Assembly (NCBI RefSeq): GCF_963921235.1
Contig: NC_086097.1
Location: 120,096,001-120,160,000, forward strand
Length of the DNA: 64,000 bases
Source of the DNA: Mobula hypostoma
Taxonomy: Eukaryota
Direction of reading: 5' to 3'
The translations under genes and the position numbers were made by a program. The number at the start of each line of letters is the position of its first letter. The first letter of the stretch is position 1. The notes beneath the pieces were generated by a model, which was not told where the DNA came from, ran no database searches, and was given only the letters and a program-made list of their open reading frames with translations. Below are positions 1 through 64,000 of this stretch, in pieces.

Positions 1-319
1 TCAGGATCTCCATACTTTCCGCCCAGGCTTGTGATGATGATCATCACCCATTGTCCTTTGAGACCGACTGGATGTACATAAAGTGACCCTAGATACAGGA
101 GTATCTGTATATAAAGTAATTCTGACAGGAAATGATAACGTATTGGTGTGAGGGGTGTGCTGAGGTGGAAGTGTTGATCAGCCTGATGGCTTGGGGGAAG
201 TAACACAAACAATAAGAATAAAGAAAACAATTTAAAAAAGCATGAAATGACAACAAATCAATATAAAAGCAATCCTATAAAACACACTGTACAAACAATT
301 GTTAATACATAGACTGTTT

Positions 320-1010
320 ATTTTGAATTCAATTGACTTTATTTCTTATGTCCTTCACATACATCAGGAGTAAAAATCTTTACGTTATGTCTCCATCTAA
401 ATGTGCAATTGAAATTATAGTAATTTATAATAAATAGAACAGTCAATGTAATATAGAGTACATTCAAGTCAGCGTGATTTCATCAGTCTGATGGCCTGGT
501 GGAAGAAGCTGTCCCGGAGCCTGTTGGTCCTGGCCCTCATGCTGCGGTACCATTTCCCGGATGGTAGCAGCTGGAATAAGTTGTGGTTGGGATGGCTTTG
601 GTCCTCAATGATCTTACGGGCCCTTTTTACACACCTGTCTTTATGAATGTCCTGAATCATGGAAAGTTCACAACTACAGTAGCTGTAGCTGGGCTGTCCA
701 CACCACTCTCTGCAGAGTCCTGTGATTAAGAAGAGTACAGTTCCATACTAGGCAGTGATGCAGCCAGTCGGGATGCTCTCAACCGTGCCGCTGTAGAAAG
801 TTCTTAGGATTTGGGGGCTCATACCAAACTTCCTCAAATGTCTGAGGTGAAAGAGGCGCTGTTGTGGACAGACCATGTGAGGTCCTCGGTGATGTGGACA
901 CCAGGGAACTTGAAGCTGTTTACCCTCTCAACCCCAGATCCATTGATGTCAATAGGGGTTAGCCTGTCTCCATTCCTCCTGTAATCCACAACCAGCTCCT
1001 TTGTTTTTGC
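320..1010 (-). mobile_element. Rex/Babar-type LINE, 5'-truncated, RT C-terminus plus 3' UTR
   Basis: ORFs 834-1019 (KTKELVVDYRR...SFKFPGVHITEDLTWS) and 469-660 (HPNHNLFQLLPSGK..RS..ARTNRLRDSFFHQAIRLM) are typical Rex1/Babar C-terminal motifs; ends approximate. Confidence 0.85.
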
Positions 1011-2116
1011 ATATGACAAATAAAGCTAATTTTGATGTTTAATCTTTTTCTTTTCTTTGCCCCCAGATCATTCCAGACAAATGCAGCAAGCATCAGTCAC
1101 AGTTCCCAATTTGTAGCCAAGCATGATGAAGGTGATATATGTTTTCTTCTCAAAATTTGGAAGGTTCTTCTCCTCTGTTTGGTTTGGATTTCAAGCAGAG
1201 AATGAATCATGGTATAGAAATTCTGCAGAATCTCCCTCAACACTTGAATGCGCTGTGACTATTGACAAGAAATTAAAAAGGTCATTTCACTGATTTAACT
1301 TTACAGGTGTCCCCCGCTTTTCTAACGTTTGCTTTACGAAACCTCACTGTTGCGAAAGACCTACATTTGTACCCTGTTTTCGCTAACAGAAGGTGTTTTC
1401 ACTGTTGCGAAAAAAAAGCAGCGCGCGGGGAAAATCAGCGCGCGATAAAAGGCAGCACGCGCCCCAAGCAGCCGCTCCCCCCCCCCCCCCCCGGATTCGG
1501 AACGGGTCTCACCGTCATTGCTGAAACACGTGCCTGTGAGCAGTCGTTAACAAGATGAGTTCTGAGGTATCGGAAAAGCCTAAAAGAGCTCGTAAGGGTG
1601 TTACACTTAGTGTAAAACTAGACATAATTAAGCGTTTCGATCATGGTGAACGAAGTAAGGACTAAGTGAGTTTGGCTTGTGGAAGTTGACGAAGATGATG
1701 TTGAAGAGGTTTTGGCATCCCATGACCAAACATTGATAGATGAAGAGCTGATGCAATTGGAAGAGGAGAGGATAACAATCGAAACCGAATGCAGTGGCGA
1801 ACGGACCAAAGGTGACTGTGTGAGATTTTCGCTGCAATGATAAGGTACGGCTTTAATTTTGAAAGGGTACATAGGTTTAGGGGATATTTACAGGATGGTT
1901 TGAGTCCTTATAAAGAACTGTATGATAGAAAAATGCTCGAGGCTCAGCAGTCAAGCAAGCCTTCCGCATCAGCCACAGCAGACGACGAACCTCGACCTTC
2001 GACATCGAGGCAGGCAGTCACAGGAGAAGATGAGCTGCCTGCTCTAATGGAAACAGACGACGAGGTGACACCCCAGTGTCCCACCACCCCGTGATTCGCG
2101 AAGAACGCAGCTTTAG

Positions 2117-2744
2117 CAGACATCCCACCCTGCTAAAACTCATTTCTGGGAGGTAGCACCATCAATTTGTGGGAGACTCCCAGAACTTCCAGGAGAGGTG
2201 GGATGTCTGCAATAGAGTAGCTCCTTAGCAGCTAGCCAGCTAGTTTAAATAACGTTAGCTATGCTAATGAACGAATGACACCTGTTAAACTCACCTCAAC
2301 ATGTCTTTTACAGTCTTAACCCACCATGGGCAATAGAAAAGTCACTGTTACAAACAGTGCAGCGAGCAACACTGTCATTAATTTTGACCCCTATTAGGCA
2401 GGGGTACACTTTAGTGTAGTCTGGGGTGACGCACGTTTTATATTTTCTTTTGTTTTGGAACACTCTGCAATGGCGTGCTCTCACTCTCTCTCTCGCTTGC
2501 TCTCTCTCTTGCTCTCTCTCTCGATCGCGCGCTCTCGCTTACTTTCTCTCTCTCTCTCTTGCTCTCTCTCACTTGCTCGCTCTTTCGTGCTCTTGCTTAC
2601 TTTCTCTCTCTCTCTCTCTTGCTTTCTCTCCCTTCCTCTCAAAAAAATTGATTTCCATGATATTGTATGTAATTTGCGGGCATCAGGGAGCCACTATTAA
2701 TATGCCGGAGACACCTGGAACTTCCGGGAGAGGTGGGATGTCTA
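2117..2744. mobile_element. Possible hAT-like MITE nested in the Tigger remnant
   Basis: Inverted termini CAGACATCCCACC (2117) / GGTGGGATGTCT (2197-2208 and 2732-2743) with repeated subterminal GGAGAC..GAACTTCC.GGAGAGG; no clean TSD. Confidence 0.45.
2478..2640. repeat. Imperfect (CT)n microsatellite
   Basis: Direct inspection. Confidence 0.9.
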
Positions 2745-4090
2745 CGGTAGCCAGGAGGCACACAGCACATCTTTAAGAAAAAAGCCAAGATAAACATTCT
2801 ATTTAAACATGCATCCCAGCATCCAGGACATCTTCAAGAAGCGATGTCTCAAAAAGGCGGCATCCATCATTAAGGGCACCCATCACCCAGCACTCTGACT
2901 GGCCAACAGGTAGATTTTGGCTGATGAAGATATCTGATCAAGTGAATGCTTCAGTTCCAGGCAGAAGGCACATAGACCCACTTATAAAACATTGAAGAGT
3001 TTGAAGCGTGGAATGGACTAAAAATGTGCTCTAGTACACATTGGAGAGATTACCTCTCTCTTAAGTGTTACTTCGTGTGCCCAGCACAACTATGCTATTG
3101 TGCAGACACAGTTTTTACTTGTAGCACTATGACAGAATAAGGAACAAGTTGAGAAATGGGAAAAGAAGGTGGCAAAACGTTGTGGTAATATTGAGCAAGA
3201 TCTCTCGACATGCTGTCAATCTCTTCTTTAAATACACCCAATGACATGGCCTCCACAGCTATCTGAGGCAATGAATTCCATAGATTCTCCATCCTTGCCA
3301 ATGTTGAACATGAAGTAGATGGAATTCAGGTACAGACTGGCAAGTGGAAGCAAATATAGCCCAGCTTCAGAATCCAGCACTTAGGGTTATGTGGCAGCAT
3401 TCTGGTTTAAGAATCAAGAGTAAGGTTGCATAAGGGGGAAGCATTAAGGGAGAGATTCACATTGATGCCATTCACAATTCATATAAAGTCATCTGTAGCT
3501 CTAAGGGTTTGTGATATTAAAGGGCATTGGGGCATGCAAATTATTTGTGAGCATATTTTTATTTTCAGTGATCTTTCAGTGACTGTCCATGGACCTTCTA
3601 AATCATTGAGCTGCTGATTAATATGACTCTCTGCTGTAGTGGCCTCTGGTGTGTAATCTTTTTCCAGGGGAAAGGAGAAAGATGTAAATTTGTGGTTTGC
3701 AATGTGTCTTATTGATAAGCCTGCCCTGGATCCCCAGAACGTGTGAGGTATGATGAGAGCAATGGGAGGGGTGTAAAGATATGTGTGATATACAGTGTAA
3801 GTGCTGGGGAGATGACTGTTCATTGTAATAATTTTTGGAGTGTTCATTTAATGGGATTTGAGATTTAGAACACAGAACAATACAGCACAGTACAGGTCCT
3901 TCAGCCCACAATGTTATGTCAGCCTTTCAACCTCATCTAAGACTAGTCTAAACTTTCTGTCATACATAGCCAGCCACTCTCTGTCATCCGTATCCTAATT
4001 CATCGGGAATTGAGCAGTGCCTGGTCATAAAGACCGTATTTGCAGTCTACGGTGTAGCCTGGGTTTACATAAAGCATTATTATATGGAAT

Positions 4091-4645
4091 TAGACAATAG
4101 ACAATAGGTGCAGGATTAGGCCGTTCAGCTCTTCGAGCCAGCACCACCATTCACTGTGATCATGGCTGATCATCCACAATCAGTTTCCAGTTCCTGCCTT
4201 ATCCCCATAACCTTTGATTCCACTATCTTTAAGATATCTTTAAGATTCCGCTCTCTTTCTTGAAAACATCCAGAGACTTGGCCTCCACAGCCTTCTGGGG
4301 CAGAGCATTCCATACATCCACCACTCTCTGGGTGAAAAAGTTTTTCCCCAACTCTGTTCTAAATGGCCTACCCCTTATTCTTAAACTGTGGCCTCTGGTT
4401 CTGGATTCACCCATCAGCAGGAACATGCTTCCTGCCTCCAGCATGTCCAATCCCTTAATAATCTTATATGTTTCAATAAGATCCCCTCTCAGCCTTCTAA
4501 ATTCCAGAGTATACAAGCCCAGTCGCCCCAATCTTTCGACATATGACAGTCCCGCCATCCCGGGAATTAACCTTGTGAACCTACGCTGCACTCCCTCAAT
4601 AGCAAGAATGTCCTTCCTCAAATTTGGAGACCAAAACTGCACACA
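4091..4645 (-). mobile_element. CR1 LINE 3' end (young family)
   Basis: ORF 4229-4684 CVQFWSPNLRKDILAIEGVQRRFTRLIPG...TRGHSLRI; (TAGACAA) tail on +; nearly identical to 33907-34450. Confidence 0.95.
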
Positions 4646-5109
4646 AAATGGAAATAAAAAAGCATAAGTGACAAAAGACAACAAAGTGACCAGAAAGGTA
4701 AGATTTTACTGAACATCAAACGTAAACACAAAACGATGACAAATCCTTCATAATATTTGATTTAATGGGTATAGTCAACAGCACAAGGACAGCCACTCTG
4801 TAAAAGGTAGTCAAGGTGATTCATTTGAAGAAGCAGTCACTTCCCTTAACCCTGACACTAAAGTGCTGCGATTCACAAGCTTCATTCACAACACCTGCTG
4901 GATAACACCTCACACTCATGTCAAACTTAAATAAACCAACAAAATATTCTGAAATGCTGAGACTCAAGTTTCATTATCAATGGACCAATATGATATAACC
5001 TTCCTGAATGACAGAATTTCTTAGGTTTTCTGAATGTTGTTCTACTGACCATTCTTAAAGTTTTGGTGTCCATATTTAAGAGGGGGGAGCTTTACAGATG
5101 TTAAAAGAG

Positions 5110-5445
5110 GTGGAACAGTAGTGTAGTGGTTAGTATAACTCGTTACAGTGTGAGCTGTATGTTGAGTGTTCAATTCTCTCTGCTGTCTGTAAGGAGTCCA
5201 TACATTCTCACCATGACCGCATGGATTTCCTCCAGATGCTCCAAGTTCCTCCCATAATCCAAAGATGTATGGGTTAAGGTTAGCAGATTCTGAGCATGCT
5301 ATATTAGTGCCGTAAGCATGGCAGCATTTTCAGGCTGTCCCCAGCCCATCTTCGGACTGTGCTGGTTGTTGATGCAAATAGCGCATTTCGCTGTATGTTT
5401 TTTTGTTTTGACGTACATGTGACAAACAAAGCTAATCTTTATCTA
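5110..5445 (+). mobile_element. tRNA-derived V-SINE (HE1-like)
   Basis: tRNA-like head (TAGTGTAGTGGTTAG...GTTCAATTC) and V-domain-like GGATTTCCTCCAGATGCTCC.AGTTCCTCCCA.AATCCAAAGA; tail GTGACAAACAAAGCTAATCT. Confidence 0.75.
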
Positions 5446-5870
5446 TAATAAGACCCTATGTAAACCTAAATTACACCAGCGACTGTAACTATAGCTTTTT
5501 GACCAGAAACTGCTCAAATCCTGAAAAAAACGTAGCAAGAAGAATCGTAGCAAGGAGAGTAGCAAAAGCAGAATTTTCTTCCAGAGCTGATGGCTTCAAT
5601 GGTCAATCTACAAGAAAGGTTGACAAGCCTCCCAATAAGTCATGTCATTGTTAGGTTAGGTCGTCTGTGTGATATGTCTCAGAAAATAGCACTGGCTACA
5701 TGCTTTAATATCTATAATAAGATGGAATACAAATTTCTGGTATAAGATATATCAAAGCAAAAAAAAGAAAGTTAAACAACAGGAATTCTGCAGATGCTGG
5801 AAATTCAAGCAACACACATAAAAGTTGCTGGTGAACACAGCAGGCCAGGCAGCATCTCTAGGAAGAGGTG

Positions 5871-5912
5871 CAGTCGACGTTTCAGGCCGAGACCCTTCGT
5901 CAGGACTAACTG
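5871..5912 (-). ncRNA. Minimal type I hammerhead ribozyme motif
   Basis: Minus strand reads CAGUUAGUC-CUGACGA-AGGGUCUCGGCCU-GAAA-CG-UC-GACUG: intact core, stem I AGUC/GACU, stem II AGG/CCU, self-complementary ACGU at stem III. Confidence 0.85.
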
Positions 5913-5933
5913 AAGGAAGAGTCACTCTTCCTT

Positions 5934-5975
5934 CAGTTAGTCCTGACGAAGGGTCTCAGCCTGAAACGTCGACTG
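5934..5975 (+). ncRNA. Minimal type I hammerhead ribozyme motif
   Basis: CTGACGA 5943-5949, GAAA 5963-5966, predicted GUC cleavage after 5970, stem I AGTC/GACT. Confidence 0.85.
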
Positions 5976-7389
5976 CACCTCTTCCTAGAGATGCTGCCTG
6001 GCCTGCTGCGTTCACCAAAAAGAAAGTTAATCCATCTTACGGGTGCAAATGTTAGTAAAAGAACATTTTTGTCCAGAATTACCCAGCTTCTCCATTGGGC
6101 TTTCAACCTAGTTGACATATTAAATAAAAGGCTCCATGTCTTTTTATGCCCTAGTGAAAGATCCCACAGCATTAATCAAAGAAGAGCGAATCCTTTCCAT
6201 ATTGTTCTTATAACTGTTTCTATAAAAGGATTATCTCGTTATTTCCCTCAATGGACCACATTATTTAAATTGACTGCTACATTTCCTTACTTTGCAACCA
6301 TGACTACATTTCAAAATTAGGATATTGACTGTGACATGCTTTGTAATAATCTCTGGTTGTCAAAGGCATTTTATAAATTCATTTGAGAGACCACTCTATG
6401 AAATAGAAACACTGCGGTCTAAGGTAGAATTTCCTGTGTACGTGTGTTTTCCTTCAGAATTCATGTTTTAATGAAATGCTGGTATATCTCCTTTCTCTTA
6501 CATATGCTTTGTTCAAAACTCCTTTTGCTACATTTCAGCAGGAATCATAAAGACTGCAGTTACAGTCAAAGGTATAATTAGGGTTTACATAAGGCATTAT
6601 AGCTTTTATCAACTACAAAGTTCTCCAAGTTAAATATAGACACAGTGAAATATGCTTTTGACACAATCTTCTGAAATTTTTAGAAATGCTTTGGTTAGTA
6701 GTGCAATAGTCAGAAATTTTAAATTTAGTCATTCAGGGAAGTTATATCATATTGTCTATTGGCAGAAGAAGTTAAGTATAACAGCTACAAAATACTTTGT
6801 AGGTTCATTTCAGATTGACATGAACAAGAGGTTGTACAGTGGATGTTGTGAATTAATCTTTTGAACCACCACACTTGAGTGTCAGGGTCAAGATAAGTCA
6901 ATAGTTCTTCATACGTCCTGTGCCTTATCTTGCATCATCTACTTCCCATCACGACCAGGATCAGACTCTATCCATTCAAGACTCATGCCTATTATTTATA
7001 TGCTTCACCACGCCCTCAAAAACCTATCTCTGCTATAAACCTCACACCCATAAATCACAGCTTCACTGCATGGCCAGTTTTTCAACCATAGTAGATGTAT
7101 TATTCAAGACACATTGCAAAATATTTGCTGGTACACTTTCATCTCCAGTAATACAAACCGGTGCATAATTGTGGAGAGCAGCAACTGAGAAACAAAACTT
7201 TCTTCATCCACTTCAACTCTTTAAGGAGACAGTGCTGGCTACCATTGGAAAACCATCACTGACACCATGGTCAAAAGAGAATCTGAACAGATGGAAACTG
7301 AAGATATACTTTCATGTAATTGTCTTTCTCATAGACCACTTCCCACTCATGCAATTCTAACAGACTAAATAGGTGCAGATGATCTAAGA

Positions 7390-7985
7390 GTCAGAATCAG
7401 AGACATTATTGTCACTGACATATATTGTGAAATATGTTACTTTGCAGCAACAGTACAGAGCAATACATAAAATATACTATCAATTACAATCAAAATATAT
7501 TAAAAGCTTAAATAGGTTGTACAAAAAGGAGAGCAAAAATTGTAAAGTAGTGCATGGGTTCATTGTCCATTCTGAAAACAGACGATGGAGGGGAAGAAGC
7601 TGTTCCTAAAATGTCGAGTATGTGTTCTCAGAGTCCTATACCTCTTCCCTCATGATAATAATGAGAAGAGAGCATATCATGGGTGCTGGGTGTCCTTGAT
7701 AATGGATACGGCCTTTTTGAGGCATTACCTTTTATAGATGCCCACGATGATGGTGAGGCTAGTGCCCATGAAGGAGCTGGCAGAGTTTGCAACTTTCTGG
7801 AGCTTTTTACAATCCTTTGCTGTGGCTCTTCCATACTAGATTGTAATATAACCAGTAAGAATACTCTCCTCAGTACATCTCTGGAAATTTGCTATAGTCT
7901 TTGGTGATATACCCAATCTCCTCAAACTCTTAATTAAATTTTCACCACTGGAGTGCGTTCTTCATAATTGCATCAATATATAGTG
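7390..7985 (-). mobile_element. Degenerate Rex/Babar LINE 3' fragment
   Basis: Frameshifted C-terminal motifs on the minus strand (SIIKDTQHP.H.LFSLL..GRRYR) followed by 3' UTR. Confidence 0.7.
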
Positions 7986-8069
7986 CCAGGAAAGATCTTC
8001 AGGAATGTTCAGATAAGAATACACTTCCTAATTTTTCTCCGGCCTCCTTTCTCTAGATAGTAATTTCTG

Positions 8070-9577
8070 GATTGCTGCCACAAGGTTCTTAAGTCACCCG
8101 GACCAGGTGAACTGCACCCTAGGGTTCTTAAAGAGGTAGCGCTGGAGACTGAGGAAGCATTAACAATGATCCTTCAAAAATCAATGGACTCTGGTATGGT
8201 GCCAGAGGACTGGAAAATTACAAATATTACTCCACTCTTTAAGAAAAGAGGAAGGCAGCTGAAAGGAAATTATAGACCAGTTAGCTTGACCTCAGTGGCT
8301 GGGAAGATGTTGGAGTCAATTGTTAAGGATGAGAGTATGGAGTATTTGGCGACAAAGGGCAAGATAAAGGGGATGCAGAGGATGTTGTACATTTGGACTT
8401 TCAGAAGGCTTTTGACAAGGTGCCACACATGAAGCTGCTTACCAAGTTAAGAGCCCATGGTATTACAGGGAAGCTACTGTCATGGTTAGAGAAATGGCTG
8501 ATTGGTAGGAGACAGCGAGTGGGAATAAAAGGATCTTTGTCCGGTTGGCTGCTAGTGACTAGTGGTGTTCCACAGGAGTCGGTGCTGGGACCGCTTATTT
8601 TTATGCTGTATATTAATGTTTTAGATAATGGAGTAGATGACTTTGTTGCCAAGTTTGCAGATGATACAGAGATTGGTGGAGGGGCAGGTAGTGTTGAGGA
8701 AACAGGTAGGCTGCAGAAGGACTTAGACAGATTAGGAGAATAGGCAAGAAAGTGGCAAATGTGATACTATGTTGGAAAATGCAAGGTCATGCACTTTGGT
8801 AGTAGAAATAAATGTGCAGACTATTTTCTAAATTGGGAGAAAATCCAAAAATCTGAGATGCAATGGGACTTGGGAGTCCTTGTGAAAAACATACTAAAGG
8901 CTAACTTGCAGGTTGAGTTGGTGATGGAAAAGGCAAATGTAATGTTAGCATTCATTTTAAGAGGTCTTGAATACAAGAGCAGGGATGTGATGTTGAGCCT
9001 TATAAGGCACTAGTGAGGTCGCATCTTGAGTATCGTGAGCAGTTTTTGGTTCCTCATCTAAGAAAAGATGTGCTGGCATTGGAGAGAGTCCAGAGGTGAT
9101 TCATGGAGATGATTGGGGAATGAAAGGGTTATCATATAAGGAATGTTTGATGGTCTCACTGGAAATTGGAAGGATGAGGGGGATCTTATTGAAAACTTTA
9201 GAATGTTGAAAGGCCTAGATGGAGTAAATGTGCAAAGGAAGTTTCCCATGGTGTGGGGGTCTAGGACAAGAGTGCAGAGCCTTAGGATAGAGAAGCATCC
9301 ATTTAAAACAGAGATCTGCAGAAATTACTTTTGCCAGGGTGTGGTGAATTTGTGGAATTTGTTACCACAGGAAGTTGTGGAGGCCAGGTTGTTAGGTATG
9401 TTTAAGGCAGAACTTTATAGCTTCTTGATGGAACACGGCATCAAAAGTTACAGGAAAAGGCCTGGAAATAGGTTTGAGGAGGGCCGAGGGGAGAAAGGAT
9501 CAGCTGTGATTGAATGGTGGAGCAGACTCGATGGACTAATTGACTTAATTCTGCTCCTATGTCTTAAAGTCTTATTG
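8070..9577 (+). mobile_element. Degenerate CR1 LINE (RT to 3' UTR)
   Basis: Fragments VPEDWK..NYRPVSLTS, DFQKAFDKVPH, SGVPQ.SVLGP, KFADDT, NLWN.LP; multiple stops and frameshifts. Confidence 0.92.
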
Positions 9578-9639
9578 TCTTCCCTTCCCGAAAATCCAAC
9601 CTGATGTAGTTATTCCTACAGGGAATCAAGAATGCAACT

Positions 9640-11900
9640 TACCCCGGTGGTTGATAAATAGTCAGTAAATGAGGGCTTCTATTGGTCTGAATTGACTGTG
9701 AATATTGTATCCTAGCTGTCTAGATATGCAAGCCTGGGCAGTACGATATGGAGGGCAAGCTGTTGCCCATGTAACAAGCTCCCTCTCTCCATGTAACTGA
9801 TGAACCCAAAGAAATGGCAGAGACCGATACAGTTTGGTACCAGCAGTTTTGCAGGGGTCGCCAGTCAGTAATGAGCTAAGTAATGAGCTGCCTTAGGGAC
9901 TCCAGATCAGGGTTTACTGCCAAAGCCTTCCCTATGAGCGGGTACAGTCGCAAAACAGTGGAGGTTTGAGATCAGTGTTTTCCTTCTCCTTGATGAGCTG
10001 CCAACCACAGCTCATGAACCCCATCTGCCCGAAGCAACTGAGGAGGACATAAATAATCTTCCAGAAATAGTAGGGACAGAGGGTCCAGTGAGATGGAGGA
10101 ACTGAGGGAAATACATGTTAGTAGGGAAGTGGTGTTAGGTAAATTGAAGGGATTAAAGGCAGATAAATCCCCAGGGCCAGATGGTCTGCATCCCAGAGTG
10201 CTTAAGGAAGTAGCCCAAGAAATAGTGGATGCATTAGTGATAATTTTTCAAAACTCTTTAGATTCTGGACTAGTTCCTGAGGATTGGAGGGTGGCTAATG
10301 TAACCCCACTTTTTAAAAAAGGAGGGAGAGAGAAACCGGGGAATTATAGACCGGTTAGCCTAACATCGGTGGTGGGGAAAATGCTAGAGTCAGTTATCAA
10401 AGATGTGATAACAGTACATTTGGAAAGCGGTGAAATCATCGGACAAAGTCCGCATGGATTTGTGAAAGGAAAATCATGTCTGACGAAACTCATGGAATTT
10501 TTTGAGGATGTAACTAGTAGAGTGGATAGGGGAGAACCAGTGGATGTGGTATATTTGTATTTCCAAAAGGCTTTTGACAAGGTCCCACATAGGAGATTAG
10601 TGTGCAAACTTAAAGCATATGGCATTGATGTGGATAGAGAATTGGTTGGCAGACAGGAAGCAAAGAGTGGGAATAAACGGGACCTTTACAGAATGGCAGG
10701 CAGTGACTAGTGGGGTACCGCAAGGCTCAGTGCTGGGACCCCTGTTGTTTACAATATATATTAATGACTTAGATAAGGGAATTAAATGCAGCATCTCCAA
10801 GTTTGCGGATGACACGAAGCTGGGCGGCAGTGTTAGTTGTGAAAGGATGCTAAGAGGAAGCAGAGTGACTTGGATAGATTAGGTGAGTGGGCAAATTCAT
10901 GGCAGATGCAATTTAATGTGGATAAATGTGAGGTTATCCACTTTGCTGGCAAAAACAGGAAAACAGATTATTATCCAGATTATTATCTGAATGGTGGCCG
11001 ATTAGGAAAAGAGGAGGTGCAACGAGACCTGGGTGTCATTATACACCAGTCATTGAAAGTGGACATGCAGATACAGCAGGCGGTGAAAAAGGCGAATGGT
11101 ATGCTGGCGTTCATAGCAAGAGGATTCGAGTACAGGAGCAGGGAGGTACTACTGCAGTTGTACAAGGCCTTAGTGAGACCATACCTGGAGTATTGTGTGC
11201 AGTTTTGGTCCCCTAATCTGAGGAAAGACATCCTTGCCATAGAGGGAGTACAAAGAAGGTTCACCAGATTGATTCCTGGGATGGCAGGACTTTCATATGA
11301 TGAAAGACTGGATCAACTAGGCTTATACTCATTGGAATTTAGAAGATTGAGGGGGGATCTTATTGAAATGTATAAAATCCTAAAGGGATTGGACAGGCTA
11401 GATGCAGGAAGATTGTTCCCGATGTTGGGGACGTCCAGAATGAGGGGTCACAGTTTGAGGATAAAGGGGAAGCCTTTTAGGACCGAGATTAGGAAAAACT
11501 TCTTCACACAGGGAGTGGTGAATCTGTGGAATTCTCTGCCACAGGAAACAGTTGAGGCCAGTTCATTGGCTATATTTAAGAGGGAGTTAGATATGGCCCT
11601 TGTGGCTAAAGGGATCAGGGGGTATGGAGGGAAGGCTGGTACAGGGTTATGAGTGGGATGATCAGCTACGATCATACTGAATGGCGGTGCAGGCGCGAAG
11701 GGCCGAATGGCCTACTTCTGCACCTATTTTCTATGTTTCTATGTTTTAAGGCATCAATAGCCCAACCTTGCACCTTTTCGCATCAGTAGAAACAGTTCTG
11801 CTGGGCATAGTAGCTAAGCCACACATGAATGTCAGGAACTGGATTTAGTTATCAGAGGGTGTTTGAGGCACACGCTATTGGGATAATTTAATAGATGGTG
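9640..11900 (-). mobile_element. Non-coding repeat, probably RTE-related, split by the CR1 at 10040-11746
   Basis: 9720-9870 is homologous to the body of the SINE at 56362-56678 (GTTGCCCATG..CAAG..CCC.CTCTCCA...ATACAG.TTGG.ACCA); flanks appear to rejoin across the CR1; RTE assignment is inference. Confidence 0.5.
10040..11746 (+). mobile_element. CR1 LINE, 5'-truncated, RT domain with few frameshifts
   Basis: ORFs 10093-10710, 10619-10882, 10870-11652 ([24 protein letters not shown]); (CTATGTTT) tail. Confidence 0.95.
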
Positions 11901-12499
11901 GGAGCTTGTCCCAATTACCATCCCCAGCTATAAAGACCTTAAGGAACCACATAAATAATGTGTAAAGAAAAGGATATGCCATCACTCTGTACATTCCTGG
12001 TACAGACACTGACACCGGGCATGATTTGGAGATCAGCATGTGGTAAAATACTTGCAAGAGTGGCCTATAGTCAGGACAGAACAAAAGGACAACACAGGAA
12101 GCATAAGGAGGCATGTGAATCCTGTGCCAAGGGACACAGAAGAGGGTTTCATAGGAACAGTCCATAGAAGATGGATGGCTATGCATTCTGAACCACTTAA
12201 CACACTGGCTGGTGTACCAGAAAGACTGTGCGCAGTTTCATGGAAAAGCTTGGAACTAAATGTTAAAATTTGTGTAGAATTTTAAGGTGAGCAGAGAAAA
12301 GTGTAGGGGAGATATCAGAGGGAAGGTTTTTTTTTTGCAGAAGGCGGTGAGCGCTTGGAAGCCAGGGTAAGGGTACAGGAAGATACGTTAGGAACATCTT
12401 AGGATACTTTTAAATGGGCACGTGGATGATAGAAAAATGCAAGAAGGATCTTAAGAGTAGGTTAAAAGCTCGCACAGCATTGTGGGCCAAAGGAGCCAA

Positions 12500-12810
12500 T
12501 AGTATCTAACGAGTATGTCATGAACAGAGCAAACGCAAAAAGAGAAATAATGTATGAGATCATAAAAAGGCAACGTAACTTCATTGGATATGTGACTGGG
12601 AAAGAGGAGTTAGAATGCACGGTGATTATGGGAAAGATTGAAGGGAAGAAAGCAAGAGGAAGGCAAAGACAAATGATGATGAAGACAGCAGCCAGAGAAC
12701 TGGAAATCAGTACCAATGAATTGATCCACTTGACCCAAAACAGCAGTGTGTGGGCCGTGGCAGTCAAAGGTCAAACTGGGCACGTCACCTGATGATGATG
12801 ATGATGACTA
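12500..12810 (+). mobile_element. RTE LINE 3' end
   Basis: ORF 12520-12792 IKRQRNFIGYV...IMGKIEGKKARGRQR and (TGA)n tail. Confidence 0.85.
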
Positions 12811-13029
12811 TGCAGTAATATTTCATGTTCTATCTTCTAAATTTCTGTCAGGCTATCCAAAGCAATATGTCATTGAATAGATTTCTTGAATTGGCCCTCA
12901 TACTTTGCTGCAAAGGAAGGCCATTTTAAGCACTTCACTTGATGATGTCTCCAGAATGGAACATGGTTGCAAAGAAAAAGAATTTCAGAATGTATATTGT
13001 ATACATTTCCCTGACATTAAATGTACCTT

Positions 13030-13385
13030 TGAAACTTTGAATATTATAGATGGAGTAGATATGGAGAGAATGTTTTCTATCACGGGTAAGTCTAGACCCA
13101 GAGAGGACACAGCCTCAGAATGGAAGGATGTCTTTTTAGAACAGAGATGAGGAGGAATTTCTTTAGCCAGAAGGTGGTGAATCGGTAGAATTCATTGCCA
13201 CAGATGACTGGTAGGCATATTTAAAATGGAAGTTAATAGTTTCTTGATTAGTAAAGGCATCAAAGGTTAAGGGGAGAAGACAGGAGAATGGGGTTAAGAT
13301 GGATTATCTGTGGGATTCTCTGCCCAATGAAGCAGTGGAGGCTACTTCAGTAAATATATTTAAGACAAGGTTGGATAGATTTTTG
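13030..13385 (+). mobile_element. CR1 3' fragments
   Basis: GVDMERMFS, FFSQKVVN, LWDSLPNEAVEATSVNIFKTRLDRFL motifs. Confidence 0.75.
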
Positions 13386-13525
13386 CAAGTCCTGGCTCCA
13401 AGTCCAAGTCATGTCCAAGTCTGTCTCCGTGCCTGTGCCCTGCACTTGGGTCTGCTTCTAGTCATGTCCAGCCGCTCTGTGTAACACATTAGCTATGCAC
13501 AAAGTGATATTCGACATGGCATATA

Positions 13526-14092
13526 CACTCAGTGGCTACCTTATTCGATACCTTCTGTACCTAATAAAGTGACCACTGAGTGTATGCTCATGGTCTTCTG
13601 CTCCTGTGGCCCAGTGACTTGCACTTTAGAAGTGTTGTTGTTTCAGAGATGCTCTTCTGCACACCGCTGTTGTAATGTGTGATTATCTGAGTTACTGCCA
13701 CCTTCTTCTCAGCTTGAACCAGTCTGGCCATTTTGTACTGATCTCTCTGATTAAAAAGGCATTTTGATCCACAGAACTTCCACTCACTAGATGCTTTTGG
13801 TGTTTTGCACCATTCTTTTTAAACACTAAAAACACTGTGCGTGAACATCCCAAGAGATCATCAGTTTCTGAAATACTCATACCACTTCGTTTGGCACCAA
13901 AAATCATTTCATGGTCAAGTCACTTAGATCACATTTGTTCCCTATTCTGATGTTTGGTCTGAACAACAACTGAACCTCTTGACTATGTCTACATGCTTTT
14001 ATGTATTGAGTTGCTGCCTCATGATTGGGTGATTAGATATTTGCATTAATGAGCAGGTGTACAGGTGTACCTAATAAAGTGGACACTGAATG
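13526..14092 (-). mobile_element. Non-autonomous Tc1-family element
   Basis: TA-flanked TIRs CACTCAGTGGC..C.TTATT / AATAAAGTGGACACTGAATG; minus-strand remnant MIFGAKRSGMSISET..LLGCSRT (Tc1 N-terminal HTH). Confidence 0.88.
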
Positions 14093-14714
14093 TATATCAG
14101 ATGTCATATTGGACATGGTATATATAACTTAAAGCCAGTGATGCTAGAAAACTATCATAATTTGTCATTGATCAAATGATTTGCAAATCTCACAACACTG
14201 ATTTCATCTTAAAAAGAATTAAGACTTCGCTATATGAAGAATTCTATCCTTTAATCAGCTTCACACCAGTAAATCAGAAATCAGGGGAAACAGAACCATT
14301 TTCATCAATTTTCATAAACTTACAGCATCTCTAAGTTATCTCTTGTAAAAAGACAGACTTCGTAAATGGTTCTTAATAACAACAATCTTTCATCCCTGAT
14401 TGCATCCCACTAAATTTATTCTGTACTTTCTTCTCCTTCCTATAAATGTACACTTAAACCAGTATACAATAGATCAACGGAAGCCTAATTAAGTCTATGT
14501 TGAGACCAAAATTGCCTCTTCTCTTTTTTATTTATGTTCCAGATACAAAATAAGATTCTACCTGTGGTTTGCAGTGCTGTATTTCTGTGTTGCTGGTTTT
14601 AATAACTATGAACTGTATAACAGTACCTTTACATCTTTTCTTTCATCAACACATTAATAATTTCATCAGTTAACAAGTATCTCCATTTTTCATTTTTTAT
14701 TTTCCAATATACAG

Positions 14715-16730
14715 TGCTTTCCATAGGGGGATCAGATGTGGAGAAGGTCGGTAGCTTAAATTCCTTGACATTAACATATCAGTGGATCTGTCCTGGGAAC
14801 AACATTAAAATGCCATCACAAGGAGCGCATGATAGCAACTCTACTTCCTTAGAAGTTTGCGTACATTCAGCATGTCATCTAAAACTTAGACAATCTTCCA
14901 TAGATGCACAATGGAGAGTATTCTGACTGGTTGCATCATGGCCTGAGGTTAAGGTGTTCTGTGTTCAGTATTATCATCTCCATATGAGATTTAGCATGTC
15001 ATATGAAACTTTGACAGGCTTCGGGCATCTACCTGCTGAACAGAGCCTACTCCCATTTGGATAAGCCGGACAGCACGGTGTGGGTCACGGTTTTTTTATT
15101 TCTCAAGTGTTTTTAATAACATAAAGCCGTCATTGCTGGGGAAAAAGCTCCATTCAATGCAGGTTGGGATTTCCATTTTATCCTGGATACTGGACTACCT
15201 GAGTGGCAGACCACAGTTTGTGTGGCTTTAGAGCTGTGTCAGGCATGGCTGAAAATAGCACTGGGGCCCACAGGGGACTGTACTGGCTCCTTTCGTGTTC
15301 ACCCTGTATACTTTGGATTTTAGATATAACACTGGGTCATGTCATCTGGTGACTCAGCAATAGTTGGGTATATAAAGGAGGATGGCAGGATTAATACAGG
15401 GCCCTGGTGGAGGACTTCGTCAGATGGTGCAAGCTGATCATCTGCAGCTTAACATCAGTAACACAAAGGAGAAGGCAATGGACTTTAGGAAGACTGAGCC
15501 TGCACTGCTTCTTATTACTATTGATGGTTTGGATGTGGATGTGGTGAGGACCTACAAGTACCTGGTGGTGTACGTGGATAACAGACTAGACACCAACAGG
15601 GCTATGTACAAGAAGGGCCAGAGTCTTCTCTGCTTCCTGAGGAGACTGAGGTCTTTTGGAGTATGCAGGCCTCTCCTTCACATGCTCAACCAGTCTGTTG
15701 TTGCCAGTACAATCTTCTATGCTGTGGTGTACTGAGGCAGTGGCATCAACACAGGTGATGCCAACAGGCTTAATAAACTGATTAGAAAGGCTGACTCTGT
15801 TATAGGAGTCAAACTGGACACACCGAAGGCTGTAGTAGAACAAAGGACCCTTCAGAAAATCCTGGCAATTCTGGTCAATGTTTCTCAGCCTCTGCATGCC
15901 ACCTTGGTTGAGCAGAAGAGCACTTTTAGTCATAGACTAAGACAACAGCACTGCTCCAAAGAGCACAATATGAGATCATTCTTACCCTCACCCATTAGGC
16001 TCTATAATGAGTCAACCTACAGCCGGGGAAGTGATGACCTCTTCCTGTTGAACTGCTTCTGGTAACTTCTTTTTATTCTTTCTTACATTTCTTCTAATAT
16101 TAGTATATCTGTTCACTTGCAATGCTACTGTGACGCTGTAATTTCTTTTGGGATCAATAAAGCATCAATCTATCCACCCATCTAACTATCTGTAGATGCA
16201 CAGTGGAGAGTATCCTGATTGATTACATAATGACCTTGCATAGAAACACCAATGGCCAGAAAATACTTATATAGTCTATCACAGCAAAGCCTTTTTCATT
16301 ATTAAGTACATTTGCATGAAGCACTGCTACAAGAAAACAACATCCATCATCAAAGAACCCCACCATCTAGGCCATGCTCTCTTCTTGCTACTACTGCCGG
16401 GCAAGAGGTACAGGAGTCTTGGATCCCACACCATCGGATTCAGGAACAATTATTACCCTATGAACATCAGGATCCTGAACCGGTGTGGGTATCTTCAATA
16501 ACCTGAATACTGAACTCACTCCATCACCTATGGACTCACTTTCAAGCAGTCTACAAATCACATTCTCGGTACTATTTTTACTTGCACAGTTTGTTTCTTT
16601 TGCTCCTTTGCTGTATGTCAGTTTTTTTTCTAGATTCTATTATATTTCTTTATCTTTATCTGTAAATTCCTGCAAGAAAATTAATCCAAAGGTAGTATAT
16701 GTTAACAAACAAGTACCCTGATAATGAATT
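14715..16730 (+). mobile_element. Cluster of nested Rex/Babar LINE fragments
   Basis: G.PQGTVLAPF.FTLYT at ~15265, LNISNTKEK.MDFRK..YKYL..KKGQS.L.FLRRLRSF (15382-15735), SIIKEPHHLGHALF.LL.PGKRYRS (16316-16501); (ATCT)-type tail at ~16160. Confidence 0.8.
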
Positions 16731-17134
16731 ATTTTGAACTTCTTTATTTTGCACCTATTTTACAATTTTCCATGAACCTCAATCTGATATCCACAAAATC
16801 TGCAAACCCTGGACCACAGCGTAATTCCGTCTGGAATGCTATTCAGTACCTCCTTTTCAATCAGAGGTCTCTTTTTATCCCAGCTCTTTGCTTTCAGACC
16901 TTCAACCATTTTCCGATTTACATGGACACATACTTCATAGTTCTCTATGCCTTTATGTTTGCCGTCACTCTCATTTTGTTCCTAATTGAATGATTTTTAA
17001 AGAAGAATAGAGAAAAAAAACATTTTCATAGTGGTGCAAACAACAGGAATTCTGCAGATGGTGGAAATTCAAGCAACACACATCAAAGTTGCTGGTGAAC
17101 GCAGCAGGCCAGGCAGCATCTCTAGAAAGAGGTA

Positions 17135-17176
17135 CAGTCGACGTTTCAGGCCGAGACTCTTCGTCAGGACTAACTG
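17135..17176 (-). ncRNA. Minimal hammerhead ribozyme motif
   Basis: CUGACGA and GAAACGUC core intact; one mismatch in stem II (AGA/CCU). Confidence 0.8.
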
Positions 17177-18179
17177 AAGGAAGAGAGAGTAAGGGATTTG
17201 AAAGTGGGAGGGGGAGGGGGAGATCCAAAATGATAGGAGAAGACAGGAGGGGGAGGGATGGAGCCAAGAGCTGGACAGGTGATAGGCAAAGGGGATACGA
17301 GAGGATCATGGGACAGGAGGTCCGGGAAGAAAGATGGGGGGGGGGGAGCCCAGAGGATGGGCAAGGGGTATAGTCAGAGGGACAGAGGGAGAAAAAGGAG
17401 AGTGAGAGAAAGAATGTGTGTATAAAAATAAATAACAGATGAGGTACGAGGGGAAGGTGGGGCATTAGCGGAAGTTACAGAAGTCAATGTTCATGCCATC
17501 AGGTTGGAGGCTACCCAGACGGAATATAAGGTGTTGTTCCTCCAATCTGAGTGTGGCTTCATCTTTACAGTAGAGGAGGCCGTGGATAGACATGTCAGAA
17601 TGGGAATGGGATGTGGGAATAAAATGTGTGGCCACTGGGAGATCCTGCTTTCTCTGGTGGAAAGACCGTTTCGCTGAACACCTACGCTCCGTCTGCCAGA
17701 GAAAGCAGGATCTCCTAGTGGCCACACATTTTAATTCCACATCCCATTCCCATTCTGACATGTCTATCCACGGCCTCCTCTACTGTAAAGATGAAGCCAC
17801 ACTCAGATTGGAGGAACAACATCTTATATTCCGTCTGGGTAGACTCCAACCTGATGGCATGAACATTGACTTCTCTAACTTCCGCTAATGCCCCACCTCC
17901 CCCTCGTACCCCATCCGTTATTTATTTATATACACACATTCTTTCTCTCTCTCTCTCTCTCCTTTTTCTCCATCTATCCCTCTGACTATACCCCTTGCCC
18001 ATCCTCTGGTTCCCCCCCTTGTCTTTCTCCCTGGACCTCCTGTCCCATGATCCTCTCATATCCCCTTTGCCAGTCACCTGTCCAGCTCTTGGTTCCATCC
18101 CTCCCCCTCCTGTCTTCTCCTATCATTTTGGATCTCCCCCTCCCCCTTCCACTTTCAAATCTCTTACTAGCTCTTCCTT

Positions 18180-18221
18180 CAGTTAGTCCCGACGAAGGGT
18201 CTCGGCCTGAAACATCGACTG
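18180..18221 (+). ncRNA. Mutated hammerhead ribozyme motif (probably inactive)
   Basis: Core reads CCGACGA instead of CUGACGA and GAAACAUC instead of GAAACGUC. Confidence 0.7.
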
Positions 18222-20264
18222 TACCTCTTCCTAGAGGTGCTGCCTGGCCTGCTGCATTCACCAGCAACTTTGATGTGATTTTCATAGTGGTCTTCCTTTA
18301 TCTGGTTTTGTGATATCTTCAAACAACCCTCTAATGCGGCTCAAGTTGGAACTACCTTTCAGAACTGCATGTTAACCGGGTTTGATCAGCTCATGTTTCT
18401 CTAAATCCTCAAAAGTTTAATCCTTTACTGTAAATGTTAGCCTCTTACCAACAACAATAATTTTTTTTTGGTTTGTGATTTTTGTGTCACCCTTTTCTCA
18501 AGAGAATGTCTTAATTTCTTTCACACAAATTGTTTCATTCTGTAAAAAACAGATTCAAATCCCTGCTATTGCTTGCTCTAGAGTTGTGACATTTAAGTCA
18601 GCAAATTGCCCATCTTAGTTTTGAATAGAGGCTTTGGTGAAGTTTTGCTTTGACTTAGAAAACGTAGGAACCCATTAAAAAAGAAGACAGTCAAACTCCA
18701 ATGTGCAAAAAAGAACCAGCTGTGCAAGTAGTAAAACGTAGGTAAATAACATTCAGAACTAAAGTTTGTGAATATGAGTTCACAGCCACGAAGCCTGTCA
18801 TCACTTCAACTGGTCCGGAAGCCCATTAGTTGCAGACCATAATCTCACCAAGCAGTGAGCTGAACACCTTGCCTCCAGCCCTGATATCATGACCTTTTCA
18901 ATCTGGCCCAGTACTTGAATCGGCCAAACAGTGTCTCATTTCTTGTTCTCATACTGGGGCCCTGTCGCTTTGTGTGTTCTCGGGACCCCTCCCACCCCAC
19001 CATAAATCCGCCTCACTACGGCCACTTCACCATGGATCTGACGCTTTGAATCAGTTCCAAGTCCATTCCAGAAGTAGCCAAACATTGGCTCACTCCTTGT
19101 TTTCAGGCCCAGGTGCGGCGCCTCAGTTTGGCTCATCCACACCATGTGTGCAACCGTCTCTCACCTTTGAGACTTCAGCTCACACTGCAAAAATGCCAGG
19201 TGATACGGGCAGCTCAAAAGCTCAACTCTGAAAGGGAAGTTACAGGCTACTGATGGCAGTGATCCTTGTCCAGAAAAAATGTGATTAATGGAGTAGTTGG
19301 TTGATTTGTTCACTGTGAGCAAGGCACTTTGTTTCACTGGCTTGAATTTAATGCTCGACAATTAACTGGTTCTTGTGTCTCCTGCACATATGGACACCTG
19401 GATTATAGAATGAAATCTGCTGAGCTATTTTTAAATGGTTATTTTGCTGCAGTAGTGCTTTGGTGGGATATTCATATGATTTGGGGATTAAAATGGAGCA
19501 GTCTCCTTGACATACGTAATACCTCTGTGGATTGCCACGTGTTCTCTAGCATCCTGACTCAGAGTTACATATCTCCCCTTTTTTTTTTCTTCCTAAATAT
19601 GTTAGTCAAGACAATCAAGGGATCAGTCACTGTTAGAATTACTGTGCAAAGACCATTAGTTCTGATCTTGAATACATGGTGAAGGAATTATGGGAATGGG
19701 ATAAATTTATTATGATGATACTGGAATGAGGCTACAGCTAAAAGGAGAGAGTGAAGAATATTAAGACATTTATCAGATGAATCAGTAACATTAAGAAATC
19801 AAATAGACCTCTTTATTGTAGTCATATTATGCATGACGTTTGATAGATTAAATTAGAAAAGGTTATTTCCACAGACAAAAATAGGTTGAGAATTATACCA
19901 TAAAAAATTATGAATGTCACCCAAAAATCATACGAATTTGCGAAGGATCTTTTTAGCAGTCATTTAGAAAACAGCAGTGAAAGCTGAGTCCAGTGATACT
20001 TTAAAGAAGAAGTGGGCAATGAAGAAAGGTGTGAGTGGAAATACAAATGCAGTGGGGCTACTACTGTTATTCAAAGCATATTAAAAATTAGCTCATCAGT
20101 CAAAACCGTTCCAGTATGTTTTATGAAATCAATAGCTTACAGCTAACTAAACAAATATATAGATATAGTAATTTAATTTTACAAACATTCTTTTTTGATA
20201 TAAACTCTGATAACTCCTCATTACACAATTTCATTTTGTATGTGATATTCAAATACTAGGCAGT

Positions 20265-20770
20265 GCAGGTTTGTCTCCAGCTCTTGATTCACTCTCTCAG
20301 TCTGGCCATTAGATTGGGGGTGGAAACCAAATGAGATGCTAGCTGTGGCTCCCTAAAGAGAATGGAAAGCCTTCCAAAAAAGGGATGTGAACTGTGACCC
20401 TTGATCAGACACCATGTCCTGAGGGAAATCTTGCAGCCTGAACACGTGTTGGACTGTGAGGGTGGCAGTCTCACAGGCTGACTGGTGTTTGGGGGGAGAA
20501 GTGAAGTGAGCAGCTTGGGAGAACCGGGCCATGATCACCAGAATGATAGTGTTTTCATCTGAAGAGCCCAGTGATGAAATCCAGCAAAATGTGGGACCAT
20601 TAACGGTGAGCACAAGCAGCGGGCATAGCAGATGTGCAGGGCACTGATATGACGCATTGTTCTGTGCACACGTATGACTGGCAGAGACAAAGTCGTGGAC
20701 ATCCTCAGACACAGACTTCCACCAAAATTGTCTCTTTAAAAATTCTAGAGTCTGTTGAATTTCCGGAAGG
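20265..20770 (-). mobile_element. Old Gypsy (sushi/Tf2-like) integrase fragment
   Basis: DVHDFVSA.HTCAQN, HVFRL..FPQDMVSDQGSQFTS.FWKAF, then [12 protein letters not shown]. Confidence 0.85.
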
Positions 20771-20899
20771 TCAATCAGATGGAATGAGTGACTCTACTCC
20801 AACATTATAGGGTGCACAGTGGCAGGAACAAACAGCCAGTTGGGATGTCTCCCACCTGGGCCTGTAGTCGACTGTTGGGCTGCCCTCACCTCTGCCTCT

Positions 20900-22570
20900 A
20901 TACACCGAATCACATGAGCAACAATGCATGAGCAATGCAAGGATGGATTCTGAATTGGCATTGTCCTCTGAGATTATAGCTGGGAGCTTATCATCCAAGG
21001 ATACACATTGTATCAAAAGGACAGGCAGGTAGGCAGAGAGGCTGGCGTGCCTCTGTTGGTGGAAAAAATGAAATCAAATCATTAGAAAGAGGATACATAG
21101 GATTGGAAGGTATTGAATTATTGTGGGTAGAGCTAAGGAAATGCAAGGATAAAAAGACACTGATGGGAGTTTAAATACAGATCTCCAAACAATAGTAGAG
21201 ATGTGGTCTACAAATTACAAATTGCATGCCCAAAGGGCAATGTTATGAGAGTCATAGGGGATTACAATATGCAGGTAGTTTGGGAAAATCAGGTTGTTGC
21301 TGGATCTCAAGAGGGAGAATTTCTAAAATGCTTATGAGGAGGCTTTTTAGAGCAGCTCATTGTTGACCCCACTAGGGGATCGGCTATTTTGGATTGGGTG
21401 TTGTGCAATGAACCGTAAAGGTAAAGGAAGCCTTAGGAGTCAGTGATCATAATATGATAGAATTCACCCTGCAATTTGAGAAGGAGAAGATGTATCATTA
21501 TTACAGTGGCACCAGTGGCAGATCAGGTGAATCAACAAGATAGGAGAGCTGTTCCCTATGATTGCCTTCTAGCACAAGTTGGATGCGTTTTGTAGAAACA
21601 TGGATCATGCTGTCGCCCAGAGGCTGAGCATCCAGAGCCTTGACATGGATATTCTCTCTCAAATTCTGCATCAGAACTCTCCATCACTGAACCAGAGTGA
21701 TGCTCATGAGGTTCCTAACTGCTCCAGAATGAATAAGCCAATGGGTCTGGGATACCCTGCCCTACCTCACCTCACAACAAGGAAACTGGGAGCATTACGC
21801 AATTAGGGGAAAATGCTTGCAGGGAGAATCAGCCTGTCAGAATTCTCTTTCCTGCTGACAGGTATTCTCCTTTACTGGACTCTTGGGACATGATGCCTGG
21901 AAGTATCCTAAAGTGCCACACTGGAGATTAACAATCTGGAAGAGGTGACTGTGTGTAGTGTATCTAAGTTTGCTGATGACACTAAATTGAGTGAAAAAGC
22001 AAATTGTGTAGAGGGTACAGAGAGTCTGCAGAGAGATACAGATAGGTTAAGTGTATGGGCAATGTTGATAAATGTGAGGTCATCCACTTTGGAAGGGAAA
22101 ATGGTAGATCAAATTATTATTTAAATAGTAAAAGATTACAGCATGCTGCTGTGCAGAAGGACTTAGAAGTTCTTGTGCATGAATCAGAAAAGGTTGGCAG
22201 GTGCAGCAGGCTATCAAGAAGGCAAATGGGAATGTTGGCCTTCATTCCATTTAGAGGGATTCCATTCATTCCAATGCGGGAGGGATTGAATTTATGAGGA
22301 GGAAAGTTATGCTGCAACTGTACAGGGTACTGGTGAGGCTGCATCCGGAGTACTGTGTGCAGTTCTGTTCTCCTTATTTGAAGAAGAATATACTGACTTT
22401 GGCGGCAGTGCAGAGGAGGGTCACCAGGCTGATTCCAGAGATGAGGGGGTTAGACTATGAGGAGAGATTGAGTTGCCTGGGACTGTCCTGGTTGGAATTC
22501 AGAAGAATGAGAAGGATCTTATGGAAACATATAAAATTATGAAAGAGATGGATAAGGTAGAGGCAGGACC
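20900..22570 (+). mobile_element. Degenerate CR1 LINE (endonuclease part ~20900-21510; RT part ~21930-22570) with intervening sequence
   Basis: GDYN, PTRGSAILDWVLCN, SDHNMIEF, KFADDTK, DKCEVIHFG, MLQLYRVLVR motifs. Confidence 0.8.
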
Positions 22571-22574
22571 TTTC

Positions 22575-23140
22575 CTCTCTTATTCTTTCCAACCCTTTAC
22601 TTCTTCCATTTATCACCATCCACTTATCTCGCTTCTGACTTGATTTTACATATCACCTGCCAGCTTGTATCCTTCACCCCCCACCTTCTTATTCTTGCTT
22701 CTTCCCCCTTTTTATCTGCCTTGATGAACCGTCTTGAGGGAGGCCACTGAGTGTATATCAAGGCATTGCTCTTTCTCTGTTGAGTTTACTCATATCTGAA
22801 TATGAACTTGAAATCTTTTCTTACACCTCACCATTTCATGGGTTGGAACATAATGTTATCACAACAGATCATCCTCTACAGCTTCCGCCATCTCCAAAGG
22901 AATCCGATCACTCAACATAACTTTACCTCCCCACCCTCTCTGCTTTCCACAGGGATTGTTCCCGCAGTGGTTCCTTTGTCCATTCATCCCATTCCTCTAA
23001 TCTTCATCCCGTCATTCAGCCCTGCAAGGAATCTAAGTGCTGCAGCTGCCCATTTGCCTCCTCCCTCTCCTCCATTCAGGACCCCAAACAGTCCTTCTAG
23101 GTGAGGCAACACTTCACCTATGAATCTGCTGGAGAAGTCT
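22575..23140 (+). mobile_element. Old Penelope-like fragments (3' UTR-like piece; linker upstream of GIY-YIG)
   Basis: SFRHLQRNPITQH..SPP, PCK..KC..C and PKQSF.VRQHFT.ESAG across frameshifts. Confidence 0.7.
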
Positions 23141-23799
23141 GCAGACTTTCTTGCATTTACCTAAAGTTATAGCCCATTCTTCAAGTAAAAAAGTGTCGAC
23201 ACTCTAGAGGACCTACATCTTCAATGACTTCACCTTTCCCACTCAGATTCAATATGATCCTCCCTCCCAAGCACAATTGTCATAAGGTTATCTGATCAAA
23301 TGTACTTCTAATATAAAGAAATTTTGCACCAAAAACTCTAAGTGACTTCATAGGTTGCTACGTTGGCAATTTGATTTCATCAAAATTGGCTGTGTAGTTT
23401 GTTGAATAAATGTTGAATGCTTTAAAACACCTACATGGAATCTATTATATCTGAAAGTACCATTTACTAGTCCAAAACAATGAGCTGGGAAAGTAATGAT
23501 CAGTTCTCCAGCAAAGTAAGATTTACAATAAATTACAGTCAAAGGATCCTTATTTTCAATCTCCTGTAGCTTATTTTAGTTTATTTCAATCAGTAATTCA
23601 GTGGGTGGTATACAATATATTCTTGCAATATTTTGGAGGCAAGAAACCATGATAAATTTTGGCATTTAGGGTCAGGCCCATACTTTTGGAGGCTTGTGTC
23701 TGTGCGCAGTACTTTTTAAAAAACTAAGATTCTTGCTTTTATAAGAATCATAATTTTAATAATATATTATTAAAATATTTGTTATATTTATAAGAAATT

Positions 23800-24095
23800 G
23801 TAGCATAGCAGTTAGTGCATGCTTCTACAGCTCAGGGCATTCTAGAGTTCAGAGTTCAATTCTGGCACCATTCTGTCAGGGAGTCTCTGTACGTCCTTTC
23901 CATGGAATTCGTGGATTTTCCCTGGGTGTCCTGGTTTCCTCCCACTGTCCAAAGGCTAATGGGTAGATTAATTGGTCATTGTAAATGTGCCCATAATTAG
24001 ATTGGGGTTAATTGGTGTTATAGGATTACTGGGACAGCATGGCTCCAAGGGCCAAAAGGGCCGACTCCAAGCTGTATCACTAAATAAGTAAATAA
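23800..24095 (+). mobile_element. V-SINE (HE1-like)
   Basis: tRNA-like head, GGATTTTCCCTGGGTGTCCTGGTTTCCTCCCACTGTCCAAAG V-like domain, (TAAA)n tail. Confidence 0.75.
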
Positions 24096-27000
24096 TATAA
24101 ACTACATACTTTCCAAAAAATATATTTCAGAATTAGGTCTGAATTCTGAATTAGGTAATTCCTTGTCAGAAAATTAAACAAAGATTGAGTTATAATAGTG
24201 TTTATTTATATTTGTTTTTATTTAGATATACTACATGGTAACAGGCCCTTCCGGCCCAGTGAGCCCTCTCTGCCCAGTTAAACCCCTGTGACCAATTAAC
24301 CTACTCATCCATATGTTTTGGAACGAGGGAGCAAACTGGAGCATCCGGAGGAAACCTATGCGGTCATGGGTAAAACATACAAACTCCTTACGGTGTCACA
24401 TGACCGGCAACAATGAATATAGAAATGAGTCAGGTTTAAAAAAAACATTTATTAAACTCTGCTCAAAATTAGTAACAAGATAAACAAACGAAAACCTTAA
24501 CTAGAAGTAAACTGCTATACAGCCATTTAACAAACCTCCAAACTCAGTACTAGTTCTTAAAGTAGTAAATGCGAACACAGTCTTAAAGTGGTAAATTTTA
24601 AAGTCCATGATAGTTACACAGTCAATTAGGAGAGACTTTCCTGAACTAAAGAATTTCTCAAAGATATGACGTTACTGCTGATCCCAGGAGGAACCTGCCT
24701 TGTCCGCAGGGTTCACAACGACAGAAATAAAATAGTTTAAAGGCACCGATCTTTTTCCTCTGTAGATGAGGTACTGCACAACTTTTTCTGCTACTTTTAG
24801 CAGAGGTTACCTCATGCAGATCACTCGTACTTGAACGAATTCAATAATGGTCGATCCACTTCAAAACTGCCGAACGACTCCTTCAGGTTCCTGTCTTCAC
24901 TCTCCAATATTACTGAAAAGGTACATCAACAAATCTGGCAGCTATTGGTGAAACTGCTGGCCCAACACTTCTGTACCTTACAATAGATAGTAAAACTCCG
25001 TTTTAAAACTATACTGCGTCATGAGATTAATACGCAACGTAGTGGAGTATCTGACTGACGATTTGAATTGAAGACTAACTGCATCACCAGTGGTCTACAC
25101 TTATATACCCGGTGAGAACAGGTCATCATGTGACCTCACATCAGCGGGAAAATTACATCATGAGACCTCTGCAAGACCATTACATCATCCTCATAAGACA
25201 ATCACAAGATATCCATTAGTAACACCTCCCTCCAAAAAAAAATGGTCTTTTTAGGAGCGAAATTTTAACAATTAACTATCTACAAAAAAAAACAAATGTA
25301 TAAAATTTACAACATACACAGTATACACAGTATCATCATATAGCATTTTGCAAGCTAATATACAGTAGGAGTGTTACAAAGATTAAAATATCACTCCATA
25401 AAAAATTACATTGCACATTTAACATCTAGATAGACAATCAGCGATCACATTATCTTTACCTTTAACATGAGTTATCAAAATATTATACTCCTGTAACATC
25501 AAACTCCAATTTAGCAATCTTCTATTTTTGTTTTTCATCTTACACAAAAACATTAACAGATTATGATTGGTGTAAACGATGAGTGGTTTCTGAGTACACT
25601 TCAAACATACACTTCAAAATGTTGTAAAGCCAAAACAAGAGATAATAATTCCTTTTCTATAGTTGAATAATTTCTTTGATGCGTATTAAATTTCTTAGAA
25701 AAATAAGCTACCGGATGATCAACTTCATCACCCTCATCCCTTTGAAGTAACAGTGCTCCTGTAGCTTCATCACTAGCATCTACAGCTACTGAAAATGTTT
25801 TTTCAAAGTCAGGGGATTTGAGCACAGGCTGACTGCATATTATAGTTTTCAGTTTATCAAAGGCCTCTTGACAAGGCTCTGTCCAAACAAACTTTCTATT
25901 TTTCTTCAAGAGGTGAGTTAATGGAAGAACAATGTTCACAAAATTCTCACAAAATTTTCTGTTATATCCTACCATACCCAAGAATCTTCTGAGAGTTTTC
26001 TTACCAGTTGGAGTGGGTACTTCTAAAATTGCCTGAGTTTTTACCTGAACAGGAGCTAATTTTCCTTGACCCACAACATAACCAAAGTAGGTTACCATGG
26101 CATGACCAAATTCACTTTTAGCTAAGTTAATAGTTAAGTTAGCTTTTCAAAATCTCTCAAATAGTTTCTCCACCACAGTAATATGTGATTTTCAAGTATT
26201 ATTTCCTGTAACTAAGTCATTAATTTAGGTATCTGTATCTTTTAACCCATGAATCACATTATTAATCATCCTCTGGAAAGTACCTGGTGCAGTCATCATC
26301 CCAAATAGAAGAACACATTATATTCATATAACCCAGATGGGATTACAAATGCAGAAATTTCTCTACCTCTATCCATCAATGGAACACACCAATACTCTTT
26401 TAACAAATCAATCTTTGTAAAGAACTTTGCTTGTCTAACTTTATCCATCTACCCTAGGAATTGGATATGCATTAGTTTTTGTCACAGCATTCACCTTCCT
26501 GTAATCTGTACAAAACCTAATATTATTGTCTGTCTTACGCACCATAACACACGGTGAACTCCAATTAAATTAGAATGTCTAATAATATCATTCTCTAACA
26601 TATACTTAATTTCTTTTTCAGCAAGTTCACATTTTTCCCTGCTCATCCGAAACGGATGTTTTTTTTATGGATTTTCATCTCCAACATCTACATCATGTGT
26701 AGCTACGGTGGTTCTTCTAGGAGCATCTGGAAATAATTCCATATATTTAAAAATTAACTGTTTCATCTGCTCTCTCTCTCCGCTCTGGCTGTAAAAAAGC
26801 TAATTTCTCATCAATATTTTCCAGAATTGTTGAATTTGGTAACCTGGCTGAAATATTGTTGGGTTTAAAATGAGTTTCAGATGAATCATCCATTAAGTTT
26901 TTAGAAAGATCAGGCTCATTATTGACCACAACAGTCATAGCAGCGGCCTTTGTCTCATAATACAGTTTTATCATATTTATATGACACAGCTATGTTGGCT

Positions 27001-27417
27001 TTCTTCGATCTGGAGTTATTATCACATAATCCACATCATTTACTTTAGATTTAATCTCATAAGGACCATGCAATTTAGCTTGTAATGGGTTCATTTGCAC
27101 TGGGAAAAGAACCAACACCTTACCTCCAGGCTCAAATGACCTCATTCTAGCTTCCTTATCATACCAAGTTTTCATCTTCTCCTGAGCCAATTTTAAATTT
27201 TCCTTGGCCAAGCTATAAGCTTTATGTAATCCTTCCTTGAATTTCAAAACATAATCCAGCAAATTAATGTGTACCTCTTTATTAATCCATTGTTCTTTCA
27301 ACAAGGCCAAAGGTACTCGAACTCTATGCCCAAACACAAGTTCAAAAGGACTAAAACCTAATGATTCCCGTACTGCCTCTCGTACTGCAAAAAGTTGTAA
27401 ATGTACACCTTCGTCCC

Positions 27418-28890
27418 TGTCATGGTCCAGTTTGTGAAGTCCGAATTCCAGTTCACGGTCTGGTCCGTGGACTCAGGACTCCAGGTCTTCCAGCTGTCCC
27501 TTGTTTGAGTTAATCATAGGCACCTGATTCCCATCTTTGGGCTTGCAATATAAGTAGCCTTGGGATTGAGTGTGGGCTGCTGGTTTGTCTTATCAGTCCC
27601 CTTGGAGCAACCTGCTGATGGAAGGCTAGTGAAACCACTTGTGATCTCTAGGCCTGGTTGAAGGACAACTTCTTCATGGAGCCTTGTTGCCACTAGTTGG
27701 AGTAGTCTTTGCAGTATGGATTCGGTTGTTTCCCAGGCCAGCTGAGTGGCTGCCAGCCACTCTGAGCTAGGTAGGGATCTGGCTGTTTCTGTAGCCAGCT
27801 GAGGTTGCTGGCCGAACTGAGACATGGAGCTACCCTGGAGCTGAGATGGAACTGTCTGTTGTTCTTTGGTGTTTGTCTCTTCTTGTCCTCGCCTCTGTGG
27901 GGTCAGCCAGGCTGTTTTGCCGTTGCCCTGCAGGTGGTCCTGTCTCGTCTTGTCCTCGCCTCTGTGAGGTAAGTCAGGCTGTTTTGCTGTTGCCCTGCAA
28001 GGGGATCTGTCTTGTCTTGTCCTTGCCTCTATTGGGTAAATCTGGCTGTTCTGCTGTCACCTGATGGACAGACCTGTCCCACCTTGGTGTGGAGATGAAG
28101 TTGAGTCCCAGCTTGTCTTAGGATAAGTCCTGGCTCTATGTCTATGTTCTGTCTTGTCTCATGTTAGTGTTGTGTTAAAGATGAGTCCCAGCTTGTCAAA
28201 GTGTAAGTCTCGGCTCTATATTAATGTACAGTTCCCAGTCTGTCTCCGAGTCCAGCCTCCGAGTTATCAGCCTCCGCAAGCTCAGGCTCCAAGAACCCAA
28301 TCCTCGAGGATCCTACAGCCAAGCTCCAAGAACCCAAGCCTCGAAGATCCCGCAGCCAAGCTCTAAGAACCCAAGCCTCAAGGATCCCGCAGCCAAGCTC
28401 CAAGAACCCAAGCCTCGAGGATCCCGCAGCCAAGCTCCAAGAACCCAAGCCTCGAGGATCCCGCAGCCAAGCTCCAAGAACCCAAGCCTCAGGGATCCTG
28501 CAGTCCGAGCCATTCCTCAAGACCCAAGACCCCAGCCTCAAGCCAAGCCTCAAGACCCAAGACCCCAGCCTCAAACTAAGCCTCAAGCCAAGCCTCAAGA
28601 CCCAAGACCTCAGCTTCAAGCCATGTCATGTCCTTGCCTGGTTCTGGGGTCCGAGCCCGAGGCAAGACCCAGGTTCTGGGTCCTTGTCCAGTCTCAGGCT
28701 TGGAGTCGAAGCCTTGCCCGCTAGTCCATGGTTCTAGTCCTGGTCCTGCTTTCCTTAGCCCAAGTCTGCATTCTTGTCCCTGCTCCTGGTCTGAATCCTG
28801 TCACGTCCCTACTCTAGTCAAGTCCTGTTCCTTGTACTTCAGTGTCTGTGTCTTGCATTTGCGTCTGTTCCCAGCACCCCCACTGCGACA
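27418..28890. mobile_element. 1473-bp solo LTR or non-coding LTR element inserted in the integrase of element 1
   Basis: TGTCA...GCGACA termini; 5-bp TSD GTCCC/ATCCC (uninterrupted paralogues read TCATCCCA at ~44600 and ~61515). Confidence 0.85.
28286..28621. repeat. Minisatellites within the LTR: six 37-bp units then a CAAGACCCAAGACCCCAGCCT-type array
   Basis: AAGAACCCAA recurs at 28291, 28328, 28365, 28402, 28439, 28476. Confidence 0.95.
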
Positions 28891-31800
28891 ATCCCAGTCC
28901 TTTTCATTTTCTGTACAATACGTCCTAATCATATTTTTGATGGTAGGATGGAATCTCTCTAAGGCTCCATGTGATTCTGGATGATATGCAGATGACGTAA
29001 TCTGTTTTGCTCCCAGTTTATAAACTATCTGCTGAAACAATCCAGACATAAAATTACTACCATGATCCGATTGTATTTCCTTAGCCAACCCAAAATAAGT
29101 AAAGTATTTTATAAGAGCCTTTGTCACAGTTTTTGGCTGTTATATTCCTAAGAGGTATTGCTTCTGGAAACGTAGAAGCTGTGCACCTAATGGTCAGCAA
29201 ATATTGATATCCAGTTTTAGTTTTTGGCAATGGGCCTACACAAATCTATAATAATTTTGGAAAACGGTTCACCAAATGCTGGAATCGGTCGCAGTGGGGC
29301 CACTGGAGTAACTTGATTAGGTTTACCCACAATTTGACACGTATGACACGTCCTGCAAAAAGTCACCACATCCTTTCTGAAACTAGGCCAGTAAAAATGT
29401 TTAAAAACCTTGTTCATAGTTTTCTTTTCACCTAGATGACCACCCAAAGGCATACTATGAGCCATAGTTAAAATTTCACATGGATAAACTTTAGGAACTA
29501 CTAACTGGTGATTATCTTCCCATTCCTCACTTGCAGGAATTGTAAGTGATCTCCACTTTCTCATTAATACTCCCTTTTCAAAATAATATCCTTCTGAATT
29601 TCACTATCTGGAAGAGCTTGTTCATTTAATTTAACTACCTCAGGATCTCTACCCTGTTCTGCTATCATCTCCTTCCGAGACAAAGATAAATCTTCATGGT
29701 CAGACTTACTACCAAAATCGTGATCAAATAATGAAGGTAAGAAAGTTTCCGACACATCCTCAAAATTCGCATGCTGAGTTGAACAGTCAATGGTAACAAC
29801 CACGTCCTTCACATCAGTCTTTTTAGCCATAGCTCTTGTTACAACACAGGAAGAACCTGTGTTAGAATCCCTTTGTGGTTGCTCAGAATTTGAATTTATT
29901 GTCAAATGCACTTCAGGAAAAACTAGTCCACCTGCTAAGTCATTCCCTAACAATAGAAAAACGGCATTCACGGTTAAACTGGGTTGTAGTCCTACTTTAA
30001 CAAGCCCTGTATCTAACCCTGACCTTAAATTTACTCTATGCAAATGTACTGGCATAAGGGCACTCCCAACTCCTCTTATATAGTTTACCTCATCAATGTC
30101 AGACTCATCACTAAACTTTAGAATACCGTCTAACATTAGTGATTGAGAAGCTCCAGTATCTCTGAGTATTTTTATTAATACTGGATTGGATCCCTCTTTC
30201 AAGGACACAAATCCTTCGGTTATAAAATGTTCATAACCCCTCTTAACTTGGTCGGACTCTAACAAAGCCTCATTTGCATTTATTGAACTCTGTGGATTTA
30301 CAGGTGTTTCAATATGCTGCGCACAAGCATCTGGGATGGCTTCCTTCTCTTTCTTTTATCAATCAAAAACAGTTAGCTATTACATGTCCAGGTTTCTTAC
30401 AATAATTACAAATAGGACCAAATTGTCTTTCCTTCACGTCTCCCTTCATCTGTACCTTTCTCACTAACTTCAGATTTAATTTCTGGTTTACCTTGACTCT
30501 CTGTGCTAATTTTCCTTTGAAAAGTTCTACCTGGAGAAAATTCATTCTTATGAATTAAAGCATACTCATCAGCTAATTTAGCAGTCTCCTGCAATGTAGC
30601 AATATTCCTTTCATTTAAGTATGTCCTCACTTCAACAGGGATGCTCCTTTTAAATTCCTCCAGTAAAATCAACTCTTTTAATTTATTATACTCCCCATTC
30701 ACATTTTTTAGAGGAAACCCACCTCTCAAAACACACAGATGTCTAGTAGGCAAATTCCACGTAAGTTTTTTCCACAGATTTCTTCAAATTTCTGAATCTT
30801 TCTCTATAAGGTTCTGGAACCAACTCATACGCTTTCAATATATGCTGTTTCATAATATCATAATCCAGTGCTTGCTCAGCATTTAAAGCTGTATAAACTT
30901 GTTGTGCCTTGCCTCTAATTACACTTTGCAACATCACTGGCCATCGCTCTTTCGGCCACTCTAAACTCAGAGCAACAATTTTGAAATGTTGGAAATATTT
31001 GTCCATTCCCACTTCTGCTTCATTAAATGGAGGAGCCAAAATAATCTCTGGACTAGCAACAAACTGTTTCCTGGAACCAGAAGACTGATTTTCCATCCTT
31101 AACTTCTCCATCTCTAGCTCAAATTCCCTCTTTTGATTTGCCTCTCGTTCAGACATTTCCACTTTAAATCATTCAAACTTTATCTGTTCAAGATGGAATT
31201 GCATTTCCAGTGTACTCATTGGAAACCTCCATAACACCTCATCATCAAACTTCCCCAAACTTATATAATACTCCGCGATTTTTCTCTGAATTACGGGCTT
31301 TGTTGTAACCTTCGTAACTCCCCTTCATAATACCTTTAAGATTCAACCTCCTAGCAATCTCTGATACAACAGTTTTCCTTGCCTTTGCTAGAAACTTTGT
31401 GTCAGGCGAATCCACGAAGTCGTCAATATTCATTGCTGCCGAATACCACGCACACACCAATCAAACAAAAGAATTGGGTATTTCTCTTTTCCAAATCCGG
31501 TTGATAAATAAACAAGCATTTAAGCTCAAAATCTGAACAATCCTAAGAGCCCCCAAATTATGTCACGTGACCAGCAACAATGAATATAGAAATGAGTCAG
31601 GTTTTATAAACAAATAAACATTTATTGAACTCTGCTCAAAATTAGTAACAAGATAAACAAACAAAAACCTTAACTGGAAGTAAACTGCGATGCAGCCATT
31701 TAACAAACCACCAAACTCAGTATTAGTTCTTAAAGCGGTGAATGTGAACACAGTCTTAAAGTGGTAAATTTTAAAAGCCAAGATATTTATGCAGTCAATT

Positions 31801-32779
31801 AGGTGAGACTTTTCTGAAGTAAAGAATTTCTCGAAGACATGACGTTACTGCCAATCCCAGTCAGAATCTGCCTTGTCCGCAGGATTCACTAGGACGGAAA
31901 TAAAACTGTTTAAAGGCACTGACCTTTTTCCTCTGTAGACTAGATACTGCACAACCTTTTCTGCTACTTTTAGCAGAGGTTATCTCATGCAGATCACTCT
32001 TACTTGAACAAATTTAATAATGGTCGATCCACTCCAAAACCCCCGAACGACTCCTTCAGGTTCCTGTCTTCACTCTCCAATACTACTGAAAAGGTGCATC
32101 AACAATTCTTGCAGCTATTGGTGAAACTGCCGGCCCAACCCTTCTATACCTTACAATAGATAACAAAACTCCGTTTTAAAACTATACCGTGTCATGAGAT
32201 TAATACACAGAGTATAGCAGAGTATCTGACTGACGATTTAAACTGAAGACTAACTGCATCACAAGGGGTCTACACTTATATACCTGGTGAGAACAGGTCA
32301 ACATGTGACCTCACATCAGCTGGAAAATTACATCATGTGACCTCCGCAAGACCATTACATCATCCTCATAAGACAGTCACAAAATATCCATGAGGTATGT
32401 AACAACGGACAGTGACAAGAATTGAACCTGGCTCGCTGGCGTTGTGATAGTATTGGACTAACTGCTGTACCAGTTTATTAATGCCAGTTTACCAGTTTAT
32501 TAATGCCACATGTATTATTATTAATGGGGAACTTCAAAGAAGCCTTATTAGCAACAGAATAGATAGCAATACTCATATTTAAATAGTGAATAAGTTACTT
32601 CTGACTTTATTCCAAAAAATACATTTCTGCTGGAACCACTAAAAATGGGCAGCAGGGACCAGTTCTTGGAAGTACCGAGAAAGGATCCCTGTTCAACAGA
32701 TATATTAAATGTTTATGAAGAAGGGAAAGCCAAGCAGGAGAACAAAAGAAGTGAATATAAAAAAGGCATGGCTGAGAAT

Positions 32780-33906
32780 AACCAGAGCCAGTCGAGCTGA
32801 GGTAGAGAGGAAGTGGCTATTGTGTGAATGTGCCAGTGTTAGAGTGCTCAGGCTTTGGCGAGACCGGGCACAGGCTCTAAGTAAGTTTCTGGTAGGTTTG
32901 CTTTCACTTTCTTTGTTTATTAGCATATAGCTAGTACAGTGAGAATGGGTCCAGAGTTGAAGGGGGGTGGGGGGCGGGTAGAGAAGAGGAGTGCAGTAAT
33001 GACAGGGGATTCCATAGAGGAGCAGAAAGAAGATTCTGTGGACATGAAAGTTACTCCTGGATGTTCTGTTGCCTCCCAGTTGCCAGGGTCAGGAATGTCT
33101 CAAATCGGGTCTACAGCAGCCAGAAGTCATGATACCTATTAATATGAATGACATAGATTGACATAAACAGGCGAAGGGAGGAGGTCCTGAAGAGACAATA
33201 TAGGTAGCTAGGTAGAAATCTGAAAAGCAAGACCTTTAGAGTAGTAAGGTCCGGTTTGCTGCCTGTGCCAAGCACCAGTGAGGGCAAGAATATGATGATT
33301 TTGCACATGAATGCATGGCTGGGGAATTGGTGCAGGGAACAGGGTTTCAAGTTGATGGATCATTGAAATTCTTCTGGGAAAGGTATGACCTGCACAAAAA
33401 GGATGGATTACACCAAAATCTGAGTGGGATCAATATCCTTGCAGGTAGGTTTGCTGGAGTTGTTAGGGAATTTTTGAACTAATTTGGTAGGGGGATGGGA
33501 AACAGACTGATAGGGCTGAGGATGGGGCAGTTGGTGTACAAGTAAATACAGTGTGTAGTGAAAATGTGAGGAAGGACAGGCAGATGATAAAGCAAAATTG
33601 CAGTCAGTAGGATCAGTTGAAGTGTAACTTAGGGGCAAAATCAAAAAGGGTGATGAATACAGAACTAAAGATGTCACAATAAAATACACACAGCAGATGG
33701 AGAAAGGTAAATGATATTGTGCAATTAGAGATTGGCTGATAGGACATTGTGGAAGTCACCGAGTCATGGCTGAAAGAAGATCATAGTTGGGAGGATACAA
33801 ATTGTACAAAAGAATAAGCAGATAGGCAGAGGGAGAGTGGTGGCTCTGTCAGAAAAACATGAAATCAAATGTTTAGGGAGAGGTGACATAGAATCGAAAG
33901 ATGTAG
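32780..33906 (+). mobile_element. 5' part of an old CR1 LINE: SGNH-esterase-type ORF1 and start of endonuclease
   Basis: AVMTGDSI motif (~32990), MNAWLGNWCREQGF, KKDGLH, then TESWLKED and GGS endonuclease motifs. Confidence 0.8.
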
Positions 33907-36180
33907 AATAGACAATAGGTGCAGGAGTAGGCCATTCGGCCCTTTGAGCCAGCACCTCCATTCACTGTGATCATGGCTGATCATCCACAATCAGTATCCA
34001 GTTCCTGCCTTATCCCCATAACCTTTGATTCCGCTATCTTTAAGAGCTCTATCCAACTCTTTCTTGAAAGCATCCAGAGACTTGGCCTCCACAGCCTTCT
34101 GGGGCAGAGCATTCCATACATCCACTACTCTCTGGGTAAAAAAGTTTTTCCTCCACTCCGTTCTAAATGACCTACCCCTTATTCTTAAACTGTGGCCTCT
34201 GGTTCTGGACTCACCCATCAGCGGGAACATGCTTCCTGCCTCCAGCGTGTCCAATCCCTTAATAATCTTATATGTTTCAATAAGATCCCCTCTCAGCCTT
34301 CTAAATTCCAGAGTATACAAGCCCAGTCGCTCCAATCTTTCAACATATGACAGTCCCGCCATCCCGGGAATTAACCTTGTGAACCTACGCTGCACTCCCG
34401 CAATAGCAAGAATGTCCTTCCTCAAATTTGGAGACCAAAACTGCACACAGTACTCCAGGTGTGGTCTCACCAGGGCCCTGTACAGCTGCAGAAGGACCTC
34501 TTTGCTCTTATACTCAAATCCCCTTGTTATGAAGGCCAGCATGCCATTAGCTTTCTTCACTGCCTGCTGTACTTGCATGCTTGCTTTCAGTGACCGATGT
34601 ACAAGAACACCTAGATCTCGTTGTGCTTCCCCTTTTCCTAACTTGACTCCATTTAGATAATAATCTGCCTTCCCGTTCTTACCACCAAAGTGGATAACCT
34701 CACATTTATCCACATTAAACTGTATCTGCCATGCATCTGCCCACTCACCCAGCCTATCCAAATCACCCTGCATTCTCATAACATCCTCCTCACATTTCAC
34801 ACTGCCACCCAGCTTTGTGTCATCGACAAATTTGCTAACGTTACTTTTAATTCCCTCATCTAAATCATTAATATATATTGTAAACAGCTGTGGTCCCAGC
34901 ACTGAACCCTGCGGTTCCCCACTTGTCACCTGCTGCCATTCCGAAAGGGACCCATTAATCGCTACTCTTTGTTTTCTGTCAGCCAGCCAATTTCCAATCC
35001 ATGTCAGTACACTGCCCCCAATACCATATGCCCTAATTTTGCCCACTAATCTCCTATGTGGGGCTTTATCAAAGGCTTTCTGAAAGTCCAGGTACAGTAC
35101 ATCCACTGGCTCTCCCTTGTCCATTTTCATAGTTACATCCTCAAAAAGTTCCAGAACGTTAGTCAAGCACAATTTCCCCTTCATAAATCCGTGCTGACTT
35201 GGACCAATCCTGTTACTGCTATCCAGATGTATCGTAATTTCATCTTTTATAATTGACTCCAGCATCTTTCCCACCACCGACGTCAGGCTAACCGGTCTAT
35301 AATACCCTGTTTTCTTTCTTCCTCCCTTCTTGAAGAGAGGGACAGCATCAGCCACCCTCCAATCCACAGGAACTGATCCTGAATCAATAGAACATTGGAA
35401 AATGATTACCAATGCGTCCACGATTTCTAAAGCCACCCCCTTAAGTACCCTGGGATGCAGACCATCAGGTCCCAGGGACTTATCAGCTTTCAGACCCAAC
35501 AGCCTATCCAACACCATTTCCTGGCCTAATATAAATTTCCTTCAATTCATCCATTATCCTCGGTCCTTTGGCCACTATTACATCTGGGAGATTGTTTGTG
35601 TCTTCCCTCGTGAAGACAGATCCAAAGTACCTGTTCAATTCCTCTGCCATTTCCTTGTTCCCCATAATAAATTCTCCCGTTTCTGTCTTCAAGGGCCCAA
35701 TTTTGGTCTCAACTATTTTTTTCCTTTTCACATACCGAAAGAAGCTTTTACTATCCTCCTTTATATTCTTGGCTAGTTTACCTGCATATCTCATTTTTTC
35801 TATGCGTATTGCCTTTTTAGTTACCTTCTGTTGCTCTTTAAAAGTTTCCCAATCCTCCGGCTTCCCACCCGTCTTTGCTATGTTATACTTCTTCTCTTTT
35901 ATTTTTTACTGTCCATTACTTCCCTTGTCAACCACGGCCTCCTCTTACTCCCCTTAGGATCTTTCTTCCTCTTTAGAATGAACTGATCCTGCACCTTCTG
36001 CATTATTCCCAGAAACACTTGCCATTGCTGTTCCACTGTCATCCCTGCTCGGGTATTGTTCCATTGAACTTTGGCCAGCTCCTCCCTCATAGCACCATAG
36101 TTCCCTTTATTCAACTGTAATACTGACACTTCTGAGTTTCCCTTCTCCCTCTCAAATTGTAGATTAAAACTTATCATATT
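33907..36180 (-). mobile_element. Young CR1 LINE, 5' end cut at the endonuclease C-terminus
   Basis: 508-aa ORF 33991-35517 with all RT motifs (FVDD in place of FADD), upstream ORFs 35504-35794 and 35899-36177; tail at 33907. Confidence 0.97.
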
Positions 36181-39019
36181 ACATAGAACATAGAATAGTA
36201 CAGCACAGTACAGGCCCTTCGGCCCACAATGTTGTGCCGACCCTCAAACCCTGCCTCCCATATAAGCCCTTACCTTAAATTCCTCCATATACCTGTCTCG
36301 TAGTCTCTTAAACTTCACTAGTGTATCTGCCTCCACCACTGACTCAGGCAGTGCATTCCACGCACCAACCACTCTCTGAGTGAAAAACCTTCCTCTAATA
36401 TCCCCCTCGAACTTCCCACCCCTTACCTTAAAGCCATGTCTTCTTGTATTGAGCAGTGGTGCCCTGGGGAATAGGTGCTGGCTATCCACTCTATCTATTC
36501 CTCTTATTATCTTGTACACCTCTATCTTGTCTCCTCGCATCCTCCTTCTCTCCAAAGAGTAAAGCCCTAGCTCCCTTAATCTCTGATCATAATGCGTACT
36601 TTCTAAACCAGGCAGCATCCTGGTAAATGTACCCTTTTCCAATGCTTCCACATCCTTCCTATAGTGAGGTGACCAGAACTGGACACAGTACTCCAAGTGT
36701 GGCCTAACCAGAGTTTTATAGAGCTGCATCATTACATCGCGACTCTTAAACTCTATCCCTCGACAATTTATAAGCTAACACCCCATAAGCTTTCTTAACT
36801 ACCCTATCCATCTGTGAGGCAACTTTCAGGGATCTGTGGACATGTACCCCGAGATCCCTCCGGTCCTCCACACTACCAAGTATCCTGCCATTTACTTTGT
36901 ACTCTGCCTTGGAGTTTGTCCTTCCAAAGTGTACCACCTCACACTTCTCTGGGTTGAACTCCATCTGCCACTTCTCAGCCCACTTCTGCAATCTATCAAT
37001 ATCTCTCTGCAATCTTTGACAATCCTCTACACTATCTACAACACCACCAACCTTTGTGTCGTCTGCAAACTTGCCAACCCACCCTTCTACCCCAACATCC
37101 AGGTCGTTAATAAAAATCACGAAAAGTAGAGGTCCCAGAACAGATCCTTGTGGGACACCAGTAGTCACAATCCTCCAATCTGAATGTACTCCCTCCACCA
37201 CCACCCTCTGCCTTCTGCAGTCAAGCCAATTCTGAATCCACCTGGCCAAACTTCCCTGGATCCCATGCCTTCTAACTTTCTGAATAAGCCTACCGTGTGG
37301 AACCTTGTCAAATGCCTTACCAAAATCCATATAGATCACATCCACTGCACTACCCTCATCTATATGCCTGGTCACCTCCTCAAAGAACTCTATCAGACTT
37401 GTTCGACACCATCTGCCCTTCACAAAGCCATGCTGACTGTCCCTGATCAGACCATGATTCTCTAAATGCCTATAGATCCTATCTCTAAGAATCTTTTCCA
37501 ACAGCTTTCCCACCACAGATGTAAGACTCACTGGTCCATAATTACCCAGACTATCCCTACTACCTTTTTTGAACAAGGGGACAACATTCGCCTCCCTCCA
37601 ATCCTCTGGTACCATTCCCGTGGACAACGAGAACATAAAGATCCTAGCCAGAGGCTCAGCAATCTCTTCTCTCGCCTCGTGGAGCAGCCTGGGGAATATT
37701 CGGTCAGGCCCCGGGGACTTATCTGTCCTAATGTATTTTAACAACTCCAACACCTCCACTCCCTTAATATCAACATGCTCCAGAACATCAACCTCACTCA
37801 TATTGTCCTCACCATCATCAAGTTCCCTCTCATTGGTGAATACCGAAGAGAAGTATTCATTGAGGACCTCGCTCACTTCCACAGCCTCCAGGCACATCTT
37901 CCTACCTTTATCTCTAATCGGTCCTACCTTCACTTCTGTCATCCTTTTTTTCTTCACATAATTGAAGAATGCCTTGGGGTTTTCCTTTACCCTACTTGCC
38001 AAGGCCTTCTCACGCCCCCTTCTTGCTATTCTCAGCCCCTTCTTAAGCTCCTTTCTTGCTTCCCTATATTCCTTAATAGACCCATCTGATCCTTGCTTCC
38101 TAAACCTCATATATGCTGCCTTCTTCCACCTGACTAGATTTTCCACCTCACTTGTCACCCATGGTTCCTTCACCCTACCATTCTTTATCTTCCTCACCGG
38201 GACAAATTTATCCCTAACATCCTGCAAGAGATCCCTAAACATCGACCACATGTCCATAGTACATTCCCCTGCAAAAACATCATCCCATTTCACACCCGCA
38301 AGTTCTAGCCTTATAGCCTCATAATTTGCCTTTCCCCAATTAAAAATTTTCCTGTGCTCTCTGATTCTATCCTTTTCCATGATAATGCTAAAGGCCAGGG
38401 AGCGGTGGTCACTGTCCCCCAGATGCTCACCCACTGAAAGATCTGTGACCTGACCCAGTTCATTACCTAGTACCAGATCTAGTATGGCATTCCCCCGGTC
38501 GGCCTGTCCACATACTGTGACAGGAATCCATCCTGGACACACTTAACAAACTCTGCCCCATCTAATCCCTTGGAACTAATCAGGTGCCAATCAATATTAG
38601 GGAAGTTAAAGTCACCCATGATAACAACCCTGTAATTTTTGCATCTTTCCAAAATCTGCCTCCCAATCTGCTCCTCTGTATCTCTGCTGCTACCAGGGGG
38701 CCTATAGGATTCCCTCAATAGAGTAACTGCTCCCTTCCTGTTCCTGACTTCCACCCAAATTGACTCAAAAGAGGATCCTGCTACATTACCCTCCCTTTCT
38801 GTAGCTGTAATAGTATCCCTGACCAGTAATGCCACCCCTCCTCCCCTTTTTCCACCCACTCTATCCCTTTTAAAGCACTGAAATCCAGGAATATTGAGAA
38901 TCCATTCCTGCCCTGGCGCCAGCCAAGTCTCTGTAATGGCCACTACATCATAATTCCATGTATGTATCCAAGCTCTCAGTTCATCACCTTTGTTCCTGAT
39001 GCTTTTTGCTTTGAGGTAC
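36181..39019 (-). mobile_element. Young CR1 LINE of a second family, nearly complete ORF2
   Basis: Endonuclease (AITETWL, MGDFNFP, SDH), 598-aa ORF 36746-38542 with KFADDTK, C-terminal ORF 36244-36732; (CATAGAA) tail; a few frameshifts. Confidence 0.97.
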
Positions 39020-42000
39020 TGTTACGTACCCCGTAACTGGGTTGCCAAACCAGCAGAAATGGATCACTCAGTTGGAGTCTGGATTACTAGAACTAAGAAA
39101 GTTTTATTAAAGTAACAAGCAACACAGTAATCGAAAGGATAATAAATGCAACAGTTCAGCGATGATAAACACACATGTGCACAGAATTAAGATAACAGCA
39201 TCAATCAAGCTCTATCGTTGTCTAGGGGTAAATGACCAAATTTCAAAGTGACTCAAAGTTCAGTCCAGTTTAGTAGTTCAGTTCGCAGTAATTGTTGCCA
39301 TGGCGATGGACAACGTGGGGGGGGGAGAGAGAGAGAGAACAGGAACAACTGATCATTCAGACACGGCTTCACTCACAGACCGGCGATATGGCTCACAAGC
39401 AGCTTTTGGGCAGGTCCTTGGTGATGTCAACTGAGGTCACCGACTGTGACCCCTCCTCCAGATGCGGTCGATCCTCTGCAGTGAACCCGGCACCCAGGCA
39501 AGGGCGGACACACACCGGGTTCCCGCTGATCATACCTTTCCACCCTGGCCGTTGTCTGGTACTTCCCACCGACTCGTGAGAGGCGTACCGCTTCCAGGGT
39601 CTCGTTACCTCGGGTGGCGTGTGTGTGTCACTGATGCTAACCCAGGCCAGCAGACATCTTAATTTTATGTGTATTCTCATCACACTTCCTCCCTTTAAGG
39701 ATTTTTACCGGGAGGTAAAAATTATAAATATGAATACATTATTTGATACACACACAAATATACATCTTTATCAGCTATTTGGCTAACACAGCGAGTTTGA
39801 AGCTGTCAACACCTTGACAGACAGTCATCACATTTTCTGTTCCTTTTATATGTGTTATTAATAATCCCTTAGACCAGGCTCCAACTCAGCAAACTTCATA
39901 GTGGCCAAAAACACTGATGAATTGCGATCAATGTAACCTCTCATTTGGCTTTGTCCCGGACCACAATAACAAGGGTCGTCCCATTCCGACTCAGTTTTCT
40001 CTCGCAAGGGCTTAGTAGGAGGGGGACGGGTATTGACCGCAGAGTTATTGCAAAACTTCCTGCAGTACCCCACCATCTCCAAGAGCCTTCTGAGGGCCCT
40101 CTTGTCTGTTGGGAGGTCAGCGATAGCCTGCACTGTAGCTTGCATTGCTGCCAGCTGCCCCTGTGTCACCACAATTCCCAGGTAAGTGACCCTCGTGTGG
40201 CCGAATTCATTTTTTTCAAGGTTCACTATCAAGCTGGCTTCAGACAGCCGTATTAAATTGCCAATACACACCTCTGTGTTCATCAGCCCTTTAGTCACTG
40301 AATTACTCATTATATATGACTGTTGTTTACTAGGCTGACCTATTGTAACAGACATCATCCAACGTCCCAGTTCTTTGCATTGCCTCGGGACAATCAAACA
40401 CACGGGTGCGAGTCGTTTAATTACTTCTTCTAAAGATTCGCTTTGTTCGGGGATTAAGGGAGAGACCTTATCAGTAGACCTGGCCAAAACAATAGCCTTC
40501 TCCCATCTGATCGATCCCATACTAATCTTTTCAAAATGGTTTTTTCCTCTTATCAGGGGGCCCCTAGCTTCATTGATTTCCACGCTAACACCGACTAGGT
40601 TTGTTAGTATATCAAAAGCCGGTGACCATCTCAGTTCGCGTCGGTCATGATCAATAACATTCTTCCCCCTGGGCAGCCGGTAAATCTCTTTCATGATTCC
40701 ACCAACTGTTTCCTCCAGCACCGCAAAATGTCCACCGGGGGGTACCTCGTGGGCCATGTTAAAAACCTCATCCCCATAACTCTTTTGCACCACCCCCCAT
40801 TCCTCATCTGCGGGTACTGTACTTGATTTCCCTTTTTTCCTTAGCAATTCCTCCTCCACACAATAGCCTACTAGTTCCCTTGTTAAAGCTGTGTCAGAGA
40901 GAGCTGTCTCTGCCAAAACCATCAGCCCCTCGTCTCGCTCCTGCGTCTGCACAAATTCTTTCCTGGCTACTGCTACGTCTGTCCCAGCTCCCTCACTACC
41001 TCTTGTCTCACTACACCCCGTCTCATACAAGGTTGGCAGAAACGTTTCAGCTAAATTCACTATCGCGGTCCCGTGATGAACCTGTGAGTCCATGGGCAGG
41101 GCCTCAATGCTGGCAGGCTGACCTGTCAATCTCATGACTGGGAACACGATTCCTCCGGCGATGTCATTACCGAGCAAGACTTCCACGTCTTTCATCGGTA
41201 ATTCGGACCTCACCCCGATCGTGACTAGTCCAGAGACCAGGTTGCTTCGTAAGTGTATCTGGTACAAAGGGACTGACTCTGTCCCTTCCCCAACACCTTT
41301 GACCTTGACCTCCCCAGTCTGGGTTTCTGAGCTAAACTCTAATACACTCTTCAGTATTATTGACTGACACGCTCCCATGTCTCTCCAGATCCGCACTGGA
41401 ACTGGTTTTAACCCCTCCTTCACTGACACCAATCCGGCCGAGATAAACCTCTCATGCCCTTCCTGGACTTTTTCAGACCTGTCCTTCCCTAGCGGTTCGC
41501 TTAACAGCTCGATACAGCCAGTCAAAATCGCAGTTTTTCCTTTTCCCGTCTCCTTCTTTGGGGCAAAGCACCTGGACGCAAAGTGTCCGGCTTTCCCACA
41601 GACGACCCCAGGAGACTTCCTACCAGACTGCTCCCGGTCTACCTTATCCTTTTCACTAGTCCCCGGCTTACTTTCTGACTTTTCCGGCGGACTCTCCCCG
41701 CCGTCCTGACTACCCTTCTGGTAGCCTTTACTCGGGGCAAACTTCATTTTATGCGTCAACGCATACTCATCCGCTAACTTAGCAGTTGCGGCTAACGTGG
41801 CTGCCTCTTTCTCATCGAGGTAGGGTCTCATACCCTCAGGGACACAACCTTTAAACTGCTCAATCAGGATCAGTTGTAGCAGTCTGTCATAATCCCCCTC
41901 TACCCGCTTCGAGGCGCACCAACGCTCACAATATGTCTGCATCTCACGGGCAAATCCAAATACGTGCGGTCCCACTGCTTCCTCGCATTCCGGAACCTCT

Positions 42001-43296
42001 GCCGGTATGCCTCCGGGACCAACTCATAAATCCTGAGGATGGCCTCTTTCACCACCTCATACCTTTGGGCATCTTCCGCGGATAAAGCGGAGTAAGCTTC
42101 TTGGGCTTTCCCTTTCAGTACAATCTGAAGTAACACAGCCCACTTATCCCTCGGCCATTCCTGACTTATAGCCACTGTTTCGAAATGGAGAAAGTACCGA
42201 TCCACGTCGGTATCGTCAAATGGGGGAACCAGCCTAACCTCCTGGGTCGCCCGGAACCCTCCACCTTGGTTCGGCACGAGCCCCTGCTCGGCCCTTATCT
42301 TTAACTTCTCCAGCTCAAATTCCCTTTCCCTCTGTTTCTCCTCTCTCTCCAACTGTCTGTCCCTCTCTTTCTCTTCTCTCTCCAACTGTCTGTCCCTCTC
42401 TTGCCTTTCTAACTCTCTCTCTCTCTCTTCGTGTTCTAACTGCCGTACCCGGAACTCGTGCTCGAGTCTCAGTTTTTCAAGCTGTACCTGTACCGCGTCT
42501 CCAGCAGGTTTTTCAATAGACACCACCCCCAGCTCACCTTGGGGAAACACACCTTTAGATACATAGTGCTCTGTGTATCTCCTCTCTCCTCATTGTCGAC
42601 TTCACCTTTGCAAGATTCAACCGTTTGGCCACAGCTATCAATTCCGATTTCCTGGCATCCTCTAATGCCTCCAAGGTCGGCGCCTTTATAAATTCCTCAG
42701 CCTCCATTTCTGCTGTTTGTCTTTTCTTTCTTTCGGGAATTTTAACCCAATCAATTTACTCCGTCCTCAAATTTAGCGTTCAAAATCGCGGACGAGAACC
42801 CCACTTACGTTACGTACCCCGTAACTGGGTTGCCAAACCAGCAGAAATGGATCACTCAGTTGGAGTCTGGAGTACTAGAACTAAGAAAGTTTTATTTAAG
42901 AAACAAGCAACACAGTAATCGAAAGGATAATAAATGCAACAGTTCAGCGATGATAAACACACATGTGCACAGAATTAAGATAACAGCATCAATCAAGCTC
43001 TATCGTTGTCTAGGGGTAAATGACCAAATTTCAAAGTGACTCAAAGTTCAGTCCAGTTTAGTAGTTCAGTTCGCAGTAATCGTTGCCATGGCGATGGACA
43101 ATGTGGGGGGGGGGGGAGAGAGAGAGAACAGGAACAACTGATCATTCAGACACGGCTTCACTCACAGACCGGCGATATGGCTCACAAGCAGCTTTTGGGC
43201 AGGTCCTTGGTGATGTCACCTGAGGTCACCGACTGTGACCCCTCCTCCAGATGCGGTCGATCCTCTGCAGTGAACCCGGCACCCGGCAAGGGCGGA
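39020..43296 (-). mobile_element. Non-autonomous Gmr1-like LTR element (element 2)
   Basis: LTR 39020-39684 (internally deleted relative to solo LTR 54081-54941), PPT adjacent; second LTR from 42808 truncated at 43296; PBS-like ATCGCGGACGAGAACCCCA 42785-42803. Confidence 0.93.
39858..42707 (-). pseudogene. gag fused to a deleted pol mosaic (705-aa open portion 39858-41975)
   Basis: ATG at 42707 (MEAEEFIKAPT), gag VPPFDDTDVDRYFLHFE..YELVPEAYRQRFR, frameshift at ~41955, then QLILIEQFK, RDMGACQS, AHEVPPGGHF, EVCIGNL, FGHTRVTYLG, KRALRRLL.MVGY. Confidence 0.85.
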
Positions 43297-46200
43297 TAAA
43301 TCAACTGACCTTAATTTCCTTTAGAGAGAGAGAGCACCTTTTTGCATGAACTCATTGCCCTTTTGCAAGAGTTATCTCGATGCAGGTCTCTCCAATGAAG
43401 GCTCAATAAGGTCGATTCTTTATTAAACTGCCAAACGATGCTGACTTCTCTCGATCCTTCACTTGGATGAATTCTTCACTCCCCCTTCAAAACTGTCAGA
43501 ATTGAGTAAATTGGCAATTCCAGCCACAAATTTCCAGTTCAATAATACATATCTTGTAAGAGAACGCACCTTCCATTTTAAAAATGAAATTGCATTACAA
43601 AAACAAACATGCAACAGAAACGGAGGCACAACACGTTCTACCTGGAAATCTAAAAACTCAAAAACTAACTGCGTCACCTGGGTCGACCCTTATATAGTCA
43701 CGGGGCACATGTCATCGCATGACCTCACAACGGTGGGAAAATCACATCAGGTGACCTCCAAAAGACCATTACATCATTCTCACACCTCCCTTCAAAAAAA
43801 ATTTGGTCTCTTGAAGAACAAAATTTTAACAATTTATACAAAAAAATACAAAAGTATAAAATTTACAAAATACACAATATATACAATCATATCTTTCAGC
43901 CCTTTACAAACTAATGTACAGTAGGAATTTTACAAATGATAAAATGATAAAATATCACTCCAAAAAAAAACAAATTTTCATTGTACATTTAACATCTAGA
44001 CAAACAGTCAGCGATCACATTGTCTTTACCCTTGATATGAGTGATCAAAATATTGTACTCCTGTAACATTAAACTAGATTATTAAATTGGAGTTTAATTT
44101 CCTTAACCCTTTTCCTTAACAGTCACAATAGCAACCTCTCTCTCATAATATGGTTTTATCATATTTGTATGACACAGCTGTGTTGTCTTTCCCCTATCTG
44201 GGGTTTTTACCACATAATCCACCTCACTCACCTTAGATTTAATCTCATAAGGACCATGGAATTTTGCTTGTAATGGGTTCGTTTGCACTGGGAAAACAAC
44301 CAACACCTTATCTCCAGGCTTAAGTGACCTCATCCTAGCTTCCTTATCATACCACGTCTTCACCTTCGCTTGAGCTAACTTTAAATTTTCCTTGGCCAAA
44401 CTACAAGCTTTGTACAATCGCTCTTTAAATTTCAAAACATAATCTAACAAACTAGTGTGTACTTCTTTATTAATCCACTGTTCCTTCAACAAGGCCAAAG
44501 GTCCTCGAACTCTATGTCCAAACACAAGTTCAAAAGGACTAAAACCTAATGAGTCCTATACTGCCTCCCTTACTGCAAAAAGTAGTAAATGTACACCTTC
44601 ATCCCAAACCTTTTCATTTTCTACACAATATGTCCTAATCATAGTTTTTAGTGTAACCTGATGATTAACTTGCCGTTCCTCACTAGCAGGAATTATAGGC
44701 AATCTTCACTTTCTCATTAATACCCCCTTTTCAAAATAATATCCAACTGGTACTTTTCCAATTTCAGTATCCGGAAGAGCTTGTTCTTTTAATTTAACTA
44801 TCTCAGGATCTCTACCCTGCTCTGCTGTCATCTCCTTCTGAGATAAAGACAAATCTTCCTGATCAGACTTACCATCAAAATCCTGATCAAATAATGTAGG
44901 TAAGAAAGTTTCTGATACATCCTCAAAATTCGAATCTTGATTTGAACTGTCATGGGTAACAACAACATCCTTCACATCAGTCTTTTTAGCCATAGCTCTT
45001 GTTATAACACAGGAAGAATCTGTGTTAGAATCCCTCTGTGGTTGCTCAGAATTTGAATTTATTGTCAAATGCACTTCAGGAAAAACTTGTCCACCTGCTA
45101 AATCATTCCCTAACAAAAGAGAAACATCATTCACAGGTAAACTGGATTATAGTCCTACTTTAAAAACCCCTGTAACTAATCCTGACCTTAAATTTACTCT
45201 ATGTAAATGTACTGGCATAAGGGCACTCCCTACTCCTCTTATATAATTTACCTCATCAATGTCAGATTCATCACTAAACCTCAGCACACTGTCTAATATT
45301 AGTGATTGCGAAGCTCCAGTATCTCTAAGTATCCTTATTGGTACTGCATTGGATCCTTCTTTCAAGGATGCAAATCTTTCTGTTATCAAAGCTTCATATT
45401 CCTTCTTAACTTGGTCAGACTCTGACACATCTTCATTAATATTTTCTAAACCTTGTAGCTTTACAGGTTTTTCCATATACTGCACACAAGCATCTGGGGC
45501 CATTTGTTTCTCTTTCCGTTTCAATCGGAAGCAATTAGCCACTACATGTCCAGGTTTCTAACAATAATTACAAATAATACCAAAATGTCTTTCCTTCACA
45601 TGTCTCCCTTCATCCTTACTTTTCTCACCAACTTCAGATTTAATTTCTGATTTACCTTAACTCTCCGTGCTAGTTTTCTTTTTAAAAGTTTTACCTGGAG
45701 AAAATTTATTCTTGTGAATTAAAACATACTCATCAGCCAATTTAGAAATCTCCTGCAACGTAGCAGTGTCCCATTCATTTAAGTATGTTCTCACTTCAAC
45801 AGGAATGCGTCTTTTAAATTCCTCCTGCAAAATCAGCTCTTTCAATTTATTATACTCCCCATTCACATTTTTAGAGGAAACCCATCTCTCAAAACACACA
45901 GATTTCTCATAGGCAAATTCCACGTAAGTTTTTTCCACCGATTTCTTCAAACTTCTAAATCTTTCTTTATATGCTTCCGGAACCATTTCGTATGCCTTTA
46001 ATATATTTTCTTTAACAATATCGTAATCCAGTGCTTGTTCAGCATTTAAAGCTGTATAAACTTGTTGTGCCTTGCCTTTAATTACATTTTGCAACATCAC
46101 TGGCCATTGGTCTTTCGGCCGCTTTAAACTGAGAGCAATTGTTTCAAAATGTAGGAAATATGCATCCACATCAGCTTCATTAAATGGAGGAGCCAACACA

Positions 46201-47647
46201 ACCTCACGACTAGCAATAAATTGTTTCGTAGAACCAGAAGATTGACTCCCGAACTTTAATTTCTGCATCTCTAGCTTGAATTTCCTCTGGTTTTCAGCTT
46301 CTCTTTCTGCAAACTCCCTTTTTCTAAGGGCTTCTCTTTCCTCAAATTCCCTTTTTTTTATTAGCCTCTCTTTCGGCCATTTCCACTTTAAATGTTTCAA
46401 ACTTTAACTGTTCAAGATGCAACTGCATTTCCAGATCACTCAGTGGAAACTTAACTAACACCTCCTGATCAAACAATTCCAAATTAATGTTCAGCAACTT
46501 TTCTTTGTATGAAAGCTTTGGTGGAATTTCTCGTAATCCCTTTCATATCCAAACTCTTAGCAATCTCCAATACCACAGGTTTTCTCGCAGTCTCAAAAAA
46601 TCCTGAGTCAGGCGCCTTCAAAAAACCGTCAATATCCATTGTTGCTGAATACAACACACACACCAATCAAACCCCAAAAAAATCAGGTATTCTCCTTCCA
46701 AATGAAAATGGCAATTACCAGCAATTAAACTAAAAATTGGAACATATCCCGGACGAGCCCCCACAATTTATGTTATGTAACCGGTAACAATGAATATTAA
46801 TCGAGACAGGTTATATAAAAACAACCAAACATTTATTAAACACATATAAATGATAAGGAAAAAAACAAAGGAAAACCTTCACCGGAAGTTAGCAGGTACG
46901 CAGCCGTTCACCAACTCCCCTCCGCTCTGGTTCTTAAAGCATTAAATGCGGGAACAGTTCTTAAAGCGATACAGTCAGATATAGTTCTTAAAATGATAAC
47001 TTCGAAAGTCCAACAGTTTTACACATTCAGTTGGGAGAGACTTCTCTGGAGAAAGATTTCTTCACCGACGCACCTTTACTGCTGGTTCTGTCCACAGGAT
47101 TCCTGATGCTGAAAATAAACAGTTTAAATCAACTGACCTTAAATTCCTTTAGAGAGAGAGAGAGCACCTTTTTGCATTAACTCATTGCCCTTTTGCAAGA
47201 GTTATCTCGATGCAGGTTCTCTCCAATGAAGACTCAATAAGGTCGATTCTTTATTAAACTGCCAAACGATGCCGACTTCTCTTGATCCTTCACTTGGATG
47301 AATTCTTCACTCTCCCTCCAAAACCGTCAGAATTGAGTAAATTGGCACTTTCAACCACAAATTTCCAGTTCAATAATACAATATCTTGTAAGAGAATGCA
47401 CTTTCTGTTTTAAAAATGAAACTGCGTCACAAAAACAAACACGCAACAGAAACGGAGGCACAACATGTTCTACCTGGAAATCTACAAACTCAAAAACTAA
47501 CTGTGTCATCTGGATCGACCCTTATATAGTCACGGGGCACATGTCATCACGTGACCTCACATCGGCAGAAAATCACATCAGGTGACCTCCAAAAGACCAT
47601 TACGTCATTCTCACAAAAAAAAAACAGATCTCCTTGAGCATGTAACA
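43297..47647 (-). mobile_element. Deleted Gmr1-type Gypsy element (element 3): gag, protease, integrase C-terminal part only
   Basis: Complete LTR 46771-47647, partial LTR 43297-43783; gag ORFs 45657-46666, LRDTGASQS, FGHRVRGPL; RT, RNase H core and most of integrase missing. Confidence 0.95.
46746..46763 (-). promoter_or_regulatory. Primer-binding site for tRNA-Pro
   Basis: + strand ATCCCGGACGAGCCCCCA equals the 3' 18 nt of vertebrate tRNA-Pro including CCA. Confidence 0.92.
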
Positions 47648-49770
47648 GGGACAAAGAAATGGCTGATGAAATGAATAAACATTCTGCATCCGTCTTCACT
47701 GTGGAACACATTAGCAGTAGGTCAGAAATCCGGGAGTTGTAGACAGTAGAAGTAAATGCAGTTACTATTACTTAGATAAAGGCGCTTGTGAAGCTGAACG
47801 GTCTAAAGGTAGATAAAGTCACCTGGACCAGATGGCCTTCACCACAGGGTTCTGAAATAGGCAGCTGAAGAGATTGTGGATGCATTAGTAATAATCTTTC
47901 AATAATCACTAGAATCTGGAATGGTTACAGAGTTCTGGAAAATTGTGAATGTCATTCCACTGTTTAAGAAGGAAGGGAGGTAGAAGAAAAGAAACTATAG
48001 GTCAGTTAGCCTGAATTCAGTGGTTAGGATGATGCCAGTGTTCATTATTAAAGATGAGGTTCTGGGGTATTTGGAGGCACATGATAACATAGGCCAAAGT
48101 CAGGATGGTTTCCTGAAGGGTAGATCTTGCCTGACAAATCTGTTGAAATTCTTCAAGGAAATTATAAACTGGATAGACAAATGAGGGTCAGTGGATTTTG
48201 TTTAATTGGATTTTCAAAAGGCCTTTGATGAGGTGATGCACGAGACAGCTTAACAAGGTTACAGCCGACGATACTACGGGAAAGATATTAGCAAGGATAG
48301 AAGATTAGCTGACTGGCAGGAGGCAAAGTGTGAGATTAAAGGAGGCCCTTTCTGGTTGGCGTTGGTGACTAGTGTGTTCTGCAGGGGTCTGTGTTGGGAA
48401 AGTTTCTTTTTATATAATATGACAATGATTTGGTTGACAGAATTGATGGCATTGTTTGCCAGATTTGTGGATAATATGAAGATATGTGGAGGGGCTGGTA
48501 ACGTTGAGGAAACAGGGAGTCTGCGGAAGGACTTACACAGATTGGGGGAATAGGCAAAGAAGCAGCAGATGGAATATAGGGTAGGGAACTAGTTTGGCAC
48601 CTTGGTGGAAGGAAAAAAGACATAGACTATTTTCTAAATTTGGGAAAAATTCAAAAATCAGTCATGCAAAGTAACTTCAGAGATGTTGTGCAGGATTTCT
48701 TAAAGGTTGGCATGGGACAGTGGCCACACCCCAGTACACCACTTCGACAGGCGGAGTAACCGGGTAACACATAACCGGGAACCTCCAACCCTGATGAGAT
48801 AGGAATGTGCCCAACCCAGTCCCGGCAGACTGGGCAGATGAGATCAACTAGAAGATCCAATGACCAAGTAGGTGGTACTGCAATGTTTTGTGGAGAGTGG
48901 GAGGCATGACAAGGCAAAGGGTATGGCTATCCACAGCGGCTGAGGAAGACTTTTGGATAATTTTCTGTACAATTGGACTGATATTTTTGAGACTAAGAGA
49001 GTGGAACTGCCTCAGTGCAAGGCTTTTTTCACTATAACACTCCTCCTGCACCGGTTATATCATTGTCAGAAACGATGGACAACCAACACATAACTTGTAG
49101 GTTGAGTTGGTCCTACAGAAGGGAAATGCAATGTTAGCATTCATTTCAATTGGACTGTAAAAGAAAAGTAAGGATGTAATATGAGAGTTCATAAAGCATT
49201 TACGAGATTGCACTTAGAGTATGGTGAGCAGTTCTAGGCACCTCATCTAAAAAAGATGTGCTGGCATTAGAGATGGTCCAGAGGATGTTCACGAGAATAA
49301 TTCTGGGAATGAACGTGTTAATGCATGAGGAGCATTTGATGGCTCTGGGCTTGTACTCACTAGAATCTAGAATATTGAGTGGGGATCTCACTGAAACCTA
49401 TCGAATATTGAAAGGCCTAGATAGACTGGATGTAGAGATGATGTTTACTATAATGGACGAGTCTAGGACCAGAATACACAGCCTCAGAACAGTGGGATGT
49501 CCATTTAGAACAGAGATGGGAAGGAATTTATTTAGGCTGAGGGTGGTAAATCTGTGGAATTCATTGCTACAATCGGCTGTGGCGACCAAGTCATTGGGTA
49601 AATTTAAAGCAGAGCCTGATCGGTTCTTGATTAGTCAGGACTTCAAAGACTATGGGTAGAAAGCAGGAGAATGGGGTTGAGAGAGATAATAAATAAGCCA
49701 TGATGGAATTGTGGAGCAGACTTTATGAGTTGAATGGGCTAATTCTACCCCTATGTCTTATGGCCTTATG
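47648..49770 (+). mobile_element. 3' part of old CR1 LINE (RT to 3' UTR), with a ~380-bp insertion at ~48710-49090
   Basis: GDKEMADEMNK, SPGPDGLH, DFQKAFD, RFVDNMK, ORF 49258-49659; the insertion resembles the reverse complement of 52160-52310. Confidence 0.88.
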
Positions 49771-50315
49771 ATTGAGGTGAAGGGAGCTGTCGACGCAATC
49801 TTTCCGAGCTAGACCTACGTTTGGCCACTGTCGCTTCAGAGTTCTTCTGGCTGCTGTTAATACTAAAGGGTTTATTATTTTCATTGTTTTAATGAAAATG
49901 TTGTGTCTCCTTAAAATCTGATATTCAGGCCTGTTGTCAGATAACACACAAAGTGGGGGCTTGAATAAGGTGGTAGAGAGGTGGAGTAGCATACGCAAAA
50001 TCCTGGCGGAACACAGTAGATCAGGCAGCACCTAAGAAAAGGAGTAAAGAGTTGATACTTGGTCTGAGACCCTTTATCTGAGACATTTAGCCTTTTCGCT
50101 CAATAGAGAAATACTCTAGGACTATATCACTATCATATCTGCAGAAGCAGGTTTTGTATCAGAGTATACCATACTCTTCAGATCCAGCAACAGTTATGCG
50201 GAGAAGGCAGGAGAATGGGGTTGAGAACTAAACAAATCAGCCATGATCGAATGGAAGAGCAGGCTTGATGGGTCAAATGGTCTAATTTTGTTCCTGTGTC
50301 TTATGGTCTAAACAA

Positions 50316-50645
50316 AATAGTCATAGTCATAGTCATACTTTTTGATCCCAGGGGGAAATTGGTTTTCATTACAGTTGCACCATAAATAATAAATAGTAAT
50401 AGAACCATAAATAGTTAAATAGTAATATGTAAATTATGCCAGTAAATTATGAAATAAGTCCAGGACCAGCCTATCGGCTCAGGGTGTCTGACCCTCCAAG
50501 GGAGGAATTGTAAAGTTTGATGGCCACAGGCAGGAATGACATCCTATGACGCTCTGTGCTGCATCTTGGAGGAATGAGTCTCTGGCTGAATGTACTCCTG
50601 TGCCCACTCAGTACATTATGTAGTGGATGGGAGACATTGACCAAG
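50316..50645 (-). mobile_element. Rex/Babar 3' end
   Basis: (ATAGTC)n tail; minus strand SHPLHNVL..HRSTFSQRLIPPRCSTERHRMSFLPVAIKLYN. Confidence 0.85.
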
Positions 50646-51062
50646 ACCAAACGCTGAGGAAGTCAATGGTTCAGGCAGTATTCATGGAGAGAATTGGACC
50701 GTCAACATTTTCGGTCAAGAGCCTTCATGTGGACAGCCCAGATGCTGCCTGACCTTGTGAGCTCCTCCAACACTTTTGTTTGTTATCACTGGGGATGATG
50801 TGGTTAAAGGCAGCTACCAGTTAGGGAACAACCTTAAGAAGTGCAAGATTTTATCATGAGAAAAACTTAATTTGTGGAATTGATCTGGCCACAGCACCAA
50901 TGAAGATAACTTAGGTGATGGCCTTCTACTTCTGCACTAACTATTTTGCAAATAATTGCTAGCATTTAATCACATGTTGAACAAGTAAACTGGTGATTGT
51001 ATCAAGCAGTCCAAGTCAATTTTCATCATAAATTTTCAAAAATAAATTCTTAAATAGGTTAC

Positions 51063-51151
51063 CTTTCTGAATAACTGAAGGAAGGAATTAACTGGATTTT
51101 ATCAGAGATTTTCTTCTCTCTATCTGCTTTGAGAATACAAGCACACATTTC
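51063..51151 (-). CDS. Putative internal coding exon of an unidentified host gene (89 bp, phase 0 to 2)
   Basis: Strong acceptor TTTTTGCTCTTCTTTGTTTTTTGCAG, donor AAG|GTAACC, one open frame EMCACILKADREKKISDKIQLIPSFSYSE; lies in sequence with no recognisable repeat. Confidence 0.55.
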
Positions 51152-53204
51152 CTGCAAAAAACAAAGAAGAGCAAAAAGTGAATACAGTATCAGGTCTTGA
51201 CAAAGCATTTCCAGGTTACAAACATTTTTACATGATCAGTTGCACATACACCACTGTAATGCCATTGCAGACATCAGATTAGCAGAAGAAAAAGAAACTA
51301 TCTGGGTAGTTTTTGACATTCTACAAAGTGCTCCCAAAGACCATCTGCCAATCTTGCTGCATTGCTGAAGCATGGGAAAGTGTGACATCTACATGACCTC
51401 AAGAAGGTACTTTCTTTTAATGTAAAATACCACCAGATAACTCTGAAATTGGGAGATCACGCAACAGAATGGCATGGGTAGCTGTGAGAAAAAGAATATG
51501 CAGCATCCACAGGTTATGTAGAGGTATTTAGAGACCATTGGGTACCATGGGGTATCAATGGAATTCTCCATATGGATGGGAATATGTTAATTTAGTCTGT
51601 GTTAGTCACGATTTGTCTGATTTTGTTTGTCAGGTGATTGTGTTGTATAATTTGATGTGAATGTATGATTGAACTGTAGTAATTTAAATTTATAATAAAT
51701 GTAAAAAAAACACAATGGATGGTTAATCTTTTAGCCACTGGGCCAATTCAGTGTTATAATTGCATATATAATGGAAGTTAATTACAAGTGCTTAAGCCGA
51801 AATCCATTGTTAAGTTACATCTCTTTTACACCACAGCCAATTAGGCTATGAATTACTGTTTCTGTGATTCCAGGTAGATGAAAGTGAGGTGTTTAAAATG
51901 ATTTATTGGTTGTCTTCATATCCTGCAATGACATTGAAACCTGTGTGGGGAGCTTGTACAGTGTAAGAGCCATTGCAATGGGACATTTCCACTTTTCAAC
52001 CTCAGAGGTCCAGGTCCAGAGGTATAAGTAAGTCAGCAGGCCAGACAACATCAGTGTAAAAGGGTAAACAGTCGACATTTTGGGTTGAGACCCTTCATAC
52101 CTCCAGCATTTTGAGTGTGTTACTTTGGATCTACAGCATCTGCAGATTTTATCATGCCAGTGGTACAAGCAGTCATCACATCTGGGGCCTTTCTTGGTTG
52201 CAGTGGATGACTATGAGTTCTTCTACATCTTATCATGCCCTTTGCTCTTCTCGAAGCAGAGCAAACTTCCTGGCCATTGAATCTCACTGTTGAACTCATC
52301 TGGTTAGTTTGAAACTGCTAACTTTGCATGCTAGGGCAGACATGTCCCTAGTTCACTGAAGTATGAGGCCTGCCAGCTATCTTCACCTGGCTTAACCTGT
52401 CTGTCGAAGGGGTGTACTGAGTGAAGCTGTTGTCGCTTGGAGCCATATGACTATCTGGTGCGGACCAAAGTTAAGTGAGCTGCCCTCCAATGGACATGAC
52501 AAGTAGTGCTATCCTTCACCAGAGATGCTATCCTTCCCTGGACACCCCATACAACTCTTCTAAAAATAAATGTAGTAATAACTGAGTTAAGGCATACTCA
52601 CAAATGGATTTAGTACATATAAGAATTATTTATATAGGAAAAATGAAATAAATAAAATATACTAATCAAATACAGATTTGTTGACTGGGTGCAGATCATA
52701 CTACTACACTGTCTATGTCTGACTATAGATTATATAAGCTGTATATGGTAGATTGGAGACACTGACTCACTGAATTCTGATAAGCATAAATTGGTTTAAA
52801 TTAGGCATTCTATAATTAAGTCAAAGTGCACAGTTGTGATCAGAATTCAAGGAAGGAAACATGAACAAAAGATATAGCCTCTGAAATGTAGTCTATTACT
52901 TGCCCTGTGGTAGCACTAATCTTGCCTTATTTTCTTATGTGGTTACAGGAGTGTTGGTGCATTTTGGCTTCCAACCTACCACAGGCGTTTGCCCTCACCC
53001 AGTCTGCCACCTCGTTCTTATGCTTTAAAATAGTACAGCACAGTTCAGGCCCTTCAGCCCACAATGTTGTGCTTTATGTAACTTTAGCCCTTTCCTAGAG
53101 CTCTTGCTTAAGAAAATAGGAAATGGTAGAAGAAGAGAACTGCAGAGCTTGCATACAACTTTGGGTTCTGATGTGATTTATTGGATTGGAGACTAACAAT
53201 TCTT

Positions 53205-55740
53205 TTGATAAAGTAGACTCTAAAATCTCTTTATTTAGTTGGCAAAATAAAAACCCGAGATTGGGTAGAATACATCTACAGAAAGCTAAGAGAGATGGAG
53301 GCTTGGCATTACCTAACTTCAGATTTTATTATTGGACAATTAATATTCGACACATGAAATTTTGGTTACTTGACCAAGAAATAATATCCATTCCTAAATG
53401 GGTAGTATTGGAATTACATTCTGTTCAAGGCTATGCACTTGGCTCTATATTAGGATCTTCTCTTCCTTCCGATTTGAAACGCTACAAGCAGGTTTACAAC
53501 CAGATAGTTAAACATACCTTACGTATTTGGTTTCAATTCTGAAAATTTTTTGATCTTAATCAATTTGTGTTAGCGATTCCTATTATTGGCAATATATTTT
53601 TTCTCCCCTCCTCTACGGATCGTGCCTTTCAAATTTGGAAGACTAATGGTATATCATGGTTTTTGGACTTATTTTCAGATGGCTCCCTTTTGTCTTTTGA
53701 ACAGTTATCTAACAAATACAATTTACCAAGAACACATCTTTTTAGATATTTGCAAGTTAGAAATTTCCTAAGTACCATACTTTCTTCCTTTCCGGCGTTA
53801 CCCCTACAAACATTTTAGACGCTATCATTAACCTCAATCCGTGTCAGAAAGGTGTAACGGCTACTATTTATAATACTATCATGAAACTTAGGAAAGCTCC
53901 ATTCGATAAGATTAGGACTGACTGGGAAAAGGAATTGGGTCTTACTATCCCAGCGGATGACTGGGCTCATATTTTACAACTTGTTAATACATCCTCTATC
54001 TGTTCCAAACACTCCTTAATTCAATTTAAAGTTGTCCATAGAGCACACATGTCTAAAGATAAATTAGCTCGTTTTTATTCTGTTACGTACCCCGTAACTG
54101 GGTTGCCAAACCAGCAGAAATGGATCACTCAGTTGGAGTCTGGAGTACTAGAACTAAGAAAGTTTTATTAAAGAAACAAGCAACACTGTAATCGAAAGGA
54201 TAATAAATGCAACAATTCAACAATGATAACCACACATGTGCACAGAATTAAGATAACAGCATCAATCAAGCTCTATCGTTGTCTAGGGGTTAAATGATCA
54301 ATTTCAAAATGACTCAAAGTTCAGTCCAGTTTGTAGTTCAGTTCGCAGTAATCGTTGCCATGGCGATGGACAAGGTGGGGAAGAGAGACACAGAATAGGA
54401 ACAACTGATCATTCAGAACACTGCTTCACTCACAGACCAGCGGGATGGCTCACAAACAGCTTTTGGGCAGGTCCTTGGTGATGTCACCTGAGGTCACCGA
54501 CTGTGACCCCTCCTCCAGATGCGGTCGATCCTCTGCAGTGAACCCGGCACCCAGGCAAGGGCGGACACACACCGGGTTCCCGCTGATTGTACCTTTCCAC
54601 CCTTGTCGTTGTCTGGGACTTCTCACCCACTCGTGAGAAGCGCACCGCTTCCAGGGTCTCGTTACCTCGGGTGGCGTGTGTGTCTGTCTTAGCGAACCTG
54701 TCCCTTTTTATCCCCCTGCTGGGGTATCGCCTGTCCATCACTTCAAACAGTTCAGGGTTCAAAGGGGGGAGCCGCTCCAGACAGCTCTTCCTCCCACATC
54801 CCTTCATTACACATCTCCAGACGCTGCTCCATTGTTCCTTATCTCTCCTTCCCCTGAGGGCAGGTGGCAGACCAACTGCTGATGCCACTGATGCTAGCCC
54901 AGGCCAGCAAACATCTTAATTTTATGTGTATTCTCGTAACAATTCTCATATTAACCCTCTTTGTGATAGATGTCATGGGGAGATAGCTTCCTTGACCCAC
55001 ATGTTTTGGTCTTGTCCTACTCTGGAAACTTTTTGGAAAGACATTTTTAATATTAACTCAAAGGTTTTGAAAAGTGATATTTCTCCCCATCCTATTACTG
55101 TACTGCTATCTTTGGATTACCTAAAACTTCTAGTAATTTATCCCCCTCAGTGCGTAGAATGATTACATTTCTTACTTTAATGGCGAAAAGATGTATTCTG
55201 CAACATTGGAAGGAGATTAATGCTCCAACTACATTTTTTTGGTTCTCTCAAACAATACTGTGTCTAAATTTGGAAAAAATAAGAAGTAATCTTTATTATA
55301 CTTCAGTTAAATTTGAACAGACCTGGAGATCTCTTATTCAATATTTTCATTTAATGTAACTATTTTTTTTTCTCTCTGATCGTACATACACTCCCCTTGT
55401 GGATTTTATCTGCTATTAGCAGAGGTCGGGTTTGAGGACGTGATTGTTTAATCTGTTCAGGTCTACTATTCACCTAGTTAGCCCATTGCTTTGCTTTGTA
55501 GCTTAGTTGCACAGTAGGTTTTTTTTTGGGTTTTTTGGGTTTTTTTTTCTCGTTTATCGATATATATGGAAAATCAGTATACAATTATATTACCTCATTA
55601 TTTTATAACTAACTTATATCGTTTGCATTTTTTTGTATTAATATTACTTGTATATTTATATCTTAACAATGTATTGCTTGCTATATGTTTTACCTTTTGT
55701 GTACTAATTCAATAAAAAGATTTTAAAAGAAAAAAAGAAA
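53205..55740 (+). mobile_element. L1/Tx1-type LINE, 5'-truncated, interrupted by a solo LTR
   Basis: GGLALPNFRFYYW, LIQFKVVHRAH, CDRC...SLTHMFWSC zinc knuckle; AATAAA plus A-rich tail; TSD TAACAATTCTT (53194-53204, 55744-55754). Confidence 0.95.
54081..54941 (-). mobile_element. Solo LTR of the element-2 family
   Basis: TGTTACG...CGTAACA termini, 4-bp TSD ATTC, high similarity to the LTRs at 39020 and 42808. Confidence 0.97.
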
Positions 55741-56361
55741 GAATAACAATTCTTCCTGTTCATTGTAGGGTCTCGTCAAACCTATTCTTTCTATCATGAG
55801 GGGTAGTGCTTGTGCTCTGTGTTGGTCCCAAAGAATGCTAGATTCAAGGATCAAGATTATTTATCAGGATTCTTCAGTAACATTGTGTGGAATCATGTTC
55901 ACGGATTTGGTGAGTGGAACAGAAGATGCCCACTACCGGTAAGTAAGTTAATCATTTCTTTGCAGGGCAAGACAGATTCGAAACATTCCGAAAACCCCAC
56001 AAGTTACACTCAGTTACAAATACTGATGTAAAATGCAATCTCTTACTGCAGCAGACTTCCACTGTTTCCATGGCACTATCCGCGTCTGTCCACGGTGACC
56101 CAGAGAGCAAAAAGTGAGCATATGCTTTCAGTGTGCTAGATTTATACTCTACCAGCACCATGATGTCATCAGCCAACAGCACCTAGTGAGAGGGGCTGCA
56201 ATGTTCCTTAAACAGGAGCTGGGAGTACCCCAGCTAGCATGGGGGAGTGGCTTTTGATGAAAAGGTAAAATAGACACTTCTGTAATATTCCACACCAGGA
56301 AAGGCACTACAACATGACACCCAGTTCACAGACTAGTATAATCCCTGTTGACATCCCACTA

Positions 56362-56678
56362 AATTAAGGGCATCCGTTAGTTTTTCGAGACCATGAATCT
56401 GCGCCTGGAAAGTCTTCACTCTCCAGGGCACAGGCCTGGTCAAGGTTGTATGGAAGACCAGCAGTTGCCCATGCTGCAAGTCTCCCCTCTCCACGACACC
56501 AATGTTATCCAAGGGAAGGGCATTAGGACCCATACAGCTTGGCACCAATGTCGTTGCAGAGCAATATGTGGTTAAGTTCCTTGCTCAAGGACACAACACG
56601 CTGCCTCAGCTGGGGCTTGAACTCACAACCTTCAGGTCGCTAGTCCAATGTCATAACCACTTGGCCACGTGCCCACAA
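56362..56678 (-). mobile_element. tRNA-derived SINE with CORE-like motif and probable RTE-related body
   Basis: 12-bp TSD GACATCCCACTA; A box GTGGCCAAGTGG, B box GAGTTCAAGCC; TGTGTCCTTGAGCAAGGAACTTAACC CORE-like motif. Confidence 0.88.
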
Positions 56679-58999
56679 GACATCCCACTATGCTACATAT
56701 AAACTGTAACTCTATAAAACCCAGAACTATCAGTCCACCAGTTGCTATCCTGTATTCTACAGTAGACCACCAACTGTCCAGTGCCCCATTGTCTTAACAT
56801 AAACATCTTATAGTAGTCATCTTGCAAAGGCATATCACTAACTTCAATTTACAATCTCCATTAAGAATTTAAGATTGGTTCTTGCTTGAATTAAAATCTG
56901 TTATGTTCACATAACTCCAGAATACTTACTAACGTACGTTTGTCTTGGCCCCTGCACAGACATCTGTCCCAGGAAGGTCAAACTATAAGGAAGATCTGAT
57001 TAAGCAAGGCAGTGAAAATTCACTTCCCCAATTACAAATTACATCTACACTATCTAACATCCTTAATTGGCTATCTACAAGACTGATTGGAGAAGTCAAT
57101 AAACATTCCAGAAATTTGATCGCATCCTCTTCGCCTCGTCAATCTCTGATAGCTAAAAGTATTAGTAGTGGTTGTCAGTAGTTATTCTCGAGTCTGGATC
57201 AGAGCAAGGTAACTTTGTTTCAGGTTCGCAGTCAGCAGTTCACATTCCATGACAGGACAGAAGATTACCAGGATAACCTCACGATCATCTCAGTCTCGTT
57301 GATCAATCTACGGGGGGGGGGGCGGTGGTTGAGGTGGTCTCCATTTCAATGGCTGTAAGAACCTTCCCCTGGTGGTGATCATTCCCAGGCTGCTGTCCTT
57401 TTGATCACTGGCCCAATCATCGAAAGGGCCCAGCTCATTTGTGTTCACCAGGCTGGGTGGCTGCCCTCAGACACCGCACAATGTCTTCTCCCTTCCTTAG
57501 TCTGCCTTCCAAACTTGATGTCTCTGCTGCAAATGTGATCCCTCCCATCTACTTTCCAAACTCTTTCTGTTCTGATCTGTTTAACTAATCATCTACCTTC
57601 CAGAACCAGCCGACATTACAAAGTACAATTGCTACAATGTTTTAGTGGGTTAATCATGGCTTGCTGTCACACTCTCTCCGGTTCTTTTGCATTCACCTTC
57701 CTGTTCCTTTTCATTCACAGGTCCTCTTCAATCAGGAGGATGATGATTTTTTATTGAAGTTTCCTGTAATGAGATTATTAGTGGGCTGACTCACTTCGTC
57801 AGTCTTCTCCCTCTCTTTCTCTACTGTCAGCAATGGTGTACTCTCATTTGCATTTTACCCAGCACATACTGGACTACAAGCACATTCTATATTTGCATTT
57901 TAGGAGACAGGAATGACCTGAGTCCTGGATACTCATTTGCATTTTATGAAACACACACTGTGACTTTGTCTCAACTTAGCAAAGTTCCTTCCAAAAAAAA
58001 TTGAAACTCAATATGTTGTCAATGCCCAATATAAAAAATTTAACCTTATGGAACATTCTTGTGAAGAGAAGCAACATTATGGTTCACTCCGCAAGTGCTC
58101 CAATCTCCCTCCAAGAACAAATTTCAAATTTCCAGTTTAAGTGTACACTAATCACCAATTTCCCAAAATGCCAATTCATTTCTAGAATAGGGGAATCTCA
58201 TATGTGAAATAGCGACACTCATAGTTCCATCACCTTAACCTGGATTCCATATGGCCAGTGTGAAATCTGGGTTTATCTTTTTCCAATATCCATTGCAAAG
58301 CAAAGAAGTAAATATACACAAACTTTAAATGCAAATAAGACACAACAAAAAATTGGTTATTGCAATTATATTCCTTCTGAAGCTTCACAAATAAACTGAA
58401 CAACACTTGGAACAAAGTAAAGAGATTCCCTCTTAAAATAAGACATCCTGCAAATTTATCTCACATCAAGTAACACAATATTCCTCTGGCTTAATCCAAA
58501 AAAACTCTGCCAATACCAATTTAACAAGCACATGACAGACTTTGCACTCACACTCACTCACGCGTGATCTCTGTTCTCTGTCTTGCTCTTGCTCTCTCAA
58601 GTGAACTCAAGTGTGGCCATACCTCATGCAATATTTTTCAAAGTCAAACCATTCAGGCTGAATATGTGGGGGGGGGGGTGGTTTCAGGGCAAATGACCTC
58701 TTCCCTATGGGATGGGACGGGGAGCCGCTACCCAGCACATGACCCTGATGTTGCTAAAGTTCTTCATTTGACTTTTGCAGAGCCTCCAGTGAGGGATATA
58801 GGGAATACTGAGCAGAATGCAAGAAATCCTGTGGAGGACAGAAGGAACCATTATCGGGGAGGGCTTGGAGAATGACTCTTCTCTCTTAATGGCTTCCTTG
58901 CTTCTTTTCCCCTGGCAGTACTCCATTCACATGGCATAAAGGGTCAGAGTAGGAAACCAACTTCCCTCTCCAACATGCCCCCCAGCTCTGAGCAATGCC

Positions 59000-61900
59000 T
59001 ATTGCGTAACAGGCAACAATGAATATCAATTGAGACAAGTTATATAAAAACAAGTAAACATTTATTAAACACAGATAAACAATAAAAACGAACAAAAACC
59101 TTAACCAGAAGTTAACCGCTATGCGGTGGTTCAACGAACCATCACTCGCTACTGGTTCTTAAAGTGTTAAAGGCAAGAACAGTTCTTAAAGCAGTAAAGT
59201 CAGATACAATTCTTAAAATGGTAAATTCGAAAGTCCAACAGATTTATATATTCAATTGGGAGAGACTTCTCTAGAGAAGGATTTCTTCACAGATGTGACT
59301 TTCCTGTTGGTTCTGTCCAAAGGATTCACGATGCAGGAAATAAATGGCTTAAAACAACGGACCTTAGTTTCTAGAGAGCAAATCCTGCATGAACTACCTT
59401 GCTGTTTTGGCAAGAGTTATCTTCGAAGCAGGTCGCTACTTCTTCAACGAAGACTCAATAAGGTTGATCCTTTTTTAAACTGCCGAACATTCCCCATTTA
59501 TTTTAATCCTCCATATCCTGTACATTGATAAAGTCCTTACTCTCCAATACTGCTGGAAAAAGGTATATCAACACATCAAGCAAAAATTGCCAGTCCAACA
59601 CTATTGTACCTTGCAACAGAACGTAACACTCCATTTTATAAATGAAACTGTGTCATAAAACACATACGCAACAGAAACAGAGACTGACTAACGTTCTAGC
59701 TGGAAAACTAAAAGTAACTACGTCATCTGAGGTCTTCCCTTATACACCCGTGGTGAACATGTCATTACGTGAACTCACATTGGTGGGAAAATTACATCAG
59801 GTGACCTCCAAAAGACCATTACATCATTCTCACAAGATCTCCTTGAGGTATGTAACACCTCCCCCCCAAAAAAATTTAGTCTCTTAAAGAACAAAATTTT
59901 AACAATTAACAATTTACACAAAAAAATACAAAAGTATAAAATTTACAACATACACAATATATGCAGTCTTATTTTTCAGCACTTTACAAACTAATATACA
60001 GTAGGAATGTTACAAATGTTAAAATACCACTCCATTAAAAGAAATTCATTGTACATTTAACATCTAGATAGACAGTCAGCGATCACATTATCTTTACCCT
60101 TAATACGAGTGATCAAAATATTGTACTCCTGTAACATTAGACTGGATTATTAAATTGGAGTTTAATTTCCTTAACCATTTTCCTTAATGGTCACAGTGGT
60201 ATGACCAAATTCACTTTTAGCTAAGCTAATAGTTAAGTTAGCCTTTGAAATTCTCTCAGATATTTTCTCCACCACAGTAATATGTGCTTTCCACGTATTA
60301 TTTCCTGTAACTAAATCATCAATATAGGCATCTGTATCTTTTAATCCCTGAATCACACTATTAATCATCGTCTGAAAGGTAACTGGTTCATTCTTCATCC
60401 CAAGTTGAAGAACATTATATTCATATCACCTAGATGGGGTTACAAATTCAGATATCTCTCTACCTCTATCCGTCAATGGAACACACCAATAACCTTTTAA
60501 CAAATCGATCTTTGTAAGGAATTTCGTTTGTCCAACTTCATCCACACAATCATCTACTCTAGGGATTGGATATGCATCAGTTTTTGTCACAGTAGTCACC
60601 TTCCTGCAATCTGTACAAAACCGAATACTATTGTCTGGTTTAGGCACAATAACACAAGATGAACTCCAATTCGAATTAGAATGTCTAATAATAGCATTCC
60701 CTAACATATACTTAATTTCTTGTTCAGCAAGTTCACATTTTTCCCTGTTCATTCCATACAGATGTTGTTTTATGGGTTTTGCATCTCCAACATCTACATC
60801 ATGTGTAGCTACGGTGGTTCTTCTAGGAACGTCTGGAAATAAATCTCTATATTTAAAAAAAATAACTGTTTCATCGGCTCTGTCTGCTCTGGCTGTAAAT
60901 GAGCTAATTTTTCATCAATATTTTCTAGAATTGTTGAATTTGGTAACTTGGCTGAAATAATGTTGGGTTTAAAATGTTTCAGATGAATCATTGATTAAGT
61001 TTTTATCAAGATCAGACTCATTATTGATCACAACAGTCATAATAGCATCTTCTCTCTCATAATACGGTTTTGTCATATTTATATGACACAGCTGTGTTGT
61101 CTTTCATCGATCTGGGGTTTTTACCATGTAATCTACATCATTTACCTTAGATTTAATCTCATAAGGACCATGAAATTTAGCTTGTAATGAGTTTGATTGC
61201 ACCGGGAAAAGAACCAATACCTTATCTCCAGGCTTAAATGACCTCATCCTAGCTTCCTTATCATACCAAGTCATCATCTTCTCCTGAGCCAATTTTAAAT
61301 TTTCGTTTGCCAAGCTACAAGCTTTATATAATCTTTCTTTAAATTTTAAAACATAATCTAGCAAATTAGTGTGTACCTCTTTATTAATCCACTGTTCCTT
61401 CAACAAAGCTAAAGGTCCTCGAACTCTATGCCCAAACAAAAGTTCAAAAGGACTAAAACCTAATAATTCCTGTACTGCCTCCCTTACTGTAAAAGGTAGT
61501 AAAATGTATACCGTCATCCCAGTCCTTTTAATGTTCCACACAATATGTCCTAATCATACTTTTTAATGTAGAATGAATTCTCTCCAAGGCTCCTTGTGAT
61601 TCTGGATGATAGGCTGAGGAAATAATCTGCTTTGCTCCCAGTTTATAAACTATCTGCTGAAATAATCCAGACATAACATTACTACCTTGATCCAATTGTA
61701 TTTCCTTAGGCAACCCAAAATAAGTAAATAATTTTATAAGAGCTTTTGTCACAGTTTTGGCTGTTAAGTTCCTAAGAAGTACTGCCTCTGGAAACCTAGA
61801 CGCTGTGCTCATAATAGTTAACAAATATTGATGTCCAGTTTTAGTCTTTGGCAAAGGACCTACACAGTCTACAATGATTTTTGAGAACAGCTCACCAAAT

Positions 61901-64000
61901 ACTGGAATTGGTTGCAGTGGGGCCACTGGGGTAACTTGAATAGGTTTACCCACAATTTGACACGTATGACACGTTCTACAAAATGTCGCCATATCACTTC
62001 TTAAACCAGGCCAATAAAAATGTCTAGAAAACTTGTTCATAGTTTTCTTTACACCTAAATGACCACCCAACCGAATAATATGAGCCATAGTTAAAAGCTC
62101 ATTTCGATAAATTTTAGGAACTACTACCTGATGATTAACTTCCCATTTGTCACTAGCAGGAATTGTAGGTGATCTCCACTTTCTCATTAATACTCCCTTT
62201 TCAAAATAATATCCTACTGGCACTTTTTCAGTTTCACTATCTGGAAGACCTTGTTCTTTTAATTTAACTATCTCAGGATCTCTACCCTGCTCTGCTATCA
62301 TCTCCTTCTGAGATAAAGACAAATCCTCCTGGTCAGACTTACTACCAAAATCCTGATCAAATAATGTAGGTAAGAAAGTTTCTGATACATCCTCAAAATT
62401 CGAACCTTGATTTCAACAATCACGGGTAACAACCTCATCCTGTACATCTGTCTTTTTAGCCAGGAATAATCTGTGTTAGAATCCCTCTATGGTTCCTCAA
62501 AATTAGGATTTATTTTTAAATACTAGTGTGCATGCGTCGGTCGTGCATGCAGCCTGGTACAGCCGTCCCGATCTATTCTTTTACTTTCTTCTTCTTACTT
62601 TTTAATTTACATTATTTTTGTATTTTTTTTTTCTCACGGTAACACTTCAAAGCTGCACCCTCTCTAACATGCTGGTAGAGAGAGTTTTATTTGGGTTTTC
62701 TTTAGCGCTGGAAATGGTTACATCCCAACACGCGGGACAGAAGCAAGGTCGTATTGTGTATTTCACGGACCAGCAAATCCCGGCCGGCTTAGCTAACAGA
62801 GTGGTGGACAACCCTACTGAAATCCAAAGGAAAACGCACAGAGGGGGATCACAAAGCCGAGGAAAGAGGACCGGATCGAGACAACAGAGACTTTTGGAGA
62901 AGAGGAGTTCGGTGGGTAATATCGTTCCGGCTGACCAGAAGTGCACCAAGAGCAGTAAGCGTAAAGGAGTTTGGTGCTTACTGATCTGGTTAACAACGGA
63001 TGGTGCAATCTGGGGTATATTACAATCGAGGAACGTGTTTGCAGACTGGATATTGAACTTTTTACTGTTGGACTTTGGCTACATTCCACCGTGATACAAC
63101 ACTGGCGGCACGGGAGGTCGTTCCTGCCTGTGGCCATTGAACGTGCAGCTCCTCCCATGGAGGGTCAGACACCCTGAGCCAATAGACTGGTCCTGGACTT
63201 ATTTTCCATCTGGCATAGTTTGCATTTTGTTGTTTGATTGTTGGGGTTTTTTCGTATTGCTATATTTACGCTCTATTCTTGGTTGGTGCGGCTGTAACGA
63301 AACCAAATTTCCCTCTGGATTAATAAAGCATCTCTATCTATCTATCTATCTAACTACACTCCAGGAAAAAACTTGTCCACCTGCTAAATCATTCCCTAAC
63401 AAAAGAGAAACATCATTCACAGGTAAACTGGATTGTAGTCCTACTTTAACCACCCCTGTAACTAATCCTGACCTTAAATTTACTCCATGTAAACGTACTG
63501 GCATAAGGGCACTCCCAACTCCTCTTATATAATTTACCTCACCAATGTCAGACTTATCACTAAACTTTAGCATACTGTCAAATATTAGTGGTTGAGAAGC
63601 TCCAGTATCTCTAAGCATTCTTATTGGTACTGAATTTGACCCTTCTTTCAAGGATACAAATGCTTCTGTTATAAAAGTCTCATATCCCTTCTTAACTTGT
63701 TCAGACTCTGACAGATCTTCATTAGTATTTTCTAAACCCTGTGAATTTACAGGTGTTTCAATATGCTTTACACAAGCATCTGGGGAGGGTCCTTTCTCTT
63801 TTTTTTTCCAATCAAAAGCAGTTAGCTACTGCATATCCAGGTTTCTTACAATAATTAAAAACAATACCAAAATGTCTTTCCTTCACATGTCTCCCTTCAT
63901 CCTTACTTTTCTCACTAACTTCAGGTTTAATATCTGGTTTACCTTGACTCTTTGTGCTATTTTTCCTTTTAAAAGTTCTACCTGGAGAAAATTTATTCTT
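59000..64000 (-). mobile_element. Gmr1-type Gypsy element 4 (runs off the window); RT thumb and RNase H deleted
   Basis: 3' LTR 59000-59857 plus PPT; RT with AYIDDL (60171-60752); integrase ORFs 61104-62322; protease LRDTGASQ (63346-63651). Confidence 0.95.
62524..63350 (+). mobile_element. Internally deleted Rex/Babar derivative inserted into element 4
   Basis: Endonuclease remnant VNNGWCNLGYITIEERVC..DIELFTVGL joined to C-terminal RHGRSFLPVAI; AATTTCCCTCTGGATTAATAAAG plus (CTAT)n tail; imperfect TSD TAAATAC/TAACTAC. Confidence 0.8.

What the first reader, a model, noticed from the sequence alone, without database searches (positions are those of the whole stretch)
5762..6030. 240-bp fold-back insertion consisting almost only of two opposed hammerhead ribozymes
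Seen: a near-perfect 93-bp-arm hairpin with a 1-nt centre, bounded by a 14-bp TSD, with no coding sequence and an intact CUGACGA/GAAAC-GUC core on each strand. Established: Penelope-like elements carry minimal type I hammerheads in their pLTRs, and a self-complementary tetranucleotide at stem III (here ACGU) allows double-hammerhead cleavage. Inference: a transcript from either strand holds one ribozyme plus its own antisense, so self-cleavage competes with long dsRNA formation. It could be a one-off extreme 5' inversion, or a distinct non-autonomous ribozyme retroelement.
Basis: partly seen in the sequence, partly recalled or inferred. Interest (0 to 1): 0.75.

Follow-up and report, generated by a model that had tools for sequence, protein, structure and literature searches.

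The report
Twin-primed Penelope hairpin with hammerheads
This 241-base DNA hairpin is one of thousands of back-to-back stub insertions of a very abundant Penelope-like jumping gene, a layout already known and not a separate ribozyme element; its sister copies suggest that each was likely made when both cut DNA strands copied the same RNA from two fixed start points and were then joined, which would explain how this poorly understood class inserts.

Summary
Observation confirmed: 94-nt arms, 1-nt centre, 14-bp TSD, a minimal hammerhead on each strand; a relative's contig shows the empty site. It is the 3' end (pLTR) of a Neptune-type Penelope-like element (PLE), inserted head to head. It is neither a one-off nor a separate family: 5,941 opposed hammerhead pairs lie within 100 nt in this genome, only 17 share this fold point, and those carry 7 subfamily haplotypes with the tail on either arm. 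Head-to-head pLTRs, one-sided tails and opposed hammerheads are published. The added value is mechanistic: 130 of 132 two-arm copies have exactly one tailed arm, either arm can be the longer, and the arms share subfamily variants (91-97% versus 44-62%). This fits priming at both target nicks on one RNA, then end joining (inferred). This copy's fold point may mark a minor capped RNA start (small sample). Both ribozymes are predicted buried: each strand transcribes the antisense arm first, and forcing the fold costs about 68 kcal/mol. The scan reported the same layout and a similar model before, in this and other genomes. Interest 0.35.

The parts
5762..5775 (.). Left copy of the 14-bp target-site duplication (its last two bases also match the element's natural end)
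   Evidence: D5; single copy at the empty site in run X11
5776..5922 (-). Tailed arm: last 147 nt of a Neptune-type PLE (pLTR with hammerhead), running to the family's distal end
   Evidence: positions d=147 to d=1, counted from the 3' terminus
5776..5810 (-). Approximate 'tail': the 30-40 nt between the family's two recurrent 3' ends, present on this arm only
   Evidence: 118 of 132 tail-less arms end at d=26-46; tail concept in PMC8557442 and PMC11167929
5872..5907 (-). Minimal type I hammerhead motif, minus strand; predicted cut between 5876 and 5875
   Evidence: sequence; descriptor features from PMC4209133
5923..5923 (.). Single central base of the fold-back: either the element's own next base on the right arm, or (read on the minus strand) an extra G before the left arm, as a cap would template
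   Evidence: not resolved
5924..6016 (+). Tail-less arm: same pLTR segment, d=147 to about d=54, ending about 15-20 nt shorter than most tail-less arms
5939..5974 (+). Minimal type I hammerhead motif, plus strand; predicted cut after 5970; the G-to-A change at 5958 lies in loop II and leaves the stems intact
   Evidence: sequence
6017..6030 (.). Right copy of the 14-bp target-site duplication
   Evidence: D5
17022..18291 (.). Sister insertion of the same family in the window: same head-to-head layout with arms of about 633 and 654 nt that include the GIY-YIG end of the ORF, tail on the left arm only, 14-bp TSD

Best explanation
This is one insertion of two back-to-back 3' stubs of an abundant Neptune-type Penelope-like retrotransposon, likely made when both nicked strands of the target primed reverse transcription on the same source RNA and the two cDNAs were joined head to head. 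Shown: family identity, TSD and empty site, the one-tailed/one-tail-less layout, variable fold points, and shared subfamily variants between arms. Inferred: the element's GIY-YIG protein, probably a dimer, nicks both strands about 14 nt apart; one 3' end starts at the distal RT site (giving the tail) and the other at the proximal site about 35 nt upstream; both run towards the RNA's 5' end; their ends are joined bluntly, by 1-4 nt microhomology or with short templated inserts; fill-in gives the TSD. Here both cDNAs stopped at the same base (d=147, the A of an initiator-like TCACT), possibly a minor capped RNA start (weak evidence). The hammerheads are passengers copied from uncut RNA and are predicted inactive in this copy, which would give long dsRNA if transcribed.
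For: Parent ORF has RT (YIDD), a CxxxxCxxC linker and GIY-YIG (Pfam RVT_1 E=1.7e-5 and GIY-YIG E=4.3e-4, both under the curated cut-off). Family size: 71,188 exact hits to a 23-mer, 23,732 to the 47-nt hammerhead stretch. Exactly one tailed arm in 130 of 132 pooled two-arm copies and in 35 of 36 in the position-ordered sample. In 35 sampled pairs the tail-less arm is longer by >20 nt in 10 and the tailed arm in 7, so neither is a copy of the other. Arms agree at five subfamily sites in 91-97% versus 44-62% between insertions, but not at two CpG-decay sites (81-82% versus 80-83%), which argues against later gene conversion; within the youngest group 54 of 54 and 46 of 48 agree. Arm starts are more equal than by permutation (7 of 35 within 3 nt, expected 2.6, p=0.007; 5 of 16 long pairs within 25 nt, expected 0.9, p=0.0009). 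TSD of 12-17 bp in 115 of 132. In vitro, an anole PLE cuts and extends both strands, has two RT start sites bounding the tail and is a predicted dimer (PMC11167929).
Against: No intermediate was observed; all mechanistic steps come from end products. 2 of 116 scored insertions have arms that differ at 4 subfamily sites, so two different RNAs are used at least sometimes. Arm concordance could also reflect two RNAs from one active source locus. 43 of 84 sampled insertions are single-armed and need one priming event to fail or be lost. 10 of 132 had no TSD found, and one long 2,750/927 junction occurs twice, 1.4 Mb apart, which independent assembly does not explain. [quoted passage not shown] The capped-start reading rests on 9 single-armed copies, and the central base has an equally good templated reading.
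Confidence: 0.68

Rival explanations
1. Single priming with cDNA snap-back: one cDNA folds back at its 3' end and is copied until about 35 nt from its start, then joins the second strand.
For: Explains near-perfect symmetry as in this copy, arm identity, and the excess of equal-length arms. The 404-copy junction is itself a mini-hairpin.
Against: Requires the tail-less arm never to exceed the tailed arm; it does so by >20 nt in 10 of 35 pairs, by up to about 1,800 nt. At the 404-copy junction the tail lies on either arm (16 versus 12 of 28 scored). Two insertions have arms from different subfamilies. It may still act as the joining step after twin priming.
Confidence: 0.12
2. Self-priming on an antisense transcript makes the head-to-head palindrome before insertion (model in PMC3846280).
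For: Proposed in print for palindromic junctions in rotifer PLEs (passage seen); the genome holds thousands of copies that could give antisense RNA.
Against: Does not predict one tailed and one tail-less arm in 130 of 132, ends at two fixed sense-RNA sites, or long non-palindromic asymmetry. The anole PLE protein uses sense RNA in vitro (PMC11167929).
Confidence: 0.08
3. A distinct non-autonomous fold-back ribozyme element that is copied as a unit from a master hairpin.
For: 17 copies share the fold point within 3 nt, 11 with the identical 1-nt centre. One long junction occurs twice, so re-mobilisation or local copying of a fold-back is not impossible.
Against: 17 is 0.3% of the 5,941 short opposed pairs (different patterns, so the ratio is rough). 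The 16 scored copies fall in 7 haplotypes also found in ordinary copies; the tail sits on either arm (8 versus 3 of 11 scored); centres vary (C/G, GC, GAC, CTC, TTC); tail-less ends vary as in the whole family.
Confidence: 0.04
4. Post-insertion rearrangement (hairpin-forming repair or recombination between two copies) made the palindrome from an ordinary single insertion.
For: Could account for the few copies without TSD or with two tails.
Against: This copy and 122 of 132 two-arm copies have a direct repeat of 10 bp or more enclosing both arms, and the empty site holds one copy of it.
Confidence: 0.03

Closest known systems
Complex insertions of endonuclease-bearing Penelope-like elements: adjacent inverted 5'-truncated copy, one-sided 30-40 bp tail, TSD (Arkhipova et al. 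2013, PMC3846280; Craig et al. 2021, PMC8557442; passages seen)
   Same: Head-to-head pLTRs, tail on one arm only, enclosing TSD, palindrome at the junction.
   Different: Here the whole insertion is reduced to the two pLTR stubs; those papers, in the passages seen, give no counts of tail pairing and propose antisense self-priming or leave the mechanism open.
[quoted passage not shown]
   Same: 4-bp helix I, extra base before helix II, no helix III with palindromic ACGU; that paper already notes dual motifs about 100-700 bp apart on opposite strands.
   Different: Helix II is 4 bp and starts with G-U in this subfamily (G-C in 19 of 245 motifs); the two motifs here are only 31 nt apart.
Poseidon PLE of Anolis carolinensis studied in vitro (Frangieh et al. 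2024, PMC11167929; parts 1-2 of 4 read)
   Same: Two RT start sites bounding the tail, both strands cut and extended, AT-rich targets (TSDs here 66% A+T), uncut RNA as main template.
   Different: Different clade (Neptune-type linker here); that paper does not connect the two start sites to inverted insertions and found no RNA ends at the ribozyme cut, whereas a minority of arms here start at it.
Non-LTR retrozymes (bioRxiv 10.64898/2026.07.22.740005; part 1 of 5 and passages seen)
   Same: Non-coding, PLE-derived, type I hammerhead.
   Different: Retrozymes are head-to-tail tandem repeats with a ribozyme in each unit; this is head-to-head, single, and not copied as a unit.
LINE-1 twin priming
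   Same: Both target 3' ends prime on the RNA, giving an inverted 5' part inside one TSD.
   Different: In L1 the two parts mostly do not overlap; here the arms overlap almost wholly and both start at fixed sites near the 3' end.

Membership tests
EN+ Penelope-like element | Parent ORF with RT and C-terminal GIY-YIG endonuclease | tested here: met
   L062 copy, contiguous with this pLTR: YIDD, GIY-YIG motifs; Pfam hits to both, below curated cut-offs
EN+ Penelope-like element | pLTR bearing a minimal hammerhead | tested here: met
   motif 230-270 nt downstream of the ORF stop, 245 descriptor matches in fetched loci
EN+ Penelope-like element | Inverted 5'-truncated copy, one-sided 30-40 bp tail, TSD | tested here: met
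EN+ Penelope-like element | Full-length partial-tandem copy (pLTR-ORF-pLTR) | tested here: inconclusive
   longest copies fetched are about 3.0 kb and 5'-truncated; short tandem pLTR pieces seen; no full-length copy sought further
Neptune clade | Zn-finger-like motif between RT and EN (PMC8557442; shared with Nematis) | tested here: met
   CxxxxCxxC before the GIY-YIG domain
Neptune clade | Placement in an RT phylogeny | not tested
   no tree built
Minimal type I hammerhead | Core CUGANGA and GAAA, NUH site, helices I and II, palindromic 15.2-16.2 | tested here: met
   both arms; C-G at 15.2-16.2 in 222 of 245 motifs. The family is too uniform for covariation support.
Minimal type I hammerhead | Self-cleavage (as dimer or protein-assisted) | not testable with these tools
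   indirect only: excess of arm starts at the cut-site base; predicted buried in this copy
Non-LTR retrozyme | Head-to-tail tandem units each with a ribozyme | tested here: not met
   single head-to-head pair
Distinct non-autonomous fold-back family | Fixed junction inherited from one master (monophyly, fixed tail side) | tested here: not met
   7 haplotypes in 16 copies, tail on either arm

The most novel reading that the evidence does not exclude
PLE integration is an obligatorily asymmetric twin-priming reaction: one protein dimer holds one RNA, its two RTs start at the two ends of the tail on opposite target strands, both copy the same template without destroying it, and the hairpin scars record that RNA's real 5' ends: a main capped start at the front edge of the hammerhead (d=132), a minor one at this copy's fold point (d=147), and, in a minority, the ribozyme cut (d=100), which would show the minimal hammerhead cleaving in the germ line.
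Probability: 0.45. Interest if true: 0.68.

Novelty: new member of a known kind. Interest (0 to 1): 0.35.

Why it matters
The locus itself is ordinary. The population of its sisters matters because the papers read here call the origin of PLE tandem and inverted structures undefined (PMC8557442) and the one in vitro system stops short of the finished insertion (PMC11167929). The near-perfect rule of one tailed plus one tail-less arm, with either arm the longer and both from one source, gives a concrete prediction that the existing anole system can test. It would also mean that this genome carries thousands of long perfect hairpins as by-products, potential dsRNA and cruciform sources, without any dedicated ribozyme element.

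Tried and rejected
Rfam scan: no hammerhead family reported. A fixed fold point at d=147 as the family's main stop: rejected; starts in the first 100 rows spread over d=141-156 (read by eye), and the main stop is d=132 (3,388 matches) against 1,304 matches, of which 13 of 30 loci were not truncated at all (that pattern let natural upstream sequence through). A master element for the long 2,750/927 junction: only 2 copies genome-wide, no shared flank. Expression: no RNA holder listed; two runs guessed to be RNA hold family pieces but no contig covers the unique flanks; this says nothing about this locus. Presence in organism B: contigs of X5 reach 22 and 25 nt into the element from both flanks, under the 31-letter bridging rule, so only a hint. 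Covariation of the ribozyme stems: the family is too uniform. My first ribozyme fold used a wrong helix II and was redone. Literature searches for a published twin-priming model of PLE inversions found none; the library lacks most subscription papers, and supplements were not read.

Full report
1. Observation. The insert is 5776-6016 (241 bp) between exact 14-bp repeats at 5762-5775 and 6017-6030; the arms 5829-5922 and 5924-6017 are 98% complementary with one base between them. Both mismatches are CpG transitions. The left arm, read on the minus strand, continues 53 nt further. Each strand carries a minimal type I hammerhead (5939-5974 +, 5872-5907 -), together 30% of the insert. A contig of run X11 shows the empty site with one copy of the repeat, and one of X10 agrees; both also lack about 12 nt of the right flank, a separate indel. 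The insertion and its TSD are real.

2. What it is. A second copy in the window (17022-18291) has the same layout with about 640-nt arms that reach into a GIY-YIG-coding end. A 3.0-kb natural copy (L062) links this end to an ORF with RT, a cysteine linker and GIY-YIG: an endonuclease-bearing PLE with the Neptune/Nematis-type linker named in PMC8557442; no tree was built. Positions below are distances d from the family's 3' terminus; this copy is d=147-1 (left) and d=147/148-54 (right). The family is huge: 71,188 exact hits to a 23-mer and 23,732 to the 47-nt ribozyme stretch.

3. Family or accident? Neither. 5,941 places have two opposed ribozyme cores within 100 nt. Seventeen share this fold point within 3 nt, 11 with the same single centre; one other junction has 404 exact copies. 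I fetched the insertions behind 99 of the first 100 hits: 84 insertions, of which 36 are two-arm head-to-head, 43 single-armed (19 tailed, 24 not) and 5 complex (two-arm copies have two chances to be hit, so 36 of 84 is an upper estimate). Fold points range from about 40 to 2,750. Sixteen of the 17 same-point copies were scored (the 17th has three arms): 7 haplotypes at five subfamily sites, tail on either arm (8 versus 3 of the 11 with arm starts 147/149). They are independent recurrences.

4. How it was likely made. In 132 clean two-arm copies pooled (copies at locus edges, with more than two arms or under 84% identity left out), 130 have exactly one arm reaching the terminus; 118 of the 132 other arms end at d=26-46; 115 have a 12-17 bp TSD and 10 none found. 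In 35 position-sampled pairs the tail-less arm is the longer by >20 nt in 10 and the tailed arm in 7, so neither is a DNA copy of the other. The arms share subfamily variants (91-97% versus 44-62% between insertions) but not CpG decay (81-82% versus 80-83%); in the youngest group 54 of 54 and 46 of 48 agree, while 2 of 116 insertions have arms from different subfamilies. Equal arm starts are in excess (p=0.007 and p=0.0009 by permutation). Junctions are blunt, overlap by 1-4 nt or hold short inserts, several copied from nearby sequence. With the in vitro results of PMC11167929 (both strands cut and extended, two RT starts bounding the tail, predicted dimer), the simplest account is twin priming on one RNA, or on two RNAs of one source, followed by end joining. 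This is inferred from end products. Pure snap-back and the antisense self-priming of PMC3846280 fit less well; snap-back may serve as the joining step. I wrote this model down before reading the scan's earlier notes.

5. Why this fold point? Arm starts pile up at d=120-149 (44 of 122 arms; 11-20 per 10 nt against 3-5 on either side). The main stop is d=132, the first base of ribozyme helix I (3,388 matches); d=147 is several times rarer (304 matches, 13 of 30 loci not truncated). d=147 is the A of an initiator-like TCACT, a motif noted in a rotifer pLTR (PMC3846280). Following a lead from earlier notes I looked for a cap-templated G: among 44 single-armed copies with a TSD (of 122), G precedes the start in 7 of 9 at d=132 or 147 against 6 of 35 elsewhere (Fisher p=0.001), and all 5 with untemplated extra bases there end in G against 2 of 16. 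The sample is small and chosen by pattern. In the first 100 rows the preceding base is G in only 40 (by eye), 16 of them explained by the partner arm. The central base of this copy reads as that G on the minus strand, but is also the element's own next base on the plus strand. Unresolved.

6. The ribozymes. They match the minimal descriptor of PMC4209133, which also reports opposed pairs 100-700 bp apart and low activity even as dimers. The 36-nt monomer prefers an inactive fold (-10.0 versus -6.0 kcal/mol); helix probabilities are at most 0.035 in isolated arms and 0.000 in the plus-strand hairpin; forcing the ribozyme raises the energy from -205.2 to -136.8 kcal/mol. In a head-to-head layout each strand transcribes the antisense arm first, so there is no co-transcriptional window. 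Both arms extend 47 nt past the cut site, so the template was uncut. At family level a minority of arms start at the cut-site base: 27 of the first 100 rows (by eye) against 2, 6 and 0 at the next three positions and 5-19 at each of d=101-105; 12 of 28 distinct insertions, 6 without overlap with a partner arm, none at d=97-99. About half are confounded by microhomology, so this is a hint of cleavage in vivo, not proof.

7. Verdict. A new example of a known PLE insertion layout. The layout, the tail and opposed ribozymes are in print; the pairing rule and twin-priming account were not found in searches of a library that lacks most subscription papers (supplements not read). The scan's earlier AI notes report the same on other DNA; they are not independent support. 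Interest 0.35, carried by the testable mechanism and not by the locus.

Noticed in passing
G000:C1:397076-400760 (L156) and G000:C1:1823809-1827427 (L119): Two long fold-back copies share one junction (d=2,750/927) found nowhere else in the genome, 1.4 Mb apart, 97% identical, with unrelated flanks; one has tails on both arms and no TSD. Possibly re-mobilisation or recombination of a fold-back.
   Followed up: partly
window 4826-5051 / 6692-6911 and 5444-5524, 4003-4084, 6545-6600: The insertion sits inside older dispersed repeats arranged as inverted pairs of 72-77% identity.
   Followed up: no
G000, 404 places (L211-L240): A recurrent junction inside the ribozyme core (arm starts 126/131, 3-nt overlap) is far commoner than the finding's; tail on either arm, several haplotypes.
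   Followed up: yes
L062:4872-5200 minus strand: One sense frame stays open through the pLTR, ribozyme and tail; in a partial tandem it could be the start of the ORF, as in the anole element.
   Followed up: no
window 52034-52149: An older, diverged PLE fold-back with a decayed hammerhead, 73-80% identical to the finding's arm.
   Followed up: no
window 6041-6052: About 12 nt of the right flank are absent in contigs of two other organisms (X10, X11).
   Followed up: no
window 10057-11649, 33994-39021, 39861-46403, 25604-30355, 61531-62412: Long stop-free frames resembling LINE RT/endonuclease and LTR-retrotransposon gag/pol pieces (labels from my own knowledge); no host gene was looked for.
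   Followed up: no
rows (e.g. G000:C1:67282329, 81245994): Some copies seem to have lost ribozyme helix II or the whole core by deletion between short repeats.
   Followed up: no
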